DNA of 64,000 nucleotides from Haliotis rufescens (Eukaryota). Below are positions 1 through 64,000 of the stretch, piece by piece. The notes beneath the pieces were generated by a model. The model was not told the DNA's origin and searched no databases. It saw nothing but the letters and a program-made list of their open reading frames with translations. The stretch covers positions 34,224,001 through 34,288,000 of the forward strand of contig NW_025963835.1 of assembly GCF_023055435.1 (NCBI RefSeq). Reading direction: 5' to 3'. The position numbers and the translations under genes are program-made. Numbering within the stretch: the stretch's first letter is position 1; every line of letters starts with the position of its first letter.

Positions 1-149
1 CATAACATTGTATTAAAAAAGAATGTTTGTTTCATAGAAACATATATATATGAATGGTCAGATGCAGTTGACCTTATGGTTGTGATGTGTGATACTATTG
101 TTGTACAATTCTATATGATGTGTAAGTATAGAATGACGCGTAGAGTGGG

Positions 150-300
150 AGTAACGTGTGTGTAACGCGAGTAGTATCCGCAGGAGAAATAATTAAGGGT
201 CCGGTCAGTGGTGGGGGCGTGTTTGTGACCCGCCAAGGAATTGATAAAGAGGCTGGGGTAAGCGTCGGAGGTGTAGATTAATGTGAACGTGACATGCATT
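150..300. other. Conserved block downstream of IL-17 loci (core TGATAAAGAGGC.GG.GTAAGCG.CGGA)
   Basis: Diverged copies near 242, 7145, 7365, 12661, 19075, 19255, 26903, 37117, 48826, 61808 and 62025. Confidence 0.6.
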
Positions 301-557
301 GTTAGAGAGGTGTTTTAACATGTAACTGAAACAAGCTGTCAAACTCATTTGAATGTTATGACGGTAAAGGTATTCTATCTTTAAAGCCCTTGACATCAAC
401 AAATGATATATTCTTCAACATCTTAACGTATTATTCTATCTTCAGTAGCAGAACAGGACACGCAATGCCTTGCATGTGTAAACATTGAACGAATTATGTC
501 ATGTTTACGGATATGTTTTGAACGTGTAACGGCTATATGAACTCAAATGCAATACCC

Positions 558-1020
558 ATAACTGTGACAGATGCACGATCGTTGACAAAACCCCTGTAAT
601 CAACTTGAAATAGGAACTTCTGAGCACCTCTCAGTCGATATTTCCTGGTTTGGCTGTTCATCCTACAATACCTCATTTAACATTCACTGCCACGTAGAAC
701 GCTCGGGGGCTGAAATGGGTATTCACATTTTGTCCAATCCGAAAACTATTGTGTGGCTATGAACAATGACTCTTACAAATGTCTGGGGGCAGAAATAACT
801 ATTCTGGGAGTGGAATGTTCGTCATCTCCATCTCAAAAACCCACCTCCCCTCCTACAATTTTACATTTGTCAGGATCTGTAAGGTGATCTTCAGGGGTTA
901 TTAATCTGTTTGCTATCTGGCTTGTTCCGGTTTTAAGAGGACACTCGCTTGCCACGTTTTCTTTCTTGACTCTCTGCTTGAACAGGACGCATATATTGCT
1001 GAAGTAAGTTTGAGGAAGAA
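558..1020 (-). pseudogene. IL-17 promoter/5' stub (P type): ATG changed to GTG, TATA deleted, CDS lost after about 8 codons
   Basis: Aligns to 8627-9090 and to the upstream flank of the plus-strand gene (17390-17820). Confidence 0.85.
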
Positions 1021-1730
1021 CACAGAATGGTTTAATATCATGAGCGCATAACGTTACGGTTCAGCGTTCAAACTATTGTGCAGTGTATTTTATTCTCCTG
1101 TTTCTACACTTCTTAGTGGTGGTAAATGACACCAATTGCGCCCTACTGCAAATCCTCAATGTTCAACACCTGTACATGTTTTGTTGATTACTCACATCGA
1201 ATCAATAAAACCACTTCATAGCAGAATAGTGTTAAAGTCGGTTTTATTCTCGTTCGGAGATTCTCATTATGAAGAGTTTATAAGTCTCAACTATCGGAGT
1301 GTGGTCATGTGAGCATAACGTTACGGTTCAGGATTCAAACTATTGTTCAGCGTATTCTATTCTGTTAAAGACAGCGTGGCTTCGTTTAGGAGATGATATG
1401 TGAGTCCGTTCAAAACAGGACGTTTACACACAACATGTCGTGGGCTGCTGAAAGTAATTGTTTTTTCCCCCTTTGATATGATATCGCCCATCTCTAGTGT
1501 ACAGATCCTGTTTTGAAAAGATGAAAATGGATTTATAGTCCTGGACATTTGAAACGGAATCACCGCAGATTATTAATAAATGAAGATAGCTGCATGTGTG
1601 TTGATACTTAGAAAGTGAAAACAAGGCATTCCGACAACAAGGAATATTTTATACAGCAATGATACAAAAACAATCAAAAGTGCGTTTTTTCAAGAAATGT
1701 CCATTTTTCTAGTAACAAACATCACTGTAA

Positions 1731-2140
1731 CATCACCGTCATCTACAGGCACACCGCTGCCATCTGAACGTACAAAACCTTCGTCTACAGGTACAACACT
1801 GTCATCTACTGGTACTACCTCATCATCTACTGGCACAACGCTGTCATGTACCAGGACAACGCCTTCTGTCATCTACTGGCACAACATCGTCATGTACTGG
1901 CACAACGTCGTTTTCTACAGTAACATCACCGTCATGTACAGGTACAACGCTGCCATCTGAACGTACAAAACCTTCGTCTACAGGCACAACGTCGTCATCT
2001 ACAGGTACACGGTCGTCATCAACAGGCACAACATCGTCCTCTGCAGGACCAACGCTTTCTTCTACTGGTACTATAGCTACCATCTCATCTACTAGAACAA
2101 CGAACGAACATCATCACTACCGATACTCGCACACCTGCAT
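1731..2140 (-). pseudogene. 5' part of the repeat-expanded IL-17 pseudogene (3' part deleted)
   Basis: Same ATG region and PVDDD repeats; joined at about 1730 to sequence equivalent to 28315. Confidence 0.75.
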
Positions 2141-2636
2141 GTTCCTCAGTAGAACAAGGACATCAAGCTGCATTGAGTATTTTATAATATTTCAGTGATA
2201 AATAATGTTGGGGAATTATAATTGCGTTAAACGTGTCGTTTTTCTTGATCAATGAATTCATGATTGCATGACTCTCAGAGAAATATTTTATTGCAATATG
2301 CATTTGTACAACTCTGCTTTACATTATCGAATTCTCCACTATCAGATGTGATAGTAATTCTTAATAATAGAGTACCAGTGATAATGGCATTCCTATAACA
2401 GTTACATTGTACGTCCTTATGGAGGAGAAATTAGGGTGTGAATGTGTGAGTTTTATTCGGTATAACGCCTATTTGAAAACTGATAGAGAATTATTTGATC
2501 ACTGATAGTCCGTGCACAAAGTGCCTTGCATAATTTCCACAGTAACTAGTATTTCCTCTTGACAAAGAGTGAAATATCTTCCATAACAAATTATGTTTGA
2601 AAGAAGATAAATTATATGGTATGTATGAACAGGCGC

Positions 2637-2718
2637 ATATGTACACAGGTGTGGATGTACACAGGTGTGGTTGTACACAGGTGCAGTTGTACACAGGCGC
2701 AGTTGTACACAAGTACAG
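2637..2718. repeat. 17-bp minisatellite (TGTACACAGGTGCAGTT)n, about 5 units
   Basis: Direct inspection. Confidence 0.9.
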
Positions 2719-3448
2719 TGGCAGATAACAATATCGACATGTACTCTTTTCCCACTAGTTTTGTTTTAACAACAGATATCAATCTCCTTTGTCAGAGGAA
2801 AAGGTCAAGGCTCGTCATTGCCGGTTGCTTGAATGTTTAACATTTTAAGCCACCTCATGAGCCCTGGGAGTCAAAATGAAATCTCTGGCTCGTGTTTGTT
2901 CAGTAGATTACCTTCTTGACATGCGGTTGCCCTTGCCGTAAATCCTTCACAAAGCCAACGGGAGAGTAATACCATATGCTGATTGTAACACGGTGTACAG
3001 GAAGCGAGGGTGTGCTTAATTTCACACCCAGGATCACAGTGATTCACCCGGAGGCCTTGAATGATCAGGATCCGAAGTTAATGCACAGCCCTGTCTAATT
3101 CGTCTTGCTGATACACTCTATATGATATTATCGGTGATATTGGATCATTATTAACGAACCTTGAAACTCGCCTGAGGGGATATTTTAGAAATTATCATTC
3201 TACATTATGCTGCAATTCTGTTTCCCCCGTAATCGATATGTAACCGTCGGGACAATGATTTTAGAGGACCCATGCTTCAACAGTCGGGGTGCTATGGTAT
3301 GTTTAATACGTATGGTTTGGGGAAGAGTTATGTTCTCACCATTATTGATTAATATCACTGTTCCAGATCCCATCACTTGGTTTGAACTTAGCGTTAAGTG
3401 TGATATGGCGTTTGCTGGTTCGAATTCCGACATTAACCTAATCCCTGA

Positions 3449-4190
3449 GGGCCATTGTTGGACCATTGTTGTACCATTGTTAGACCATTGTTATACCATT
3501 GTAGGACAATTGTTGGACCATTGTCGTACCATTGCTGTACCATTGTTGTATCATTGTTAGACCATTGTTATACCATTGTAGGACAATTGTTGGACCATTG
3601 TTGGAAAATTGTTGTTACATTGTAGGACAATTGTGGGACAATTGTTGGGCCATTGTTGTACCATTGTTGTACCATTGTTGGACCATAAATGGACCATTGT
3701 TGGACCATTGTTGAACAACCAATGGAGGACCATTGTTGAGACCATTGTTGGACCATTGCTGTACCATTGTTGGGCCTTTGTTGGACCATTGTTGGACCAT
3801 TGTTTGACCATTGCTGGACCATTGTTGGACCATTGTTGAGACCATTGTTGGACCATTGTTGGACTATTGTTGAGACCATTGTTGGACCATTGTTGAGACC
3901 ATTGTTGGACCATTGTTGGACCATTGTTGAGACCATTGTTGGACCATTGATTAAATCATTGTTGGACCATTGTTGAGACCATTGTTGGACCATTGTTGGA
4001 CCATTGTTGAGACAATTGTTGGACCATTGTTGAGACCATTGTTGGACCATTTTTGTACCATTGTTGGACCATTGTTGGACCATTGGTGGACCATTGTTAG
4101 GCCATTGTTGGACTATTATTGGTCCATTGTTGAGACCATTGTTAGACCATTGTTGGATTATTGGTGGGCCATTGTTGGACCACTGTTGTG
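3449..4190. repeat. 11-bp minisatellite (GGACCATTGTT)n
   Basis: Direct inspection. Confidence 0.97.
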
Positions 4191-5181
4191 TGGTATCTTC
4201 AAAACACAAAGTCAGTTTACATAGAAGGGGGATGGGGGGATGGGGGGGGGGGGGGGGGGGGGATCTATAGTGCTAGCCCCCGGAGAAACCATGTGGCTGT
4301 TAAACATGAATACCCCACTCAGAAACACTTACTGGCTCCGAGCCGACCAGTCCTAGTTTTAGCCTCTAAACGTATAGCGCTAGACAGGGTAATAACAAGT
4401 ACCATCTATTAACGTATCTTGACATGACGCGGCCGGGGATCAAACCCCGGAACTTCCACTCTCCAGGGCTACCACCAGACCACGGAGGCGGTCAAAGACT
4501 TGTAAATCATCAGCTTCATCGAATACAATACACGTTAGGGGCGGTAGGGTAGCTCAGTTGTACAAGTGTTTGCTCATGATGCCGAGGTCCCGTGTTCGAT
4601 TCCCCAAATGGTGACAATGGGTGAATCCCATTTCTTGTGTCCCCCTGCGCGAAAGTGCTAGAATATTGCTAAAAGCAGCCTAAAACCAAACTCACTCACT
4701 CTCCCAATATACCTAAAAATCTAATCCTATTCAAGTTAACAGATCACATTGTATACTCGTACAAAAAAGATGATAAACCTTGCCGAATTGTTTTCGTTCT
4801 TCAAAATAACAAACGTTCATAAATTCGATATTAAACGACACGGCGACCAGCCTCCAATTCATATTATCTGTAATTCTTGATGAATTAAAACAAAATCAGG
4901 ACATTTTGTTCCTTTCAAACTAAAATCACAATGTGCGTGCCATGAATGAGTCAGTGTTCAATCGAATTGCCTGGCATGTCTCCATCAGATTAAGGCGTGT
5001 TTAGGGAAGGGGAAAAGTGGACATGGATACGGACGTTCACGAAGTTCAATGACTGGGGTGACTAGCAGGTGGTCTTGTGGGCGGGCGTATGTAGCTGCTT
5101 ACAATGTTTCATCGTTTGTCGCGAACAGTCTTATGGTGACTCTGTTTACGGATGTGTCTCTAGGGTTGGGTCGGTGGTCGG

Positions 5182-5455
5182 TTCGTTTTGTGTTTTTGAG
5201 ATTTTCATTTTAGTTTTTGACCTTTTCGTTTTGGTTTTTGACATTTCCATTTTAGTTTTTGACATTTTCACTTCACATTTCAGCGACTCAAAAGCTACTT
5301 AAAAGTACATTTTCTATGTTTTCGGATGTTTTTATACATGATTTATCACATATTTGTATGGCAGATTGTGTTAATTTGCAAAAGGTTAAGATAAAAGTAA
5401 GTTAAACATCAAAATATTGAAAAACAGACTCCATGTCCCTTATGGGGCCACCGTA
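5182..5455. mobile_element. Right arm only of the same foldback MITE
   Basis: Matches 59843-60115; left arm deleted. Confidence 0.8.
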
Positions 5456-6621
5456 GAGACTTGTCATTCTATGGCGGAGACGTTTGATATTTATAATGTT
5501 AATACCTCTGACAATATTAGATCAAAGAGCAAACACAGCAGACACAATATAACTTACAATATCCTCTTTGTGGAAGTGTAAAATCTCTATCCAATCTGAA
5601 ACCAGAACTTCCAGAACCGACAGTTGCAAAACACGATATAAGTACAGCTATTGGGACAGGTGTCATCTACGATTGATTGCTTAGTTTGATTGACATCATG
5701 AGCATTATCTACACGGACAGGACACGATGACAAGCATCAACCAAGTCAGCGAGCCTGACCACCCGACCAATTCTAATCCGGATCTTCTCAGGTATCAACT
5801 ACGGTTGAGTGTATTACACTAGGTTTCAGTGTTAACGAATTAGTTATATTACCCCGTTTTTCCTTAACAATTCATGTGTGACAAAACCCTTTCCATATTC
5901 ATAAGAAATCTCTGATAAAAGCAGTGTACGATTCGGACAATATCATGAATGGGGAACAAGCTGACACATCGTAAATATATTCTGATATAACATTCAAGTA
6001 GAAGTCTGACAGTGTTGCAGTTGTCAAATATTGTCTCAATGCACAGTTCGTAGACAGCAGGCTAATTCAGGATGTTCTGGACCACCAATAACAATTAAAG
6101 GTCCAGAGTAAAGGGTTTCATATTTCAGTCTGATGCATATTGTATACCACTGTATATAATGCTGTTTTGAAATGTGTGTCAACTATTTGATAAATCCGGG
6201 AATACGAAACACCTCCGTAAAATAATGATGACAAGAGTCAATTATGTCAAGATGGTTCAGATATCGTGGATAAAAAGGGGAAAATATGAAACCCACTTTT
6301 TACATTTATAATAAGTCTAATTATAGGCACAGACCCTGATATGTGCTGCTCTTTTGATATTGACTTGTCGCTACGCAGATCCATGTTCTCTCCCACGGTG
6401 TTTTCCTGATGGATTCGGAACACACCCACTTTGCCGTAATTTACAAGAATCGCATCCCATGAAAACTACAAAGCGATTCGGATCATGTCTGATTTTACTG
6501 TCAGAACATTTTGAAAGCCTTTATGAGAGTAAATCTGAATAAAACTAAAAATACATAATTCTTTTCATGAAGACTAATCCTGTGTTGTCAAGGGTAATTA
6601 GTGCATATTCCCAGCCGCGTG

Positions 6622-6787
6622 GGGGCGGTCGGGTAGCCTAGTGGTTAAAGCGTTCGCTCGTCACGCTGAAGACCCGGGTTCGATTACCGACATGGGTACA
6701 ATGTGTGAAGCCCATTTCTGGTGTCCCCCGCCGTAATACTGATCGAATATTGCTAAAAGCGGTGTAAAACCATACTCACTCACTCAC
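6622..6787 (+). mobile_element. tRNA-derived SINE family 1 with (ACTC)n tail
   Basis: A box TAGCCTAGTGG, B box GGTTCGATT, TSD CAGCCGCGTG. Other copies at about 4538, 11660, 22465, 25620, 26069, 35605, 44300, 47433, 47886, 57880, 58720 and 61282. Confidence 0.9.
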
Positions 6788-8177
6788 AGCCGCGTGCATT
6801 GAACACCCACGTGTCTGTCACGTACACATACAGAAGAATGTTACAGGTGGTAACAGATATTTAAATTTTGTCCAATCCCAAAAAGCCGCTCCTCCAGCTC
6901 TCATTTGGTTGAAACATCAACCAGGATACGGGAAGCATACCTTCTCTAAATAGAGGCTTGTGTGGGGGACAATATTTGTTTTCTGAGCAGAACCAAGCAA
7001 TGAGTAGTGTTTCAGTGTGGCATTGACGCTCTTTCGTCACTCACTCACGCACTCACACACGCAGGCACGACATGACATGGCATGACATAACATGATCAAG
7101 TGTCGTGTAGGTGATAAAGGCGTGTTTTTAACCAACGTAGTACATGATAAAGAGGCAGTGGTTGAGATTTATGTTGATCTTTCGCATACTGTCTAATAAC
7201 AAGACTACACACATGTTATATGCCGTGTAATGCTTTTCTTGATGTGAGTTTGTACATGATGTGTTGGCGTGGAATGAAGTGTGGTGTTGGTACAGCGTGT
7301 GCATCGCCTCCTCGGACAGGATCAAGTGTCGGGGCAGTGGAGTGTTTATAACCATCGCAGTCGCTGATAAAAAGGCGGGGTTAAGCGACGGAAGTTAGAC
7401 TAATGTTTATTTGTCGGGTACTGTCTGTCTGTATCCTATTGTCTGCAATTTTTACGGAAATGTTTTAGACATATGACACTGACTAGCTGCCTAACTGACA
7501 TGAATGTTATCGTGGAGATTTTTGAACAGAAGATCTAGGTTTTTGTATCTAACCCTTGAATCAGGGATACGGTATTGTAGAATGCCATCTCTCACCGAAC
7601 AACACTAGTTTGTGAGGTATCTAGGTCATGCGTTACTTTAAGGCATTCATCATTTAACACTCAAACAAATACTGACAACAGCTGTCAAGTGAGATAAGCG
7701 AACGGATCCTTGTTCAATCTGTCGGCAGTGGGACGGAAATATTCCTGTCCGATCAAGATAAATACGCCTTTGCTTTGAATGGAACACAAAAGAGAACACA
7801 ACTATTAGTGAATCATCAAATTTAATGACAATCAAGCAAACAAATAATTCGATGCCGAAAAGTAATTCAAGCCACACATAACAACTGCACTGAGAATACT
7901 CCTATTACAAGACAGTTACAACGTGAACATTGTACACACATATATAAGCATCCTTACTGATTATCAGTCTGGATTTAGGAGTAAATGTTGATGAAAAGAA
8001 ATGACCCATCGTAAATGTATACTGCTATAACAGTCAAGAAGGACAAAGTCTAACATTGTAAGGACCATTAAATTTTTCGGTATTGCTATTGCCGAATATT
8101 GGCTCATGTCACAGTTTGAAGACAGCAAATATTTCAGAGGGACTTCATATGTTAGATTTTCATCTTCATCTTCATCG

Positions 8178-8645
8178 TCAACCACTTGAGGCTCGAGGTG
8201 CAGCACATGTGCACCCAACTGCTACTTCTTTGTCCTCAGGTTGATAGGTGAAGGTACCATTTTCACAGCTGTATTTTAAAACACGGAAGCTAGCTTTCAC
8301 TTGTTCACACTGGTTCTTGTTATTGTTGATACAGTCTCTACAATTACAGCTGGCACTCCGAAGCTGTTGTGGATAAATGTTGTCTCCAAGTCTTAGCGAG
8401 ACGACACTCCAGGGGCAAATGGAACGTTCTCGAGTGGAGTCTTGCATGTTGTTTTGTGACACGGGTGGGTTCGAAGTATCAGGGATGTTGTTCAAGCTGT
8501 TGAAGATCTGTTGTATATGTGATGGTATCTTGCATTGTGTGGCATCCCTTCGTGCTCTCATCATGTTTCCCATATCGTCAGTCACTGGTGTGGCAGTCGC
8601 ATTCATGATGACGACGAGTACGACAGATAACTGTGACAGCTGCAT
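8178..8645 (-). CDS. IL17: Interleukin-17 family cytokine, intronless, 155 aa (type-A flanks)
   Basis: Signal peptide MQLSQLSVVLVVIMNATA, then RSICPW, YPQQL..A.CNC..C, QCEQV...VLK..C and VAVGCTC, which form the IL-17 cystine-knot pattern. Cys replaces the two vertebrate Ser positions, as in invertebrate IL-17s. True ATG taken as 8645 (AACATG context) because the hydrophobic signal peptide starts there and it is the start shared by all copies. Confidence 0.95.
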   Translation of the reverse strand: MQLSQLSVVLVVIMNATATPVTDDMGNMMRARRDATQCKIPSHIQQIFNSLNNIPDTSNPPVSQNNMQDSTRERSICPWSVVSLRLGDNIYPQQLRSASCNCRDCINNNKNQCEQVKASFRVLKYSCENGTFTYQPEDKEVAVGCTCAAPRASSG

Positions 8646-8719
8646 GTTCGTTGACAAAACTTTTGTAATCAACTTAAAATAGTGACTTCTGAGCATCTGT
8701 CAGTCGAGATTTTCTGGTT

Positions 8720-8820
8720 TGACTGCTCATCACAAACGACCTCATTTTATAGCAAGTGTGAACCTACACTGCCAAGACGAACGGTCGGGGCTGAAATGGG
8801 AATTCACATTTTGTCCAATC
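8720..8820 (-). promoter_or_regulatory. IL-17 core promoter: Inr-like CAGTC, TATAAAA (8745-8751), kappaB-like GGGAATTCAC (8798-8807), CCAAT (8815-8819)
   Basis: TATA lies about 28 nt upstream of a CAGT initiator-like motif; the motifs are positionally conserved among paralogs. Confidence 0.65.
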
Positions 8821-10554
8821 CCAAAACTATAATGTTGAATTTGAGAATGACTCTAACAAATGTCTGGGGGCAGAAATAACTCTTCCGGGTGTGAAATGTT
8901 CGCCATCTCCATCTCAAAACCCCATCTCTGCCTCCTTCTCCTCCTACAATTTTACATTTATCAAGATTTGTCAGGTGACCTTCAGATGTTCAAGGGTATT
9001 TATTTCTTCCGGTTGTAAGAGGATAACACCTAGTCAAGTTTTCTTTCTTGACTTCCTGCTTGAAGAGGACACATTTTTGCTTAAGTAAATACGAAGAAGT
9101 ATACCGAATGGTTTAATATGATGATTGTTCACAAGCAAAATTCTTTACAACAGTGTACACATTTTCGGAAAGATGTTCTAATGACAATTTAGGGATAACA
9201 AATCATGTTTCACTGTAGCTTACTTAAGATAATTGTGCACTCTTGTTAAGCGCCAACTCAGGAAATATCTTCCTTTGTGAGTGACAATATTCAAGCAACT
9301 TTACTGAAGCCTATGAAAATCTGCGCTTTGGTTCGAATATATTGCCTACAGTTCAGCCTGAGTTAAATTCTAAATATTAGAAACAGGACATGTGCATAAG
9401 TTATCAAATGTTGCGATCTACAGCAAATGTTCAACGTTCAACACCAGTACGTCTTTGTGAGTGTGATGATTACTGACATCCATGCATAATGACCACTTCA
9501 CCACCGGATATATATTGTTCCTTCTCGTCCTGAGATTCTCATTACGAAGAACATGTCTGTCAGACATGCAATTGTGGTCATGAGTGCATAACGATACGGT
9601 GCAGGATTCAAACTATTGTTCAGCTAACTCTATTTTTGTGTTGACTGACATCCTGGGTTTCTTTCAAACGTAGTGACATTTGAGTCCTTTCAAAACCGAC
9701 ATGTGCACACACCGAATCATGGACTGCCGAAAATCATACCCACCCCCGCCCCCTTTGCCTCATGAGATAATTTCCCCATTTTTAAAGTATCTTCTCAAAG
9801 CCATCTGGCAGAGTTAATCTTGTCAGACAAAATCTTTTTATCGTTCAGTGCAACTAAATTGCCTGCGTGTGTCTGCTGTCCAAACATAAAGTTGAAATTA
9901 AATGTTTCTTACCCAAGAATGGGATTACAAAATATCACAATTCACTAAACGCTGATCCTTCCGATGAGTGTACATCATAAAGTTGATTATGTGTGGGATA
10001 ACGGGAATGACAAGCGATCGAAAGACACAACAGTTAGGCTGATATATTTCATGATATCAGGATGTCATGACGTAAATCAGCACAAGATACGGTGTTCAGC
10101 TCGTAACATTACACGTTCACAAGCACAGATACTTATTTTTAGCGTTAAATATTGCAACAATATCAGATCCACCTTACGATCGCCAGTGGGTTCGGCAACT
10201 CAAAGTTTGAGCAGAGTCAATTATGACGTGATATGCAGATGACGTCATGTGACGTTACGAAATCCGTTGATCTGACTTGTATGGGATTTTACAATGAGGC
10301 GATTGGCTAAACATATTTCTTAAGTTTAGGTTTTTGTAAAGAACGAGAGTCTTTATAATCAAGATGAACGAATTTAGATCATATTTGCATTTCGGGTCAG
10401 AATAAGGGCAGCCATGAAAATTCAGACTCGGTATTTTGGGTTATAGTCTGTCTGACTAAAACGGACATGTGCAGTTGAACACTGCTCAGTAAGGGTTTTA
10501 GCATGTGGGTACATAGTCGATGAACACTTTTAAGATGACTTTTATCAAGGAAAT

Positions 10555-10645
10555 ATATAAGGTAGACACAATTTTATGGATGACAACTTCTTTAATATTG
10601 TAAAAAGCGACGTTTCGGTATAGATCCTTATACCTTTGTCACCCG
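10555..10645 (-). mobile_element. Penelope-like element terminal fragment with degenerate hammerhead motif (copy at about 34520-34612)
   Basis: Minus strand TGACAA-A-GGTATA-aggatc-TATACC-GAAACGTCG. Confidence 0.5.
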
Positions 10646-10870
10646 TCCACTTCTCAGTAATGTCTATCAAACAAGAAAAAATATAGATTTGTAATTATTT
10701 ATGAATGATATATGTCAGTGTTACCACGTCTAAAAATTATTTGTACTGGTTACACGATCATTGCAAAATGGCAAATGTTCAAATTTGTGTTCACAGGATC
10801 TGACCTGAATTTCGTTCATAATTGTCATAGATTTAGAATCGAGAACAGAAGAAACCCCACTGTACATTGC

Positions 10871-11066
10871 GTAAAAGGCGACTAACGGGATCGGGTGGTC
10901 AGGCTCGCTGACTTGGTTGATGCATGTCATCGATCCCAATTGTGTGGGTCGATGCTCATGATATCAATCACTGGATTGTCTGGTCCAGACTCGATTGTTT
11001 ACAGACCGCCGTCAAAGAGCTGGAATATTGCTGAGTGCGGCGTTAAACAACCAACCAACCAACCAA
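10871..11066 (+). mobile_element. 5'-truncated SINE family 3 (CGTAAGAGGCGACTAA core, (AACC)n tail)
   Basis: TSD CCACTGTA(C/A)ATTGC; empty site at about 34838. Relatives at 5690, 13190, 16420, 26240, 28600, 37640, 48060 and 50570. Confidence 0.8.
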
Positions 11067-12939
11067 CCACTGTAAATTGCTGTAGAAACGACTGCCACCA
11101 AAGAGAAGAAACTGTCGTACCCTCGACACAAGTATCCTCAATAAAAAACATGAACTGGCTGTGAAAAACTCTAATTGAGTATGCCGATGCCATATCTCAC
11201 TTTGTTGACCTGTAAACGTGTTTGAAGATGTTTGTGCATGTCTGTCATTAATATTGTTAACTAGATCAATGTCATGTACATTACAAACCATTTCGTATAA
11301 TTGATTTCCTGAATGTAGGAAGATAAACATCTATGTAGACGTTAAATATGTTTATTTAATCAATAACCATATTCAAATAATTGATTTAATAGAGTATGTA
11401 TCTTAATATGTTTCTTGCAATGTATCTTATCGTGTATTGTATCTGTATGTGAGGAATGTTATAAATGAATAAACATATACTGATATTCTGCAACAGACTA
11501 TAGTTAGTCACCCTATTTTCTCCCCATTTACCATGGCTGACTTCACTTTAACCCAGATTAATAGGCGAGGGCACAGTGGGGTGTCCCCCATTATACAAAC
11601 AATAACCTGATATGTCTGTGCGTGTACAATAGCATATTTTTATTATCCTGCAGACGGAAGGGTAACGTGTGGTTAAAGCGCCGACCGTCACGCCAAAGGC
11701 CGGGGTTCGTTTCCATAAACGAGTTTAAGTTGTGAAATTCTTTTCTGGTGTTCCTCACGCGAGGAATGTTGCTCAAAGTGGAGAAAGCAATACTCAGTCT
11801 CTCTTCTTGTATCTTATTCCTAAAATAAGAGCAGCTGAAAATGTAATGTAACCTGCTTCATTATGTTAAAAACGGAATCCCATTGTCTTAATATTGCTAT
11901 CCAGGTACCTCTGAAACCTGTAATGCAATACACTAAATCGTGGTTTACGAACATGAAGAATTAGCTCATTGTGCCAAGTTTCCCGACATCACACTGTGTC
12001 AAACGGCCATTGCCTACCACAACACTTCCGTGACTTCAGTGAACCGTCTGCTCTCCGCTCACAACTCAAATCCTGTCTCTTCAGACTTACTGTTTCCAAA
12101 TGACTTCTTATTGAGATGTCCCTTGAGCATGCGATATTCATGGTCATGCGCCATACAAATAGACTATTACCATTATTATTATATATGATGATTATAACCG
12201 GAATCTTTTATTTACCCTTTAGAATTGACACCTTTGACGCGTTATCACACACGAAACAGAAACATCCACAGGTGCCCGACAATAACGTTGCGATAACAGC
12301 GGGGTAAAGTTCCAATTAAGCTTTTGACAAGTTATCCCCTGCTAAGTTAAACAGGTGCTTTGACCATCTGTCTGCAGAACATCTTCCTTGGAAATAGGCA
12401 CAAAGCCACCAGATGCAGCTGAAGCTAAGGAGCTGTTTTCTTGTCCTTCAATAAAAAGGATTTACAATTCCATGGCTGAGGAAAGGTCTTCACGTGTTTA
12501 GTTCGACACGACATTACTAGGTCACAGCCACAGAGACATGAAGATGTAGTTCGTAGTTCGGCATGAAGTGTAGTGTTGGTGTAGCGTGTGTATCATCCGC
12601 TTCGGAAATGACTGAGGGTCGGGTAAGTGGTGAAGGCGTGTTTGCGTTCCACCTAGGAAATGATAAAGAGGCTGGAGTAAGCGTCCGAAATGTGGATTAA
12701 ATGGTGAACATGGCATACATTATTTACAGAGAATGTTTTTTTTTAAAAAAATATGCCCTAGTCATCAACAAATGAAAGCATTCTGGACACATCTTCATGT
12801 GATATTATATCTGCTGTATCGGGACGTGAAGTACAATGCGTTGCATGTGTAAACATTGAACGATTCATGTTATGTTTACGAAAATGTCCTTAACGTACAA
12901 CGGAGAGAGGCTATATCAAGCTAACTCTCGAGGTTGAGG

Positions 12940-13075
12940 GATCCATGTTCGTACAGAAAAATGTCAAGCTTGCTTGTTCAAAATATTATCTTCCTAGCTT
13001 ATGACCGATCTGACGTAAGCAACAATGCCCACGGTTGTTTTCAGATATTGGAAATCCGGTTTTTAAGAGGGAAGC
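12940..13075 (-). pseudogene. Highly decayed IL-17 start/promoter relic (B type; second copy about 37398-37525)
   Basis: CATGTTCGT start context, AAAATATTATCTTCCTAGC (cf. AAAATAGTGACTTCTGAGC) and TCCGGTTTTTAAGAGG (cf. TCCGGTTTTAAGAGG) occur in the correct order, next to a block homologous to 180-540. Confidence 0.55.
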
Positions 13076-14105
13076 CAGACGTCCCACGTCCTTGACAAAT
13101 GTACAAATATACTCGTCACTACTATTGTCATAATGATCCGCGAATGCATTAAGTTCATTATTTACAGATCAGCTATCTCTAAAGCCTTGTGTCTCGTGAA
13201 GATTTGGGAAGGATAATAAGTCTTCAGCAACCCATGCTTGCTCTAAAAGTCGGTCAGGTGATGCATGTCATCGTATCCCAATTGCATGGATCGATGCTCA
13301 CGATGTCAATCACTGGATTGTCTGGTCCAGACTCAATTACTGGACAGTTTCAAGTGACGCTGACCATCGGAATGTGTAACAAGTCGGGTGAGGTGGTGTC
13401 GGCGAGTTTGGTTTAACGTCTCTTCGAACATTATTGTCGCTGGATCACAATGGGTCATCTTGTTATGGGATGAAGGCCCATTGCGTTGCGGGTCTTAGAT
13501 TTCCCCCAAAATGGTGAAACTCACGAGTACCGTGCTGACAAACCTCGATACTAATCAGTGCCAATCTAAGATTCGAAGCCACAATAATTGGTTTCTGGCA
13601 CGCCTAAAGGACTCAACTCATAGATCAAAAACGAATCGTGGCACCTTCGACGCCTGGGCCATCCGTGACCGCTACCAGGACATTGAAAACATACAGGCGG
13701 GCCTTCCAGGCATTATCATTTGAAACTTATCGAACCTCACAGTCGTATAGAATGTAATGATGTAGTGACGGATAAACCATTCCGTCAGATATCCCAGAGT
13801 TCATGACAATATCAAAATCTGGTTTACTCAATCCTTCCGCACTCCCCACCTCCATTCTAGCCAAGCTACAACATCGTTTACAGCCCAAATACCGACAATA
13901 AAGAGCTGGTGTAACCTGAAGTAGGGATGGACTGAAATTCATGTATTCATTTCATTTTGGTATGTTTGTATATGGTGCACAGCTTTCTTTTGTGTTTGGA
14001 ATATAAACGGAATGAACGTTGACAGTCCACTAAATACATAGAGGTAATCACGCGAGCGTGATTTGGGATGGTAATATCCTGTATTTGGAATAAACGTTGT
14101 ATTTA

Positions 14106-16393
14106 GTCACAGGGCCATATGACACAGTTGAACCAATCAACTCAACTCGAAAGGTTGCACAGGAATCATGCACTCACGAATACGGTACCGGTGTTAGCGT
14201 TGGGCGGCTCAAGCAGTTATTTAATAATCTTTATCCAATTATTTTTGCATTCTTTTTCAGGTCAGTGTTATTGACTTGAATGTATCATTCCTTGCCACAT
14301 TATAATATTTCATGCATCATGTTATTAGGTGTAATATATCATACGTAATTATTCATTGAGACAAATCATTGCTTTATGGTTTTGAGGAAATATTTTTTCA
14401 TATTTTCGTAGATGAGTCGAGACTTTCGGGGCTGTATCGGGTGAAAGAGAATCAAATTCTGAGCCAAGAATTGCACAAAGTGGACAAGATCCGATTACGA
14501 CATGTACTACAAAGCACGAACCTGGAATTCGTAGACGATTCCTAGAAATTCTTTGATAAACGATTTTTTTTCTCACGAATCCCACGAACTACAAGAATGT
14601 TTGGGAATCAAATAAGATATATTTAAGATTCTTAAGAAATGATTAAGAATATGTACGAATATGTTAGAATTCATATCCGTGGTAATTCGGGCTATTACAT
14701 GTCGTAGTGAAACAGGGGTATATGTATTGCACTATTCGTCAGATTCGGAGTCTGTGCTGTCACCTAAGTGAATAAGAACAGGCTGGACAGTATCTGGTAG
14801 GATACAGTCTTGTATCCAATACTCTTCCTCAACTTTGATAACATGTTGGACAAGTTTGCCCAACGTACATCTGTAATTTCTCCCATCCCTTTCAAGACAA
14901 TCTGCTTGACGTTGGCCAGCTTTAAGGTCTTATTTTGCCGTGCGATCATATTTTTCAAATATTTTTCAAATCCTGATTAGTTCGATGGGATTCAAGTCAC
15001 AATGGTAAGGAGGAAGTCTAAGCACTTCGTGACCGTGTTCTCTCAACATGTTGTCAATCAAATAAGAGGGTCGGGCTTTGTTCTGAAGAACCAGTTGGTA
15101 GTAGTCAGTTGTTTTGGCTTTCGTGGGCCGAGCAATGCGGTTGTTGTCCAACCACTGACATATCTCACCTTTGTTGGAATTTGAGGTTTGACAACGGTTA
15201 ATAGGATCTCGAATACTGTGACAGGGAGAATTGTCCATAACCACCAATAATTTATGAAGCAGTGCAAAGAGGAGCTGCTCCTCAACATACACAGTGAAAA
15301 CCTGACTATTCATCTCCGTATGGTAGTCTCTGCCATCTGTAGATCTGGATCTGAACACTAGATCACACCCAGGGAGCAAACCTCTGTGGGAGCCTGCATG
15401 GAGGACAATCAGGCGCTCCCCTTTACCAGGGGGGGATCTTGCGCTGTGGCTCTCTGGTATCTGGGTGAGACCATTGGTAAGCCGCTGTGTGGCAGGCGTT
15501 AACCCAGGTTTCGTCCAAATAGACAGGCTCATAGCCTTCTTCTCGTTTCTTTTTAAGGGTGCGCAAATAATAGATACACAAACGAAGGATATCTGGTCGT
15601 TCACACATTGCTAGTTTCGACCCTTTCGTCTTTTTGTACTGATATCCAAATTTGGAAAGGAGTTTAAAAATGGTCCATTTGGAAATATCTAAGTCATGCT
15701 CTGTAAGGAGAATTTGTTTTAGTTTTCTTGTTGAAAAAAATTCATTTTCTCGTGTTAACCGCCGAATCACGCCCCTGACAACTTTCTGTAATCTAACTTT
15801 AATTTCCTAACCTGTTTTGAGATGCCCCCTAAGGGATGTGCAGGGGAGCATGTGTTTTCATGAAAGTTCAAAATCTTAACTACGGTTTGTTTGGGAAGCT
15901 GTAACGCATGTATTGTTCTTTTCAAATACTTTAAAAGTCAAAAAAGGGCGAACGTCTTTCACTTCCAGCCTTAAAGTATTGAAATATTTTAACAACGAAA
16001 CCTTTCCCAATCAGCGGAAAGATGCTTGCGCTGAGACATCATGAAATCTAATGCTAACACCGTATTCGTGAGTGCGTGATTCCCGTGCAACCTTTCGAGT
16101 TGAGTTGATTGGTTCAACTGTGTCATATGGCCCTGTGACGCAGGGGTAGCATTATGCAGATGGCTGTTGCAGTGACTGCTCATTCCACCTGTGACGAACA
16201 GGTCTGGTTGTTGATGAAATATAGTGATAGCTAAATAGACAGATTTTTTATTCATGCACCGATTGTCTTTAAATGTAATATCCAGTTAATGTATGACTGT
16301 TTCATAATCTCAAGCCAACTTTGACTGGAGTAGGTCCAATAGTTTTTCAGATATTGTAGTAAATGTCGGTTCCTTAAATTAACTTCCAGACTA
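14106..16393 (-). mobile_element. IS630-Tc1-mariner DNA transposon with long DD83E spacing (Sailor-like), frameshifted, long TIRs
   Basis: YLDETW, PGKGERLIVLHAG, DYHTEMN, VMDNSPCHS and LPPYHCDLNPIE across ORFs 15423-15770, 14966-15604 and 14764-14958. There are 83 residues between the second D and the E. 14106-14195 is an inverted repeat of about 16045-16140. Confidence 0.85.
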
Positions 16394-17806
16394 TGTTTTT
16401 TCTATTGACCCCGTTGGGACTCCTTGTTAGAATTGCCCCAGCAACCTTGGCTGGTCGTAAGGTGCCACAACATGGACCCGGTGGTCAGACTTAGTTGATA
16501 GGTGTCATAGAACTCTGACAGCGTGGATCATGGTTCAGAATATCAACCACTAGATTGTCTGGGCCAGACGCGACTATTAACAGTGCCCCGTCACATAGCT
16601 GGAATATTGCTGAGTGCGACGTCAGACAACAAACATTGAAGCAAAGACGTCACATATTCGTTGTCCACACAATCACCTGCCATCTGTGACAAAAAGCGAC
16701 TGCAGCGCTGCCACTAACTCAGTCTTAAAGTACGGGAGACTGCTTTACGATACGGAACCCTCGAATATCTTGTTGTCATCATGTAACCTGTGTGGATTCC
16801 AGGTACGAATATAAGTCTTATGAGACTAAGTTCTAAATATACCCGCTTGCAGTAACCAGACTGCCGAACATAGCCCGGATTGTAACCACGAGCTCAAAAC
16901 ACAGTTATGTTTATCAAAATGGATATTTATTTAAACGCGCACTTTGTATTTTTTATCATTACTGTATAAAATATTTCTTGTTGTCGGAATGGCTTGTTTT
17001 CACTTTCTAAGTATTAACACACATGCAGCTATGTTCATTTATTAATAATAGTGATGTGTCGTGATTCGGTTTCAAATGTCCAGGACTGTAAATCTAATTT
17101 ATATTTTCAAAACAGGATCTCCACAGAGCGCCGGATTATAGCATATTAAAGGAAGAAAATACAATGACTTTCAGGAGCCCACAACATGATGTGTGTGAAC
17201 ATCCTGTTTTGAACAGACTCAAAGAAGCCACGCTGTCTCAACATTGAGGATTTGCAGTAGGGTGCAATAGGTGTCATTTACCACCATGAGGGATTGTAGA
17301 AACAGGAGAATAAAATACAATGAACAATTGTTTGAACTCTGAACCGTAACGTTACGCGCTCATGATATTAAGCAAGTATGTGTTCTTCCTCAAACTTACT
17401 TCAGCAATATATGCGCCCTGTTCAAGCAGAGAGTCAAGAAAGAAAACGTGGCAAGCGAGTGTCCTCTTACAACCGGAACAAGCCAGATAGCAAAGAAATA
17501 ACTACCCGTGAATATTTTAAAGATCATCTGACGAAGGTGTAGGAAGGGTAGGAGGAAGGGAAGGGTTTCTGAGATGGAGATGACGAACATTTCACACCCT
17601 GAAATGTATTTCTGCACCCAGACATTTTTAGTCATTCTCAAACTCAACATAGTAGTTTTTGGATTGGACAAAATGTGAATACCCATTTCAGCCCCCGACC
17701 CTTCGTCGTGGCAGTGTATGTTCACACTTGCTATAAAATGAGGTGGTTTGTGATGAGCAGTCAAAACAGAAATTCTCGACTCATTACAAAGGCTTTGTCA
17801 ACGAAC

Positions 17807-18274
17807 ATGCAGCTTTTACAGGTATCCGTCTTGCTCGTCGTCATCATGAAAGCGAATGCCACACCAGTGACTGACGATATGGGAAACATGATGAGAGCAC
17901 AAAGGGATGCCACACAATGCCAGATACCATCACATATACAACAGATCTTCAACAGCTTGAACAACATCCCTGATACGTCGAACTCACCCGTGTCACAAAA
18001 CAACATGCAAGACTCCACTCGAGAACGTTCCATTTGCCCCTGGAGCGTCGTCTCGCTAAGACTTGGAGACAACATTTATCCACAACAGCTTCGTAGTGCC
18101 AGCTGTAATTGTAGAGACTGTATCAACAATACCCAGAACCAGTGTGAACAAGTGAAAGCTAGCTTCCGTGTTTTAAAATACAGCTGTGAAAATGGTACCT
18201 TCACCTATCAACCTGAGGACAAAGAAATAGCAGTTGAGTGCACATGTGCTGCACCTCGAGCCTCAAGTGGTTGA
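17807..18274 (+). CDS. IL17: Interleukin-17 family cytokine, inverted copy, 155 aa (VGCTC to VECTC variant)
   Basis: Same motifs as 8178-8645; TATAAAA at about 17733; only plus-strand copy. Confidence 0.93.
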   Translation: MQLLQVSVLLVVIMKANATPVTDDMGNMMRAQRDATQCQIPSHIQQIFNSLNNIPDTSNSPVSQNNMQDSTRERSICPWSVVSLRLGDNIYPQQLRSASCNCRDCINNTQNQCEQVKASFRVLKYSCENGTFTYQPEDKEIAVECTCAAPRASSG

Positions 18275-19332
18275 CGATGAAGATGAAGATGAATATTCTA
18301 AAAATGAAGTCACTCAAAAACATTTGTTGTCTGCAAACTGTGACGTAATCCAATATTTGGCAACAGCAACACTGACAATTGTAAATAATCCCTACAATGT
18401 TAGACTTTGTCCTTCTTGACTGTTTTAGCAGTATATATTTACGATGGTTCATTTCTTTGCATCAACATTTACTCCTGAATCCATGCTGATAATCAGTAAG
18501 AATGCCAATATATGTGTGTACAATGTTCACGTATTAGCTTGTGTTATGATATGAGTATTCTCAGTGTAATATTTATTTGTGACCTAAATTACTTTTCAGC
18601 ATTGAATTATTTGTTTGCTTGATTGTCATTAAGTTTCATGATTCACAAATAGTTGTGTTTTCTTTTGTGTTCCATTCAAAGCAAAGGCATATTTATCTTG
18701 ATCAGACAGGAATATCTCCGCCCCACTGCCGACAGATTGAACAACGATCTCACTTGACAACTGTTGTCAGTATTTGTTTGAGTATTAAATGATGGATGCC
18801 TTAAAGTAACTCCTGACCTAGATACCTCAGGAACTAGTATTGTTCGGTGAGAGATGGCATTGTACAATACCGTATCCCTGATTCAAGGGTTAGATACATT
18901 AACCTAGATCTTCTGTTCAAAAGTATCCACGATAACATTCATGTCAGTTTGACAGCTAGTCAGTGTCATATTTCCGTAATAATTGCAGACAATAGGATAC
19001 AGACAGACAATAGGATACAGACAGACAGTAAGCGAAAGATCAACATAAGTCTCAACCACCGCCCTAGTTATCATGTACTACGTTGGTTAGAAACACACCT
19101 TTATCACTTACACGAAACTTGATCATGTTATGTCATGCCATGTCATGTCGTGCGTGCGTGAGTGCGTGAGAGAGTGACGAAAGAGTGTCAATGCCACACC
19201 AAAACACTATTCAAATAAACATTAGTCTAACTTCCGTCGCTTAACCCCGCCTTTTTATCATCGACTGCGATGGTCATAAACGCATAAACACTAGTTCATG
19301 TCCGACGAGGCGATGCACACGCTGTACCCACA

Positions 19333-19598
19333 CCACACTTCATTCCACGCCACACTTAATTCCATGCCACTCTTCATTCCACGCCACACTTCATTCGATG
19401 CCACACTTCATTCCACGCCACACTTCATTCCATGCCACTCTTCATTCCATGCCACTCTTCATTCCACGCCACACTTCATTCCACGCCACTCTTCATTCCA
19501 CGCCACTCTTCATTCCACGCCACTCTTCATTCCATGCCACACTTCATTCCACGCCATTCTTCATTCCACGCCACTCTTCACTCCACGCCACTCTTCAT
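19333..19598. repeat. 17-bp minisatellite (CCACACTTCATTCCAYG)n, about 16 units
   Basis: Direct inspection. Confidence 0.95.
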
Positions 19599-20190
19599 TA
19601 CTATTCTATACTAGCAATGGTTGTTGTTGCCTCATATTTAGGGCGTTATGGACAAATAATTGGGACTTAAACTTAAAAGCCGAGTGTAAACCATACCATG
19701 AGATAACAGATTGGTCCACGTGTAGGATATTAATAATCCTAATATACTGATTGCTTTAACGGAAGAAAGCCCATTGTTTATACAAATGGCCTATTTGGAC
19801 AGGTGTTGTTACCTTAAGGGGTTTTACGGACAAATATCGGAACGTTTCAATGATAGACTTCTTTTGTGAAGACATTGAATTTACATTGACATTGAATGGA
19901 CTGTAAAGAACGTTGATCGAAATACTTTACCAAAAGATCTGTTCTCTCAGACGTGTATAAACTGGACAATCATGAATAAATGAAACCAATCCTCTGGTGA
20001 ATGTAAATCACACAGGACACATAACAGCTATCTTTTAATTACACCGAAATATCGTCCTTATTCCATCCAACTTGAAAATGCATGTATGAAATATTGACGA
20101 CATAAAGCAAACGGATGATCCATAATCGATAACTCAGGCTCTAACTTCAACTTAAATGCCAAGTGTAAATCATATCTACTACTAGGTTGT

Positions 20191-20357
20191 GGGGGCGGTC
20201 GGGTACCCTAGTGGTTAAAGCGTTAGCTCGTCCCGAGGAAGACCCAGGTTGGATTCCCGACATGGGTACAATGAATGAAGCCCATTTCTGGTGTTCCCCG
20301 CCGTGATATTGCTGGAATATTGCTAAAGCGGCGTAAAACCTTACTCACTCACTCACT
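20191..20357 (+). mobile_element. SINE family 1
   Basis: TSD CTAGGTTGTG. Confidence 0.9.
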
Positions 20358-21212
20358 TCTAGGTTGTGGACTGCTTAACCACTCTCGAGTTGACATTTCC
20401 CTTCCTCTTTCTTTAAAACCCATCAGAAATATTTGAAGCACACTTCCCGGAAGGTCCAAACAAAACCAAAACCAATTTGGAGAAGTCTTACTTATATTTA
20501 GAAAACCTTTGCAAGCAATATAATGTACCCTCTCTATGCACTCCTGTGTTTGTTAGCCCCAGTATTTCTGAAGAGTAGAGTAAAACTGACTATATTTGCG
20601 AATAAAATCACTTAATGTGAACATTGTATGGGAACTGGTCATAACAATACACTGTCCTTATCACTTGAATGTTCTCTGGGAGTGTATTGTAACAGTCCTA
20701 TATATGCAACTTTGATAAAAACTGAATTGACATGTGAGTACTATACCAAAATAATAATATTGGTTAACAACTTCCACATCACTGCCACCATAAAACCATT
20801 TTTCAACTCTTGCCAATCTCCCATCCCTCCTGGATACAACTATCTGTTTCTGACATATTAACTGTCAAGACGACAGGGGTGTGTTGTAATAAGTTGACGT
20901 TTGAGATGACAGGTCGTGCCATCTGGATTGGTCAGCATTCATATATACAGGATGGCATGGTCTGAATCGATCTCCCAATGACAACGTGAGGGCGTCTTGT
21001 CCACTCCTCTTGCTGCTCCTGGCCCAGATTGGCTGACCTAGCGGATGACCATCGACGTCAGTGTGCATGTCTCCCGATCATGCCCTAGACGTGTACTGTG
21101 GGGCAAAGGTCCGGATTCATTGCTGGCCATTGCATTCTGGTGATGGTGTGCTACTGGAGATGGTCAGTTACTCTCGATACGTGCACGGTGGGCACGAGTG
21201 ATGTCGACACAT

Positions 21213-21475
21213 GAGTGAGTGAGTGAGTTGGGTTTTACGCCACTTTTAACAGTATTCCAGTTATATCACGGCGTGTCAGCTTAATTCGGGAGGAAAGCCC
21301 TAAGTGATGCAGGTCTCAGACGTTTACCACTTCGGTGAAACCCGCGAGCACGGGTATAGTGCTGACAAACCTAGAAAAATAATCGGGGCGAACCGGGATT
21401 CGAACTCACAATCATAGGTTTCTGGCGTGCCCAGCGAATGGCGGCGCCTTAGACGACTGGGCTACCCGTGCCCCC
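21213..21475 (-). mobile_element. tRNA-derived SINE family 4 (relatives at about 13386-13670 and 37905-38190)
   Basis: tRNA-like head (GGATTCGAAC on +), (TGAG)n tail, TSD TCGACA(C/A)ATGA. Confidence 0.7.
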
Positions 21476-21830
21476 TCGACAAATGATGATCAGCATGGTG
21501 CGCAAACGGCGCCACTGTGTTGTTTCGGTAGAACTGTTCAGTGGCCTTCCACGGACAATGTGCAGTAGCGTTCTGGCAGTCATAGTGATACCTCCTGATA
21601 TTGCAGATCATGACGCTCGCATGACGTTCATTTGATCTGCGATCCCCCAGTTTCTACACCCTGTACACCACTGGCGCCTGGCAAGAATGTTTCGATTTGT
21701 TAACGGTGGTGCAACATGTGGTCGCCGAGCATACAGGTGATTTCTTATCGACTGGTCAGTAACTTGAACCCCAGTGGCCTGGCACAAGTGAACATTTGGG
21801 AGGCTGTTTGGGCTCTAGTTTCTGATGAAT

Positions 21831-21998
21831 AGGGGTCGGTCGGGTACCCCAGTGGTTAAAGCGTTCGCTCGTCACGCGGAAGACCCGGGTTCGATTCCCG
21901 ACATGGGTACAATGTGTGAAGCCCAGTTCTGGTGTCCCCCGACGTGTTATTGCTGGAATATTGCTAAAAGCGGCGTAAAACCATACTCACTCACTCAC
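21831..21998 (+). mobile_element. SINE family 1
   Basis: TSD TCTGAT(G/T)AATA. Confidence 0.9.
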
Positions 21999-23915
21999 TC
22001 TGATTAATATATCCTGGACATGTGTTGTTAACCTAGGGCGCCCAGTGCGTGGCCGATCATCAATATTTTGTGTCTGCAGAAAGCTGTTCCAAAGTCTGCC
22101 ATTTACAGACTGAGAAACATTGAGCATATTACGAAGCACACGCTGAATTGTACCAGTTTGTCGATGAGTTTGAGGAAGGCATTCATCACGTTGAAGACGA
22201 CGCATTCCAAATCCGATCACAAATACTGCATTAAAGAAAGAGCAGAGAGCTCAGAGCGATTTGATGATCTTACACTGAAGTCATGTCAAAATCAAGAATG
22301 GCCTCCTACTCAATCTCTGGCAGTGATTTTTCAAAAGTGATCTATTGTCTGACAACCGACCATAACATTTATAGTTCATCATCCCCTACATTTTGTAAAG
22401 AGTATATACAGAAGAAAACCCAGTGCCTGTGTTCCTACAAAATTTAGTATAGCGCCCAACAGAGTGAGTGAGTAGTGTTTTGATCCGTTTTAAGCACTAT
22501 TCCCTCAAAATCATATTTGGGGACAAGGGAAATATATTTTGGCCATTGTAGCCATATGGGGGTCGGAACCAGGGCCTTCGGGATGGCGAGCGAACGCTTT
22601 CACGACGAGGCTACCCCATCTACGTCGACTAGCACAATACTGACGACGTTTACGATTATAAATAAGATAGCTACGCGATAAATCACGAATAACAATGAAC
22701 AACAGAGTGTCGTTTATTACTTGAAAACATTGTTCTATCATGACGTCATTTCTGGAAATTCGAATTTGCGCTCTCAAATGGACGACGTTATTTTTTAGAC
22801 TGTCTTGTGAGTTGTTCCCATAGGTGTAGCTGGGCAACGCAGATAAACGCGTGGTATGTTTAGCTTCCCGTACTCGGCAAAAAAAGCTTTCTAAACTCGT
22901 CATTTTGTTGTGGTTATTGTTGCTTTAAGGCCAGGCTGAGCAAACATGTTAAGTGTTTGTTGTTGAACTCCGCACTCAGCACACATGTACAGGTAAAAGC
23001 TATTGAATGCGAAGTTATTTAAAAAAACCCATCAAACGTTACTATAGAAGTCCAATGGAACAAAATTAGTTGTGTGTAACCTACAGCAATTTACACATTT
23101 GGCGCAATGAACCATATGTCATAATCACTTATAAAAAGGCCTCAAAGTTCTGATTGTCCCAATGTCAAAGTATTATTCCAAATATTTGTAGCTTAAAGGT
23201 AGTGATCGAACATGTTTTCTCAGAGCTGCTCCGTCCCTATAGAATAATCCGAACTGGTGTTTCGAACACTGGTGTCTATGACACAAAAAGAATTCCTTTT
23301 TGACATATACGGGTCACATGTTTTATGTCCGCCAGCCTGTAGATACATGTCTACTGCATCCTTTGAGGCCCTGGTGTGTTGATTTACTATGGCCACTACG
23401 GACCATTTTTCTATCTTTATTTGTATTGAACAATATACCTTTCATTGTCTAAAACTTTACCCTTGAATCAGGGATGCGTTATTGTGGATAACTACATCTC
23501 ACATTGGGAGTGGAAAACTCTTCAAATTAATTGTATAATACTCAAATACTGATAAGTTCTATCAGATAACTGATCAATGTTCGGCATGTCTGCAGTGGGA
23601 CTGATTTACTAGTATTAATGTTTAGGTACGGAAAAGACGTTTATGTTTAAAATGGAACACAAACGAAAACAAAACTGTCAGTGAATCATGACATTTAATG
23701 ACAACTTATCAAAGAAATAATTTCATGCTCAAACGGGAAAAAGTAAATGTGACATCGTTTATATATTGTATAACATTCAAGAAGAACAAAGTCTAACATT
23801 GTAAGGATTATTAACAATTGTCCGCGTTGCTGTTGCCAAATATTGGCTTACGTCACTGTTTGCAGACAGCAAATGTTTCAGAGTGACTTCATATGTAGGA
23901 TATTCATCTTCATCT

Positions 23916-24383
23916 TCAACCACTTGAAGTTCGAGGTGCAGCACATGTGCAACCAACTGCTACTTCTTTGTCCTCAGGTTGATAGGTGAAGGTACCATTT
24001 TCACAGCTGTATTTCAAAACACGGAAGCTAGCTTTCACTTGTTCACACTGGTTCTGGGTATTGTTGATACAGTCTCTACAATTACAGCTGGCGCTCTGAA
24101 GCTGTTGTGGATAAATGTTGTCTCCAAGTCTTAGCGAGACGAAGCTCCAGGGGCAAATGGAACGTTCTCGAGTGGAATCTTGCATGTTGTTTTGTGACAC
24201 GGGTGAGTTCGACGTATCAGGAATGTTGTTCAAGCTGTTGAAGATCTGTTGTATATGTGATGGTATCTGGCATTGTGTGGCATCCCTTTGTGCTCTCATC
24301 ATGTTTCCCATATCGTCAGTCACTGGTGTGGCATTCGCTTTCATGATGACGACAAGTACGGCAGATAACAGTGACAGCTGCAT
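23916..24383 (-). CDS. IL17: Interleukin-17 family cytokine, 155 aa (type-C flanks)
   Basis: Same motifs, intact ORF; TATA (TTTTATA on +) at about 24476-24482. Confidence 0.95.
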   Translation of the reverse strand: MQLSLLSAVLVVIMKANATPVTDDMGNMMRAQRDATQCQIPSHIQQIFNSLNNIPDTSNSPVSQNNMQDSTRERSICPWSFVSLRLGDNIYPQQLQSASCNCRDCINNTQNQCEQVKASFRVLKYSCENGTFTYQPEDKEVAVGCTCAAPRTSSG

Positions 24384-27160
24384 GTTCGTTGACAAAACCT
24401 TTGTAATCAGCTTGAAATGAGAAGCAGCTCTCAGTTGAGAATATCTGGTTTGACTGTTCATCGTGAAAGACCTCATTTTATAGCATGTCTTCACCTTCAC
24501 TGCCACGTAGAACACACGGGGGCAGAAACAGGTATTCAAATGATGTCCAGTCCCAAAACTATAATGTTGAATTGGTGAATGACTCTAAAAAATGTCTGGG
24601 GGCAGAAATAACTATTCCGGGTGTGAATTGTTCGTCATATCCATCCCAGAAACCATTCTGTACCTCCTACCCTTCCTACACCTTTACATTTGACAGGATG
24701 GTTCATATTAGGGGTATTAGTCTATTTGCTCCCTAGCTTGTTCCGGTTGTAACAGGAGATTGTTTTCGTGTTTTCTTCTTGACTCCCACCTTGAACAGGA
24801 CACATTTATTGTTGGAGTGACTTCAAGGAAGCCCACACTGGTTTGATATGATGATATGGAATTGTTCACAAGCAGAATGCTTTAAATAGTACACAATTTC
24901 GAAAATATGCACCTTCGAAAGACAAAAAGGAAGATTTTTTTTTTACCGTTGCTTACTTGAAATAATTATGCACTGTTGTTAATCTTTAACTCAGGAAATA
25001 TCTTCTTTTGTGTGTGAAATAATTGGTAATTTGACTTAAGTGAAGCATATGAAAATCTTTCGTTTGAATTGATAGTCTGCAGTAGTGAGTTAAATTCTTG
25101 GTAGTAGAAAATGACATGTGCACAAACAATATAAGGTTGCTCTCTCCTGTTATCCTCAATGTTCAACATCTGTACATGTTTTCAAAACCGGATGTTTTTA
25201 CACACATCATATCATAGGCTCCTAAATCACTGTTCCCTTTTCGGCTGACGATATAACATCGAGTTCCCGATTACAGATCTTGCTTTAAAACATATGAGTA
25301 GATTAGTTCTAGGTAATTTCCACATTTTGCTAAGTATTTTCTCACCTTGGCAGAGATTCTTTGTTGTTGATTTTGTCAGAAAATCTATTTGTCTCTAATC
25401 ACAGCTATATTGCCCTTTGTGCACCCGGTGTCAAGAAGTAATGTTGTTGCACTTGACATGGAATCCTCACCTAGGAATGGGATTTCCAAATATTAAAATT
25501 CATTGAACACGAAACAGTGTACATTCTAAAGTTGATTATGTGTAGGATATACAATAAAGATAATGTCAAGCGACTGACAGACACAACAGTTAGGCTGGTT
25601 TCAAATAGAATGAAGCATCGTGAGTGAGTAGTGTTTTACGCCGCTTTAGAGATATTCCAGCAATATCACCGCAGGGGACAGCTTAAAATGGTGGGGAATC
25701 GAACCCAGACTTTCGAAGTGAGGAGCCAATGCTTTAACTGCTAGCCTACCCCACCGCCCCAACGTCGTGACGTAAATCAGTGCAATATACTGAGATATAA
25801 CATGGGATGACACAGTGTCCACAAACGTCCAGTTTGTAAAGTCCCATACATCCGGTTACTGAAACCTGAAAGGTAATCATCATCACATGTTCACAAGTAC
25901 AGAGGCGTATTTACAGAGTTGTTTGTTAGTGCGACCATCGGATCTGCCCTGCGATGTCAGTGGGTTCGGTGTGGTAAGTCCAAGTGTGAACAGGGTCATT
26001 GTGACGTGAGAAACAGATGGTATCGTACCACGATTGGCCAAACAAACAGATGATTTCATTACTCTAAATGAGTGAGTGAGTATGTTTTTACGCCACTTTT
26101 AGCAACATTCCAGCAACAGAAATGGGCTTCACACATTGTATCTATGTGGGGAATCGAACCCGCGTCTTCGGCTTGACGAGGACGCTTTAACCACTAGCCT
26201 ACCCCACCGCCAATTACTTTTAATAAGAATCTGTACAGATACAATTTTTGGTTTGGTTTGTTTGTTTAACGCCGCACTCAGCAATATTCCAGCTATATGA
26301 CGGCGGTCTGTAAATAATCGAGTCTGGACCAGACAATCCAGTGATTGATATCATGAGCATCGATCCACGCAATTGGGATCGATGACCTGCATCTACCCCG
26401 GATCTTCTTGGGCCGTACAGATACATAGTATTAAGTAACTAACACATGCCTCACTTGCTGAATAAGAACAGTGACGTCATTATGAGTGGTAGATAAACCA
26501 TAGTACTCTATAATATAGAATGCTTCTAATAAATTAACACACAATTTATATAAGGAAGAAACTTGATGTCATTGTAGGCTTTTAAATAAATAACAAACCG
26601 TTCGATAAAATATATCCCTCAATACGGCAAATCACTCAATCCGGCAATCCGAGTGATTCACATCATAACATTGTATTAAAAAGGAATGTTTGTTTCATAG
26701 AAACATATATATGAATGGTCAGATGCAGTTGACCTTATGGTTGTGATGCATGATACTATTGTTGTACAGTTCTATATGATGTGTGAGTATAGAATGACGC
26801 GTAGAGTGGGAGTAACGTGTGTGTAACGCGAGTAGTATCCGCATGAGAAATAATTAAGGGTCCGGTCAGTGGTGGGGGCGTGTTTGTGACCCGCCAAGGA
26901 ATTGATAAAGAGGCTAGGGTAAGCGTCGGAGGTGTGGATTAATGTGAACGTGACATACATTGTTTACAGAGGTGTTTTAACATGTAACTGAAACAAGCTG
27001 TCAAACTCATTTGAATGTTATGACGGTAAAGGTATTCTATCTTTAAAGCCCTTCACATCAACAAATGATAGATTCTTCATCACCTTAACGTATTATTCTA
27101 TCTTCAGTAGCAGAACAGGACACGCAATGCCTTGCATGTGTAAACATTGAACGAATTATG

Positions 27161-27600
27161 TCGTTGACAAAACCCCTGTAATCAACTTGAAATAGGAACT
27201 TCTGAGCACCTCTCAGTCGAGGTTTCCTGGTTTGGCTGTTCATCCTAAAATACCTCATTTAACCGACACTGCCACGTAGAACGCTCGGGGGTGAAATTGG
27301 TATTCACATTTTGTCCAATCCCAAAACTATTGTGTGGATATGAACAATGACTCTTACAAATGTCTGGAGGCAGAAATAAATATTTTGGGAGTGAATGTTC
27401 GTCATCTCCATCTCAAAAACCCATCTCTGCCTCCTACAATTTTACATTTGTCAGGATCTGTCAGGTGATCTTCAGGGGGTATTGATCTATTTGCTATCTG
27501 GCTTGTTCCGGTTTTAAGAGGACACTCGCTTGCCACGTTTTCTTTCTTGACTCTCTGCTTGAACAGGACGCATATATTGCTGAAGTTAGTTTGAGGAAGA
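27161..27600 (-). pseudogene. IL-17 promoter stub (P type), ATG region also deleted
   Basis: Paralog of 558-1020. Confidence 0.8.
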
Positions 27601-28755
27601 ACACAGAATGGTTTGATATCATGAGCACATAACGTTACGGTTCAGCGTTCAAACTATTGTTAAGTGTATTTTATTCTCCTGTTTCTACACTTCTTAGTGG
27701 TGGTAAATGACACCTATTGCACCCTGCTGCAAATCCTCAATGTTCAACACCTGTATATGTTTTGTTGATTACTCACATCGAATCAATATAACCTCTTCAT
27801 AGCAGAATATTGTTAAAGTCGGTTTCATTCTCGTCCGAAGATTCTCATTATGAAGAGTTTATCAGTCTCAACTATTGGAGTGTGGTCATGTGAGCATACC
27901 GTTACGGTTCAGCGTTCAAACTATTGTTCAGCGTATTTTATTTTTCTGTTTAAGACAGCGTGGCTCGGTTTAGGAGATGATATGTGAGTCCGTTCAAAAC
28001 AGGATGTTTACACACAACATGTCGTGGGCTGCTGAAAGTCATTGTCTTTTTCCCCTTTGATATGATATCGCCCAGCTCTCGTGTACATATCCTGTTTTGA
28101 AAATATAAAATTAGATTTACAGTCCTGGACATTTCAAACCGAATCACGACACATCGCGATTATTAATAAATGAAGATAGCTGCATGTGTGTAAATACTTA
28201 GAAAGTGAAAACAAGCCATTCCGACAACAAGGATTATTTTATACAGTAATGATAAAAAAAAATCAAAAGTGCGCTTTTTCAAGAAATGTCCATTTTGCTA
28301 GTAACAAACATCACTGAGTCTTGATCACGTGGTTACTGTCCGGGCTATGATCGGCAGTCAGGTAAAAACAATCAGTTATATTTAGAACTTAGTCTCATAG
28401 GACTTATATTCGTACCTGGAATCCACACAGGTTACATGATGACAACAAGATATTCGAGGGTTCCGTATCGTGAAGCAGTCTCCCGTACTTTAACACTGAG
28501 TTAGTGGCAGCGCTGCAGTCGCTTTTTGTCACAGATGGCAGGTGATTGTGTGAAAGACGAATATTTGACGTCTCTGCTTCAATATTTGTTGTCTGACGTC
28601 GCACTCAGCAATATTCCAGCTATATGACGGCGGACTGTAAGTCATCGAGTCTCTGCCAGACAACATAGTGATTGATGATGTGAAACACGATCCATGCTGT
28701 CAGGGTACGATGCCACGCTATCATGCAAGTCTCAAAGTCCACGACCACCCGATCC

Positions 28756-29040
28756 ATAGCTTGCTGTGGACTATTCTGACCAGGAATCCATACCAGGGAC
28801 ACCTTTTACAACAGGTATAGCTTGCTATGGACTATTCTGACCAGGAATCCATACCAGGGACACCTTTTCCAACAGGTATAGCTTGCTGTGGACTATTCTG
28901 ACCAGGAATCCATACCAGGGACACCTTTTACGACAGGTATAGCTTGCTGAAGACTATTCTGACCAGGAATCCATACCAGGGACATCTCTTACGACCGGTA
29001 TAGCTTGTTGGGGGCTATTCTAACTAAGAATCCGCACAGG
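28756..29040. repeat. 61-bp VNTR, about 4.7 units
   Basis: Unit TATAGCTTGCTGTGGACTATTCTGACCAGGAATCCATACCAGGGACACCTCTTACGACCGG. Confidence 0.95.
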
Positions 29041-29564
29041 ATCAATACATAAATTATACGACACAGTAATATAAGACAGAATATGCAGACAGTTAGTAAG
29101 TTATACCAATGTGTTGTAAGGGAGTGACCATTTCATTTTCGTGGTTATTTTCTGTATTTAAAAAAAAACTAGGAACAAGAATATATATATAAACTTATTA
29201 TTAGTGTGTTTTGAAGCAGTGACTGATAAAGTATGATCATGTCTCTAACAAAAAGTGGCTGACCCCTCTAGGTCTCTACCATATTCACAAACAATGTCAG
29301 AACAAGGTGGTACCACATGGATCTAATTCCAATAGCACACGATTTGATAATTAATTGTCAAATATAGCTGACACAAGATGGTAAATGTCTAAACAACTTA
29401 ATAGTTGTCACTGTTCACCAAGCAGCCAGCTGAGTTGTATTCTCCCCAGGGAGCTGAGAATGCAATGTCAATACATACTGATCCATTGACAGGGCACGTT
29501 CTGTGTAGCTGGAATGTATGGATACGATAGACTATGTGTGTGCTATTATTTCTACTGTTGAATA

Positions 29565-30892
29565 TCAACTTGGTGAGATCCGACGTTTTGTGATTGTGCA
29601 ACCTACTGCTAATGGTAAGTCCTTGGGTTGACATATGAAGATACTATTTTCACATCTGGTTTCAAAAATAATCATATAAACTAACAACTGTTAGTTAAAC
29701 TTTGAAGGTGAAGGTTTGATGAATATTTGAAGGTGGTTGACACTGTGTAAGATCATGTTGCCAACGTCGAAATCTACTGGTACAATGTCGTCATCTACAG
29801 GCACAAGACGGTCATTTTCTGGCATAGCGTCGACATCAAGTCGTTCAACACCGTCATCTATAGGCACAACGCTGTCATCTACTGGCACAAACGTCGTCCT
29901 CTATGTAACAGCTCCGTCATTTACAGGTACAACGCTGCCATCTGATGATACCAAGCCTTCATCTACATGCACAACATCGTCCTCTACAGGCACAAAGGTA
30001 TAATCTACTGGAACTATATCTATAACTACCACGTCATCTACTGGTACCATACATATATAACTACCACGTCATCTACTGGTACTATGTATATAACTACCAC
30101 GTCATCTACTGGTACTATATATATAACTACCACGTCATCTACTGGTACTATGTATATAACTACCACGTCATCTACTGGTACTATATATATAACTACCACG
30201 TCATCTACTGGAACAACGCTGTCATATACCAAGACAACGCCTTCTGTCATCTACTGGCACAGCGTCGTCCTCTACAGTAACAGCGCCGTCATCTACAGGC
30301 ACAACGCTGTCATCTGAACGTACAACACCTTCGTCTACAGGCACAACACTGTCATCTACTGGTACTATATATATAACTACCACGTCATCTACTGGTACTA
30401 TATATATAACTACCACGTCATCTACTGGTACTATATATATAACTACCACGTCATCTACTGGAACAACGCTGTCATATACCAAGACAACGCCTTCTGTCAT
30501 CTACAGTAACAGCGCCGTCATCTACAGGCACAACGCTGCCATCTGAACGTACAACACCTTCGTCTACAGGCACAACACTGTCATCTACTGGTACTACCTC
30601 ATCATCTACTGGAACAACGCTGTCATATACCAGGACAACGCCTACTGTCATCTACTGGCACAGCGTCGTCCTCTACAGTAACATCACCGTCATCTACAGG
30701 CACAACGCTGCCATCTGAACGTACAAAACCTTCGTATTCAGGCACAACGTCGTCATCTACAGGTACACGGTCGTCATCAACAGGCACAACATCGTCCTCT
30801 GCGGGACCAACGCTGTCATCTACTGGTACTACCAACTCATCTACTAGAACAACGAACGAACATCAACACTACCGATAATCGCACACCTGCAT
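29565..30892 (-). pseudogene. Diverged IL-17 pseudogene with N-terminal 21-bp repeat expansion
   Basis: Minus strand reads MQV-RLSVVL (cf. MQLSQLSVVL), (PVDDDVV)n, PVDFDVGNMI (cf. PVTDDMGNMM), TQCQPPSNIHQTF (cf. TQCQIPSHIQQIF) and CENSIFICQPKDLPLAVGCTITKRRISPS* (cf. CENGTFTYQPEDKEVAVGCTCAAPRASSG*). It carries frameshifts and internal deletions. Confidence 0.85.
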
Positions 30893-31310
30893 GTTCCTCA
30901 ATAGAACAAGGACATCTAACGCTGCATTGTGTATTTTATAATATTTCAGTGATAAATAATGTTGGGGAATTATAATTGCGTTAAACGTTTCGTTTTACTT
31001 GATAAATGAATTCATGATTGCATGACACTCAGAGAAATATTTTATTGCAATATGCATTTGTACAACTCTGCTTTACATTATCGAATTCTCCACTATCAGA
31101 TGTGATGGTAATTCTTAATGATAGAGTATCAGTGATAATGGCTTTCCTATAACAGTTACATTGTACGTCCTAATGGAGGAGAAATTAGCGTGTGAGTGTG
31201 TCAGTTTTATTCGGTATAACGCCTATTTGAACACTGATAGAGAATTATTTGATCACTGATAGTCCGTGCACAAAGTGCCTTGCATTATTTCCACAGTAAC
31301 TATTTCCTAT

Positions 31311-32126
31311 TCACAAAGAGAGAAATATCTTCCATAACAAATTTTGTTTAAAAGAAGATAAATTATATGGTATGTATGAACAGGCGCATATGTACACAGG
31401 TGTGGTTGTACACAGGTGTAGTTGTACACATGTGCAGTTGTACACAGGTTCAGTTGTACACAGGTCCATTTGTACACGTGTGGTTGTACACAGGTGCATT
31501 TGTACACAGGTGCATTTGTACACAGGTGCATTTGTACACATGTGTGGTTGTACACAGGTGCATTTGTACCCATGTGTGGTTGTACACATGTGCAGTTGTA
31601 CACATGTGTGGTTGTACACAGGTGTGATTGTACACAGGTGCAGTTGTACACAGGTGCAGTTGTACACAGGTGTGGTTGTACACAGATGCAGTTGTACACA
31701 GGTGCAGTTGTACACAGGTGTTGTTGTACACAGGTTTAGTTGTACACAGCTGTATTTCAAAACACGGAAGCTAGCTTTCACTTGTTCACACTGGTTCTGG
31801 ATATTGTTGATACAGTCTGTACAATTACAGCTGGCACTCCGAAGCTGTTGTGGATAAATGTTGTCTCCAAGTCTTAGCGAGACGAAGCTCCAGGGGCAAA
31901 TGGAACGTTCTCGAGTGGAGTCTTGCATGTTGTTTGGTGACACGGGTGAGTTCGAAGTATCAGGGATGTTGTTCAAGCTGTTGAAGATCTGTTGTATATG
32001 TGATGGTATCTGGCATTGTGTGGCATCCCTTCGTGCTCGCATCATGTTTCCCATATCGTCAGTCACTGGTGTGGCAGTCGCATTCATGATGACGACGAGT
32101 ACTACATATAACTGTGACAGCTGCAT
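31311..32126 (-). CDS. Chimeric ORF: IL-17 residues 1-127 fused in frame to a minisatellite-encoded Cys/Thr-rich tail (271 aa); may be a pseudogene
   Basis: IL-17 homology ends at 31745 (...VLKYSC) and the frame stays open through the TGTACACAGGTGCAGTT array to a stop at 31311. Promoter and TATA are retained. Confidence 0.7.
   Translation of the reverse strand: MQLSQLYVVLVVIMNATATPVTDDMGNMMRARRDATQCQIPSHIQQIFNSLNNIPDTSNSPVSPNNMQDSTRERSICPWSFVSLRLGDNIYPQQLRSASCNCTDCINNIQNQCEQVKASFRVLKYSCVQLNLCTTTPVYNCTCVQLHLCTTTPVYNCTCVQLHLCTITPVYNHTCVQLHMCTTTHGYKCTCVQPHMCTNAPVYKCTCVQMHLCTTTRVQMDLCTTEPVYNCTCVQLHLCTTTPVYICACSYIPYNLSSFKQNLLWKIFLSL
31388..31749. repeat. 17-bp minisatellite (TGTACACAGGTGCAGTT)n, about 21 units
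   Basis: Direct inspection. Confidence 0.97.
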
Positions 32127-33198
32127 GTTCGTTGACAAAACTTTTGTAATCAACTTAAAATAGTGACTTCTGAGCATCTGTCAGTCGAGAGTTTCTGGTG
32201 TGACTGCTCATCACAAACGACCTCATTTTATAGCAAGTGTGAACCTACACTGCCAAGACGAACGGTCGGGGCTGAAATGGGTATTCACATTTTGTCCAAT
32301 CCCAAAACTATAGTGTTGAATTTGAGAATGACTCTAACAAATGTCTGGGGGCAGAAATAACTATTCCGGGTGTGAAATGTTCGTCATCTCCATCTCAAAA
32401 CCCCATCTCTGCCTCCTACTCCTCCTACAATTTTACATTTATCAAGATTTGTCAGGTGATGTTCAAATGTTCATGGGTATTTATTTCTTCCCTATCGAGC
32501 TTGTTCCGGTTGTAAGAGGATAATAGCTAGTCAAGTTTTCTTTCTTGACTTCCTGCTTGAAGAGAACACATTTTTGCTTGAGTAACTTCGAAGAAGTATA
32601 CCGAATGGTTTAATATGATAGTTGTTCACAAGCAAAATTCTTTACAACAGTGTACACATTTTCGGAAAGATGTTCTAATGACAAATTAGGGATAACAAAT
32701 CATGTTTCACTGTAGCTAACTTAAGATAATTGTGCACTCTTGTTAAGCGCCAACTCAGGAAATATCTTCCTTTGTGAGTGACAATATTCAAGCAACTTTA
32801 CTGAAGCCTATGAAAATCTGCGCTTTGGTTCGAATATATTGCCTACAGTTCAGCCTGAGTTAAATTCTTAATATTAGAAACAGGACATGTGCATAAGTAA
32901 TCAAATGTTGCGATCTACAGCAAATGTTCAACGTTCAACACCAGTACGTCTTTGTGAGTGTGATGATTACTGACATCCATGCATAATGACCACTTCACCA
33001 CCGGATATATATTGTTCCTTCTCGTCCTGAGATTCTCATTACGAAGTACATGTCTGTCAGACATGCAATTGTGGTCATGAGTGCATAACGATACGGTGCA
33101 GGATTCAAACTATTGTTCAGCTAACTCTATTTTTGTGTTGACTGACAGCCTGGGTTCTTTCAAAACGTATTGACATTTGAGTCCTTTCAAAACCGACA

Positions 33199-33588
33199 GA
33201 CCGCCTCCGTGGTCTAGTGGTAGAGCGTCCGCCCGGAGAGCGGAAGGTCCGGGGTTCGATCCCCGGCCGCGTCATACCAAAAGACGTTAAAAGATGGTAC
33301 TTGTTGTTACCCTGTCAGGCGCTCGGCATTAAGGGGCTAAAACAAGGACTGGTCGGCTCGGAGTCAGTATACTTTGTCTGAGTGGGGTATTCATGTTAAA
33401 CTGCGGCATGGTATCTCAGTGAGCTAGCACTATAAATCGGCATTAGTCCGGACTAGTACAAGCACCCTCACACATACCATAGTCGTTCACAAGCAAAATT
33501 CTTTACAACAGTGTACACATTTTAAGTGCACATATAAGTGCAATAATCTTGGACGCGACGTTAAACCCCATTTCACCTCACCTCACCT
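33199..33588 (+). mobile_element. tRNA-derived SINE family 2 with (CACCT)n tail
   Basis: A/B boxes, TSD CAAAACCGACA, empty site at about 9691. Reverse partial copies at 4265-4495, 36763-36890 and 58448-58675. Confidence 0.88.
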
Positions 33589-35087
33589 CAAAACCGACAT
33601 GTGCACACACCAAATCATGGACTGCCGAAAATCATACCCATCCCCCGCCCTCCTTTGTCTCATGTGATAATTTCCACATTCTTTAAGTATCTTCTCAAAG
33701 CCATCTGGCAGAGTTAATCTTGTCAGACAAAATCTTTTTATCGTTCACTGCAACTAAATTACCTGCGTGTGTCTGCTGTCTAAAAATAAAGTTGAAATTA
33801 AATGTTTCTTACCCAAGAATGGGATTACACAATATCACAATTCACTAAACGCTGATCCTTCCGATGAGTGTACATCATTATGTGTGGGAAAACGGGAATG
33901 TCAAGCGATCGGATGACACAACAGTTAAACTGGCCGTAGATAGCCTAGCCTCTAGAATCAGATTTCTGTGGGACGCCATGATATCAGGATGTCATGACGT
34001 AAATCAGCACAAGATACTGGCATATTACGTTGTTCAGCTCGAAACATCACTTACACGCGGCAACTGCCACTTGTAAAGAATTGATCATTACACGTTCACA
34101 AGTACAGATACTTATTTTTAGTGTTAAATGTTGCAACAATATCAGATCCACCTTACGATCGCCAGTGGGTTCGGCAACTCAAAGTTTGAGCAGAGTCAGT
34201 TATGACGCGATATGCAGATGACGTCATGTGACGTTACGAAATCCGTTGATCCGACTTGTATGGGATTACAATGAGGCGATTGGTTAAACAGATTGCTTGA
34301 GTTTAGGTTTTTGTAAAGAATATAATCAAGATGAACGAATTTAGATCGTATTTGCATTTCGGGTCAGAATAAGGGCAGCCATAAAAATTCAGACTCGGTA
34401 TTTTGGGTTATAGTCTGTCTGACTAAAACGGACATGTGCAGTTGAACACTGCTCAGTAAGGGTTTTAGCATGTGGGTACATAGCCGATGAACACTTTTAA
34501 TATGACTTTTATCAAGGAAATATATGAGGTAGACACAGTTTTAAGGATAACAACTTCTTTAATATTGTAAAAAGCGACGTTTCGGTGTAGATCCTTATAC
34601 CTTTGTCACCCGTCCACTTCTCAGTAATGTCTTTCAAACAAGAAAATATATAGATTTGTAATTATTTATGAATGATATATGTCAGTGTTGCCACGTCTAA
34701 AAATTATTTGTACTGGTTACACGATCATTGCAAAATGGCAAATGTTCAAATTTGTGTTCGGATTGTTCCCAACTCACAGGATGGTAAGAATTTCGTTCAT
34801 AATTGTCATAGATTTAGAATCGAGAACAGAAGAAACCCCACTGTATATTGCTGTAGAAACGACTGCCACCAAAGAGAAGAAAGTGTCGTACCCTCGACAC
34901 AAATATCCTCAGTAAAAAACATGAACTGGCTAAGATAAACTCTAATTGAGTATGCCGATGCCATATCCCACTTTGTTGACCTGTAAACGTGTTTGAAGAT
35001 GTTTGTGCATATCTGTCATTAATATTGTTAACTAGATCAATGTCTTGTACATTACAAACCATTTCGTATAATTGATTTCCTGAATGC

Positions 35088-35253
35088 ATGAGTGAGTGAG
35101 TATGGTTTTACGCCGCTTTTATCCATATTTCAGCAATATCACGGCGGGGAACACCAGAAATGGGCTTCACACATTGTACCCATGTCGGGAATCGAACCCG
35201 GGGTCTTCGGCGTGACGACCGAACGCTTTAACCACTTGGCTCCCGACCGCCCC
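35088..35253 (-). mobile_element. SINE family 1, insertion specific to unit II
   Basis: TSD CCTGAATG(C/T)ATGA; empty site at about 11308. Confidence 0.9.
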
Positions 35254-36825
35254 CTGAATGTATGAAGATATACATCTATGTAGACGTTAAATATGTAAAT
35301 TTAATCAATAACCATATTGAAATGATTTGATTTAATAGAGTATGTATCCTAATATGCTTCTTGCAATGTATCTTATCGTGTATTGTATCTGTATGTGAGG
35401 AATGTTATAAATGAATAAATGTGTACTGATATTCTGCCACAGACACTAGTTAAACACCCTATTTTCTCCCCATTTACCATGGCTGACTGCACTTTTACCC
35501 AGAGTTATAGGCGAGGGCACAGTGTGGTGTCCCCATTATACACACAATAACCTGACATGTCTGTGCGTGTACAATAGCATATTTTTATTATCCTGCAGAC
35601 GGAAGGGTAACGTGTGGTTAAAGCGCCGACCGTCACGCCGAAGGCCGGGGTTCGTTTCCATAAATGAGTTTAAGTTGTGAAATTCTTTTCTGGTGTCCCT
35701 CACGCGAGGAATGTTGCTCAAAGTGGAGAAAGCAATACTCAGTCTCTCTTCTTGTATCTTATTCCTAAAATAAGAGCAGCTGAAAATGTAATGTAACCTG
35801 CTTCATAATGTTAAAAACGGAATCCCATTGTCTTAATATTACTATCTCGGTACCTCTGAAACATGTAGTGCAATACACTAAATCGTGGTTTACGAACACG
35901 AAGAATTAGCTCATTGTGCCAAGTTTCCCGACATCACACTGTGTCAAACGGCCATTGCCTACCACAACACTTCCGTGACTTCAGTGAACTGTCTGCTCTT
36001 CGCTCACAACTCAAATCCGGTCTCTTCAGACTTACTGTTTCCAAATGACTTCTTATTGAGATGTCCCTTGAGCATGCACGATGCATGGTAATGCGCCATA
36101 CAAATAGACTATTACCATTATTATTATTTATTATGATTATAACCGGAATCTTTCATTTACCCTTTAGAATTGACACCTGTGACGCGTTATCACACACGAA
36201 ATAGAAACATCCACAGGTGCCCCACAATAACGTTGCGATAACAGCGGGGTATCCCCTCTTAAGTTAAACAGGTGCTTTGACCATCTGTCTGCAGAACTTC
36301 TTCCTTGGAAGTAGGCACAAAACCACCAGATGCAGCTGAAGCTTAGGAGCTGTTTTCTTGTCCTTCAATAAAAAGGATTTACAATTCCATTGGCTGAGGA
36401 AAAGTCTTCACGTGTTAAGTTCGACACGACATTACTAGGTCACAGCCACAGAGACATGATGATGTAGTTCGGGCACAGAATGGACAAATCTGAGTAGGTA
36501 ATATAGCTGACAAATGAGCGTCCTGGACGAATGTTTTGCATCGTAAAGTTCAAGTGTCCAAGAAGATTGAAAAGCTTTTCTTATGGTGCTTTTCTCTTTG
36601 TCGCCAATTCCTTTATGTGCAGAATCTCTGCATTGTTTCTGCTCCAGTGTTAATGGAGTCATCTATTGTTTGAAATTCGTCTATCAGGTGAAATATATGG
36701 GCCACATTGCATACATGCTCCACAATCTAGCCTATTGATTCACACGGTTGGTCAAACAGTTTGGTGAGGTGAAATGGGGTTTAACGTCGCGTCCAAAATT
36801 ATTGCACTTATATAGCGACGTGCAT

Positions 36826-36830
<5 letters not shown>

Positions 36831-36871
<41 letters not shown>
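36831..36871. repeat. (TG)n microsatellite within a SINE family 2 fragment
   Basis: Direct inspection. Confidence 0.95.
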
Positions 36872-36873
<2 letters not shown>

Positions 36874-39486
36874 CTGCTTGTACTACTAACAGGTTTCATA
36901 AAATACAGATATCATTCCATGTATAACACAAAGAAATAATGAATATGCACAAATGCAGTTGACATCAGATTTACGATGTATTATTCTGTTCTGCAAGTGT
37001 ATACGATGTGTGAGTGTGGTGAAGTGTGGTGTTGGTGTAGCGTGTGTATCATCCGCTTCGGAAATGACTGAGGGTCGGGTAAGTGGTGAAGGTGTGTTTG
37101 CGTTCCACCTAGGAAATGATAAAGAGGCTGGAGTAAGCGTCCGAAATGGGGATTAAATGGTGAACATGGCATACATTATTTACAGAGAATGTTTTTTTTA
37201 AATAAAATATGCCCTAGTCATCAACAAATGAAAGCATTCTGGAAACATCTTCATGTGTTATTATATCTGCTGTATCGGGACGTGAAGTACAATGCTTTGC
37301 ATGTGTAAACATTGAACGATTCATGTTATGTTTACGGAAATGTCCTTAACGCACAACGGAGAGAGGCTATATCAAGCTAACTCTCGAGGTTGAGGGATCC
37401 ATGTTCGTATAGAAAAATGTCAAGCTTGCTTGTTCAAAATATAATCTTCCTAGCTTATGACCGATCTGACATAAGCAACAGAACTTGTTGTTTTCAGAAC
37501 TTGGAAATCCGGTTTTTAAGAGGGAAGCCAGACGTCCCACGTCCTTGACAAATGTACAAATATACTCGTCACTACTATTGTCATCATGATCCGCGAATGC
37601 ATTAAGTTCATTATTTACAGATCAGCTATCTTTAAAGCCTTGTGTCTCGTGAAGATTCGGGAAGGATAATAAGTATTCAGCAACCCATGCTTGCTCTAAA
37701 AGACGACTATGCCTGTCGTAAGAGGCGACTAACGGGAACGGGTGGTCAGGTGATGCATGTCATCGTATCCGGATTGCGTGGATCGATGCTCACGATGTCA
37801 ATCACTGGATTGTCTAGTCCAGACTCAATTACTGGACATTTTCATGTTAGCATATAAATCAAAGTTTCAAGTGACGCTGATCATCGGAATGTGTAACAAG
37901 TCGGGTGAGGTGGTGTCGGCGAGTTTGGTTTAACGTCTCTTCGAACATTATTGTCGCTGGATCACAATGGGTCATCTTGTTATGGGTGGAAGGCCCAATG
38001 CGTTGCGGGTCTTAGATTTTCCCCCCAAATGGTGAAACTCACGAGTACCGTGCTGACAAACCTCGATACTAATCAGTGCCAATCTAAGATTCGAAGCCAC
38101 AATAATTGGTTTCTGGCAGCCTAAAGGACTCAACTCACAGATCAAAAACGAATCGTGGCACCTTCGACGCCTGGGCCATCCGTGACCGCTACCAGGACAT
38201 TGAAAACATACAGGCGGGCCTTCCAGGCATTATCATTTGAAACTTATCGAACCTCACAGTCGTATAGAATGTATTGATGTTGTGACGGATAAACCATCCC
38301 GTCAGATATCCCAGAGTTGATGACAATATTAAAATCTGGTTTACTGAATCCTTCTGCACTCCCCACCTCCATTGTAGCCAAGGTACAACATCGTTTACAG
38401 CCCAAAATACCGGCAATAAAGACATGGTTTAACCTGAAGTAGGGATCAAATGGACTAAAATTCATGTGTTCATTTTAATTGCTATGTTGGTATATGGTGC
38501 ACAGCTTTCTTTTGTGTTTGAAATATAAACGGAACGAGCGTTGACAGTCCACTAAATACATACAGGTAATCACGCGAGCGTGTTTTGGGATGGTAAATAT
38601 CCTGTATTTGGAATAAACGTTGTATTTAGCGAGCCTTGGCAAGTCGGACATTGACAACACAGGCATAATAGTTCAAACAGAAAGTCATTTTTAAAAACAG
38701 ACTATTATTTTGATAATGATGACAAACAAGTGTTTATGACATAAGAATATGCTTCAACGAACGTTTGACAAATATCTACAAATGTCTGTTTTGGTTCAAA
38801 TTTCTGCATGTATGTAGTATATTCTACGGGTCATAAGTTCAGCAGGGAAACGATATCATTTCTCTGGCTACAGTCTGAGTCAGTTATTGGGGTAGTGATG
38901 TTTCCTCCCATGACAGGACCCGCGAACAAAGTGTTGACATCGCCTGTCACATTCGCAGAAATTTCATTGACCTGGTTAACGTTGTAGCAGTGGCAAGTGG
39001 CGAGGCCAAACAAAAGGTGCCGATCGTCGGCGCAGGGTGGCGCAAGGCAGGGTTGAATAAACTGAAACTTGGTCTAGTTGTATCTGACAGAAGTCAGGGG
39101 ATGTCACGATGTTGCTGTTCATTTAGTTTACTGTAATTGTTTATTGATTGTATGTTTTGTGCCCTTAGAGCTGCATTATTGAATTGGGAGGAACGTTACG
39201 ATCTGACAGTTTCTAACAATACACCTGTCAGTATCGTCAACATTTTCCCACATTTTGACATTCCGGATATCCTGTGGATTTGTACCTGGACGTGTTTTAC
39301 TTTGCTTTTCATTGAAAGAGAGAAACTCCTACCCGTTTGAAGCATTTATTAGCAACACATTTGCCCAAAATTTGGATCGATGTTTGTCTCAACCCCTAAG
39401 GCCAAATTGTACAGTGTTGTAAAATCACAGTGTGTTAAAAACTGCATTGGAAGAGTGTGCGCCAAACTGACCCGTTCCCCAAAATA

Positions 39487-41444
39487 TACTCACACGCAAA
39501 AGAAACGCAAGTGGTTTTAAGCAGATAGGTAACAAACACGGAACCATAAATTGATACGAGTTTTAGCATGTAGTGAAGCCTGATGGTGTCAATATTTTGG
39601 TTGCATTTTGGAAGCCCCGAATAAAAACGCAACAAAAAAACACGAATCGCCAAACCGCACCATTTCAATGAATACGTGGGTACCATGCACCTATATCTCG
39701 CGAAATCGAAAATGCAGGAACTGTAGTGGGTATAAAACTGTGGCCGATTCTTAGACCTACCACTCCTTGGTCAACAATGCCACGCCTAACTCAAATTCAG
39801 AGAAACCAGGCTATCGGATGTTTGGAAGCTGGAGAGTCTGTCCAAGATGTTGCCCGTCATTTCAACGTTAACATCATTCGTCACCACTCGCCCCTTTCCG
39901 TAACCTGCAAGAAGACTCGTCCCCCTATCGATGAATGTTATGTGCGAAAATACGACAAACCAATCAGAATGCGCGTTTGATTTAAGTTCTTCGTCAAAGA
40001 ATCCCTCAGAAATATTTTTTGATTTTACATATTGCATCTTGCATCTTAAAATATACCCAAGACACAGTTAAATGTGTTCAATCATACTCTATAATTCCGC
40101 ACGTCCCAATGTGCTTTAAATTGCATCTGAAATATATATATAATACATGGGGAAATAATATGTGAACAATTACGCAACGAGTTGACAATTGTTTTAGGTA
40201 TGCCCGTTTGCGCTAAGACGGAACCCGGTCGCAAAAATGGCCATGAGAGGGGCACGAGTCGCTATTCGGCTTGTCCCGGAATAACACGAGTTGGTCACGA
40301 ATGCGTTAACATAACCACAATTAACCGTCTCCTGCATCGATAAAATGCTACACAGACCACAGATGACCTTCCTCGGAGCGGTCGTCCTAGGGTCACCACA
40401 CCTCGACAAGATCGGCAGATTACCCGTCAACACCAGCGACATCCGTTCCTAACTGCAAGTGAAAGTGCTCGACAGACCATAGGAACACATAATCGACACA
40501 TTAGCCGGGACACTGTGATCCGACGTCGCTGTTCCAACAACCTCAGATGTCGCCGACCAGCACGTCGTCCTGTTCTCCAACCACGGCATCGACAAGCACG
40601 ACTTCAGTTGGCACAGGGTCATCACAATTGGCGTCATCGTAAGAGGAGGTGTGTCATCTCTGATGAAAGTCGCTTTTGTGTCTCCCATGCAGACGGAAGA
40701 GTCAGAATTTGGCGGCGTCGAGGTGATCGTTTCGCTGACAGAAACGTTGTGGAAAGGGATCCATGACCTAGCGTCATGATATGGGCAGGGATTGGACTTA
40801 ATGCGAGACTTGGACCCATGTGCTTTCTGAATGTTGGTCAAGGTCGGGGACACGGCGTCACTGTTCAGCGGTATATCGACCAAGTGATCAGGCCCCACGT
40901 TGTTCCATTTTTTGCACAACATCAACATATTTTCCAGGAGGACAACGGTCGACTCCATGTTGCCAGAGCTACCATGGCCTTTCTACAATAACACAACATC
41001 CGTGTTCTACCGTGGCCAGCCCTCATCACTGATCTGAACCCCATCGAACACTTGTGGGATGAGGTTCAAAGGCGTCTGCACAATGTGCGCCCAGTCCCTA
41101 CAACTGCCGTTGAACTACGCACAGCTGCTCTGGATGTGTGCGGGACGATCCATAGGGCCTTCACAAATCGTCTGATCCACTCAATGTACAGGAGATGTGT
41201 GGCAGTGATCAATGCTAATGGTGGTCGCACCAGGTATTGACTGACAATTTCGGTATTTACTCGAAACTGTGTAAGCCCTTAACATTTGAAATTTTTTTTT
41301 TTATACATCTGCCTTTTCATCCATTAAACTGTCTTTAGTCAATTTTTTGTCAATCTTGCCCTATTAGTATTTCTTGTCTTTACTATTGAAACTGAATAAC
41401 ATGTAAACTGCATACTCGCCTTGCATTTCTTTTGTGTGTGAGTA
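39487..41444 (+). mobile_element. Tc1-family (DD34E) transposon, defective
   Basis: 25-bp TIRs TACTCACAC(G/A)CAAAAGAAA(C/T)GCAAG flanked by TA. Transposase MPRLT...RSGRPRVTT...SDESRF...QEDN..(34)..NPIEHLW...GGRTRY has internal stops. Confidence 0.92.
39875..40303. mobile_element. Non-autonomous DNA transposon with 9-bp TSD (Mutator-like by TSD length) inserted in the Tc1
   Basis: TSD CGTTAACAT at 39866-39874 and 40304-40312; TIR CATTCGT(C/G)ACCA(A)CTCG. Removing it restores the transposase frame. Confidence 0.8.
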
Positions 41445-41676
41445 TATATATTGACATCGTCGTAGGATAACTGGTCTGATCTGTTGGGTAACTTGCCTTT
41501 TCCTTTTGAGATCAATCTGTCGAGCTTCTAGAGCTTTTCACACTCGGGAGTTGGAAAGGATATACTCGTATTCTTTCTTTTGAGGAACCTGCTTAATATG
41601 TGAGACCGAAGGGTCAAAGCCTCGTGGTCAGAACCGTATTTCTTTGTGATGCCAACGAGAAATTTGAATACATGTA

Positions 41677-41980
41677 TAGTCTGGAAGTTAATTTAAGGTA
41701 CCGACGTTTACTACAATATCTGAAAAACTATTCGACCTACTCCAGTCAAAGATAGTATGAGATTATGAAACAGTCATACATAACTGGATATTATATTTAA
41801 AGACAATCGATGCATGAATAAAAAATCTGTCTATTTAGCTATCACTATATTTCATCAACAACCAGACCTGTTCGTCACGGGTGGAACGAGCATTCATTGT
41901 AACAGCTATCTGCATAATGCTACCCCTGCGTCACAGGGTCATATGACACAGTTGAACCAATCAACTCAACTCGAAAGGTT
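41677..41980. mobile_element. Left TIR of the same Sailor-like element (body deleted)
   Basis: Reverse complement of about 16090-16393; begins TA|TAGTCTGGAAGTTAATTTAAGG. Confidence 0.8.
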
Positions 41981-43101
41981 CCATGCCACACTTCATTCCA
42001 CGCCACACTTCATTCCATGCCACACTTCATTCCATGCCACACTTCATTCCATGCCACACTTCATTTCACGCCATTCTTCATTCCACGCCACACTTCATTC
42101 CATGCCACCCTTCCTTCCACGCCACTCTTTATTCCACGCCACTCTTCATTCCACGCCTCTCTTCATTCCATGCCACTCTTCATTCCACGCCAATCTTCAT
42201 TCCAAGCCACTCTTCATTCCATGCCACACTTCATTCCACGACACACTTCATTCCACGCCACACTTCATTCCATGCCACACTTCATTCCACGCCACACTTC
42301 AATCGATGCCACACTTCATTACATGTCACACTTCATTCCATGCCACACTTCATTCCACGCCGCACTTCATTCCATGCCACACTTCATTCCACGCCATTCT
42401 TCATTTCACGCCATTCTTCATTCCATGCCTCTCTTCATTCCACGCCATTCTTCATTCCACGCCTCTCTTCATTCCACGCCACTCTTCATTCCATGCCACA
42501 CTTCATTCCACGCCACACTTCATTCCACGCCACTCTTCATTCCATGCCACTCTTCATTCCATGCCACACTTCATTCCACGCCACACTTCATTCCACGCCA
42601 CTCTTCATTCCATGCCACACTTCATTCCATGCCACACTTCATTCCATGCCACACTTCATTACATGTCACACTTCATTCCATGCCACACTTCATTCCACGC
42701 CACACTTCATTCCATGCCACACTTCATTCCACGCCATTCTTCATTCCACGCCATTCTTCATTCCATGCCTCTCTTCATTCCATGCCACACTTCATTCCAC
42801 GCCACTCTTCATTCCACGCCACTCTTCATTCCATGCCACACTTCATTCCACGCCACACTTCATTCCACGCCACACTTCATTCCATGCCACTCTTCATTCC
42901 ATGCCACACTTCATTCCACGCCACACTTCATTCCACGCCATTCTTCATTCCATGCCACTCTTCATTCCATGCCACACTTCATTCCACGCCACACTTCATT
43001 CCACGCCACTCTTCATTCCATGCCACACTTCATTCCGCGCCACACTTCATTCCACGCCATTCTTCATTCCACGCCACTCTTAATTCCACGCCACTCTTCA
43101 T
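41980..43101. repeat. 17-bp minisatellite (CCACACTTCATTCCAYG)n, about 66 units, followed by (TATAC)n to about 43192
   Basis: Direct inspection. Confidence 0.97.
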
Positions 43102-43674
43102 TACTATACTATACTATACTATACTATATTATACTATACTATACTATACTATACTATACTATACTATACTATACTATACTATACTATACTATCAATGGTT
43201 GTTGTTGCCTCATATTAATAATCCTAATATACTGATTGCTTTAACGGAGGAAAGCCCATTGTTTATACAAATGGCCTATTTGGACAGGTGTTGTTACCTT
43301 AAGGGTTTTACGGACAAATATCGGAACGATTCAATGATAGACTTCTTTTGTGAAGACATTGAATTTACATTGACATTGAATGGACTGTAAAGAACGTTGA
43401 TCGAAATACTTTACGAAAAGATCTGTTCTCTCAGACGTGTATAAACTGGACAATCATGAATAAATGAAACCCATCCTCTGGTAAATGTAAATCACACAGG
43501 ACACATAACAGCTGTCTTTTAATTACACCGAAATATCGTCCTTGTTCCATCCAACTTGAAAATGCATGTATGGAATATTGACGACATAAAGCAAACGGAT
43601 GATCCATAATCTATAACTCAGGCTCTAACTTCAACTTAAATGCGAAGTGTAAATCATATCTACTACTAGGTTGT

Positions 43675-43842
43675 GGGGGCGGTCGGGTACCCCAGCGGTT
43701 AAAGCGTTCGCTCGTCACGCCGAAGACCCGGGTTCGATTCCCGAAATGGGTATAATGTGTGAAGCCCAGTTCTGGTGTCCCCCACCGTGATATTGCGGGA
43801 ATATTGCTAAAAGCGGCGTAAAACCATACTCACTCACTCACT
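43675..43842 (+). mobile_element. Hybrid SINE family 1 produced by SINE-SINE recombination
   Basis: Left flank is that of the 20191 SINE and right flank is that of the 21831 SINE. Confidence 0.85.
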
Positions 43843-45783
43843 CTGATTAATAGATCCTGAACATGTGTTGTTGACCTAGGGCGCCCAGTGCGTGGCCGAT
43901 CATCAATATTGTGTGTCTGCAGAAACCTGTTCCAAAGTCTGCCAATTGCAGACTGGGACACATTGAACATATTACGAAGCCCACGCTGAACTGTACCAGT
44001 TTGTCGATGAGTTTGAGGAAGGCATTGCTCACGTTGAAGACGACGCATTCCAAATCCGATCACAAATACTGCATTAAAGAAAGAGTAGAGAGCTCAGAGC
44101 GATTTGATGATCTTCCACTGAAGTCATGTCAAAATCAAGAATGGCCTCCTGCTCTATCTCTGGCAGTGATTTTTCAAAAGTGATCTATTGTCTGACAACC
44201 GACCATAACATTTATAGTTCATCATCCCTTACATTTTGTATAAGTATATACAGGAGAAAACCAAATGCCTTTGTTCCTACAAAACTTAGTATAGCGCCTA
44301 ACAGAGTGTTTTGATCCGTTTTAAGCACTTTTCCCTCAAAATCATGTTTGGTGAAAAAGGAAATATATTTTGGCCATTGAAGCCATATGGGGGATGGAAC
44401 CAGGACCTTCGGAATGGCGAGCGAACGCTTTAACGACGAGGCTACCCCATCTACGTCGACTAGACAATACTGCATATGCAAACGTTTTCAGCCTCACCAC
44501 TATCTCGACGTAAGCGTTTATAAATAAGATAGCCACGCGATAAATCACAATTGACAATGAAGAACAAAGTGTCGTATATTTCTTGAAAACATTGTTCTAT
44601 CATGACGTCGAAATTCGAATTTGCGCTCGCAAATACACGACGTTATTTTTTACACTGTCTTGTGAGTTGTTCCTATAGGTGTAGCTGGGCACAGATAAAC
44701 GCGTGGTATGTTTCGCTTCCCGTACTCGGCGAAAAAAGCTTTCTAAGCTTGTCATTTTGTTGTGTTTATAGCTGCTTTAAGGCCAGGCTGAGCAAACATG
44801 TTAAGTGTTTGTTGTTGAACTCCGCACTCAGCACACATGTACAGGTAAAAGCTATTGAATGCGAAGTTATTTTTAAACAAAAAATCAAACGTTACTATGG
44901 AAGTCCAATGGAAAAAAAATTAGTTGTGTGTAACCTACAGCAATTTACATTGTGGGTGCAATGAACCATACGTCATAATCACTTATAAAAAGGCCTCAAA
45001 GTTCTGATTGTCCCAATGTCCTATAATTTCAAAGTATTATTCCAAATATTTGTAGCTTAAAGGTAGTGATCGAACATGTTTTCTCAGCGCTGCTCAGTCC
45101 CTATAGAATAATCCGAACTGGTGTTTCGAACACTGGTGTCTATGGCACAAAAAGAATTCCTTTTTGACATATACGGGTCACATGTTTTATGTCCGCCAGC
45201 CTGTAGATACATGTCTACTGCATCCTTTGAGGCCCTGGTGTGTTGATTCACTATGGCCACCACTGACCATTTTTCTATCTTTATTTGTATTGAACAATAT
45301 ACCTTTCATTGTCTAAAACTTTACCCTTGAATCAGGGATGCGTTATTGTGGATAACTACATCTCACATTGGGAGTGGAAAACTCTTCAAATTAATTGTAA
45401 AATACTCAATCAAATACTGAAAAGTTATATCAGATAACTGATCAATGTTCAGCATGTCTGCAGTGGGACTGATTTGCTAGTTTTAATGTTTAGGTACGAA
45501 AAAGACGTTTATGTTTAAAATGGAACACAAACGAAAACAAAACTGTCAGTGAATCATGACATTTAATGACAACTTATCAAAGTAATAATTTCATGCTCAA
45601 ACGGGAAAAAGTAAATGTGACATCGTTTATATATTGTATAACATTCAAGAAGAACAAAGTCTAACATTGTAAGGACTATTAACAATTGTCCGCGTTGCTG
45701 TTGCCAAATATTGGCTTACGTCACTGTTTGCAGACAGCAAATGTTTCAGAGTGACTTCATATGTAGGATATTCATCTTCATCT

Positions 45784-46251
45784 TCAACCACTTGCGGTTC
45801 GAGGTGCAGCACATGTGCACCCAACTGCTACTTCTTTGTCCTCAGGTTGATAGGTGAAGGTACCATTTTCACAGCTGTATTTCAAAACACGGAAGCTAGC
45901 TTTCACTTGTTCACACTGGTTCTTGTTATTGTTGATACAGTCTCTACAATTACAGCTTGCACTCCGAAGCTGTTGTGGATAAATGTTGTCTCCAAGTCTT
46001 AGCGAGACGACACTCCAGGGGCAAATGGAACGTTCTCGAGTGGAGTCTTGCATGTTGTTTTGTGACACGGGTGAGTTCGACGTATCAGGAATGTTGTTCA
46101 AGCTGTTGAAGATCTGTTGTATATGTGATGGTATCTTGCATTGTGTGGCATCCCTTCGTGCTCTCATCATGTTTCCAATATCGTCAGTCACTGGTGTGGC
46201 ATTAGCATTCATAATGACGACAAGTACGACAGATAACAGTGACAGCTGCAT
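45784..46251 (-). CDS. IL17: Interleukin-17 family cytokine, 155 aa (type-C flanks)
   Basis: Same motifs, intact ORF. Confidence 0.95.
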   Translation of the reverse strand: MQLSLLSVVLVVIMNANATPVTDDIGNMMRARRDATQCKIPSHIQQIFNSLNNIPDTSNSPVSQNNMQDSTRERSICPWSVVSLRLGDNIYPQQLRSASCNCRDCINNNKNQCEQVKASFRVLKYSCENGTFTYQPEDKEVAVGCTCAAPRTASG

Positions 46252-49139
46252 GTTCGTTGACAAAACCTTTGTAATCAGCTTGAAATGAGAAGCAGCTCTC
46301 AGTCGAGAATATCTGGTTTGACTGTTCATCGTAAAAGACCTCATTTTATAGCATGTCTTCACCTACACTGCCACGTAGAACACATGGGGGCAGAAACAGG
46401 TATCCAATCCAAAAACTATAATGTTGAATTGGAGAATAACGCTTAAAAATTGTCTGGGGGCAGCAATAACTATTCCGGGTGTGAAATGTTCGTCATATCC
46501 ATCCCAGAAACCATTCTGTACCTCCTACCCTTCCTACACCTTTACATTTGACAGGATGGTTCATGTGGTTTTAAATATATCAATGGGTATTAGTCTATTT
46601 GCTCCCTAGCTTGTTCCGGTTGTAACAGGAGATTGTTTTCGTGTTTTCTTCTTGACTCCCACCTTGAACAGGACACATTTATTGTTGGAGTGACCTCGAG
46701 GAAGCCCACACTGGTTTGATATGATGATATGGAATTGTTCACAAGCAGAATGCTTTAAATAGTACACAATTTCGAAAATATGTACCTTGGAAAGACAAAA
46801 AAGGAAGAATTTTTTTTTACTGTTGCTTACTTAAAATAATTATGCACTGTTGTTAATCTTTAACTCAGGAAATATCTTCTTTTGTGTGTGACATAATTGG
46901 TAATTTGACTTAAGTGAAGCATATGAAAATCTTTCGTTTGAATTGATAGTCTGCAGTAGTGAGTTAAATTCTTGGTTGTAGAAAATGACATGTGCACAAA
47001 CAATATAAGGTTGCTCTCTCCTGTTATCCTCAATGTTCAACATCTGTACATGTTTGTGGATGTGTTAATTTCAAAACCGGATGTTTTTACACACATCATA
47101 TCATAGGCTCCTAAATCACTGTTCCCCCTTCGGCTGACGATATCGATATAACATCGAGTTCCCGATTACAGATCTTGCTTTAAAACATATGAGTAGATTA
47201 GTTCTCGGTAATTTCCACTATATTGCCCTTTGTGCACCCGGTGTCAAGAAGTAATGTTGTTGCACTTGAAATGGAATCCTCACCTAGGAATGGGATTTCC
47301 AAATATTAAAATTCATTGAACACGAAACAGTGTACATTCTAAAGTTGTTTATGTGTAGGATATACCATAAAGATAAAGTGAAGCGATTGACAGACACAAC
47401 AGTTAGGCTGGTTTCAAATAGAATGAAGCATCGTGAGTGAGTAGTGTTTTACGCCGCTTTAGAGATATTCCAGCAATATCACCGCAGGGGACAGTGGAAA
47501 ATGGTGGGGAATCGAACCCAGACTTTCGACGTGAGGAGCCAACGCTTTAACTGCTAGCCTATCCCACCGCCCCACGAAGCGTCGTGGCGCAAATCAGCGC
47601 AAGATACTGAGATATAACATGGGATGACACAGTGTCCACAAACGTCCAGTTTGTAAAGTCCCATACACCCGGTTACTGAAACCTGAAAGGTAATCATCAT
47701 CACATGTTCACAAGTACAGAGGCGTATTTTCAGAGTTGTTTGTTAGTGCGACCATCGGATCTGCCCTGCGATGTCAGTGGGTTCGGTGTGGTAAGTCCAA
47801 GTGTGAACAGGGTCATTGTGACGTGAGAAACAGATGGTATCGTACCACGATTGGCCAAACAAATAGATGATTTTATTACTCTAAATGAGTGAGTGAGTAT
47901 GTTTTTACGCCACTTTTATCAATATTCCAGCAAAAGAAATGGGCTTCACATATTGTTTCCACGCGGGGAATCGAACCCGCGTCTTGGGCGTGACGAGGAC
48001 GCTTTAACCACCAGGCTACCCCAATGCCAATTACTTTTAATAAGTATCTGTACAGATACATTTTTTGGTTTGGTTTGTTTGTTTAACGCCGCACTCAGCA
48101 ATATTCCAGCTATATGACGGCGGTCTGTAAATAATCGAGTCTGGACCAGACAATCCAGTGATTGATATCATGAGCATCGATCACGCAATTGGGATCGATG
48201 ACCTGCATCAACCAAGTCAGCGAGCCTGACCACCCGATCCCGTTAGTCGCCTTTTACGACAAGCATAAGTACCTTTTACGGCAAGCATGGGATGCTGAAG
48301 ACCTATTCTATCCCGGATCTTCTTGGGCCGTACAAATACATAGTATTATGTAACTAACACACGCCTCACCTGCCGAATAAGAACAGTGACGTCATTATGA
48401 GTGGTAGATAAACCATAGTACTCTATAATATAGAATGCTTCTAATAAATTAACACACAATTTATATAATGAGTGAGGAAGAGACTTGATCCCATTGCTGG
48501 CTTTTTAAAAAAATAACAAACCGTTTGATAAAATATATCCCTCAATACGGCAAATCACTCAATCCGGCAATCCGAGTGATTCACATCATAACATTGTATT
48601 AAAAAAGAATGTTTGTTTCATAGAAACATATATATGAATGGTCAGATGCAGTTGACCTTATGGTTGTGATGCATGTTACTATTGTTGTACAATTCTATAT
48701 GATGTGTGAGTATAGAATGACGCGTAGAGTGGGAGTAACGTGTGTGTAACGCGAGTAGTATCCGCATGAGAAATAATTAAGGGTCCGGTCAGTGGTGGGG
48801 GCGTGTTTGTGACCCGCCAAGGAATTGATAAAGAGGCAGGGGTGAGCGTCGGAGGTGTGGATAATTGTGAACGTGATATACATTGTTAGAGAGGTGTTTT
48901 AACATGTAACTGAAACAAGCTGTCAAACTCATTTGAATGTTATGACGGTAAAGGTATTCTATCTTTAAAGCCCTTGACATCAACAAATAATATATTCTTC
49001 AACACCTTAACGTATTATTCTATCTTCAGTAGCAGAACAGGACACACAATGCCTTGCATGTGTAAACATTGAACGAATTATGTCATGTTTACGGATATGT
49101 TTTGAACGTGTAATGCCTATATGAACTCTAATGCAATAC

Positions 49140-49575
49140 CGATAACTGTGACAGATGCACGATCGTTGACAAAACCTCTGTAATCAACTTGAAATAGGAA
49201 CTTCTGAGCACCTCTCAGTCGATATTTCCTGATTTGGCTGTTCATCCTAAAATACCTCATTTAACCTACACTGCCACGTAGAACGCTCGGGGGTTGAAAT
49301 GGGTATTCACATTTTGTCCAATCCCAAAACTATTGTGTGGATATGAACAATGACTCTTACAAATGTCTCGGGGCAGAAATAACTATTTTGGGAGTGGAAT
49401 GTTCGTCATCTCCATCTCAAAAACCCATCTCTGCCTCCTACAATTTTACATTTGTCAGGATCTGTCAGGTGATCTTCGAATGTATCGGGGGTATTGATCT
49501 ATTTGCTTGCCACGTTTTCTCTCTTAACTCTCTGCTTGAACAGGATGCATATATTGCTGAAGTAAGTATGAGGAA
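49140..49575 (-). pseudogene. IL-17 promoter/5' stub (P type)
   Basis: Paralog of 558-1020. Confidence 0.85.
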
Positions 49576-50725
49576 GAACACAGAATGGTTTAATATCATG
49601 AGCACATAACGTTCAGCGTTCAAACTATTGCTCAGTGTATTTTATTCTCCTGTTTCTACACTTCTTAGTGGTGGTTAATGACACCTATTGCACCCTACTG
49701 CAAATCCTCAATGTTCAACACCTGTATATGTTTTGTTGATTACTCACATCGAATCAATATAACCTCTTCATAGCAGAATATTGTTAAAGTCGGTTTCATT
49801 CTCGTCCGGAGATTCTCATTACGAAGAGTTTATCAGTCTCAGCTATTGAAGTGTGGTCATGTGAGCATACCGTTACGGTTCAGCGTTCAAACTATTGTTC
49901 AGTGTCTTTTATTTTCTGTTTACGACAGCGTGGCTTGGTTTAGGAGATGATATGTGAGTCCGTTCAAAACAGGATGTTTACACACAACATGTCGTGGGCT
50001 GCTGAAAGTCATTGTTTTTTTTCCCTTTGATATGATATCGCCCAGCTCTCGTGTACATATCCTGTTTTGAAAATATAAAATTAGACTTACAGTCCTGGAC
50101 ATTTCAAACCGAATCACAACACATCGCGATTATTAATAAATGAAGATAGCTGCATGTGTTTTAATACTTAGAAAGTGAAAACAAGCCATTCCGACAACAA
50201 GGAATATTTTATACAGTAATGATAAAAAAAAATCAAAAGTGCGCTTTTTCAAGAAATGTCCATTTTGCTAGTAACAAACATCACTGAGTCTTGATCACGT
50301 GGCTACTGTCCGGGCTATGATCGGCAGTCAGGTAAAAACAATCAGTTATATTTAGAACTTAGTCTCATAGGACTCATATTCGTACCTGGAATCCACACAG
50401 GTTACATGATGACAACAAGATATTCGAGGGTTCCGTATCGTGAAGCAGTCTCCCGTACTTTAACACTGAGTTAGTGGCAGCGCTACAGTCGCTTTGTGTC
50501 ACAGATGGCAGGCGATTGTGTGAAAGAAGAATATTTGACGTCTTTGCTTCAGTGTTTGTTGTTTGACGACGCATTCAGCAATATTCCAGCTTTATGACGG
50601 CGGACTGTAAGTCGTCGAGTCTCTGCCAGACAACATAGTGATTGATGATGTGAATCTCGATCCATGCTGTCAGGGTACGATGCCACGCTATCATGCAAGT
50701 CTCAAAGTCCAAGACCACCCGATCC

Positions 50726-51560
50726 ATAGCTTGCTGTGGACTATTCTGACCAGGAATCCATACCAGGGACATCTCTTACGACTGGTTTAGTTTGCTGTGG
50801 ACTATTCTGACCAAGAATCCATACCAGGGACACCTCTTATGACCGGTATAGCTTGCTGGGGGCTATTCTAACCAGGAATCCATTCCAGGGACACATCTTA
50901 CGACCGGTATAGCTTGCTGTGGACTATTCTGACCAGGAATCCATACCAGGGACACCTCTTACGACAGGTATAGCTTGTTGGGGACTATTCTGACCAGGAA
51001 TCCATACCAGGGACACCTCTTACGACCGGTATAGCTTGCTGTGGACTATTTTGACCAGGAATCTATACCAGGGACACCTCTTACGACCGGTATAGTTTGC
51101 TGTGGACTATTCTGACCAGGAATCCATACCAGGGACATCTCTTATGACCGGTATAGCTTGTTGGGGACTATTCTGACCAGGAATCCATACCAGGGTCACC
51201 TCTTACGACCGGTAAATCTTGTTGTGGGCTATTCTGACCAGGAATCCATACCAGGGACACCTCTTACGACCGGTAAATCTTGTTGGGGGCTATTCTGACC
51301 AGGAATCCATACCAGGGACACCTCTTACGACTGGTATAGTTTGCTGTGGACTATTCTGACCAGAAATCCATACCAGGGACACCTCTTACGACCGGTAAAT
51401 CTTGTTGGGGGCTATTCTGACCAGGAATCCATACCAGGGACACCTCTTACGACCGGTAAATCTTGTTGGGGGCTATTCTGACCAGGAATCCATACCAGGG
51501 ACATCTCTTACGACCGGTATATCTTGTTGGGGGCTATTCTAACCAAGAACCCGCACAGTA
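50726..51560. repeat. 61-bp VNTR, about 13.7 units
   Basis: Same unit as 28756-29040. Confidence 0.95.
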
Positions 51561-52076
51561 TCAATAAATAAATTATACAATACAGTAATAGAAGACAGAA
51601 TATGCAGACAGTTAGAAAGTTGTACCAATCTGTTGTAAGGGAGTGACCATTTCATTTTCGTGGTTATTTTCTGTATTTTAAAAGAAACTGGGAACAAGAA
51701 TATATATTTAAACTTAATTTTAGTGTGTTTTGAAGCAGTGACTGATGGAGTATCATGTCTCTAACAAAAGTAGCTGACCCCTCTAGGTCTCTACCATATT
51801 CACAAACAATGTCAGAACAAGGTGGTACCACATGGATCTAATTCCAATAGCACACGATTTGATAATTAATTGTCAAATATAGCTGACACAAGATGGTAAA
51901 TGTCTAAACAACTTAATAGTTGTCACTGTTCACCAAGCAGCCAGCTGAGTTGTATTCTCCCCAGGGAGCTGAGAATGCAATGTCAATACATACTGATCCA
52001 TTGACAGGGCACGTTCTGTGTAGCTGGAATGTATGGATACGATAGATGTGTGTGCTATTATTTCTACTGTTGAATA

Positions 52077-53300
52077 TCAACTTGGTGAGATCCGACGTTT
52101 TGTGATTGTGCAACCTACCGCTAATGGTAAGTCCTTGGGTTGACATATGAAGATACTATTTTCACATCTGGTTTCAAAAATAATCATATAAACTAACAAC
52201 TGTTAGTTAAACTTTGAAGGTGAAGGTTTGGTATATATTTGAAGGTGGTTGACACTGTGTAAGATCACATTGCCAACGTCGAAATCTACTGGTATAATGT
52301 TGTCATCTACAGGCACAAGACGGTCATCTTCTGGCATAACGTCGTCATCAAGTCGTACACCACCGTCATCTATAGGCCCCAAGCTGTCATCTACTGGCAC
52401 AAACGTCGTCCTCTATGTAACAGCTCCGTCATCTACAGGCACAACGCTGCCATCTGATGATAAAAAGCCCTCATCTACATGCACAACATCGTCCTTTACA
52501 GGCACAAAGGTATAATCTACTGGTACTATATATTTTGCTACCTCTTCATCTACTGGAACAACGCTGTCATATACCAAGACAGCGCCTTCTGTCATCTACT
52601 GGCACAGGGTCGTCCTCTATAGTAACATCACCGTCATCTACATGCATAACGCTGCCATCTGAACGTACAAAACCTTCGTCTACAGGCACAACACTGTCAT
52701 CTACTGGTACTACCTCATCATCTACTGGAACAACATCGTCATCTACTGGCAGAACATCGTCATGTACTGGCACAACATCGTCATCTACTGGCACAACATT
52801 AATGTACTGGCACAACGTCGTCCTCTACTGGCACAACATCGTCATGTACTGGCACAACGTCGTCATCTACTGGCACAACATCGTCATGTACTGGCACAAC
52901 ATCGTCATCTACTGGCACAACATCGTCATGTACTAACACAACGTCGTCCTCTACAGTAACATCACCGTCATGTACAGGTACAACGCTGTCATCTGAACGT
53001 ACAAAACCTTCGTCTACTGGAACAACGCTGTCATATACCAAGACAACACCTTCTGTCATCTACTGGCACAGCGTCGTCCTCTATAGTAACATCACCGTCA
53101 TCTACAGGCACAACGCTGTCATCTGAACGTACAAAACCTTCGTCTACAGGCACAACGTCGTCATCTACAGGTACACTGTCGTCATCAACAGGCACAACAT
53201 CGTCCTCTGCAGGACCAATGCTGTCATCTACTGGTACTACCAACTCATCTACTGTAACAACGAACGAACAATAACGCTACCGATAATCGCACACCTGCAT
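52077..53300 (-). pseudogene. Second copy of the repeat-expanded IL-17 pseudogene
   Basis: Colinear with 29565-30892. Confidence 0.85.
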
Positions 53301-53796
53301 GTTCCTCAGTAGAACAAGGACATCTAAAGCGGCATTGAGTATTTTATAATATTTCAGTGATAAATAATGTTGGGGAATTATAATTGCGTTAAACGTGTCG
53401 TTTTACTTGAAAAATGAATTCATGATTGCATGACACTCAGAGAACTATTATATTGCAATATGCATTTGTACAACTGCTTTACATTATCGAATTCTCCACT
53501 ATCAGATGTGATGGTAATTCTTAATGATAGAGTACCAGTGATAATGGCTTTCCTATAACAGTTACATTGTACGTCCTAATGGAGGAGAAATTAGCGTGTG
53601 AGTGTGTCAGTTTTATTTGGTATAACGCCTATTTGAACACTGATAGAGAATTATTTGATCACTGATAGTCCGTGCACAAAGTGCCTTGCATCATTTCCAC
53701 AGTAACTAGTATTTCCTTTTGACAAAGAGGGAAATATCTTCCATAACAAATTATGTTTGAAAGAAGATAAATTATATGGCATGTATGAACAGGCGC

Positions 53797-55735
53797 ATAT
53801 GTACACAGGTGTGGTTCTACACATGTGCAGTTGTACACAGGTGCAGTTGTACACTGGTGCAGTTGTACACAGGTGCAATTGTACACAGGTGTGGTTGTAC
53901 ACAAGTGGGTTTGTACAGAGGTGCAGTTGTACACAGAGGCTGTTCTACACTGGTGCAATTGCACACAGGTGCAGTTGTACACTGGTGCAGTTGTACACAT
54001 GTGCAGTTGTACACAGGTGCAGTTGTACACTGACGCAGTTGTACACAGGTGTGGTTGTACACAGGTGTGGTTGTACACAGGTACAGTTTTACACAGGTGC
54101 GGGTGTACACAGGTGTGGTTGTACACAGGTGCAGTTGTACACAGGTGCGGTTGTACACAGGTGCAGTTGTACACAGGTGTGGTTGTACACAGGTACTGTT
54201 GAACACAGAGGCAGTTCTACGCAGGTGCAATTGTACACAGTTGTGGTTGTACAGAGGTGCAGTTGTACACACGCGCAGTTGTACACAGGTGCAGTTGTAC
54301 ACTGGTGCAGTTGTACACAGGTGCAGTTGTACACATGTGCAGTTGTACACATGTGCAGTTGTACACATGTGCAGTTGTACACAGGTGCAGTTGTACACAG
54401 GTGCAGTTGTAAACAGGTGCAGTTGTACACAGATGCTGTTGTACACAGGTGTGGTTATACACAGGTACTGTTTTGCACAGACGCAGTTCTACACAGGTGT
54501 AATTGTACAAAGGTGTGGTTGTACACAGGTGCAGTTGTACATAGACGCAGCTGTACACAGATGCAGTTGTACACAGGTGCAGTTGTACACAGATGCTGTT
54601 GTACACATATGCAGTTGTACACAGATGCAGTTGTACATTGGTGCAGTTGTACACAAATGCATTTGTATACAGGTGCAGATCTACATAGGTTGGGTTGTAC
54701 ACAGGCGCAGTTGTACACATGTGCAGTTGTACACAGGTGCAGTTGTACACAGGTGTGGCTGTACACAAGTGGGTTTGTACAGAGGTGCAGTTGTACACTG
54801 GTGCAGTTGTACACAGGTGGGGTTGTACACGAGTGGGGTTGTACAGAGGTGCAGTTGTGCACATGTGCAGTTGTACACTGGTGCAGTTGTACACAGGTGC
54901 AGTTGTACACTGGTGCAGTTGTACATAGGTGCAGTTGTACACAGGTGGGGTTGTACACAAATGGGGTTGTACAGAGGTGCAGTTGTGCACATGTGCAGTT
55001 GTACACTGGTGCAGTTGTACGAAGGTGCAGTTGTACACAGGTGCAGTTGTACACAGATGCAGTTGTACACTGGTGCAGTTGTACACATGTGCAGTTGTAC
55101 ACAGGTGCAGTTGTACACAGATGCAGTTGTACACAGGTGCAGTTGTACACATGTGCAGTTGTACACATGTGCAGTTGTACACATGTGCAGTTGTACACAT
55201 GTGCAGTTGTAAACAGGTGCAGTTGTACACAGATGCTGTTGTACACAGGTGTGGTTATACACAGGTACTGTTTTGCACAGACGCAGTTCTACACAGGTGT
55301 AATTGTACACAGGTGTGGTTGTACACAGGTGCAGTTGTACACAGGTGGGGTTGTACACAAGTGGGTTTGTACAGAGGTGCAGTTGTACACTGGTGCAGTT
55401 GTACACAGTGCAGTTGTACACAGGTGGGGTTGTACACAAGTGGGGTTGTACACAGGTGCAGTTGTGCACATGTGCAGTTGTACACTGGTGCAGTTGTACG
55501 AAGGTGCAGTTGTACACAGGTGCAGTTGTACACAGATGCAGTTGTACACTGGTGCAGTTGTACACATGTGCAGTTGTACACATGTGCAGTTGTACACAGA
55601 TGCATTTGTGCACAGGTGCATTTGTACACTGTTGCAGTTGTACACTGGTGCAGTTGTACACTGGTGCAGTTGTACACAGGTGCAGTTGTACACAGGTGCA
55701 GTTGTACACAGATGTGGTTGTAAACAGACGCAGTG
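53797..55735. repeat. 17-bp minisatellite (TGTACACAGGTGCAGTT)n, more than 110 units
   Basis: Direct inspection. Confidence 0.97.
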
Positions 55736-56460
55736 ACAGATAACGATATCGGCTTGTACTCTTTTCCCCTCTAATTTTGTTTTAACAAAAGATATCAATC
55801 TCCTTTGTCAGAGGAAAAGGTCAAGGTTGCCGGTTGCTTGAATGTTGAACTATTTCAGCCACCTCACATGAGCCCTGGGAGCTTCCATGAAATCTCTGGC
55901 TCTTGTTTGTTCAGTAGATTACCTTCTTGACATGCGGTTGCCCTTGCCGTAAATCCTTCACAAAGCCAAAGGGAGAGTAATACCAAATGCTGATTGTAAC
56001 ACGGTGTACAGAACGTGAGGGTATGCTTTATTTCAGATCCAGGATCACGGTGATTCACCCGGAGGCCTTGAATGATCCGGATCCGAAGTTAATGCACAGC
56101 CCTGTCTAATTCGTGTTACTGATACACACTATATGATATTATCGGGGATATTGGATCATTATTAACGAACCTTGAAACTCGCCTGAGGGGGGTATTTTAG
56201 AAATTATCATTCTACATTATGCGGCAATTCTGTTTCCCCCGTAATCGATATATAACTATCGGGACAATGATTTTAGAGGACCCATGCTTCAACAGTCGGG
56301 GTGCTATGGTATGTTCAATACGTATGGTTTGGGGAAGAATTATGTTCTCACCATTATTGATTAATATCCCTATTCCAGATCCCATTGTTTGATTGGAACT
56401 TAGCGTTAAGTGTGATATGGCGTTTGCTGGTTCGAATTCCGACATTAACCTTATCGCTGA

Positions 56461-57722
56461 GGGCCATTGTTGGACCATTGTTGGACCATTGTTGTACCAT
56501 TGTTGTACCATTGATAGACCATTGTTATACCATTGTAGGATCATTGTTGTACCATTGTTGTACCATTGTTCGACCATTGCTGTACCATTGTTGGACCATT
56601 CTTGTACCATTGTTGGGCCATTGTTGGACCATTGTTGAGACCATTGTTGGACCATTGTTGTACCATTGTTGTACCATTGTTGTACCATTGTTGGGCCATT
56701 GTTGGACCATTGTTGGACCACTGTTGAGACCATTGTTGGACCATTGTTTGACCATTGGTGGACCATTGCTGTGCCATTGTTGGACAATTGTTGGACCATT
56801 GTTGCAACCATTGTCGTACCATTGCTGTACCATTGTTGTATCATTGTTGTATCATTGTTATACCATTGTAGGACAATTGTTGGACCATTGTTGGACCATT
56901 GTTGGACCATTGTTGAGACCATTGTTGAGACCATTGTTGGACCATTGTTGGACCATTGTTGGACCATTGTTGAGAGCATTGTTCGACCATTGCTGTACCA
57001 TTGTTGGACCATTGTTGTACCATTGTTGGGCCATTGTTGGACCATTGTTGAGACCATTGTTGGACCATTGTTGTACCATTGTTGGGCCATTGTTGGACCA
57101 TTGTCGGACCATTGTTGAGACCATTGTTGGACCATTGTTTGACCATTGTTGGAACATTGTAGGACAATTGTTGGACCATTGTTGCAACCATTATAGTACC
57201 ATTGCTATACCATTGTTGTATCATTGTTACCCCATTGTTATACCATTGTAGGACAATTGTTGGACCATTGTTGGACCATTGTTGAGACCATTGTTGGACC
57301 ATTGTTGGACCATTGTTGGGTCATTGTTGTACCATTGTTGTACCATTGTTGGACCATTAATGGACCATTGTCGGACCATTGTTGGACCATTGGTGGACCA
57401 TTGCTGTGCCATTGTTGGGCCATTGTTGCACCATTGTTGAGACCATTGTTGAGACCATTGTTGGACCATTGTTGGACAATTGTTGTGATTTTTTTTGGAC
57501 CATTGTTGGACCATTGTTGAGACCATTGTTGGACCATTGTTGAGACCATTGTTAGACCATTGTTAGACCATTGTTGTTCCATTGTTGGGCCATTGTTGAG
57601 ACCATTGTTTTTCCATTGATGGACCAATGTTGGGCTATTGTTGGACCATTATTGGTCCATTGTTGAGAGCATTGTTAGACCATTGTTGGACCATTGGTGG
57701 ACCATTGTTGGACCACTGTTGT
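56461..57722. repeat. 11-bp minisatellite (GGACCATTGTT)n
   Basis: Direct inspection; paralog of 3449-4190. Confidence 0.97.
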
Positions 57723-59536
57723 GTGGTATCTTCAAAACACAATGTCAGTTTACATAGAAGGGGTTTCTAGATGTCAAGATGTTGTTGCACTGTGTTCACA
57801 GAAGTCGCTTTTGTTACTTGAGCGTTTTATTCTTAAATAGTTTGATTCCACTGGAATTCTTTACCCAGTACTGTGTGTGTGAGTAAGTTAGTTTTACGGC
57901 GCTTTTAGTAGTATGTCAGCAATATCACGGCGGGGACACCAGAAGTAGGCTTCAAGACTGTATCTAAGTTGAGTATCGCGTGACGCACGAACGCATTAAG
58001 CTACCACATCGTTATATAGAACATGCCGTTATAGAACATGCCATTAAAGAACATGCCGACATGTGTCAAACCTGCACAGGTAACTCTACATGCCTTGAGA
58101 AAGGTGTGATATATACTCAACGTCATTATTGAAGCGACACCTAGGAATGGTTGTCAAACATGAACATGTGCAAAAAACATTAACAAAAATATGGAACAAT
58201 AATAGCAACAGAACAATCGTTATGATAGAACAATAATGGCAACTAAACAACAGTTACAATACTACTATAATTACTGTTGAACAATAGGTGCATCACTGGA
58301 TTATATATCATACTCACTGTTCTTCTCTGGTGGTGAATTAGATTAACGAGCGACTATTCTTTCATAACTGTATTGTCGATTTACACTATTTACGATGGGA
58401 ATAGCATGTTTTAGCATGAGTGTGTAAGGGGAAGGAGGAGGGGGATTTATTGTGCTAGCCCCCGGAGAAACCATGCGGCTGTTAAACATGAATACCCCAC
58501 TCAGAAACACTTACTGGCTCCGAGCCGACCAGTCCTAGTTTTAGCCTCTAAACGCATAGCGCTAGACAGGGTAATAACAAGTACCATCTATTAACGTATC
58601 TTGGCATGACGCGGCCGGGGATCAAACCCCGGAACTTCCACTCTCCAGGGCTACCACCAGACCACGGAGGCGGTCAAAGACTTGTAAATCATCTGCTACA
58701 TCGAATACAATACACGTTAGGGGCGGTAGGGTAGCTCAGTTGTACAAGTGTTTGCTCATGATGCCGAGGTCCCGTGTTCGATTCCCCAAATGGTGACAAT
58801 GTGTGAATCCCATTTCTTGTGTGCCCCTGCGCGAAAGTGCTAGAATATTGCTAAAAGCAGCGTCAAACCAAACTCACTCACTCTCCCAATATACTTAAAA
58901 ATCTAATCCTATTCAAGTTAACAGATCACATTGTATACTCGTACAAAAAAGATGATAAACCTTGCCGAATTGTTTTCGTTCTTCAAAATAACAAACGTTC
59001 AAAAATTCGATATTAAACGACACGGCGACCAGCCTCTAATTCATATTATCTGTAATTCTTGCTGAATTAAAACAAAATCAGGACATTTTGTTCCTTTCAA
59101 ACTAAAATCCCAATGTGCGTGCCATGAATGAGTCAGTGTTCAATCGAATTGCCTGGCATGTCTCCATCAGATTAAGGCGTGTTTAGGGAAGGGGAAAAGT
59201 GGACGTGGATACGGACGTTCACGAAGTTCAATGACTGGGGTGACTAGCAGGTGGTCTTGTGGGCGGGCGTATGTAGCTGCTTACAATGTTTCATCGTTTG
59301 TCGCGAACAGTCTTATGGTGACTTTGTTTACGGATGTGTCTCTAGGGTTGGGTCGGTGGTCGAAAAGATAATAGAAACAAAATTACACAAATGTTTTAAA
59401 GTGATGAATATTGTCTACCAGTTCAGCACCGTCTATTTATCATCTTCACGAACACCTGGTGCCCTCACTTATTTTCAGTGATCTATTCATAAACATAAAC
59501 GACCAATGGAAGTTGTTTCGGCGGGTAGCGGAGACT

Positions 59537-60115
59537 TACGGTGGCCCATAAGGGACATGGAGTCTGTTTTTCCATATTTTGATATTTCACTTACATTTAT
59601 CGTAACCTTTTGCAAATAAACACGATGTCTTACAAATATGTGATAAATCATGTGTAAAGAAGATATTGAATCGCTGAAAAACGAAACGAAAATGTCAAAA
59701 ACTAAAATGAAAATGTCAAAAACACAAAACGAAAATGTCAAAAACTAAAAAGAAAATACAGAAAACTATTTCAACCGCGGTGTAAATATTATCACCGCGG
59801 TGGAAATAGTTTTCCGTGTATTCATTTCAGTTTTTGACATTTTCGTTTTGTGTTTTTGAGATTTTCATTTTAGTTTTTGACCTTTTCGTTTTGGTTTTTG
59901 ACATTTCCATTTTAGTTTTTGACATTTTCACTTCACATTTCAGCGACTCAAAAGCTACTTAAAAGTACATTTTCTATGTTTTCGGATGTTTTTATACATG
60001 ATTTATCACATATTTGTATGGCAGATTGTGTTAATTTGCAAAAGGTTAAGATAAAAGTAAGTTAAACATCAAAATATTGAAAAACAGACTCCATGTCCCT
60101 TATGGGGCCACCGTA
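59537..60115. mobile_element. Foldback MITE, TIR TACGGTGGCCC..., 6-bp TSD GAGACT, internal about 21-bp subrepeats
   Basis: Whole element is an imperfect palindrome centred near 59788; TSD at 59531-59536 and 60116-60121. Confidence 0.85.
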
Positions 60116-62837
60116 GAGACTTGTCATTCTATGGCGGAGACGTTTGATATTTATAATGTTAATACCTCTGACAATATTAGATCAAAGAGCAAACACAGCA
60201 GACACAATATAACTTACAATATCCTCTTTGTGGAAGTGTAAAATCTCTATCCAATCTGAAACCAGAACTTCCAGAACCGACAGTTGCAAAACACGATATA
60301 AGTACAGCTATTGGGACAGGTGTCATCTACGATTGATTGCTTAGTTTGATTGACATCATGAGCATTATCTACACGGACAGGACACGATGACAAGCATCAA
60401 CCAAGTCAGCGAGCCTGACCACCCGACCAATTCTAATCCGGATCTTCTCAGGTATCAACTACGGTTGAGTGTATTACACTAGGTTTCAGTGTTAACGAAT
60501 TAGTTATATTACCCCGTTTTTCCTTAACAATTCATGTGTGACAAAACCCTTTCCATATTCATAAGAAATCTCTGATAAAAGCAGTGTACGATTCGGACAA
60601 TATCATGAATGGGGAACAAGCTGACACATCGTAAATATATTCTGATATAACATTCAAGTAGAAGTCTGACAGTGTTGCAGTTGTCAAATATTGTCTCAAT
60701 GCACAGTTCGTAGACAGCAGGCTAATTCAGGATGTTCTGGACCACCAATAACAATTAAAGGTCCAGAGTAAAGGGTTTCATATTTCAGTCTGATGCATAT
60801 TGTATACCACTGTATATAATGCTGTTTTGAAATGTGTGTCAACTATTTGATAAATCCGGGAATACGAAACACCTCCGTAAAATAATGATGACAAGAGTCA
60901 ATTATGTCAAGATGGTTCAGATATCGTGGATAAAAAGGGGAAAATATGAAACCCACTTTTTACATTTATAATAAGTCTAATTATAGGCACAGACCCTGAT
61001 ATGTGCTGCTCTTTTGATATTGACTTGTCGCTACGCAGATCCATGTTCTCTCCCACGGTGTTTTCCTGATGGATTCGGAACACACCCACTTTGCCGTAAT
61101 TTACAAGAATCGCATCCCATGAAAACTACAAAGCGATTCGGATCATGTCTGATTTTAGTGTCAGAACATTTTGAAAGCCTTTATGAGAGTAAATCTGAAT
61201 AAAACTGAAAATACATAATTCTTTTCATGAAGACTAATCCTGTGTTGTCAAGGGTAATTAGTGCATATTCCCAGCCGCGTGGGGGCGGTCGGGTAGCCTA
61301 GTGGTTAAAGCGTTCGCTCGTCACGCTGAAGACCCGGGTTCGATTCCCGACATGGGTACAATGTGTGAAGCCCATTTCTGGTGTCCCCGCCGTAATACTG
61401 ATCGAATATTGCTAAAAGCGGTGTAAAACCATACTCACTCACTCACAGCCGCGTGCATTGAACACCCACGTGTCTGTCACGTACACATACAGAAGAATGT
61501 TACAGGTGGTAACAGATATTTAAATTTTGTCCAATCCCAAAAAGCCGCTCCTCCAGCTCTCATTTGGTTGAAACATCAACCAGGATAAGGGAAGCATACC
61601 TTCTCCAAATAGAGGCTTGTGTGGGGGACAATATTTGTTTTCTGAGCAGAACCAAGCAATGAGTAGTGTTTCAGTGTGGCATTGACGCTCTTTCGTCACT
61701 CACTCACGCACTCACACACGCAGGCACGACATGACATGGCATGACATAACATGATCAATTAAGTGTCGTGTAGGTGATAAAGGCGTGTTTTTAACCAAAG
61801 TAGTACATGATAAAGAGGCAGTGGTTGAGATTTATGTTGATCTTTCGCATACTGTCTAATAAGACTACACACATGTTATATGCCGTGTAATGCTTTTCTT
61901 GATGTGAGTTTCTACATGATGTGTTGGCTAGGAATGAAGTGTGGTGTTGGTACAGCGTGTGCATCGCCTCCTCGGACAGGATCAAGTGTCGGGGCAGTGG
62001 AGTGTTTATAACCATCGCAGTCGCTGATAAAAAGGCGGGGTTAAGCGACGGAAGTTAGACTAATGTTTATTTGTCGGGTACTGTCTGTCTGTATCCTATT
62101 GTCTGCAATTTTTACGGAAATGTTTTAGACATATGACACTGACTAGCTGTCAAACTGACATGAATGTTATCGTGGAGATTTTTGAACAGAAGATCTAGGT
62201 TTTTGTATCTAACCCTTGAATCAGGGATACGGTATTGTAGAATGCCATCTCTCACCGAACAACACTAGTTTGTGAGGTATCTAGGTCATGCGTTACTTTA
62301 AGGCATTCATCATTTAACACTCAAACAAATACTGACAACAGCTGTCAAGTGAGATAAGCGAACGGATCCTTGTTCAATCTGTCGGCAGTGGGACGGAAAT
62401 ATTCCTGTCCGATCAAGATAAATACGCCTTTGCTTTGAATTGAACACAAAAGAGAACACAACTATTTGTGAATCATCAAATTTAATGACAATCAAGCAAA
62501 CAAATAATTCGATGCCGAAAAGTAATTCAAGCCACACATAACAACTGCACTGAGAATACTCCTATTATAAGACAGTTACAACGTGAACATTGTACACACA
62601 TATATAAGCATCCTTACTGATTATCAGTCTGGATTTAGGAGTAAATGTTGATGCAAAGAAATGACCCATCGTAAATGTATACTGCTATAACAGTCAAGAA
62701 GGACAAAGTCTAACATTGTAAGGACCATTAAATTTTTCGGTATTGCTATTGCCGAATATTGGCTCACGTCACAGTTTGAAGACAGCAAATATTTCAGAGG
62801 GACTTCATATGTTAGATTTTCATCTTCATCTTCATCG

Positions 62838-63305
62838 TCAACCACTTGAGGCTCGAGGTGCAGCACATGTGCACCCAACTGCTACTTCTTTGTCCTCAGG
62901 TTGATAGGTGAAGGTACCATTTTCACAGCTGTATTTTAAAACACGGAAGCTAGCTTTCACTTGTTCACACTGGTTCTTGTTATTGTTGATACAGTCTCTA
63001 CAATTACAGCTGGCACTCCGAAGCTGTTGTGGATAAATGTTGTCTCCAAGTCTTAGCGAGACGACACTCCAGGGGCAAATGGAACGTTCTCGAGTGGAGT
63101 CTTGCATGTTCTTTTGTGACACGGGTGAGTTCGAAGTATCAGGGATGTTGTTCAAGCTGTTGAAGATCTGTTGTATATGTGATGGTATCTTGCATTGCGT
63201 GGCATCCCTTCGTGCTCTCATCATGTTTCCCATATCGTCAGTCACTGGTGTGGCAGTCGCATTCATGATGACGACGAGTACGACAGATAACTGTGACAGC
63301 TGCAT
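62838..63305 (-). CDS. IL17: Interleukin-17 family cytokine, 155 aa (type-A flanks)
   Basis: Same motifs; near-identical to 8178-8645. Confidence 0.95.
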   Translation of the reverse strand: MQLSQLSVVLVVIMNATATPVTDDMGNMMRARRDATQCKIPSHIQQIFNSLNNIPDTSNSPVSQKNMQDSTRERSICPWSVVSLRLGDNIYPQQLRSASCNCRDCINNNKNQCEQVKASFRVLKYSCENGTFTYQPEDKEVAVGCTCAAPRASSG

Positions 63306-63379
63306 GTTCGTTGACAAAACTTTTGTAATCAACTTAAAATAGTGACTTCTGAGCATCTGTCAGTCGAGATTTTCTGGTG

Positions 63380-63482
63380 TGACTGCTCATCACAAACGAC
63401 CTCATTTTATAGCAAGTGTGAACCTACACTGCCAAGACGAACGGTCGGGGGCTGAAATGGGAATTCACATTTTGTCCAATCC
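63380..63482 (-). promoter_or_regulatory. IL-17 core promoter (TATA, kappaB-like GGGAATTCAC at 63459-63468, CCAAT)
   Basis: Copy of 8720-8820. Confidence 0.65.
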
Positions 63483-64000
63483 CAAAACTATAATGTTGAA
63501 TTTGAGAATGACTCTAACAAATGTCTGGGGGCAGAAATAACTCTTCCGGGTGTGAAATGTTCGCCATCTCCATCTCAAAACCCCATCTCTGCCTCCTTCT
63601 CCTCCTACAATTTTACATTTATCAAGATTTGTCAGGTGACCTTCAGATGTTCAAGGGTATTTATTTCTTCCGGTTGTAAGAGGATAACACCTAGTCAAGT
63701 TTTCTTTCTTGACTTCCTGCTTGAAGAGGACACATTTTTGCTTAAGTAAATACGAAGAAGTATACCGAATGGTTTAATATGATGATTGTTCACAAGCAAA
63801 ATTCTTTACAACAGTGTACACATTTTCGGAAAGATGTTCTAATGACAAATTAGGGATAACAAATCATGTTTCACTGTAGCTAACTTAAGATAATTGTGCA
63901 CTCTTGTTAAGCGCCAACTCAGGAAATATCTTCCTTTGTGAGTGACAATATTCAAGCAACTTTACTGAAGCCTATGAAAATCTGCGCTTTGGTTCGAATA

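Follow-up and report, generated by a model that had tools for sequence, protein, structure and literature searches.

The question raised by this locus (29565-30892, minus strand) is whether a 21-bp tandem repeat of about 1 kb only happens to lie beside short IL-17-like strings or forms part of a former IL-17 gene, and, in the latter case, whether the repeat grew while that gene was still coding. The window is the whole stretch of DNA analysed, 64,000 nucleotides from Haliotis rufescens. IL-17 (Pfam PF06083) is tandemly expanded in marine molluscs (PMC8353272), and in the H. rufescens genome (1.33 Gb) at least 48 loci scored above the Pfam IL17 cut-off, many of them clustered on the same contig at 34.09-34.64 Mb. 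The window itself holds five intact single-exon IL-17 ORFs scoring 39-46 bits each, a truncated copy, and several 5' fragments:

8178-8696, minus strand, intact IL-17 ORF (Pfam IL17)
17675-18274, plus strand, intact IL-17 ORF (Pfam IL17)
23916-24539, minus strand, intact IL-17 ORF (Pfam IL17)
45784-46362, minus strand, intact IL-17 ORF (Pfam IL17)
62838-63356, minus strand, intact IL-17 ORF (Pfam IL17)
32177-31746, minus strand, truncated IL-17 copy, running into a 16-bp satellite

Self-comparison showed a satellite-rich architecture of ~22-kb segmental duplicates. On the opposite strand, beside two of the intact genes, weak profile matches were seen at 7829-7957 (+) and 62489-62617 (+) (E 0.12-0.44, profile positions 149-177), which may be another small relic or chance.

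Within the locus, five features follow one another on the minus strand, in the order of an IL-17 coding sequence:

30868..30900, minus strand, start block with Kozak-like GAAC, ATG and signal-peptide remains
~29762..30835, minus strand, 21-bp minisatellite (PVDDxVV) with higher-order repeats of ~130 and ~250 bp
29751..29780, minus strand, last repeat unit grading into unique pro-segment (PVDFDVGNMI against PVTDDMGNMM)
29710..29748, minus strand, TQCQPPSNIHQTF block, matching TQC[KQ]IPSHIQQIF of the intact genes
29565..29687, minus strand, C-terminal IL-17 block (last two strands), with the stop codon at 29565-29567

A profile of 13 Haliotis IL-17 paralogs was searched against all 3273 stop-to-stop open pieces of the window, and ranked the real genes highest, followed by the C-terminal pieces of the relic (E 2.8e-6, profile positions 170-202) and then its TQC pieces (E 0.009 and 0.03, profile positions 64-85), in colinear order. 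By DNA alignment, the C-terminal block was 74-78% identical to the intact genes over 74 nt (E 2e-11), with the local subfamily nearest (75-78%, vs 70% for the next subfamily). By tblastn, residues 139-170 of the intact protein matched 29669..29574 and 52181..52086 at 44% identity (E 3e-4), and residues 47-65 matched 29766..29710 at 53-63% identity over 19 aa. The last 29 aa aligned colinearly and without indels, 14 of 29 residues being identical (counted from the alignment), and the stop codon stands at the family position, as in the intact genes. Divergent paralogs from other parts of the genome equalled or surpassed the local genes in their protein-level match to the C-terminal block, with identities reaching 52% over 31 aa in one alignment and 42% over 38 aa in another.

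Support for the remaining blocks was obtained by shuffling. The start block GAACATGCAG, with its ATG at 30892-30890, aligned to the intact 5' end with a local score of 13, against a shuffle mean of 7.3 (13 was reached by 2 of 2000 shuffles), and the score of the junction block (PVDFDVGNMI plus TQCQPPSNIHQTF, 29780-29710) was reached by 1 of 2000, giving p ~1e-3 for each at its expected place. The signal-peptide block taken by itself was not significant (tblastn E 6), Pfam IL17 detected none of the open pieces of the relic, and the promoter and 3' flank had no detectable homology to the intact loci. All four blocks are thus present in order, and the shuffles, profile, DNA alignment and stop position place the TQC and C-terminal blocks clearly beyond chance. 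Significant colinear similarity in both DNA and protein shows that 29565-30892 (minus strand) descends from an IL-17 gene of the local H. rufescens subfamily. This bears out the first-pass annotation, which had seen four homologous blocks in order, a 29-aa C-terminus colinear with the intact genes without indels and with the same stop, and an anonymous 21-bp repeat lying inside IL-17-derived minus-strand sequence.

The relic is broken throughout its length. At the 5' end, the LSVVL codons are no longer in frame with the ATG because of a 1-nt deletion, the ATG frame meets TAG and TGA stops 7-10 codons downstream, and the register of the 21-bp array changes at least five times. Of the DNA alignments at the junction, the one already proposed (PVDFDVGNMI against PVTDDMGNMM) is the better; a 16-nt deletion after the last repeat unit then takes out the convertase-type RARRDA site and causes a frameshift, and a TAA stop lies four codons after the TQCQPPSNIHQTF block. 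The cystine-knot core is absent, corresponding to about residues 66-138 of the 172-aa ORF (~73 codons) and including the CPW motif, so that the TQC and C-terminal blocks lie just ~22-40 nt apart, and the C-terminal block no longer has the second Cys of its C-T-C motif. None of the relic's open pieces reached the Pfam gathering score for IL17 (the intact neighbours score 39-46 bits), the core with its conserved cysteines is gone, and no uninterrupted frame with a signal peptide is left. Region 29565-30892 is therefore a non-functional IL-17 relic, without coding function. What it has in common with invertebrate IL-17 (PF06083) is the TQC block, the two final strands, the position of the stop and a location in a tandem cluster; it differs in having no cystine-knot core, intact signal peptide or open frame, and in that a 1-kb minisatellite replaces a pro-segment of ~14 residues.

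Two other resemblances to IL-17 were considered and rejected. The ORF at 29398-29634 (IFNSRNN...TCPVNGS...) matched the missing middle at E 0.13 and was non-colinear and not recurring, and part of it, 29430-29494, is a dispersed repeat. The other was a satellite with a CPWYY-like reading:

28756-29033 and 50726-51549, 61-bp satellite (CPWYGFLVRI in the minus-strand reading)

Its resemblance to CPWYY was at chance level (protein E 0.05-0.15; DNA E 2). The dispersed repeat at 29430-29494 is of very high copy, with contig depth in the thousands in each run examined, including the runs guessed to be RNA.

Two further copies of the relic lie in the window:

52077..53300, minus strand, copy 3, segmental duplicate of the whole relic (array 52275-53243)
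1690..2140, minus strand, copy 1, start block and first part of the array only (array 1720-2083)

Copy 3 is 97% identical to the relic described above (copy 2) in the unique 3' blocks and carries the same lesions with other repeat counts. Copy 1 has a ~2.6-kb deletion relative to copy 3, with the breakpoint in the PVDD array at 1720-1727. The earlier statement that all three copies are broken therefore stands, by frameshifts, stops and deletions. In a sister species, 29400-30011 is covered by a DNA contig that shows 19 substitutions and is free of gaps, and one 229-bp block of the array is missing from sister-species contig DNA. Since both deletions, that of the core and that of 16 nt, and the C-terminal block also occur in the sister species, they predate the species split. 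To that extent the earlier description of the relic as ancient is correct; the term is relative, the nearest DNA relatives being members of the local subfamily.

With a unit inside the 10-100 bp range and a changing copy number, the array is a minisatellite. Tandem Repeats Finder (TRF) reported periods of 21, 33, 130 and 250 bp, and the consensus unit reads PVDDGVV. The higher-order block (~130 nt) consists of six unit types, PVDDSVV, PVDEGVV, RSDGSVV, PVDDGAV, TVEDDAV and PVDDRRR, of which five are exactly 21 nt, and which diverge from one another by ~20-30%. The unit matches the 21 nt encoding PVTDDMG in the intact genes at ~13 of 21 positions (manual count). At one edge of the array, the first units follow the signal-peptide remnant, and at the other the last unit runs directly into unique GNM sequence. 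DNA and protein searches of the whole genome (1.33 Gb) found the array in only three places, all in this window. Because it is confined to this locus, the array is not an inserted dispersed satellite and grew in place from pro-segment coding sequence, an origin which the first-pass annotation had also proposed and which the ~13/21 match, the GNM continuity and the locus restriction support.

Relative to minisatellites with higher-order structure known in genes and pseudogenes, the array is alike in its 21-bp unit, its amplified multi-unit blocks, its internal deletion breakpoint, and a copy number that differs between paralogous copies and between species. It is unlike them in that its seed can be traced to a named cytokine coding segment, and in that the same segment has expanded independently in a living paralog.

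The array does not preserve a reading frame. Each minus-strand frame contains 19-37 stops per kb, and the PVDD register in copy 2 rotates 2>0>1>2>1. The plus strand is the more open one: its three frames have 3-9 stops each, and uninterrupted stretches there reach 171 codons. In the consensus unit, stops occur in both of the remaining minus frames and in no plus frame, so the seeming preference for the PVDD frame reflects the unit itself. These counts do not confirm the claim of a largely open IL-17 frame.

The timing of growth was read from lesions copied within the array. In the PVDDRRR unit, a 4-nt insertion breaks the frame and leads to a stop (PVDDRRRC..GI-stop). Copy 2 contains three examples of the ~130-nt block with this insertion, and copies 1 and 3 have it too; the block length is not divisible by 3. 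Younger sub-arrays lie in and beside the same interval:

30243..30648, minus strand, interval with three 4-nt insertions (near 30646, 30495 and 30245), one per higher-order repeat
30003-30211 and 30351-30461, minus strand, young 33-bp sub-arrays (VPVDDVVVIYI units), 93-100% identical and largely specific to copy 2

Since the insertion was copied together with its block, the block was amplified after the frame had been lost, and most of the growth took place after gene death. The 33-bp sub-array is very young, as judged from its 93-100% identity, and unit counts differ among copies 1-3. The bulk of the ~1-kb array was thus added in a non-coding state, and the proposal that expansion began while the gene was coding is not supported for most of the array, given the amplified insertion, the young sub-array and the 229-bp block difference. 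A brief coding phase at the outset, with a few in-frame units, is compatible with three observations: five of the six unit types are exactly 21 nt, an intact repeat-bearing paralog shows that a gene can tolerate in-frame growth of this pro-segment, and variability in the PVDD register is slightly higher at third codon positions (1.05-1.08 bits vs 0.83-0.95). The last comparison is a weak test, and an intact control array had no third-position excess.

A living counterpart of the array was sought in proteins, RNA and the literature. An 86-aa open piece of the array, searched against 1.84 billion representative proteins, gave 211 matches at E 0.001, and no IL-17 domain joined to PVDD-like repeats was found among the best 150 of these 211; the best match was an unrelated 533-aa protein with VVPVEDT heptads. 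Loci L013, L014 and L015 of the H. rufescens genome (G000:C101:25.48 Mb, C57:6.95 Mb and C457:2.26 Mb) hold open frames of 307-375 aa with Val/Asp/Glu-rich repeats, which resemble the 533-aa heptad protein and match the array only weakly. The PVDD-like matches, these three loci included, were rejected as counterparts, being unrelated repeat proteins without an IL-17 domain. When a local 172-aa IL-17 served as the query for homologous proteins, the window's own protein was the sole match. As a pro-protein with in-frame repeats and a conserved ORF, the relic is broken in both H. rufescens and the sister species. None of the runs listed as containing the stretch is on record as RNA; in the assembled contigs of a few runs, two of them RNA by guess, one guessed-RNA H. 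rufescens run covered only the dispersed repeat at 29430-29494, and the second gave low-depth pieces indistinguishable from DNA. A targeted search of the open literature found no repeat-bearing IL-17 pro-segments, and a survey of IL-17 evolution that treats the tandem gene expansion in marine molluscs describes none (PMC8353272).

An intact IL-17 gene with a repeated pro-segment was found ~74 kb from the relic, in the same cluster, within the locus G000:C57:34177950-34181171 (L039):

L039:745-1740 = G000:C57:34178694-34179689, plus strand, 331-aa IL-17 ORF, LOC124151871 (43.7 bits, Pfam IL17)

In this ORF, which NCBI annotates as 'uncharacterized protein', a hydrophobic leader is followed by 11.5 copies of a 39-bp unit and then by a complete IL-17 domain. 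Its 13-aa units are in frame, with 0% indels and the consensus DS[LV]MD[FV]GNAMTRR, and the unit corresponds to nearly the whole pro-segment of the local genes (TDDMGNMMRARR), dibasic site included. The H. cracherodii ortholog is 95% identical (multiple alignment) and has three units fewer, a relative in H. rubra has just ~2-3 unit-like segments, and no pro-segment repeats were found in seven further IL-17 loci. LOC124151871 resembles the relic in belonging to the same cluster and a related subfamily, in having its repeat between the signal peptide and the first Cys, and in a repeat number that varies between species. The two differ in unit, a 39-nt whole-pro-segment unit with an RR site vs a 21-nt unit from the PVTDDMG half, and in state, an indel-free array in an open ORF vs a frame-broken one. 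A repeat-bearing IL-17 architecture therefore exists alive with a different unit. The architecture that the first-pass annotation did not recognise accordingly has a similar, though not identical, intact representative, and LOC124151871 and the relic together show that the same short pro-segment was expanded twice, with different units, one alive and one dead.

In most of the abalone IL-17 subfamilies, the first Cys is preceded, 3-4 residues upstream, by an RxRR or RR motif:

8178-8696 and 23916-24539 of the window (minus strand) and other IL-17 ORFs, R-x-R-R/RR motif
L027, L038, L044, L046 and L050, further loci with the R-x-R-R/RR motif

From its sequence, the motif suggests a convertase site, at which the pro-segment would be cleaved.

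The most probable history, in our view, is that of a dead IL-17 relic of the local subfamily, whose pro-segment seeded a minisatellite that grew mostly after gene death. We consider it unlikely that the heptad array was substantially expanded in a functional gene, a secreted IL-17 with a long Asp/Val-rich pro-segment that later died and whose array then drifted. That history would account for a unit of exactly seven codons, array edges in frame with both IL-17 flanks, few indels in the unit types, and the weak third-position excess in variability, and it has a living analog in LOC124151871, with 11.5 in-frame 13-aa repeats conserved in H. cracherodii. However, the edges of any array of 21-nt units would be in frame, coding or not, the third-position test is weak and its signal is absent from the intact control, and the amplified ~130-nt block carries a 4-nt insertion that breaks the frame in each of its copies. 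No single frame is open and the opposite strand is more so, no intact ortholog or paralog of the array was found in genome searches or among the best 150 of 211 library matches, and the sister species has the same lesions.

That an unrelated minisatellite lies by chance beside short IL-17-like strings is very improbable. Pfam IL17 is silent on all pieces and the signal-peptide block reaches only E 6, as chance resemblance would predict, but this reading is effectively refuted by the DNA match of the C-terminus (E 2e-11) and the 13-paralog profile (E 2.8e-6), with the same stop position, and it also has to contend with three further colinear blocks (each p ~1e-3 or E ~0.01) and with the placement of the locus inside an IL-17 gene cluster. 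It is extremely improbable that the array should be read on the plus strand, as a mucin-like exon rich in Ser and Thr (TTSSTGT). The 3-9 stops per array, and ORFs of up to 159 aa with an ATG (52457-52936) and of 116 aa (29967-30317), give this reading its appeal; the openness is, however, automatic, as the consensus unit is stop-free in every plus frame, the ORFs differ between copies, no RNA contigs were found in the few runs covered (two RNA by guess), and the flanks are IL-17 pieces on the opposite strand.

Under the preferred history of a pro-segment-seeded minisatellite grown mostly after gene death, the 21-nt PVTDDMG segment just after the signal peptide would have duplicated in tandem, forming the seed, and the gene would then have lost its reading frame, the convertase-type RARR site and the whole cystine-knot core. 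The array would afterwards have expanded to ~1 kb and kept changing, probably by replication slippage and unequal crossing-over of multi-unit blocks, which are ordinary minisatellite mechanisms. Later, the whole relic would have been carried along in the surrounding 22-kb segmental duplication and copied three times. We infer both this order, a few units first, then gene death, then bulk growth, and the slippage and crossover mechanism.

We regard as doubtful the stronger proposal that the relic is the dead remnant of a secreted IL-17 whose acidic heptad pro-segment had started to expand under selection. If it were true, this innovation would have arisen recurrently in abalones, the relic being an independent second instance and LOC124151871 the living example, in which the whole pro-segment and its dibasic site are repeated 8-11x, and a precursor of this type could release many copies of a short peptide in addition to the cytokine.

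As a pseudogene, the relic is ordinary, and its traceable satellite origin together with the intact repeat-bearing neighbour is of modest interest. It provides a clean case in which the seed of a minisatellite is traceable to a coding segment that can be named, and illustrates the continual reshaping of a fast-evolving immune gene cluster by tandem repeats and deletions. Any effect it has today would come from its instability within a cluster that is rearranging, one deletion having its breakpoint inside the array. The more useful by-product is LOC124151871, which raises the question of whether mollusc IL-17s are pro-proteins cut at a conserved RxRR, and whether the repeated pro-peptides may have a role of their own.

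What the first reader, a model, noticed from the sequence alone, without database searches (positions are those of the whole stretch)
31311..32126. IL-17::minisatellite fusion ORF in which the satellite resupplies the lost Cys-Thr-Cys motif
A deletion of about 5.5-7 kb (relative to units I and III) joined the IL-17 CDS at ...VLKYSC to the 17-bp satellite through CACAG microhomology (31745-31749). The frame stays open for 144 more codons. The native end is YSC-17aa-CTC (VAVGCTC); the fusion reads YSC-13aa-CTC (PVYNCTC), followed by about 7 Cys/His/Thr-rich 17-aa repeats. Promoter, TATA and signal peptide are intact, so a secreted IL-17 with a VNTR-encoded tail of variable length is possible. 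It could be a decoy, a dominant negative or simply non-functional. The CxC resupply may be coincidence.
Basis: partly seen in the sequence, partly recalled or inferred. Interest (0 to 1): 0.82.

Follow-up and report, generated by a model that had tools for sequence, protein, structure and literature searches.

The report
Truncated IL-17 gene reading into satellite
One copy in a large tandem family of invertebrate IL-17 cytokine genes lost its last strand to a real 5.5-7 kb deletion and now reads into a repeat that has no stop codons in any frame, so the long "fusion" protein and its Cys-Thr-Cys motif are most likely by-products of a young pseudogene.

Summary
ORF 31311-32126 (-) joins IL-17 codons 1-127 (…VLKYSC) to a satellite at CACAG (31745-31749). 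The 5.5 kb (unit I) or 7.2 kb (unit III) found in the sister units is missing. A perfect 83-bp short-read contig from run X1 crosses the junction, so a misassembly is unlikely.

Corrections: the repeat is 16 bp and 16 aa, not 17.

- The satellite consensus has no stop in any of six frames. All three frames of a strand encode the same cyclic peptide, VQLHLCTTAPVYNCTC. An open frame and a CTC every 16 residues therefore follow from any join.
- The Cys-to-CxC spacing is 13. It is 17 in 24 of 29 IL-17 paralogs of this genome and never 13.
- Adding the first repeat lowers the Pfam IL17 score from 26.9 to 22.2 bits. The native protein scores 45.5.
- AlphaFold gives the tail pLDDT below 50 and weakens the core.
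- The one RNA-like contig found is the unit I type. No matching protein is on record.
- At least 48 IL-17 domain loci make this copy redundant.

Best reading: a recent microhomology-mediated deletion made a pseudogene, possibly polymorphic, in a birth-and-death array. First-stage notes on this same window (s1-811251, s1-811252) read the array the same way.

The parts
31311..32126 (-). Fusion ORF: 271 codons plus stop, counted from the ATG shared by all paralogs. An upstream in-frame ATG at 32175-32177 would give 288 aa.
31746..32126 (-). IL-17-derived part, codons 1-127. It holds the signal-peptide-like N-terminus, the CPW motif and the CNCTDC strand-2 cysteines, and ends ...VLKYSC. The last strand (beta4) and its invariant CxC are missing.
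   Evidence: Pfam IL17 26.9 bits over profile positions 1-46 of 81
31745..31749 (.). Deletion junction: CACAG microhomology shared by the satellite unit and the native CDS.
   Evidence: alignment A1; perfect 83-bp contig 31692-31774 in run X1
31380..31749 (.). 16-bp satellite array, 23.2 copies, consensus ACAGGTGCAGTTGTAC. It is read on the minus strand as about 7.3 copies of VQLHLCTTxPVYNCTC.
31311..31379 (-). Non-repeat end of the ORF (…SYIPYNLSSFKQNLLWKIFLSL) and its stop codon, in the satellite's left flank.
31206..31211 (-). AATAAA hexamer 100 nt downstream of the stop, a possible cryptic poly(A) signal. Such hexamers occur about once per kb per strand in this window.
32226..32232 (-). 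TATAAAA box about 100 nt upstream of the shared ATG, identical in five paralogs.
8178..8645 (-). Intact sister gene of unit I (155 aa plus stop). It is the reference for the lost 3' end.
62838..63305 (-). Intact sister gene of unit III (155 aa plus stop). It is the only copy whose exact product is in the public protein collection.
2720..8263 (.). Unit I equivalent of the segment deleted in unit II. It holds the last 86 bp of the CDS, the 3' flank and an 11-bp satellite. No ORF of 90 aa or more lies outside satellite.
55728..62923 (.). Unit III equivalent of the deleted segment (7.2 kb).

Best explanation
Unit II's IL-17 gene is a young truncated copy. It is in effect a pseudogene inside a tandem birth-and-death array of near-identical IL-17 genes.

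A single deletion of about 5.5-7 kb ran from inside an unstable 16-bp satellite to codon 127 of the gene. It was resolved at a 5-bp microhomology (CACAG), as in microhomology-mediated end joining or replication slippage. It removed the last beta-strand with the two invariant knot cysteines, the stop codon and the native 3' end.

The satellite unit has no stop in any frame and encodes the same 16-aa peptide in every frame. Translation would therefore run on for 144 codons and meet a CTC every 16 residues whatever the join.

The promoter is intact, so transcription is possible. The product lacks a native IL-17 fold and carries 21 extra cysteines. It is expected to be misfolded and inert.

Shown: the deletion, the junction, the stop-free satellite, the loss of the family signature and the redundancy. 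Inferred: the repair mechanism, the lack of function and a possible presence/absence polymorphism.
For: - Junction and deletion.
- Junction-specific 83-bp contig at single-copy depth in X1.
- Seven intact paralogs within about 80 kb all keep ENGTFTYQPEDKEVAVGCTC, so the intact state is ancestral.
- The genome has at least 48 PF06083 matches.
- The satellite is stop-free in six frames, the same peptide is encoded in all three frames of a strand, and the 1.9-kb sister array has only 2-4 stops per minus frame (about one per 215 codons). That gives roughly a 57% chance of no stop over 123 codons.
- Other satellites here also give long spurious ORFs, for example 213 aa in the 11-bp satellite.
- Pfam IL17 scores: native 45.5 bits, IL-17 part alone 26.9, with the first repeat 22.2, whole fusion no hit.
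- Cys-to-CxC spacing is 17 in 24 of 29 paralogs, 11 in 4, and never 13.
- AlphaFold2: native core pLDDT 83-91 with a long beta3-beta4 hairpin. Fusion core 62-77, substitute strand 41-44, tail below 50.
- Foldseek best IL-17 hit: E 4e-6 for native against 0.018 for the fusion.
- Private changes in unit II are 4 nonsynonymous to 1 synonymous.
- The exact product is absent from 15 billion proteins, and no relative carries such a tail.
- The only RNA-like contig on the stretch is the unit I type.
Against: - The promoter, TATA box, start codon and signal-like N-terminus are intact, and an AATAAA follows the stop. Expression cannot be excluded.
- The IL-17 part has no stop or frameshift.
- The low-confidence AlphaFold model still ranks IL-17 structures first.
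- RNA evidence is very thin. Only one guessed-RNA run, held as contigs, could be laid, and the 4:1 substitution count is too small to show relaxed constraint.
- The absence of the junction in X5 and X14 contigs proves nothing.
Confidence: 0.8

Rival explanations
1. The fusion is an expressed, secreted neomorphic protein. It would be an IL-17 N-terminal two-thirds with a Cys/Thr-rich tail of variable length, acting as a decoy, a dominant negative (by pairing with native IL-17) or something new. The first satellite CTC would close the knot.
For: - Intact promoter, TATA box and start.
- Open frame of 271 codons.
- CTC 13 residues after YSC.
- AATAAA 100 nt after the stop.
- The low-confidence model still resembles IL-17 most.
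- Other IL-17 genes of this genome carry repeat-encoded extensions at the N-terminal end, for example L034.
Against: - Every feature cited follows automatically from the satellite's sequence.
- The spacing of 13 is unseen in the family.
- The Pfam score drops when the repeat is added.
- The tail and the substitute strand are at pLDDT below 50 despite a favourable alignment.
- There are 21 extra cysteines.
- No fusion-type transcript contig and no recorded product were found.
- Redundancy is massive.
Confidence: 0.07
2. The junction is an assembly artefact, a misjoin or collapse in a repeat-rich tandem array, and the real gene is intact.
For: - The region consists of three 92-99% similar units full of satellites.
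- In X5 the only contig over 31754-31814 carries unit II's private letters at 31801 and 31819 but continues into the native 3' end.
- X14 shows no contig over the junction.
Against: - An 83-bp contig built independently from short reads of X1 matches 31692-31774 without a mismatch, at depth 19, which is like single-copy neighbours. It ends exactly 30 bases into the shared sequence, as a junction-specific branch of a k=31 graph should.
- The join is at a 5-bp microhomology between unrelated sequences, not inside a repeat shared by both sides.
- X1 may be the assembled individual, but it is a different data type.
Confidence: 0.03
3. The locus is transcribed from the intact promoter, but what matters is the RNA, a satellite-containing non-coding transcript or a source of small RNA, not the protein.
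For: The promoter is intact and faces a satellite that also forms arrays on other contigs, C18, C346 and C35.
Against: No transcript evidence was found. Nothing distinguishes this reading from transcriptional noise.
Confidence: 0.05

Closest known systems
Invertebrate IL-17 family (Pfam PF06083) in tandemly expanded arrays of marine invertebrates
   Same: The intact sister genes match PF06083 over positions 1-80 of 81. They have the invertebrate CPW motif and 6-8 conserved cysteines, fold like IL-17A/F and sit in tandem arrays, as described for mussels, scallops, octopus and sea urchins (PMC8353272, PMC4517768, PMC5457136).
   Different: The fusion copy has lost beta4 and the invariant CxC. 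As a whole protein it fails the family model, and it carries a 144-aa satellite-encoded tail not seen in any relative.
Truncated pseudogenes left by birth-and-death evolution of immune gene clusters
   Same: It is one damaged copy among many near-identical intact ones. Further IL-17 debris lies in the same window: 5' relics at 550-627 and 49134-49211, and 3' relics at 29574-29669 and 52086-52181. The paralogs also share mosaic variants, which suggests gene conversion.
   Different: The reading frame does not end at the break. It runs on for 144 codons because the joined satellite has no stops, so the copy looks like a gene.
Microhomology-mediated deletions (alt-EJ or replication slippage) at unstable minisatellites
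   Same: The junction has a 5-bp microhomology with one end inside a tandem array. That array's copy number differs widely between units: 5.7, 23 and 121 copies.
   Different: The mechanism is inferred from the junction sequence alone. No repair intermediates or population data are available.
Proteins with minisatellite (VNTR)-encoded domains, such as mucin tandem-repeat regions (from general knowledge)
   Same: A tandem DNA repeat would be translated into a peptide repeat whose number could vary between alleles.
   Different: In mucins the repeat period is a multiple of three and the repeat is a conserved, selected domain. Here the period is 16 bp, the peptide arises only because the unit is stop-free, and there is no sign of selection or expression.

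Membership tests
IL-17 (Pfam PF06083) | Score above the curated Pfam gathering cut-off (24 bits) over the whole domain | tested here: not met
   The whole fusion has no IL17 hit even at E<=10. The IL-17 part alone scores 26.9 bits but covers only profile positions 1-46 of 81. With the first repeat it scores 22.2 bits. The native copies score 45.5 bits over 1-80 of 81.
IL-17 (Pfam PF06083) | Four knot cysteines: two on strand 2 and a CxC on strand 4 (PMC4517768; Hymowitz 2001 as cited there) | tested here: not met
   The strand-2 cysteines are kept (CNCTDC). The native CxC (C145/C147, invariant in alignment A3) is deleted. The satellite CTC lies at spacing 13, against 17 in 24 of 29 paralogs.
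IL-17 (Pfam PF06083) | Invertebrate CPW motif and N-terminal secretion signal | tested here: met
   SICPW is kept, and the N-terminus MQLSQLYVVLVVIMNATA differs from its sisters only by S to Y. No signal-peptide predictor was available, so secretion itself is not tested.
IL-17 (Pfam PF06083) | IL-17 fold with a long beta3-beta4 hairpin | tested here: inconclusive
   The native model has E108-128 and E131-148 at pLDDT 87-90 and hits IL-17A/F at E 4e-6. The fusion model has mean pLDDT 49, its substitute strand 135-143 is at about 41-44, and its best IL-17 hit is E 0.018.
Expressed gene (as opposed to pseudogene) | Transcripts that span the junction | tested here: inconclusive
   The one guessed-RNA run with any words (X20) gave a single 174-bp contig. 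Its four differences match unit I, not unit II. Only contigs were available and only one laying call was allowed.
Microhomology-mediated deletion | Short identical sequence at both breakpoints, with one copy kept | tested here: met
   CACAG is present in the satellite unit and in the native CDS, and occurs once at the junction.

The most novel reading that the evidence does not exclude
The fusion allele is transcribed from its intact immune-inducible promoter and secreted. It would be a polymorphic IL-17 variant whose cysteine-rich, VNTR-length tail lets it cross-link or sequester native IL-17 or its receptor. That would be a naturally occurring, length-variable cytokine antagonist born from a satellite.
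Probability: 0.04. Interest if true: 0.75.

Novelty: new member of a known kind. Interest (0 to 1): 0.15.

Why it matters
As it stands, this is an ordinary casualty of birth-and-death evolution in an expanded immune gene cluster. Its main value is as a caution for annotation. Satellites whose unit has no stop codon in any frame produce long ORFs that look like genes, and they keep any gene that a deletion joins to them "open". In this window the 16-bp and 11-bp satellites give ORFs of 130-288 aa.

The locus also gives a clean example of a microhomology junction with one end in an unstable minisatellite. It may be a presence/absence marker in the IL-17 array. Only if junction-spanning transcripts and secreted protein were found would it become an interesting case of a cytokine variant made from a satellite.

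Tried and rejected
- Assembly artefact: rejected because of the perfect junction contig in X1 and the non-repeat nature of the join.
- "Frame kept open by selection": rejected, because the consensus is stop-free in six frames and the sister array has few stops.
- "CTC resupplied": rejected as meaningful, because it occurs in all frames, at the wrong spacing, and adding the repeat lowers the Pfam score.
- Word-based protein searches with the fusion and with the native protein each returned only the unit III protein. I built the alignment for folding from 19 IL-17 paralogs of the same genome instead.
- Exhaustive protein search (search of protein representatives): not run.
- Complex prediction (fusion with native IL-17): not run.
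- Reading X5's 262-bp contig as proof of an intact unit II allele: not accepted. It carries unit II-private letters and a native 3' end, but stretches of 40 and 66 identical bases between paralogs allow a chimeric path in a k=31 graph.
- dN/dS on unit II: only five private changes (4 nonsynonymous, 1 synonymous). One of them (32039) is read differently in X1 and X5, so the count is too small to use.
- The deleted interval was searched for another gene. Only satellite ORFs were found.

Full report
**What is there**

The window (G000 contig C57:34224001-34288000, genome 1.33 Gb) holds three tandem units of an IL-17 gene array.

On the minus strand an ORF runs 31311..32177 (288 aa). Only units I-III have the first ATG. 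All eight close paralogs share a second ATG at 32124-32126, preceded about 100 nt upstream by a conserved TATAAAA (32226-32232).

The sister genes at 8178..8645 and 62838..63305 encode 155-aa proteins. These match Pfam IL17 (PF06083) at 45.5 bits over positions 1-80 of 81. AlphaFold2 folds them with a core pLDDT of 83-91 and a long beta3-beta4 hairpin. Their best PDB matches are human IL-17A and IL-17F (E about 4e-6). They carry the invertebrate CPW motif and the extra cysteines described for invertebrate IL-17s (PMC4517768, PMC8353272).

**The junction**

Alignment of unit II with units I and III (A1) shows identity from CACAG at 31745-31749 rightwards. To the left, units I and III continue with the native codons ...ENGTFTYQPEDKEVAVGCTCAAPRASSG*, while unit II continues with a satellite.

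Self-comparison places the satellite's left flank (30498-31462) opposite 1720-2711 and 53055-53871. The IL-17 gene plus promoter (31745-33198) lies opposite 8264-9701 and 62924-64000. Unit II therefore lacks the equivalent of 2720-8263 (5.5 kb) or 55728-62923 (7.2 kb).

All seven other close paralogs, inside and just outside the window, keep the native 3' end. The intact state is therefore ancestral and unit II carries a deletion. The lost interval holds the last 86 bp of the CDS, the 3' flank and an 11-bp satellite, and no other long ORF. The single copy of CACAG at the join fits microhomology-mediated end joining or replication slippage. That mechanism is inferred.

**Is the junction real?**

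The 121-base junction sequence is unique in the assembly. Contigs that Logan built from short reads of run X1 include an 83-bp contig of depth 19. It matches 31692-31774 without a mismatch and ends exactly 30 bases into the shared sequence, as a junction-specific branch of a k=31 graph would. The native branch is seen as well, as a loose end at 31745.

Its internal 31-mers can still only come from the join. I take the junction as real.

In X5, the only contig over 31754-31814 carries unit II's private letters at 31801 and 31819 but runs on into the native 3' end. X14, labelled as another organism, has no contig there. This may mean that the deletion is polymorphic. However, paralogs share identical stretches of 40 and 66 bases, so a chimeric contig is equally possible. 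It remains unresolved.

**Corrections to the observation**

The satellite period is 16 bp, not 17 (TRF: 31380-31749, 23.2 copies). The peptide repeat is 16 aa, about 7.3 copies, followed by 22 non-repeat residues. The same satellite has 5.7 copies in unit I and 121 in unit III. It also forms arrays on contigs C18, C346 and C35.

**Why the open frame and the CTC are not evidence of function**

- The consensus unit has no stop codon in any of the six frames.
- Because 16 is not a multiple of 3, all three frames of a strand read the same 48-nt super-unit. On the minus strand that is the cyclic peptide VQLHLCTTAPVYNCTC.
- Any deletion that joined a minus-strand gene to this array would therefore gain the same tail, with a CTC every 16 residues. 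With the join at CACAG, the distance to the first CTC is fixed at 13.
- In the actual array, two of the six frames have no stop.
- In the 1.9-kb sister array the minus frames have 2-4 stops in 646 codons. That gives roughly a 57% chance that 123 codons stay open without selection.
- For a random 370-nt stretch of this window the chance is 4%. The excess comes from the repeat itself.
- The 11-bp satellite nearby likewise yields a 213-aa ORF.

**Does the tail replace the lost strand?**

- In 29 IL-17 ORFs taken from this genome, the distance from the preceding Cys to the CxC is 17 in 24, 11 in a separate subgroup of 4, and 32 in one that lost the Cys. It is never 13.
- Pfam IL17 gives 26.9 bits for the IL-17 part alone (profile 1-46). 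It gives 22.2 bits when the first repeat is added and aligned to profile 47-80, and nothing for the whole fusion. In the native protein that half adds 18.6 bits.
- MAFFT aligned the first satellite CTC onto the family's CxC, so AlphaFold2 was given the most favourable alignment. Even so, the substitute strand (135-143) has pLDDT about 41-44 and the rest of the tail is below 50. The core falls from 83-91 to 62-77, with mean pLDDT 49.3 and pTM 0.28.
- Foldseek still ranks IL-17 structures first for the fusion model, but only at E 0.018.
- The tail adds 21 cysteines to the 7 that remain in the IL-17 part.
- From established knowledge of the IL-17F and IL-17A structures (1JPY and others, listed), strand 4 carries half of the knot and is part of the hairpin that forms the dimer. 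A correctly folded product is therefore unlikely. The models do not report Cys-Cys distances, so disulfide formation itself could not be checked.

**Expression and annotation**

The promoter-proximal 120 nt, the TATA box and the start codon are intact. An AATAAA lies 100 nt after the stop, but such hexamers occur about once per kb.

No listed holder of the stretch is on record as RNA. The one guessed-RNA run of the species with any words (X20) gave one 174-bp contig. Its four differences from unit II are exactly unit I's letters.

Neither the 271-aa nor the 288-aa product is among 15 billion recorded proteins. The unit III protein is. A search with the fusion found no protein with a similar tail. 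This is weak negative evidence only.

**Context**

The genome has at least 48 matches to PF06083, about 25 of them on C57 between 34.09 and 34.64 Mb. Eight near-identical copies lie within about 80 kb. IL-17 fragments lie in the same window. The paralogs share mosaic variants. Units I and III are 99.3% identical over 4.2 kb, while unit II is 92-96% identical to either.

This is the tandem, lineage-specific expansion reported for marine invertebrates (PMC8353272, PMC5457136), with the usual debris. Unit II's IL-17 part has four private nonsynonymous changes (S to Y, Q to P, R to T, N/T to I) and one private synonymous change. That is compatible with relaxed constraint but far too few changes to show it.

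**Verdict**

The interpretation as a possibly functional IL-17 with a resupplied knot motif is not supported.

The best explanation (about 0.8) is a recent microhomology-mediated deletion that truncated one redundant IL-17 copy. A stop-free satellite then extended its ORF by accident.

Rivals:
- An expressed neomorphic or antagonist protein: about 0.07.
- A functional satellite-containing RNA: about 0.05.
- A misassembly: about 0.03.

**Steps not run**

- A complex prediction, because I make no binding claim.
- Any further laying of reads, because the cap is one call.

Noticed in passing
L034:745-1737 (+) = G000:C57:34177950-34181171: An intact IL-17 paralog of 331 aa. Its N-terminal pro-segment is about 200 aa of tandem peptide repeats (…DSLMDFG.AMTRR…). 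Repeat-encoded extensions therefore do occur in apparently complete IL-17 genes of this genome, but at the N-terminal end.
   Followed up: no
window 5182-9339 vs 59842-64000: Units I and III are 99.3% identical over 4.2 kb, while other unit pairs are 92-96% identical. This points to a very recent duplication or gene conversion between the outer units.
   Followed up: no
window 17777-18271 (+), 19328-19599 vs 41979-43102: Unit I holds an inverted intact-looking IL-17 copy that has no counterpart in unit II. Next to the gap, a 17-bp satellite has 16 copies in unit I and 66 in unit II. This is another structural difference that ends at a minisatellite.
   Followed up: partly
window 550-627, 49134-49211, 29574-29669, 52086-52181: IL-17 debris on the minus strand. 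There are two 5' relics (signal-peptide-like VLRSSYFKLIT…) and two 3' relics (…CENSIFICQPKDLPLAVGCT…).
   Followed up: no
window 3452-4188 and 56464-57721: An 11-bp satellite (CCATTGTTGGA) gives ORFs of up to 213 aa (QQWSNNGPTMV repeats). It is another nearly stop-free satellite that mimics a gene.
   Followed up: partly
window 31745-31935 in run X5 (record 21): A 262-bp contig carries unit II's private letters at 31801 and 31819 but continues into the native IL-17 3' end. It is either an intact allele of the unit II gene in that individual or a chimeric contig.
   Followed up: partly
window 32039: The assembly's G, a private synonymous change of unit II, is read as T in the X1 and X5 contigs and as G only in X14, which is labelled as another organism. 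The paralog-specific letters appear to segregate or to be shuffled by conversion.
   Followed up: no
G000:C192:9855-10088, C451:986-1219, C512:860869-861102: Identical or near-identical IL-17 ORFs on three contigs (L011, L012 and L016; likewise L013-L015). They look like uncollapsed haplotigs or very recent duplicates, which would inflate the count of 48 IL-17 loci.
   Followed up: no
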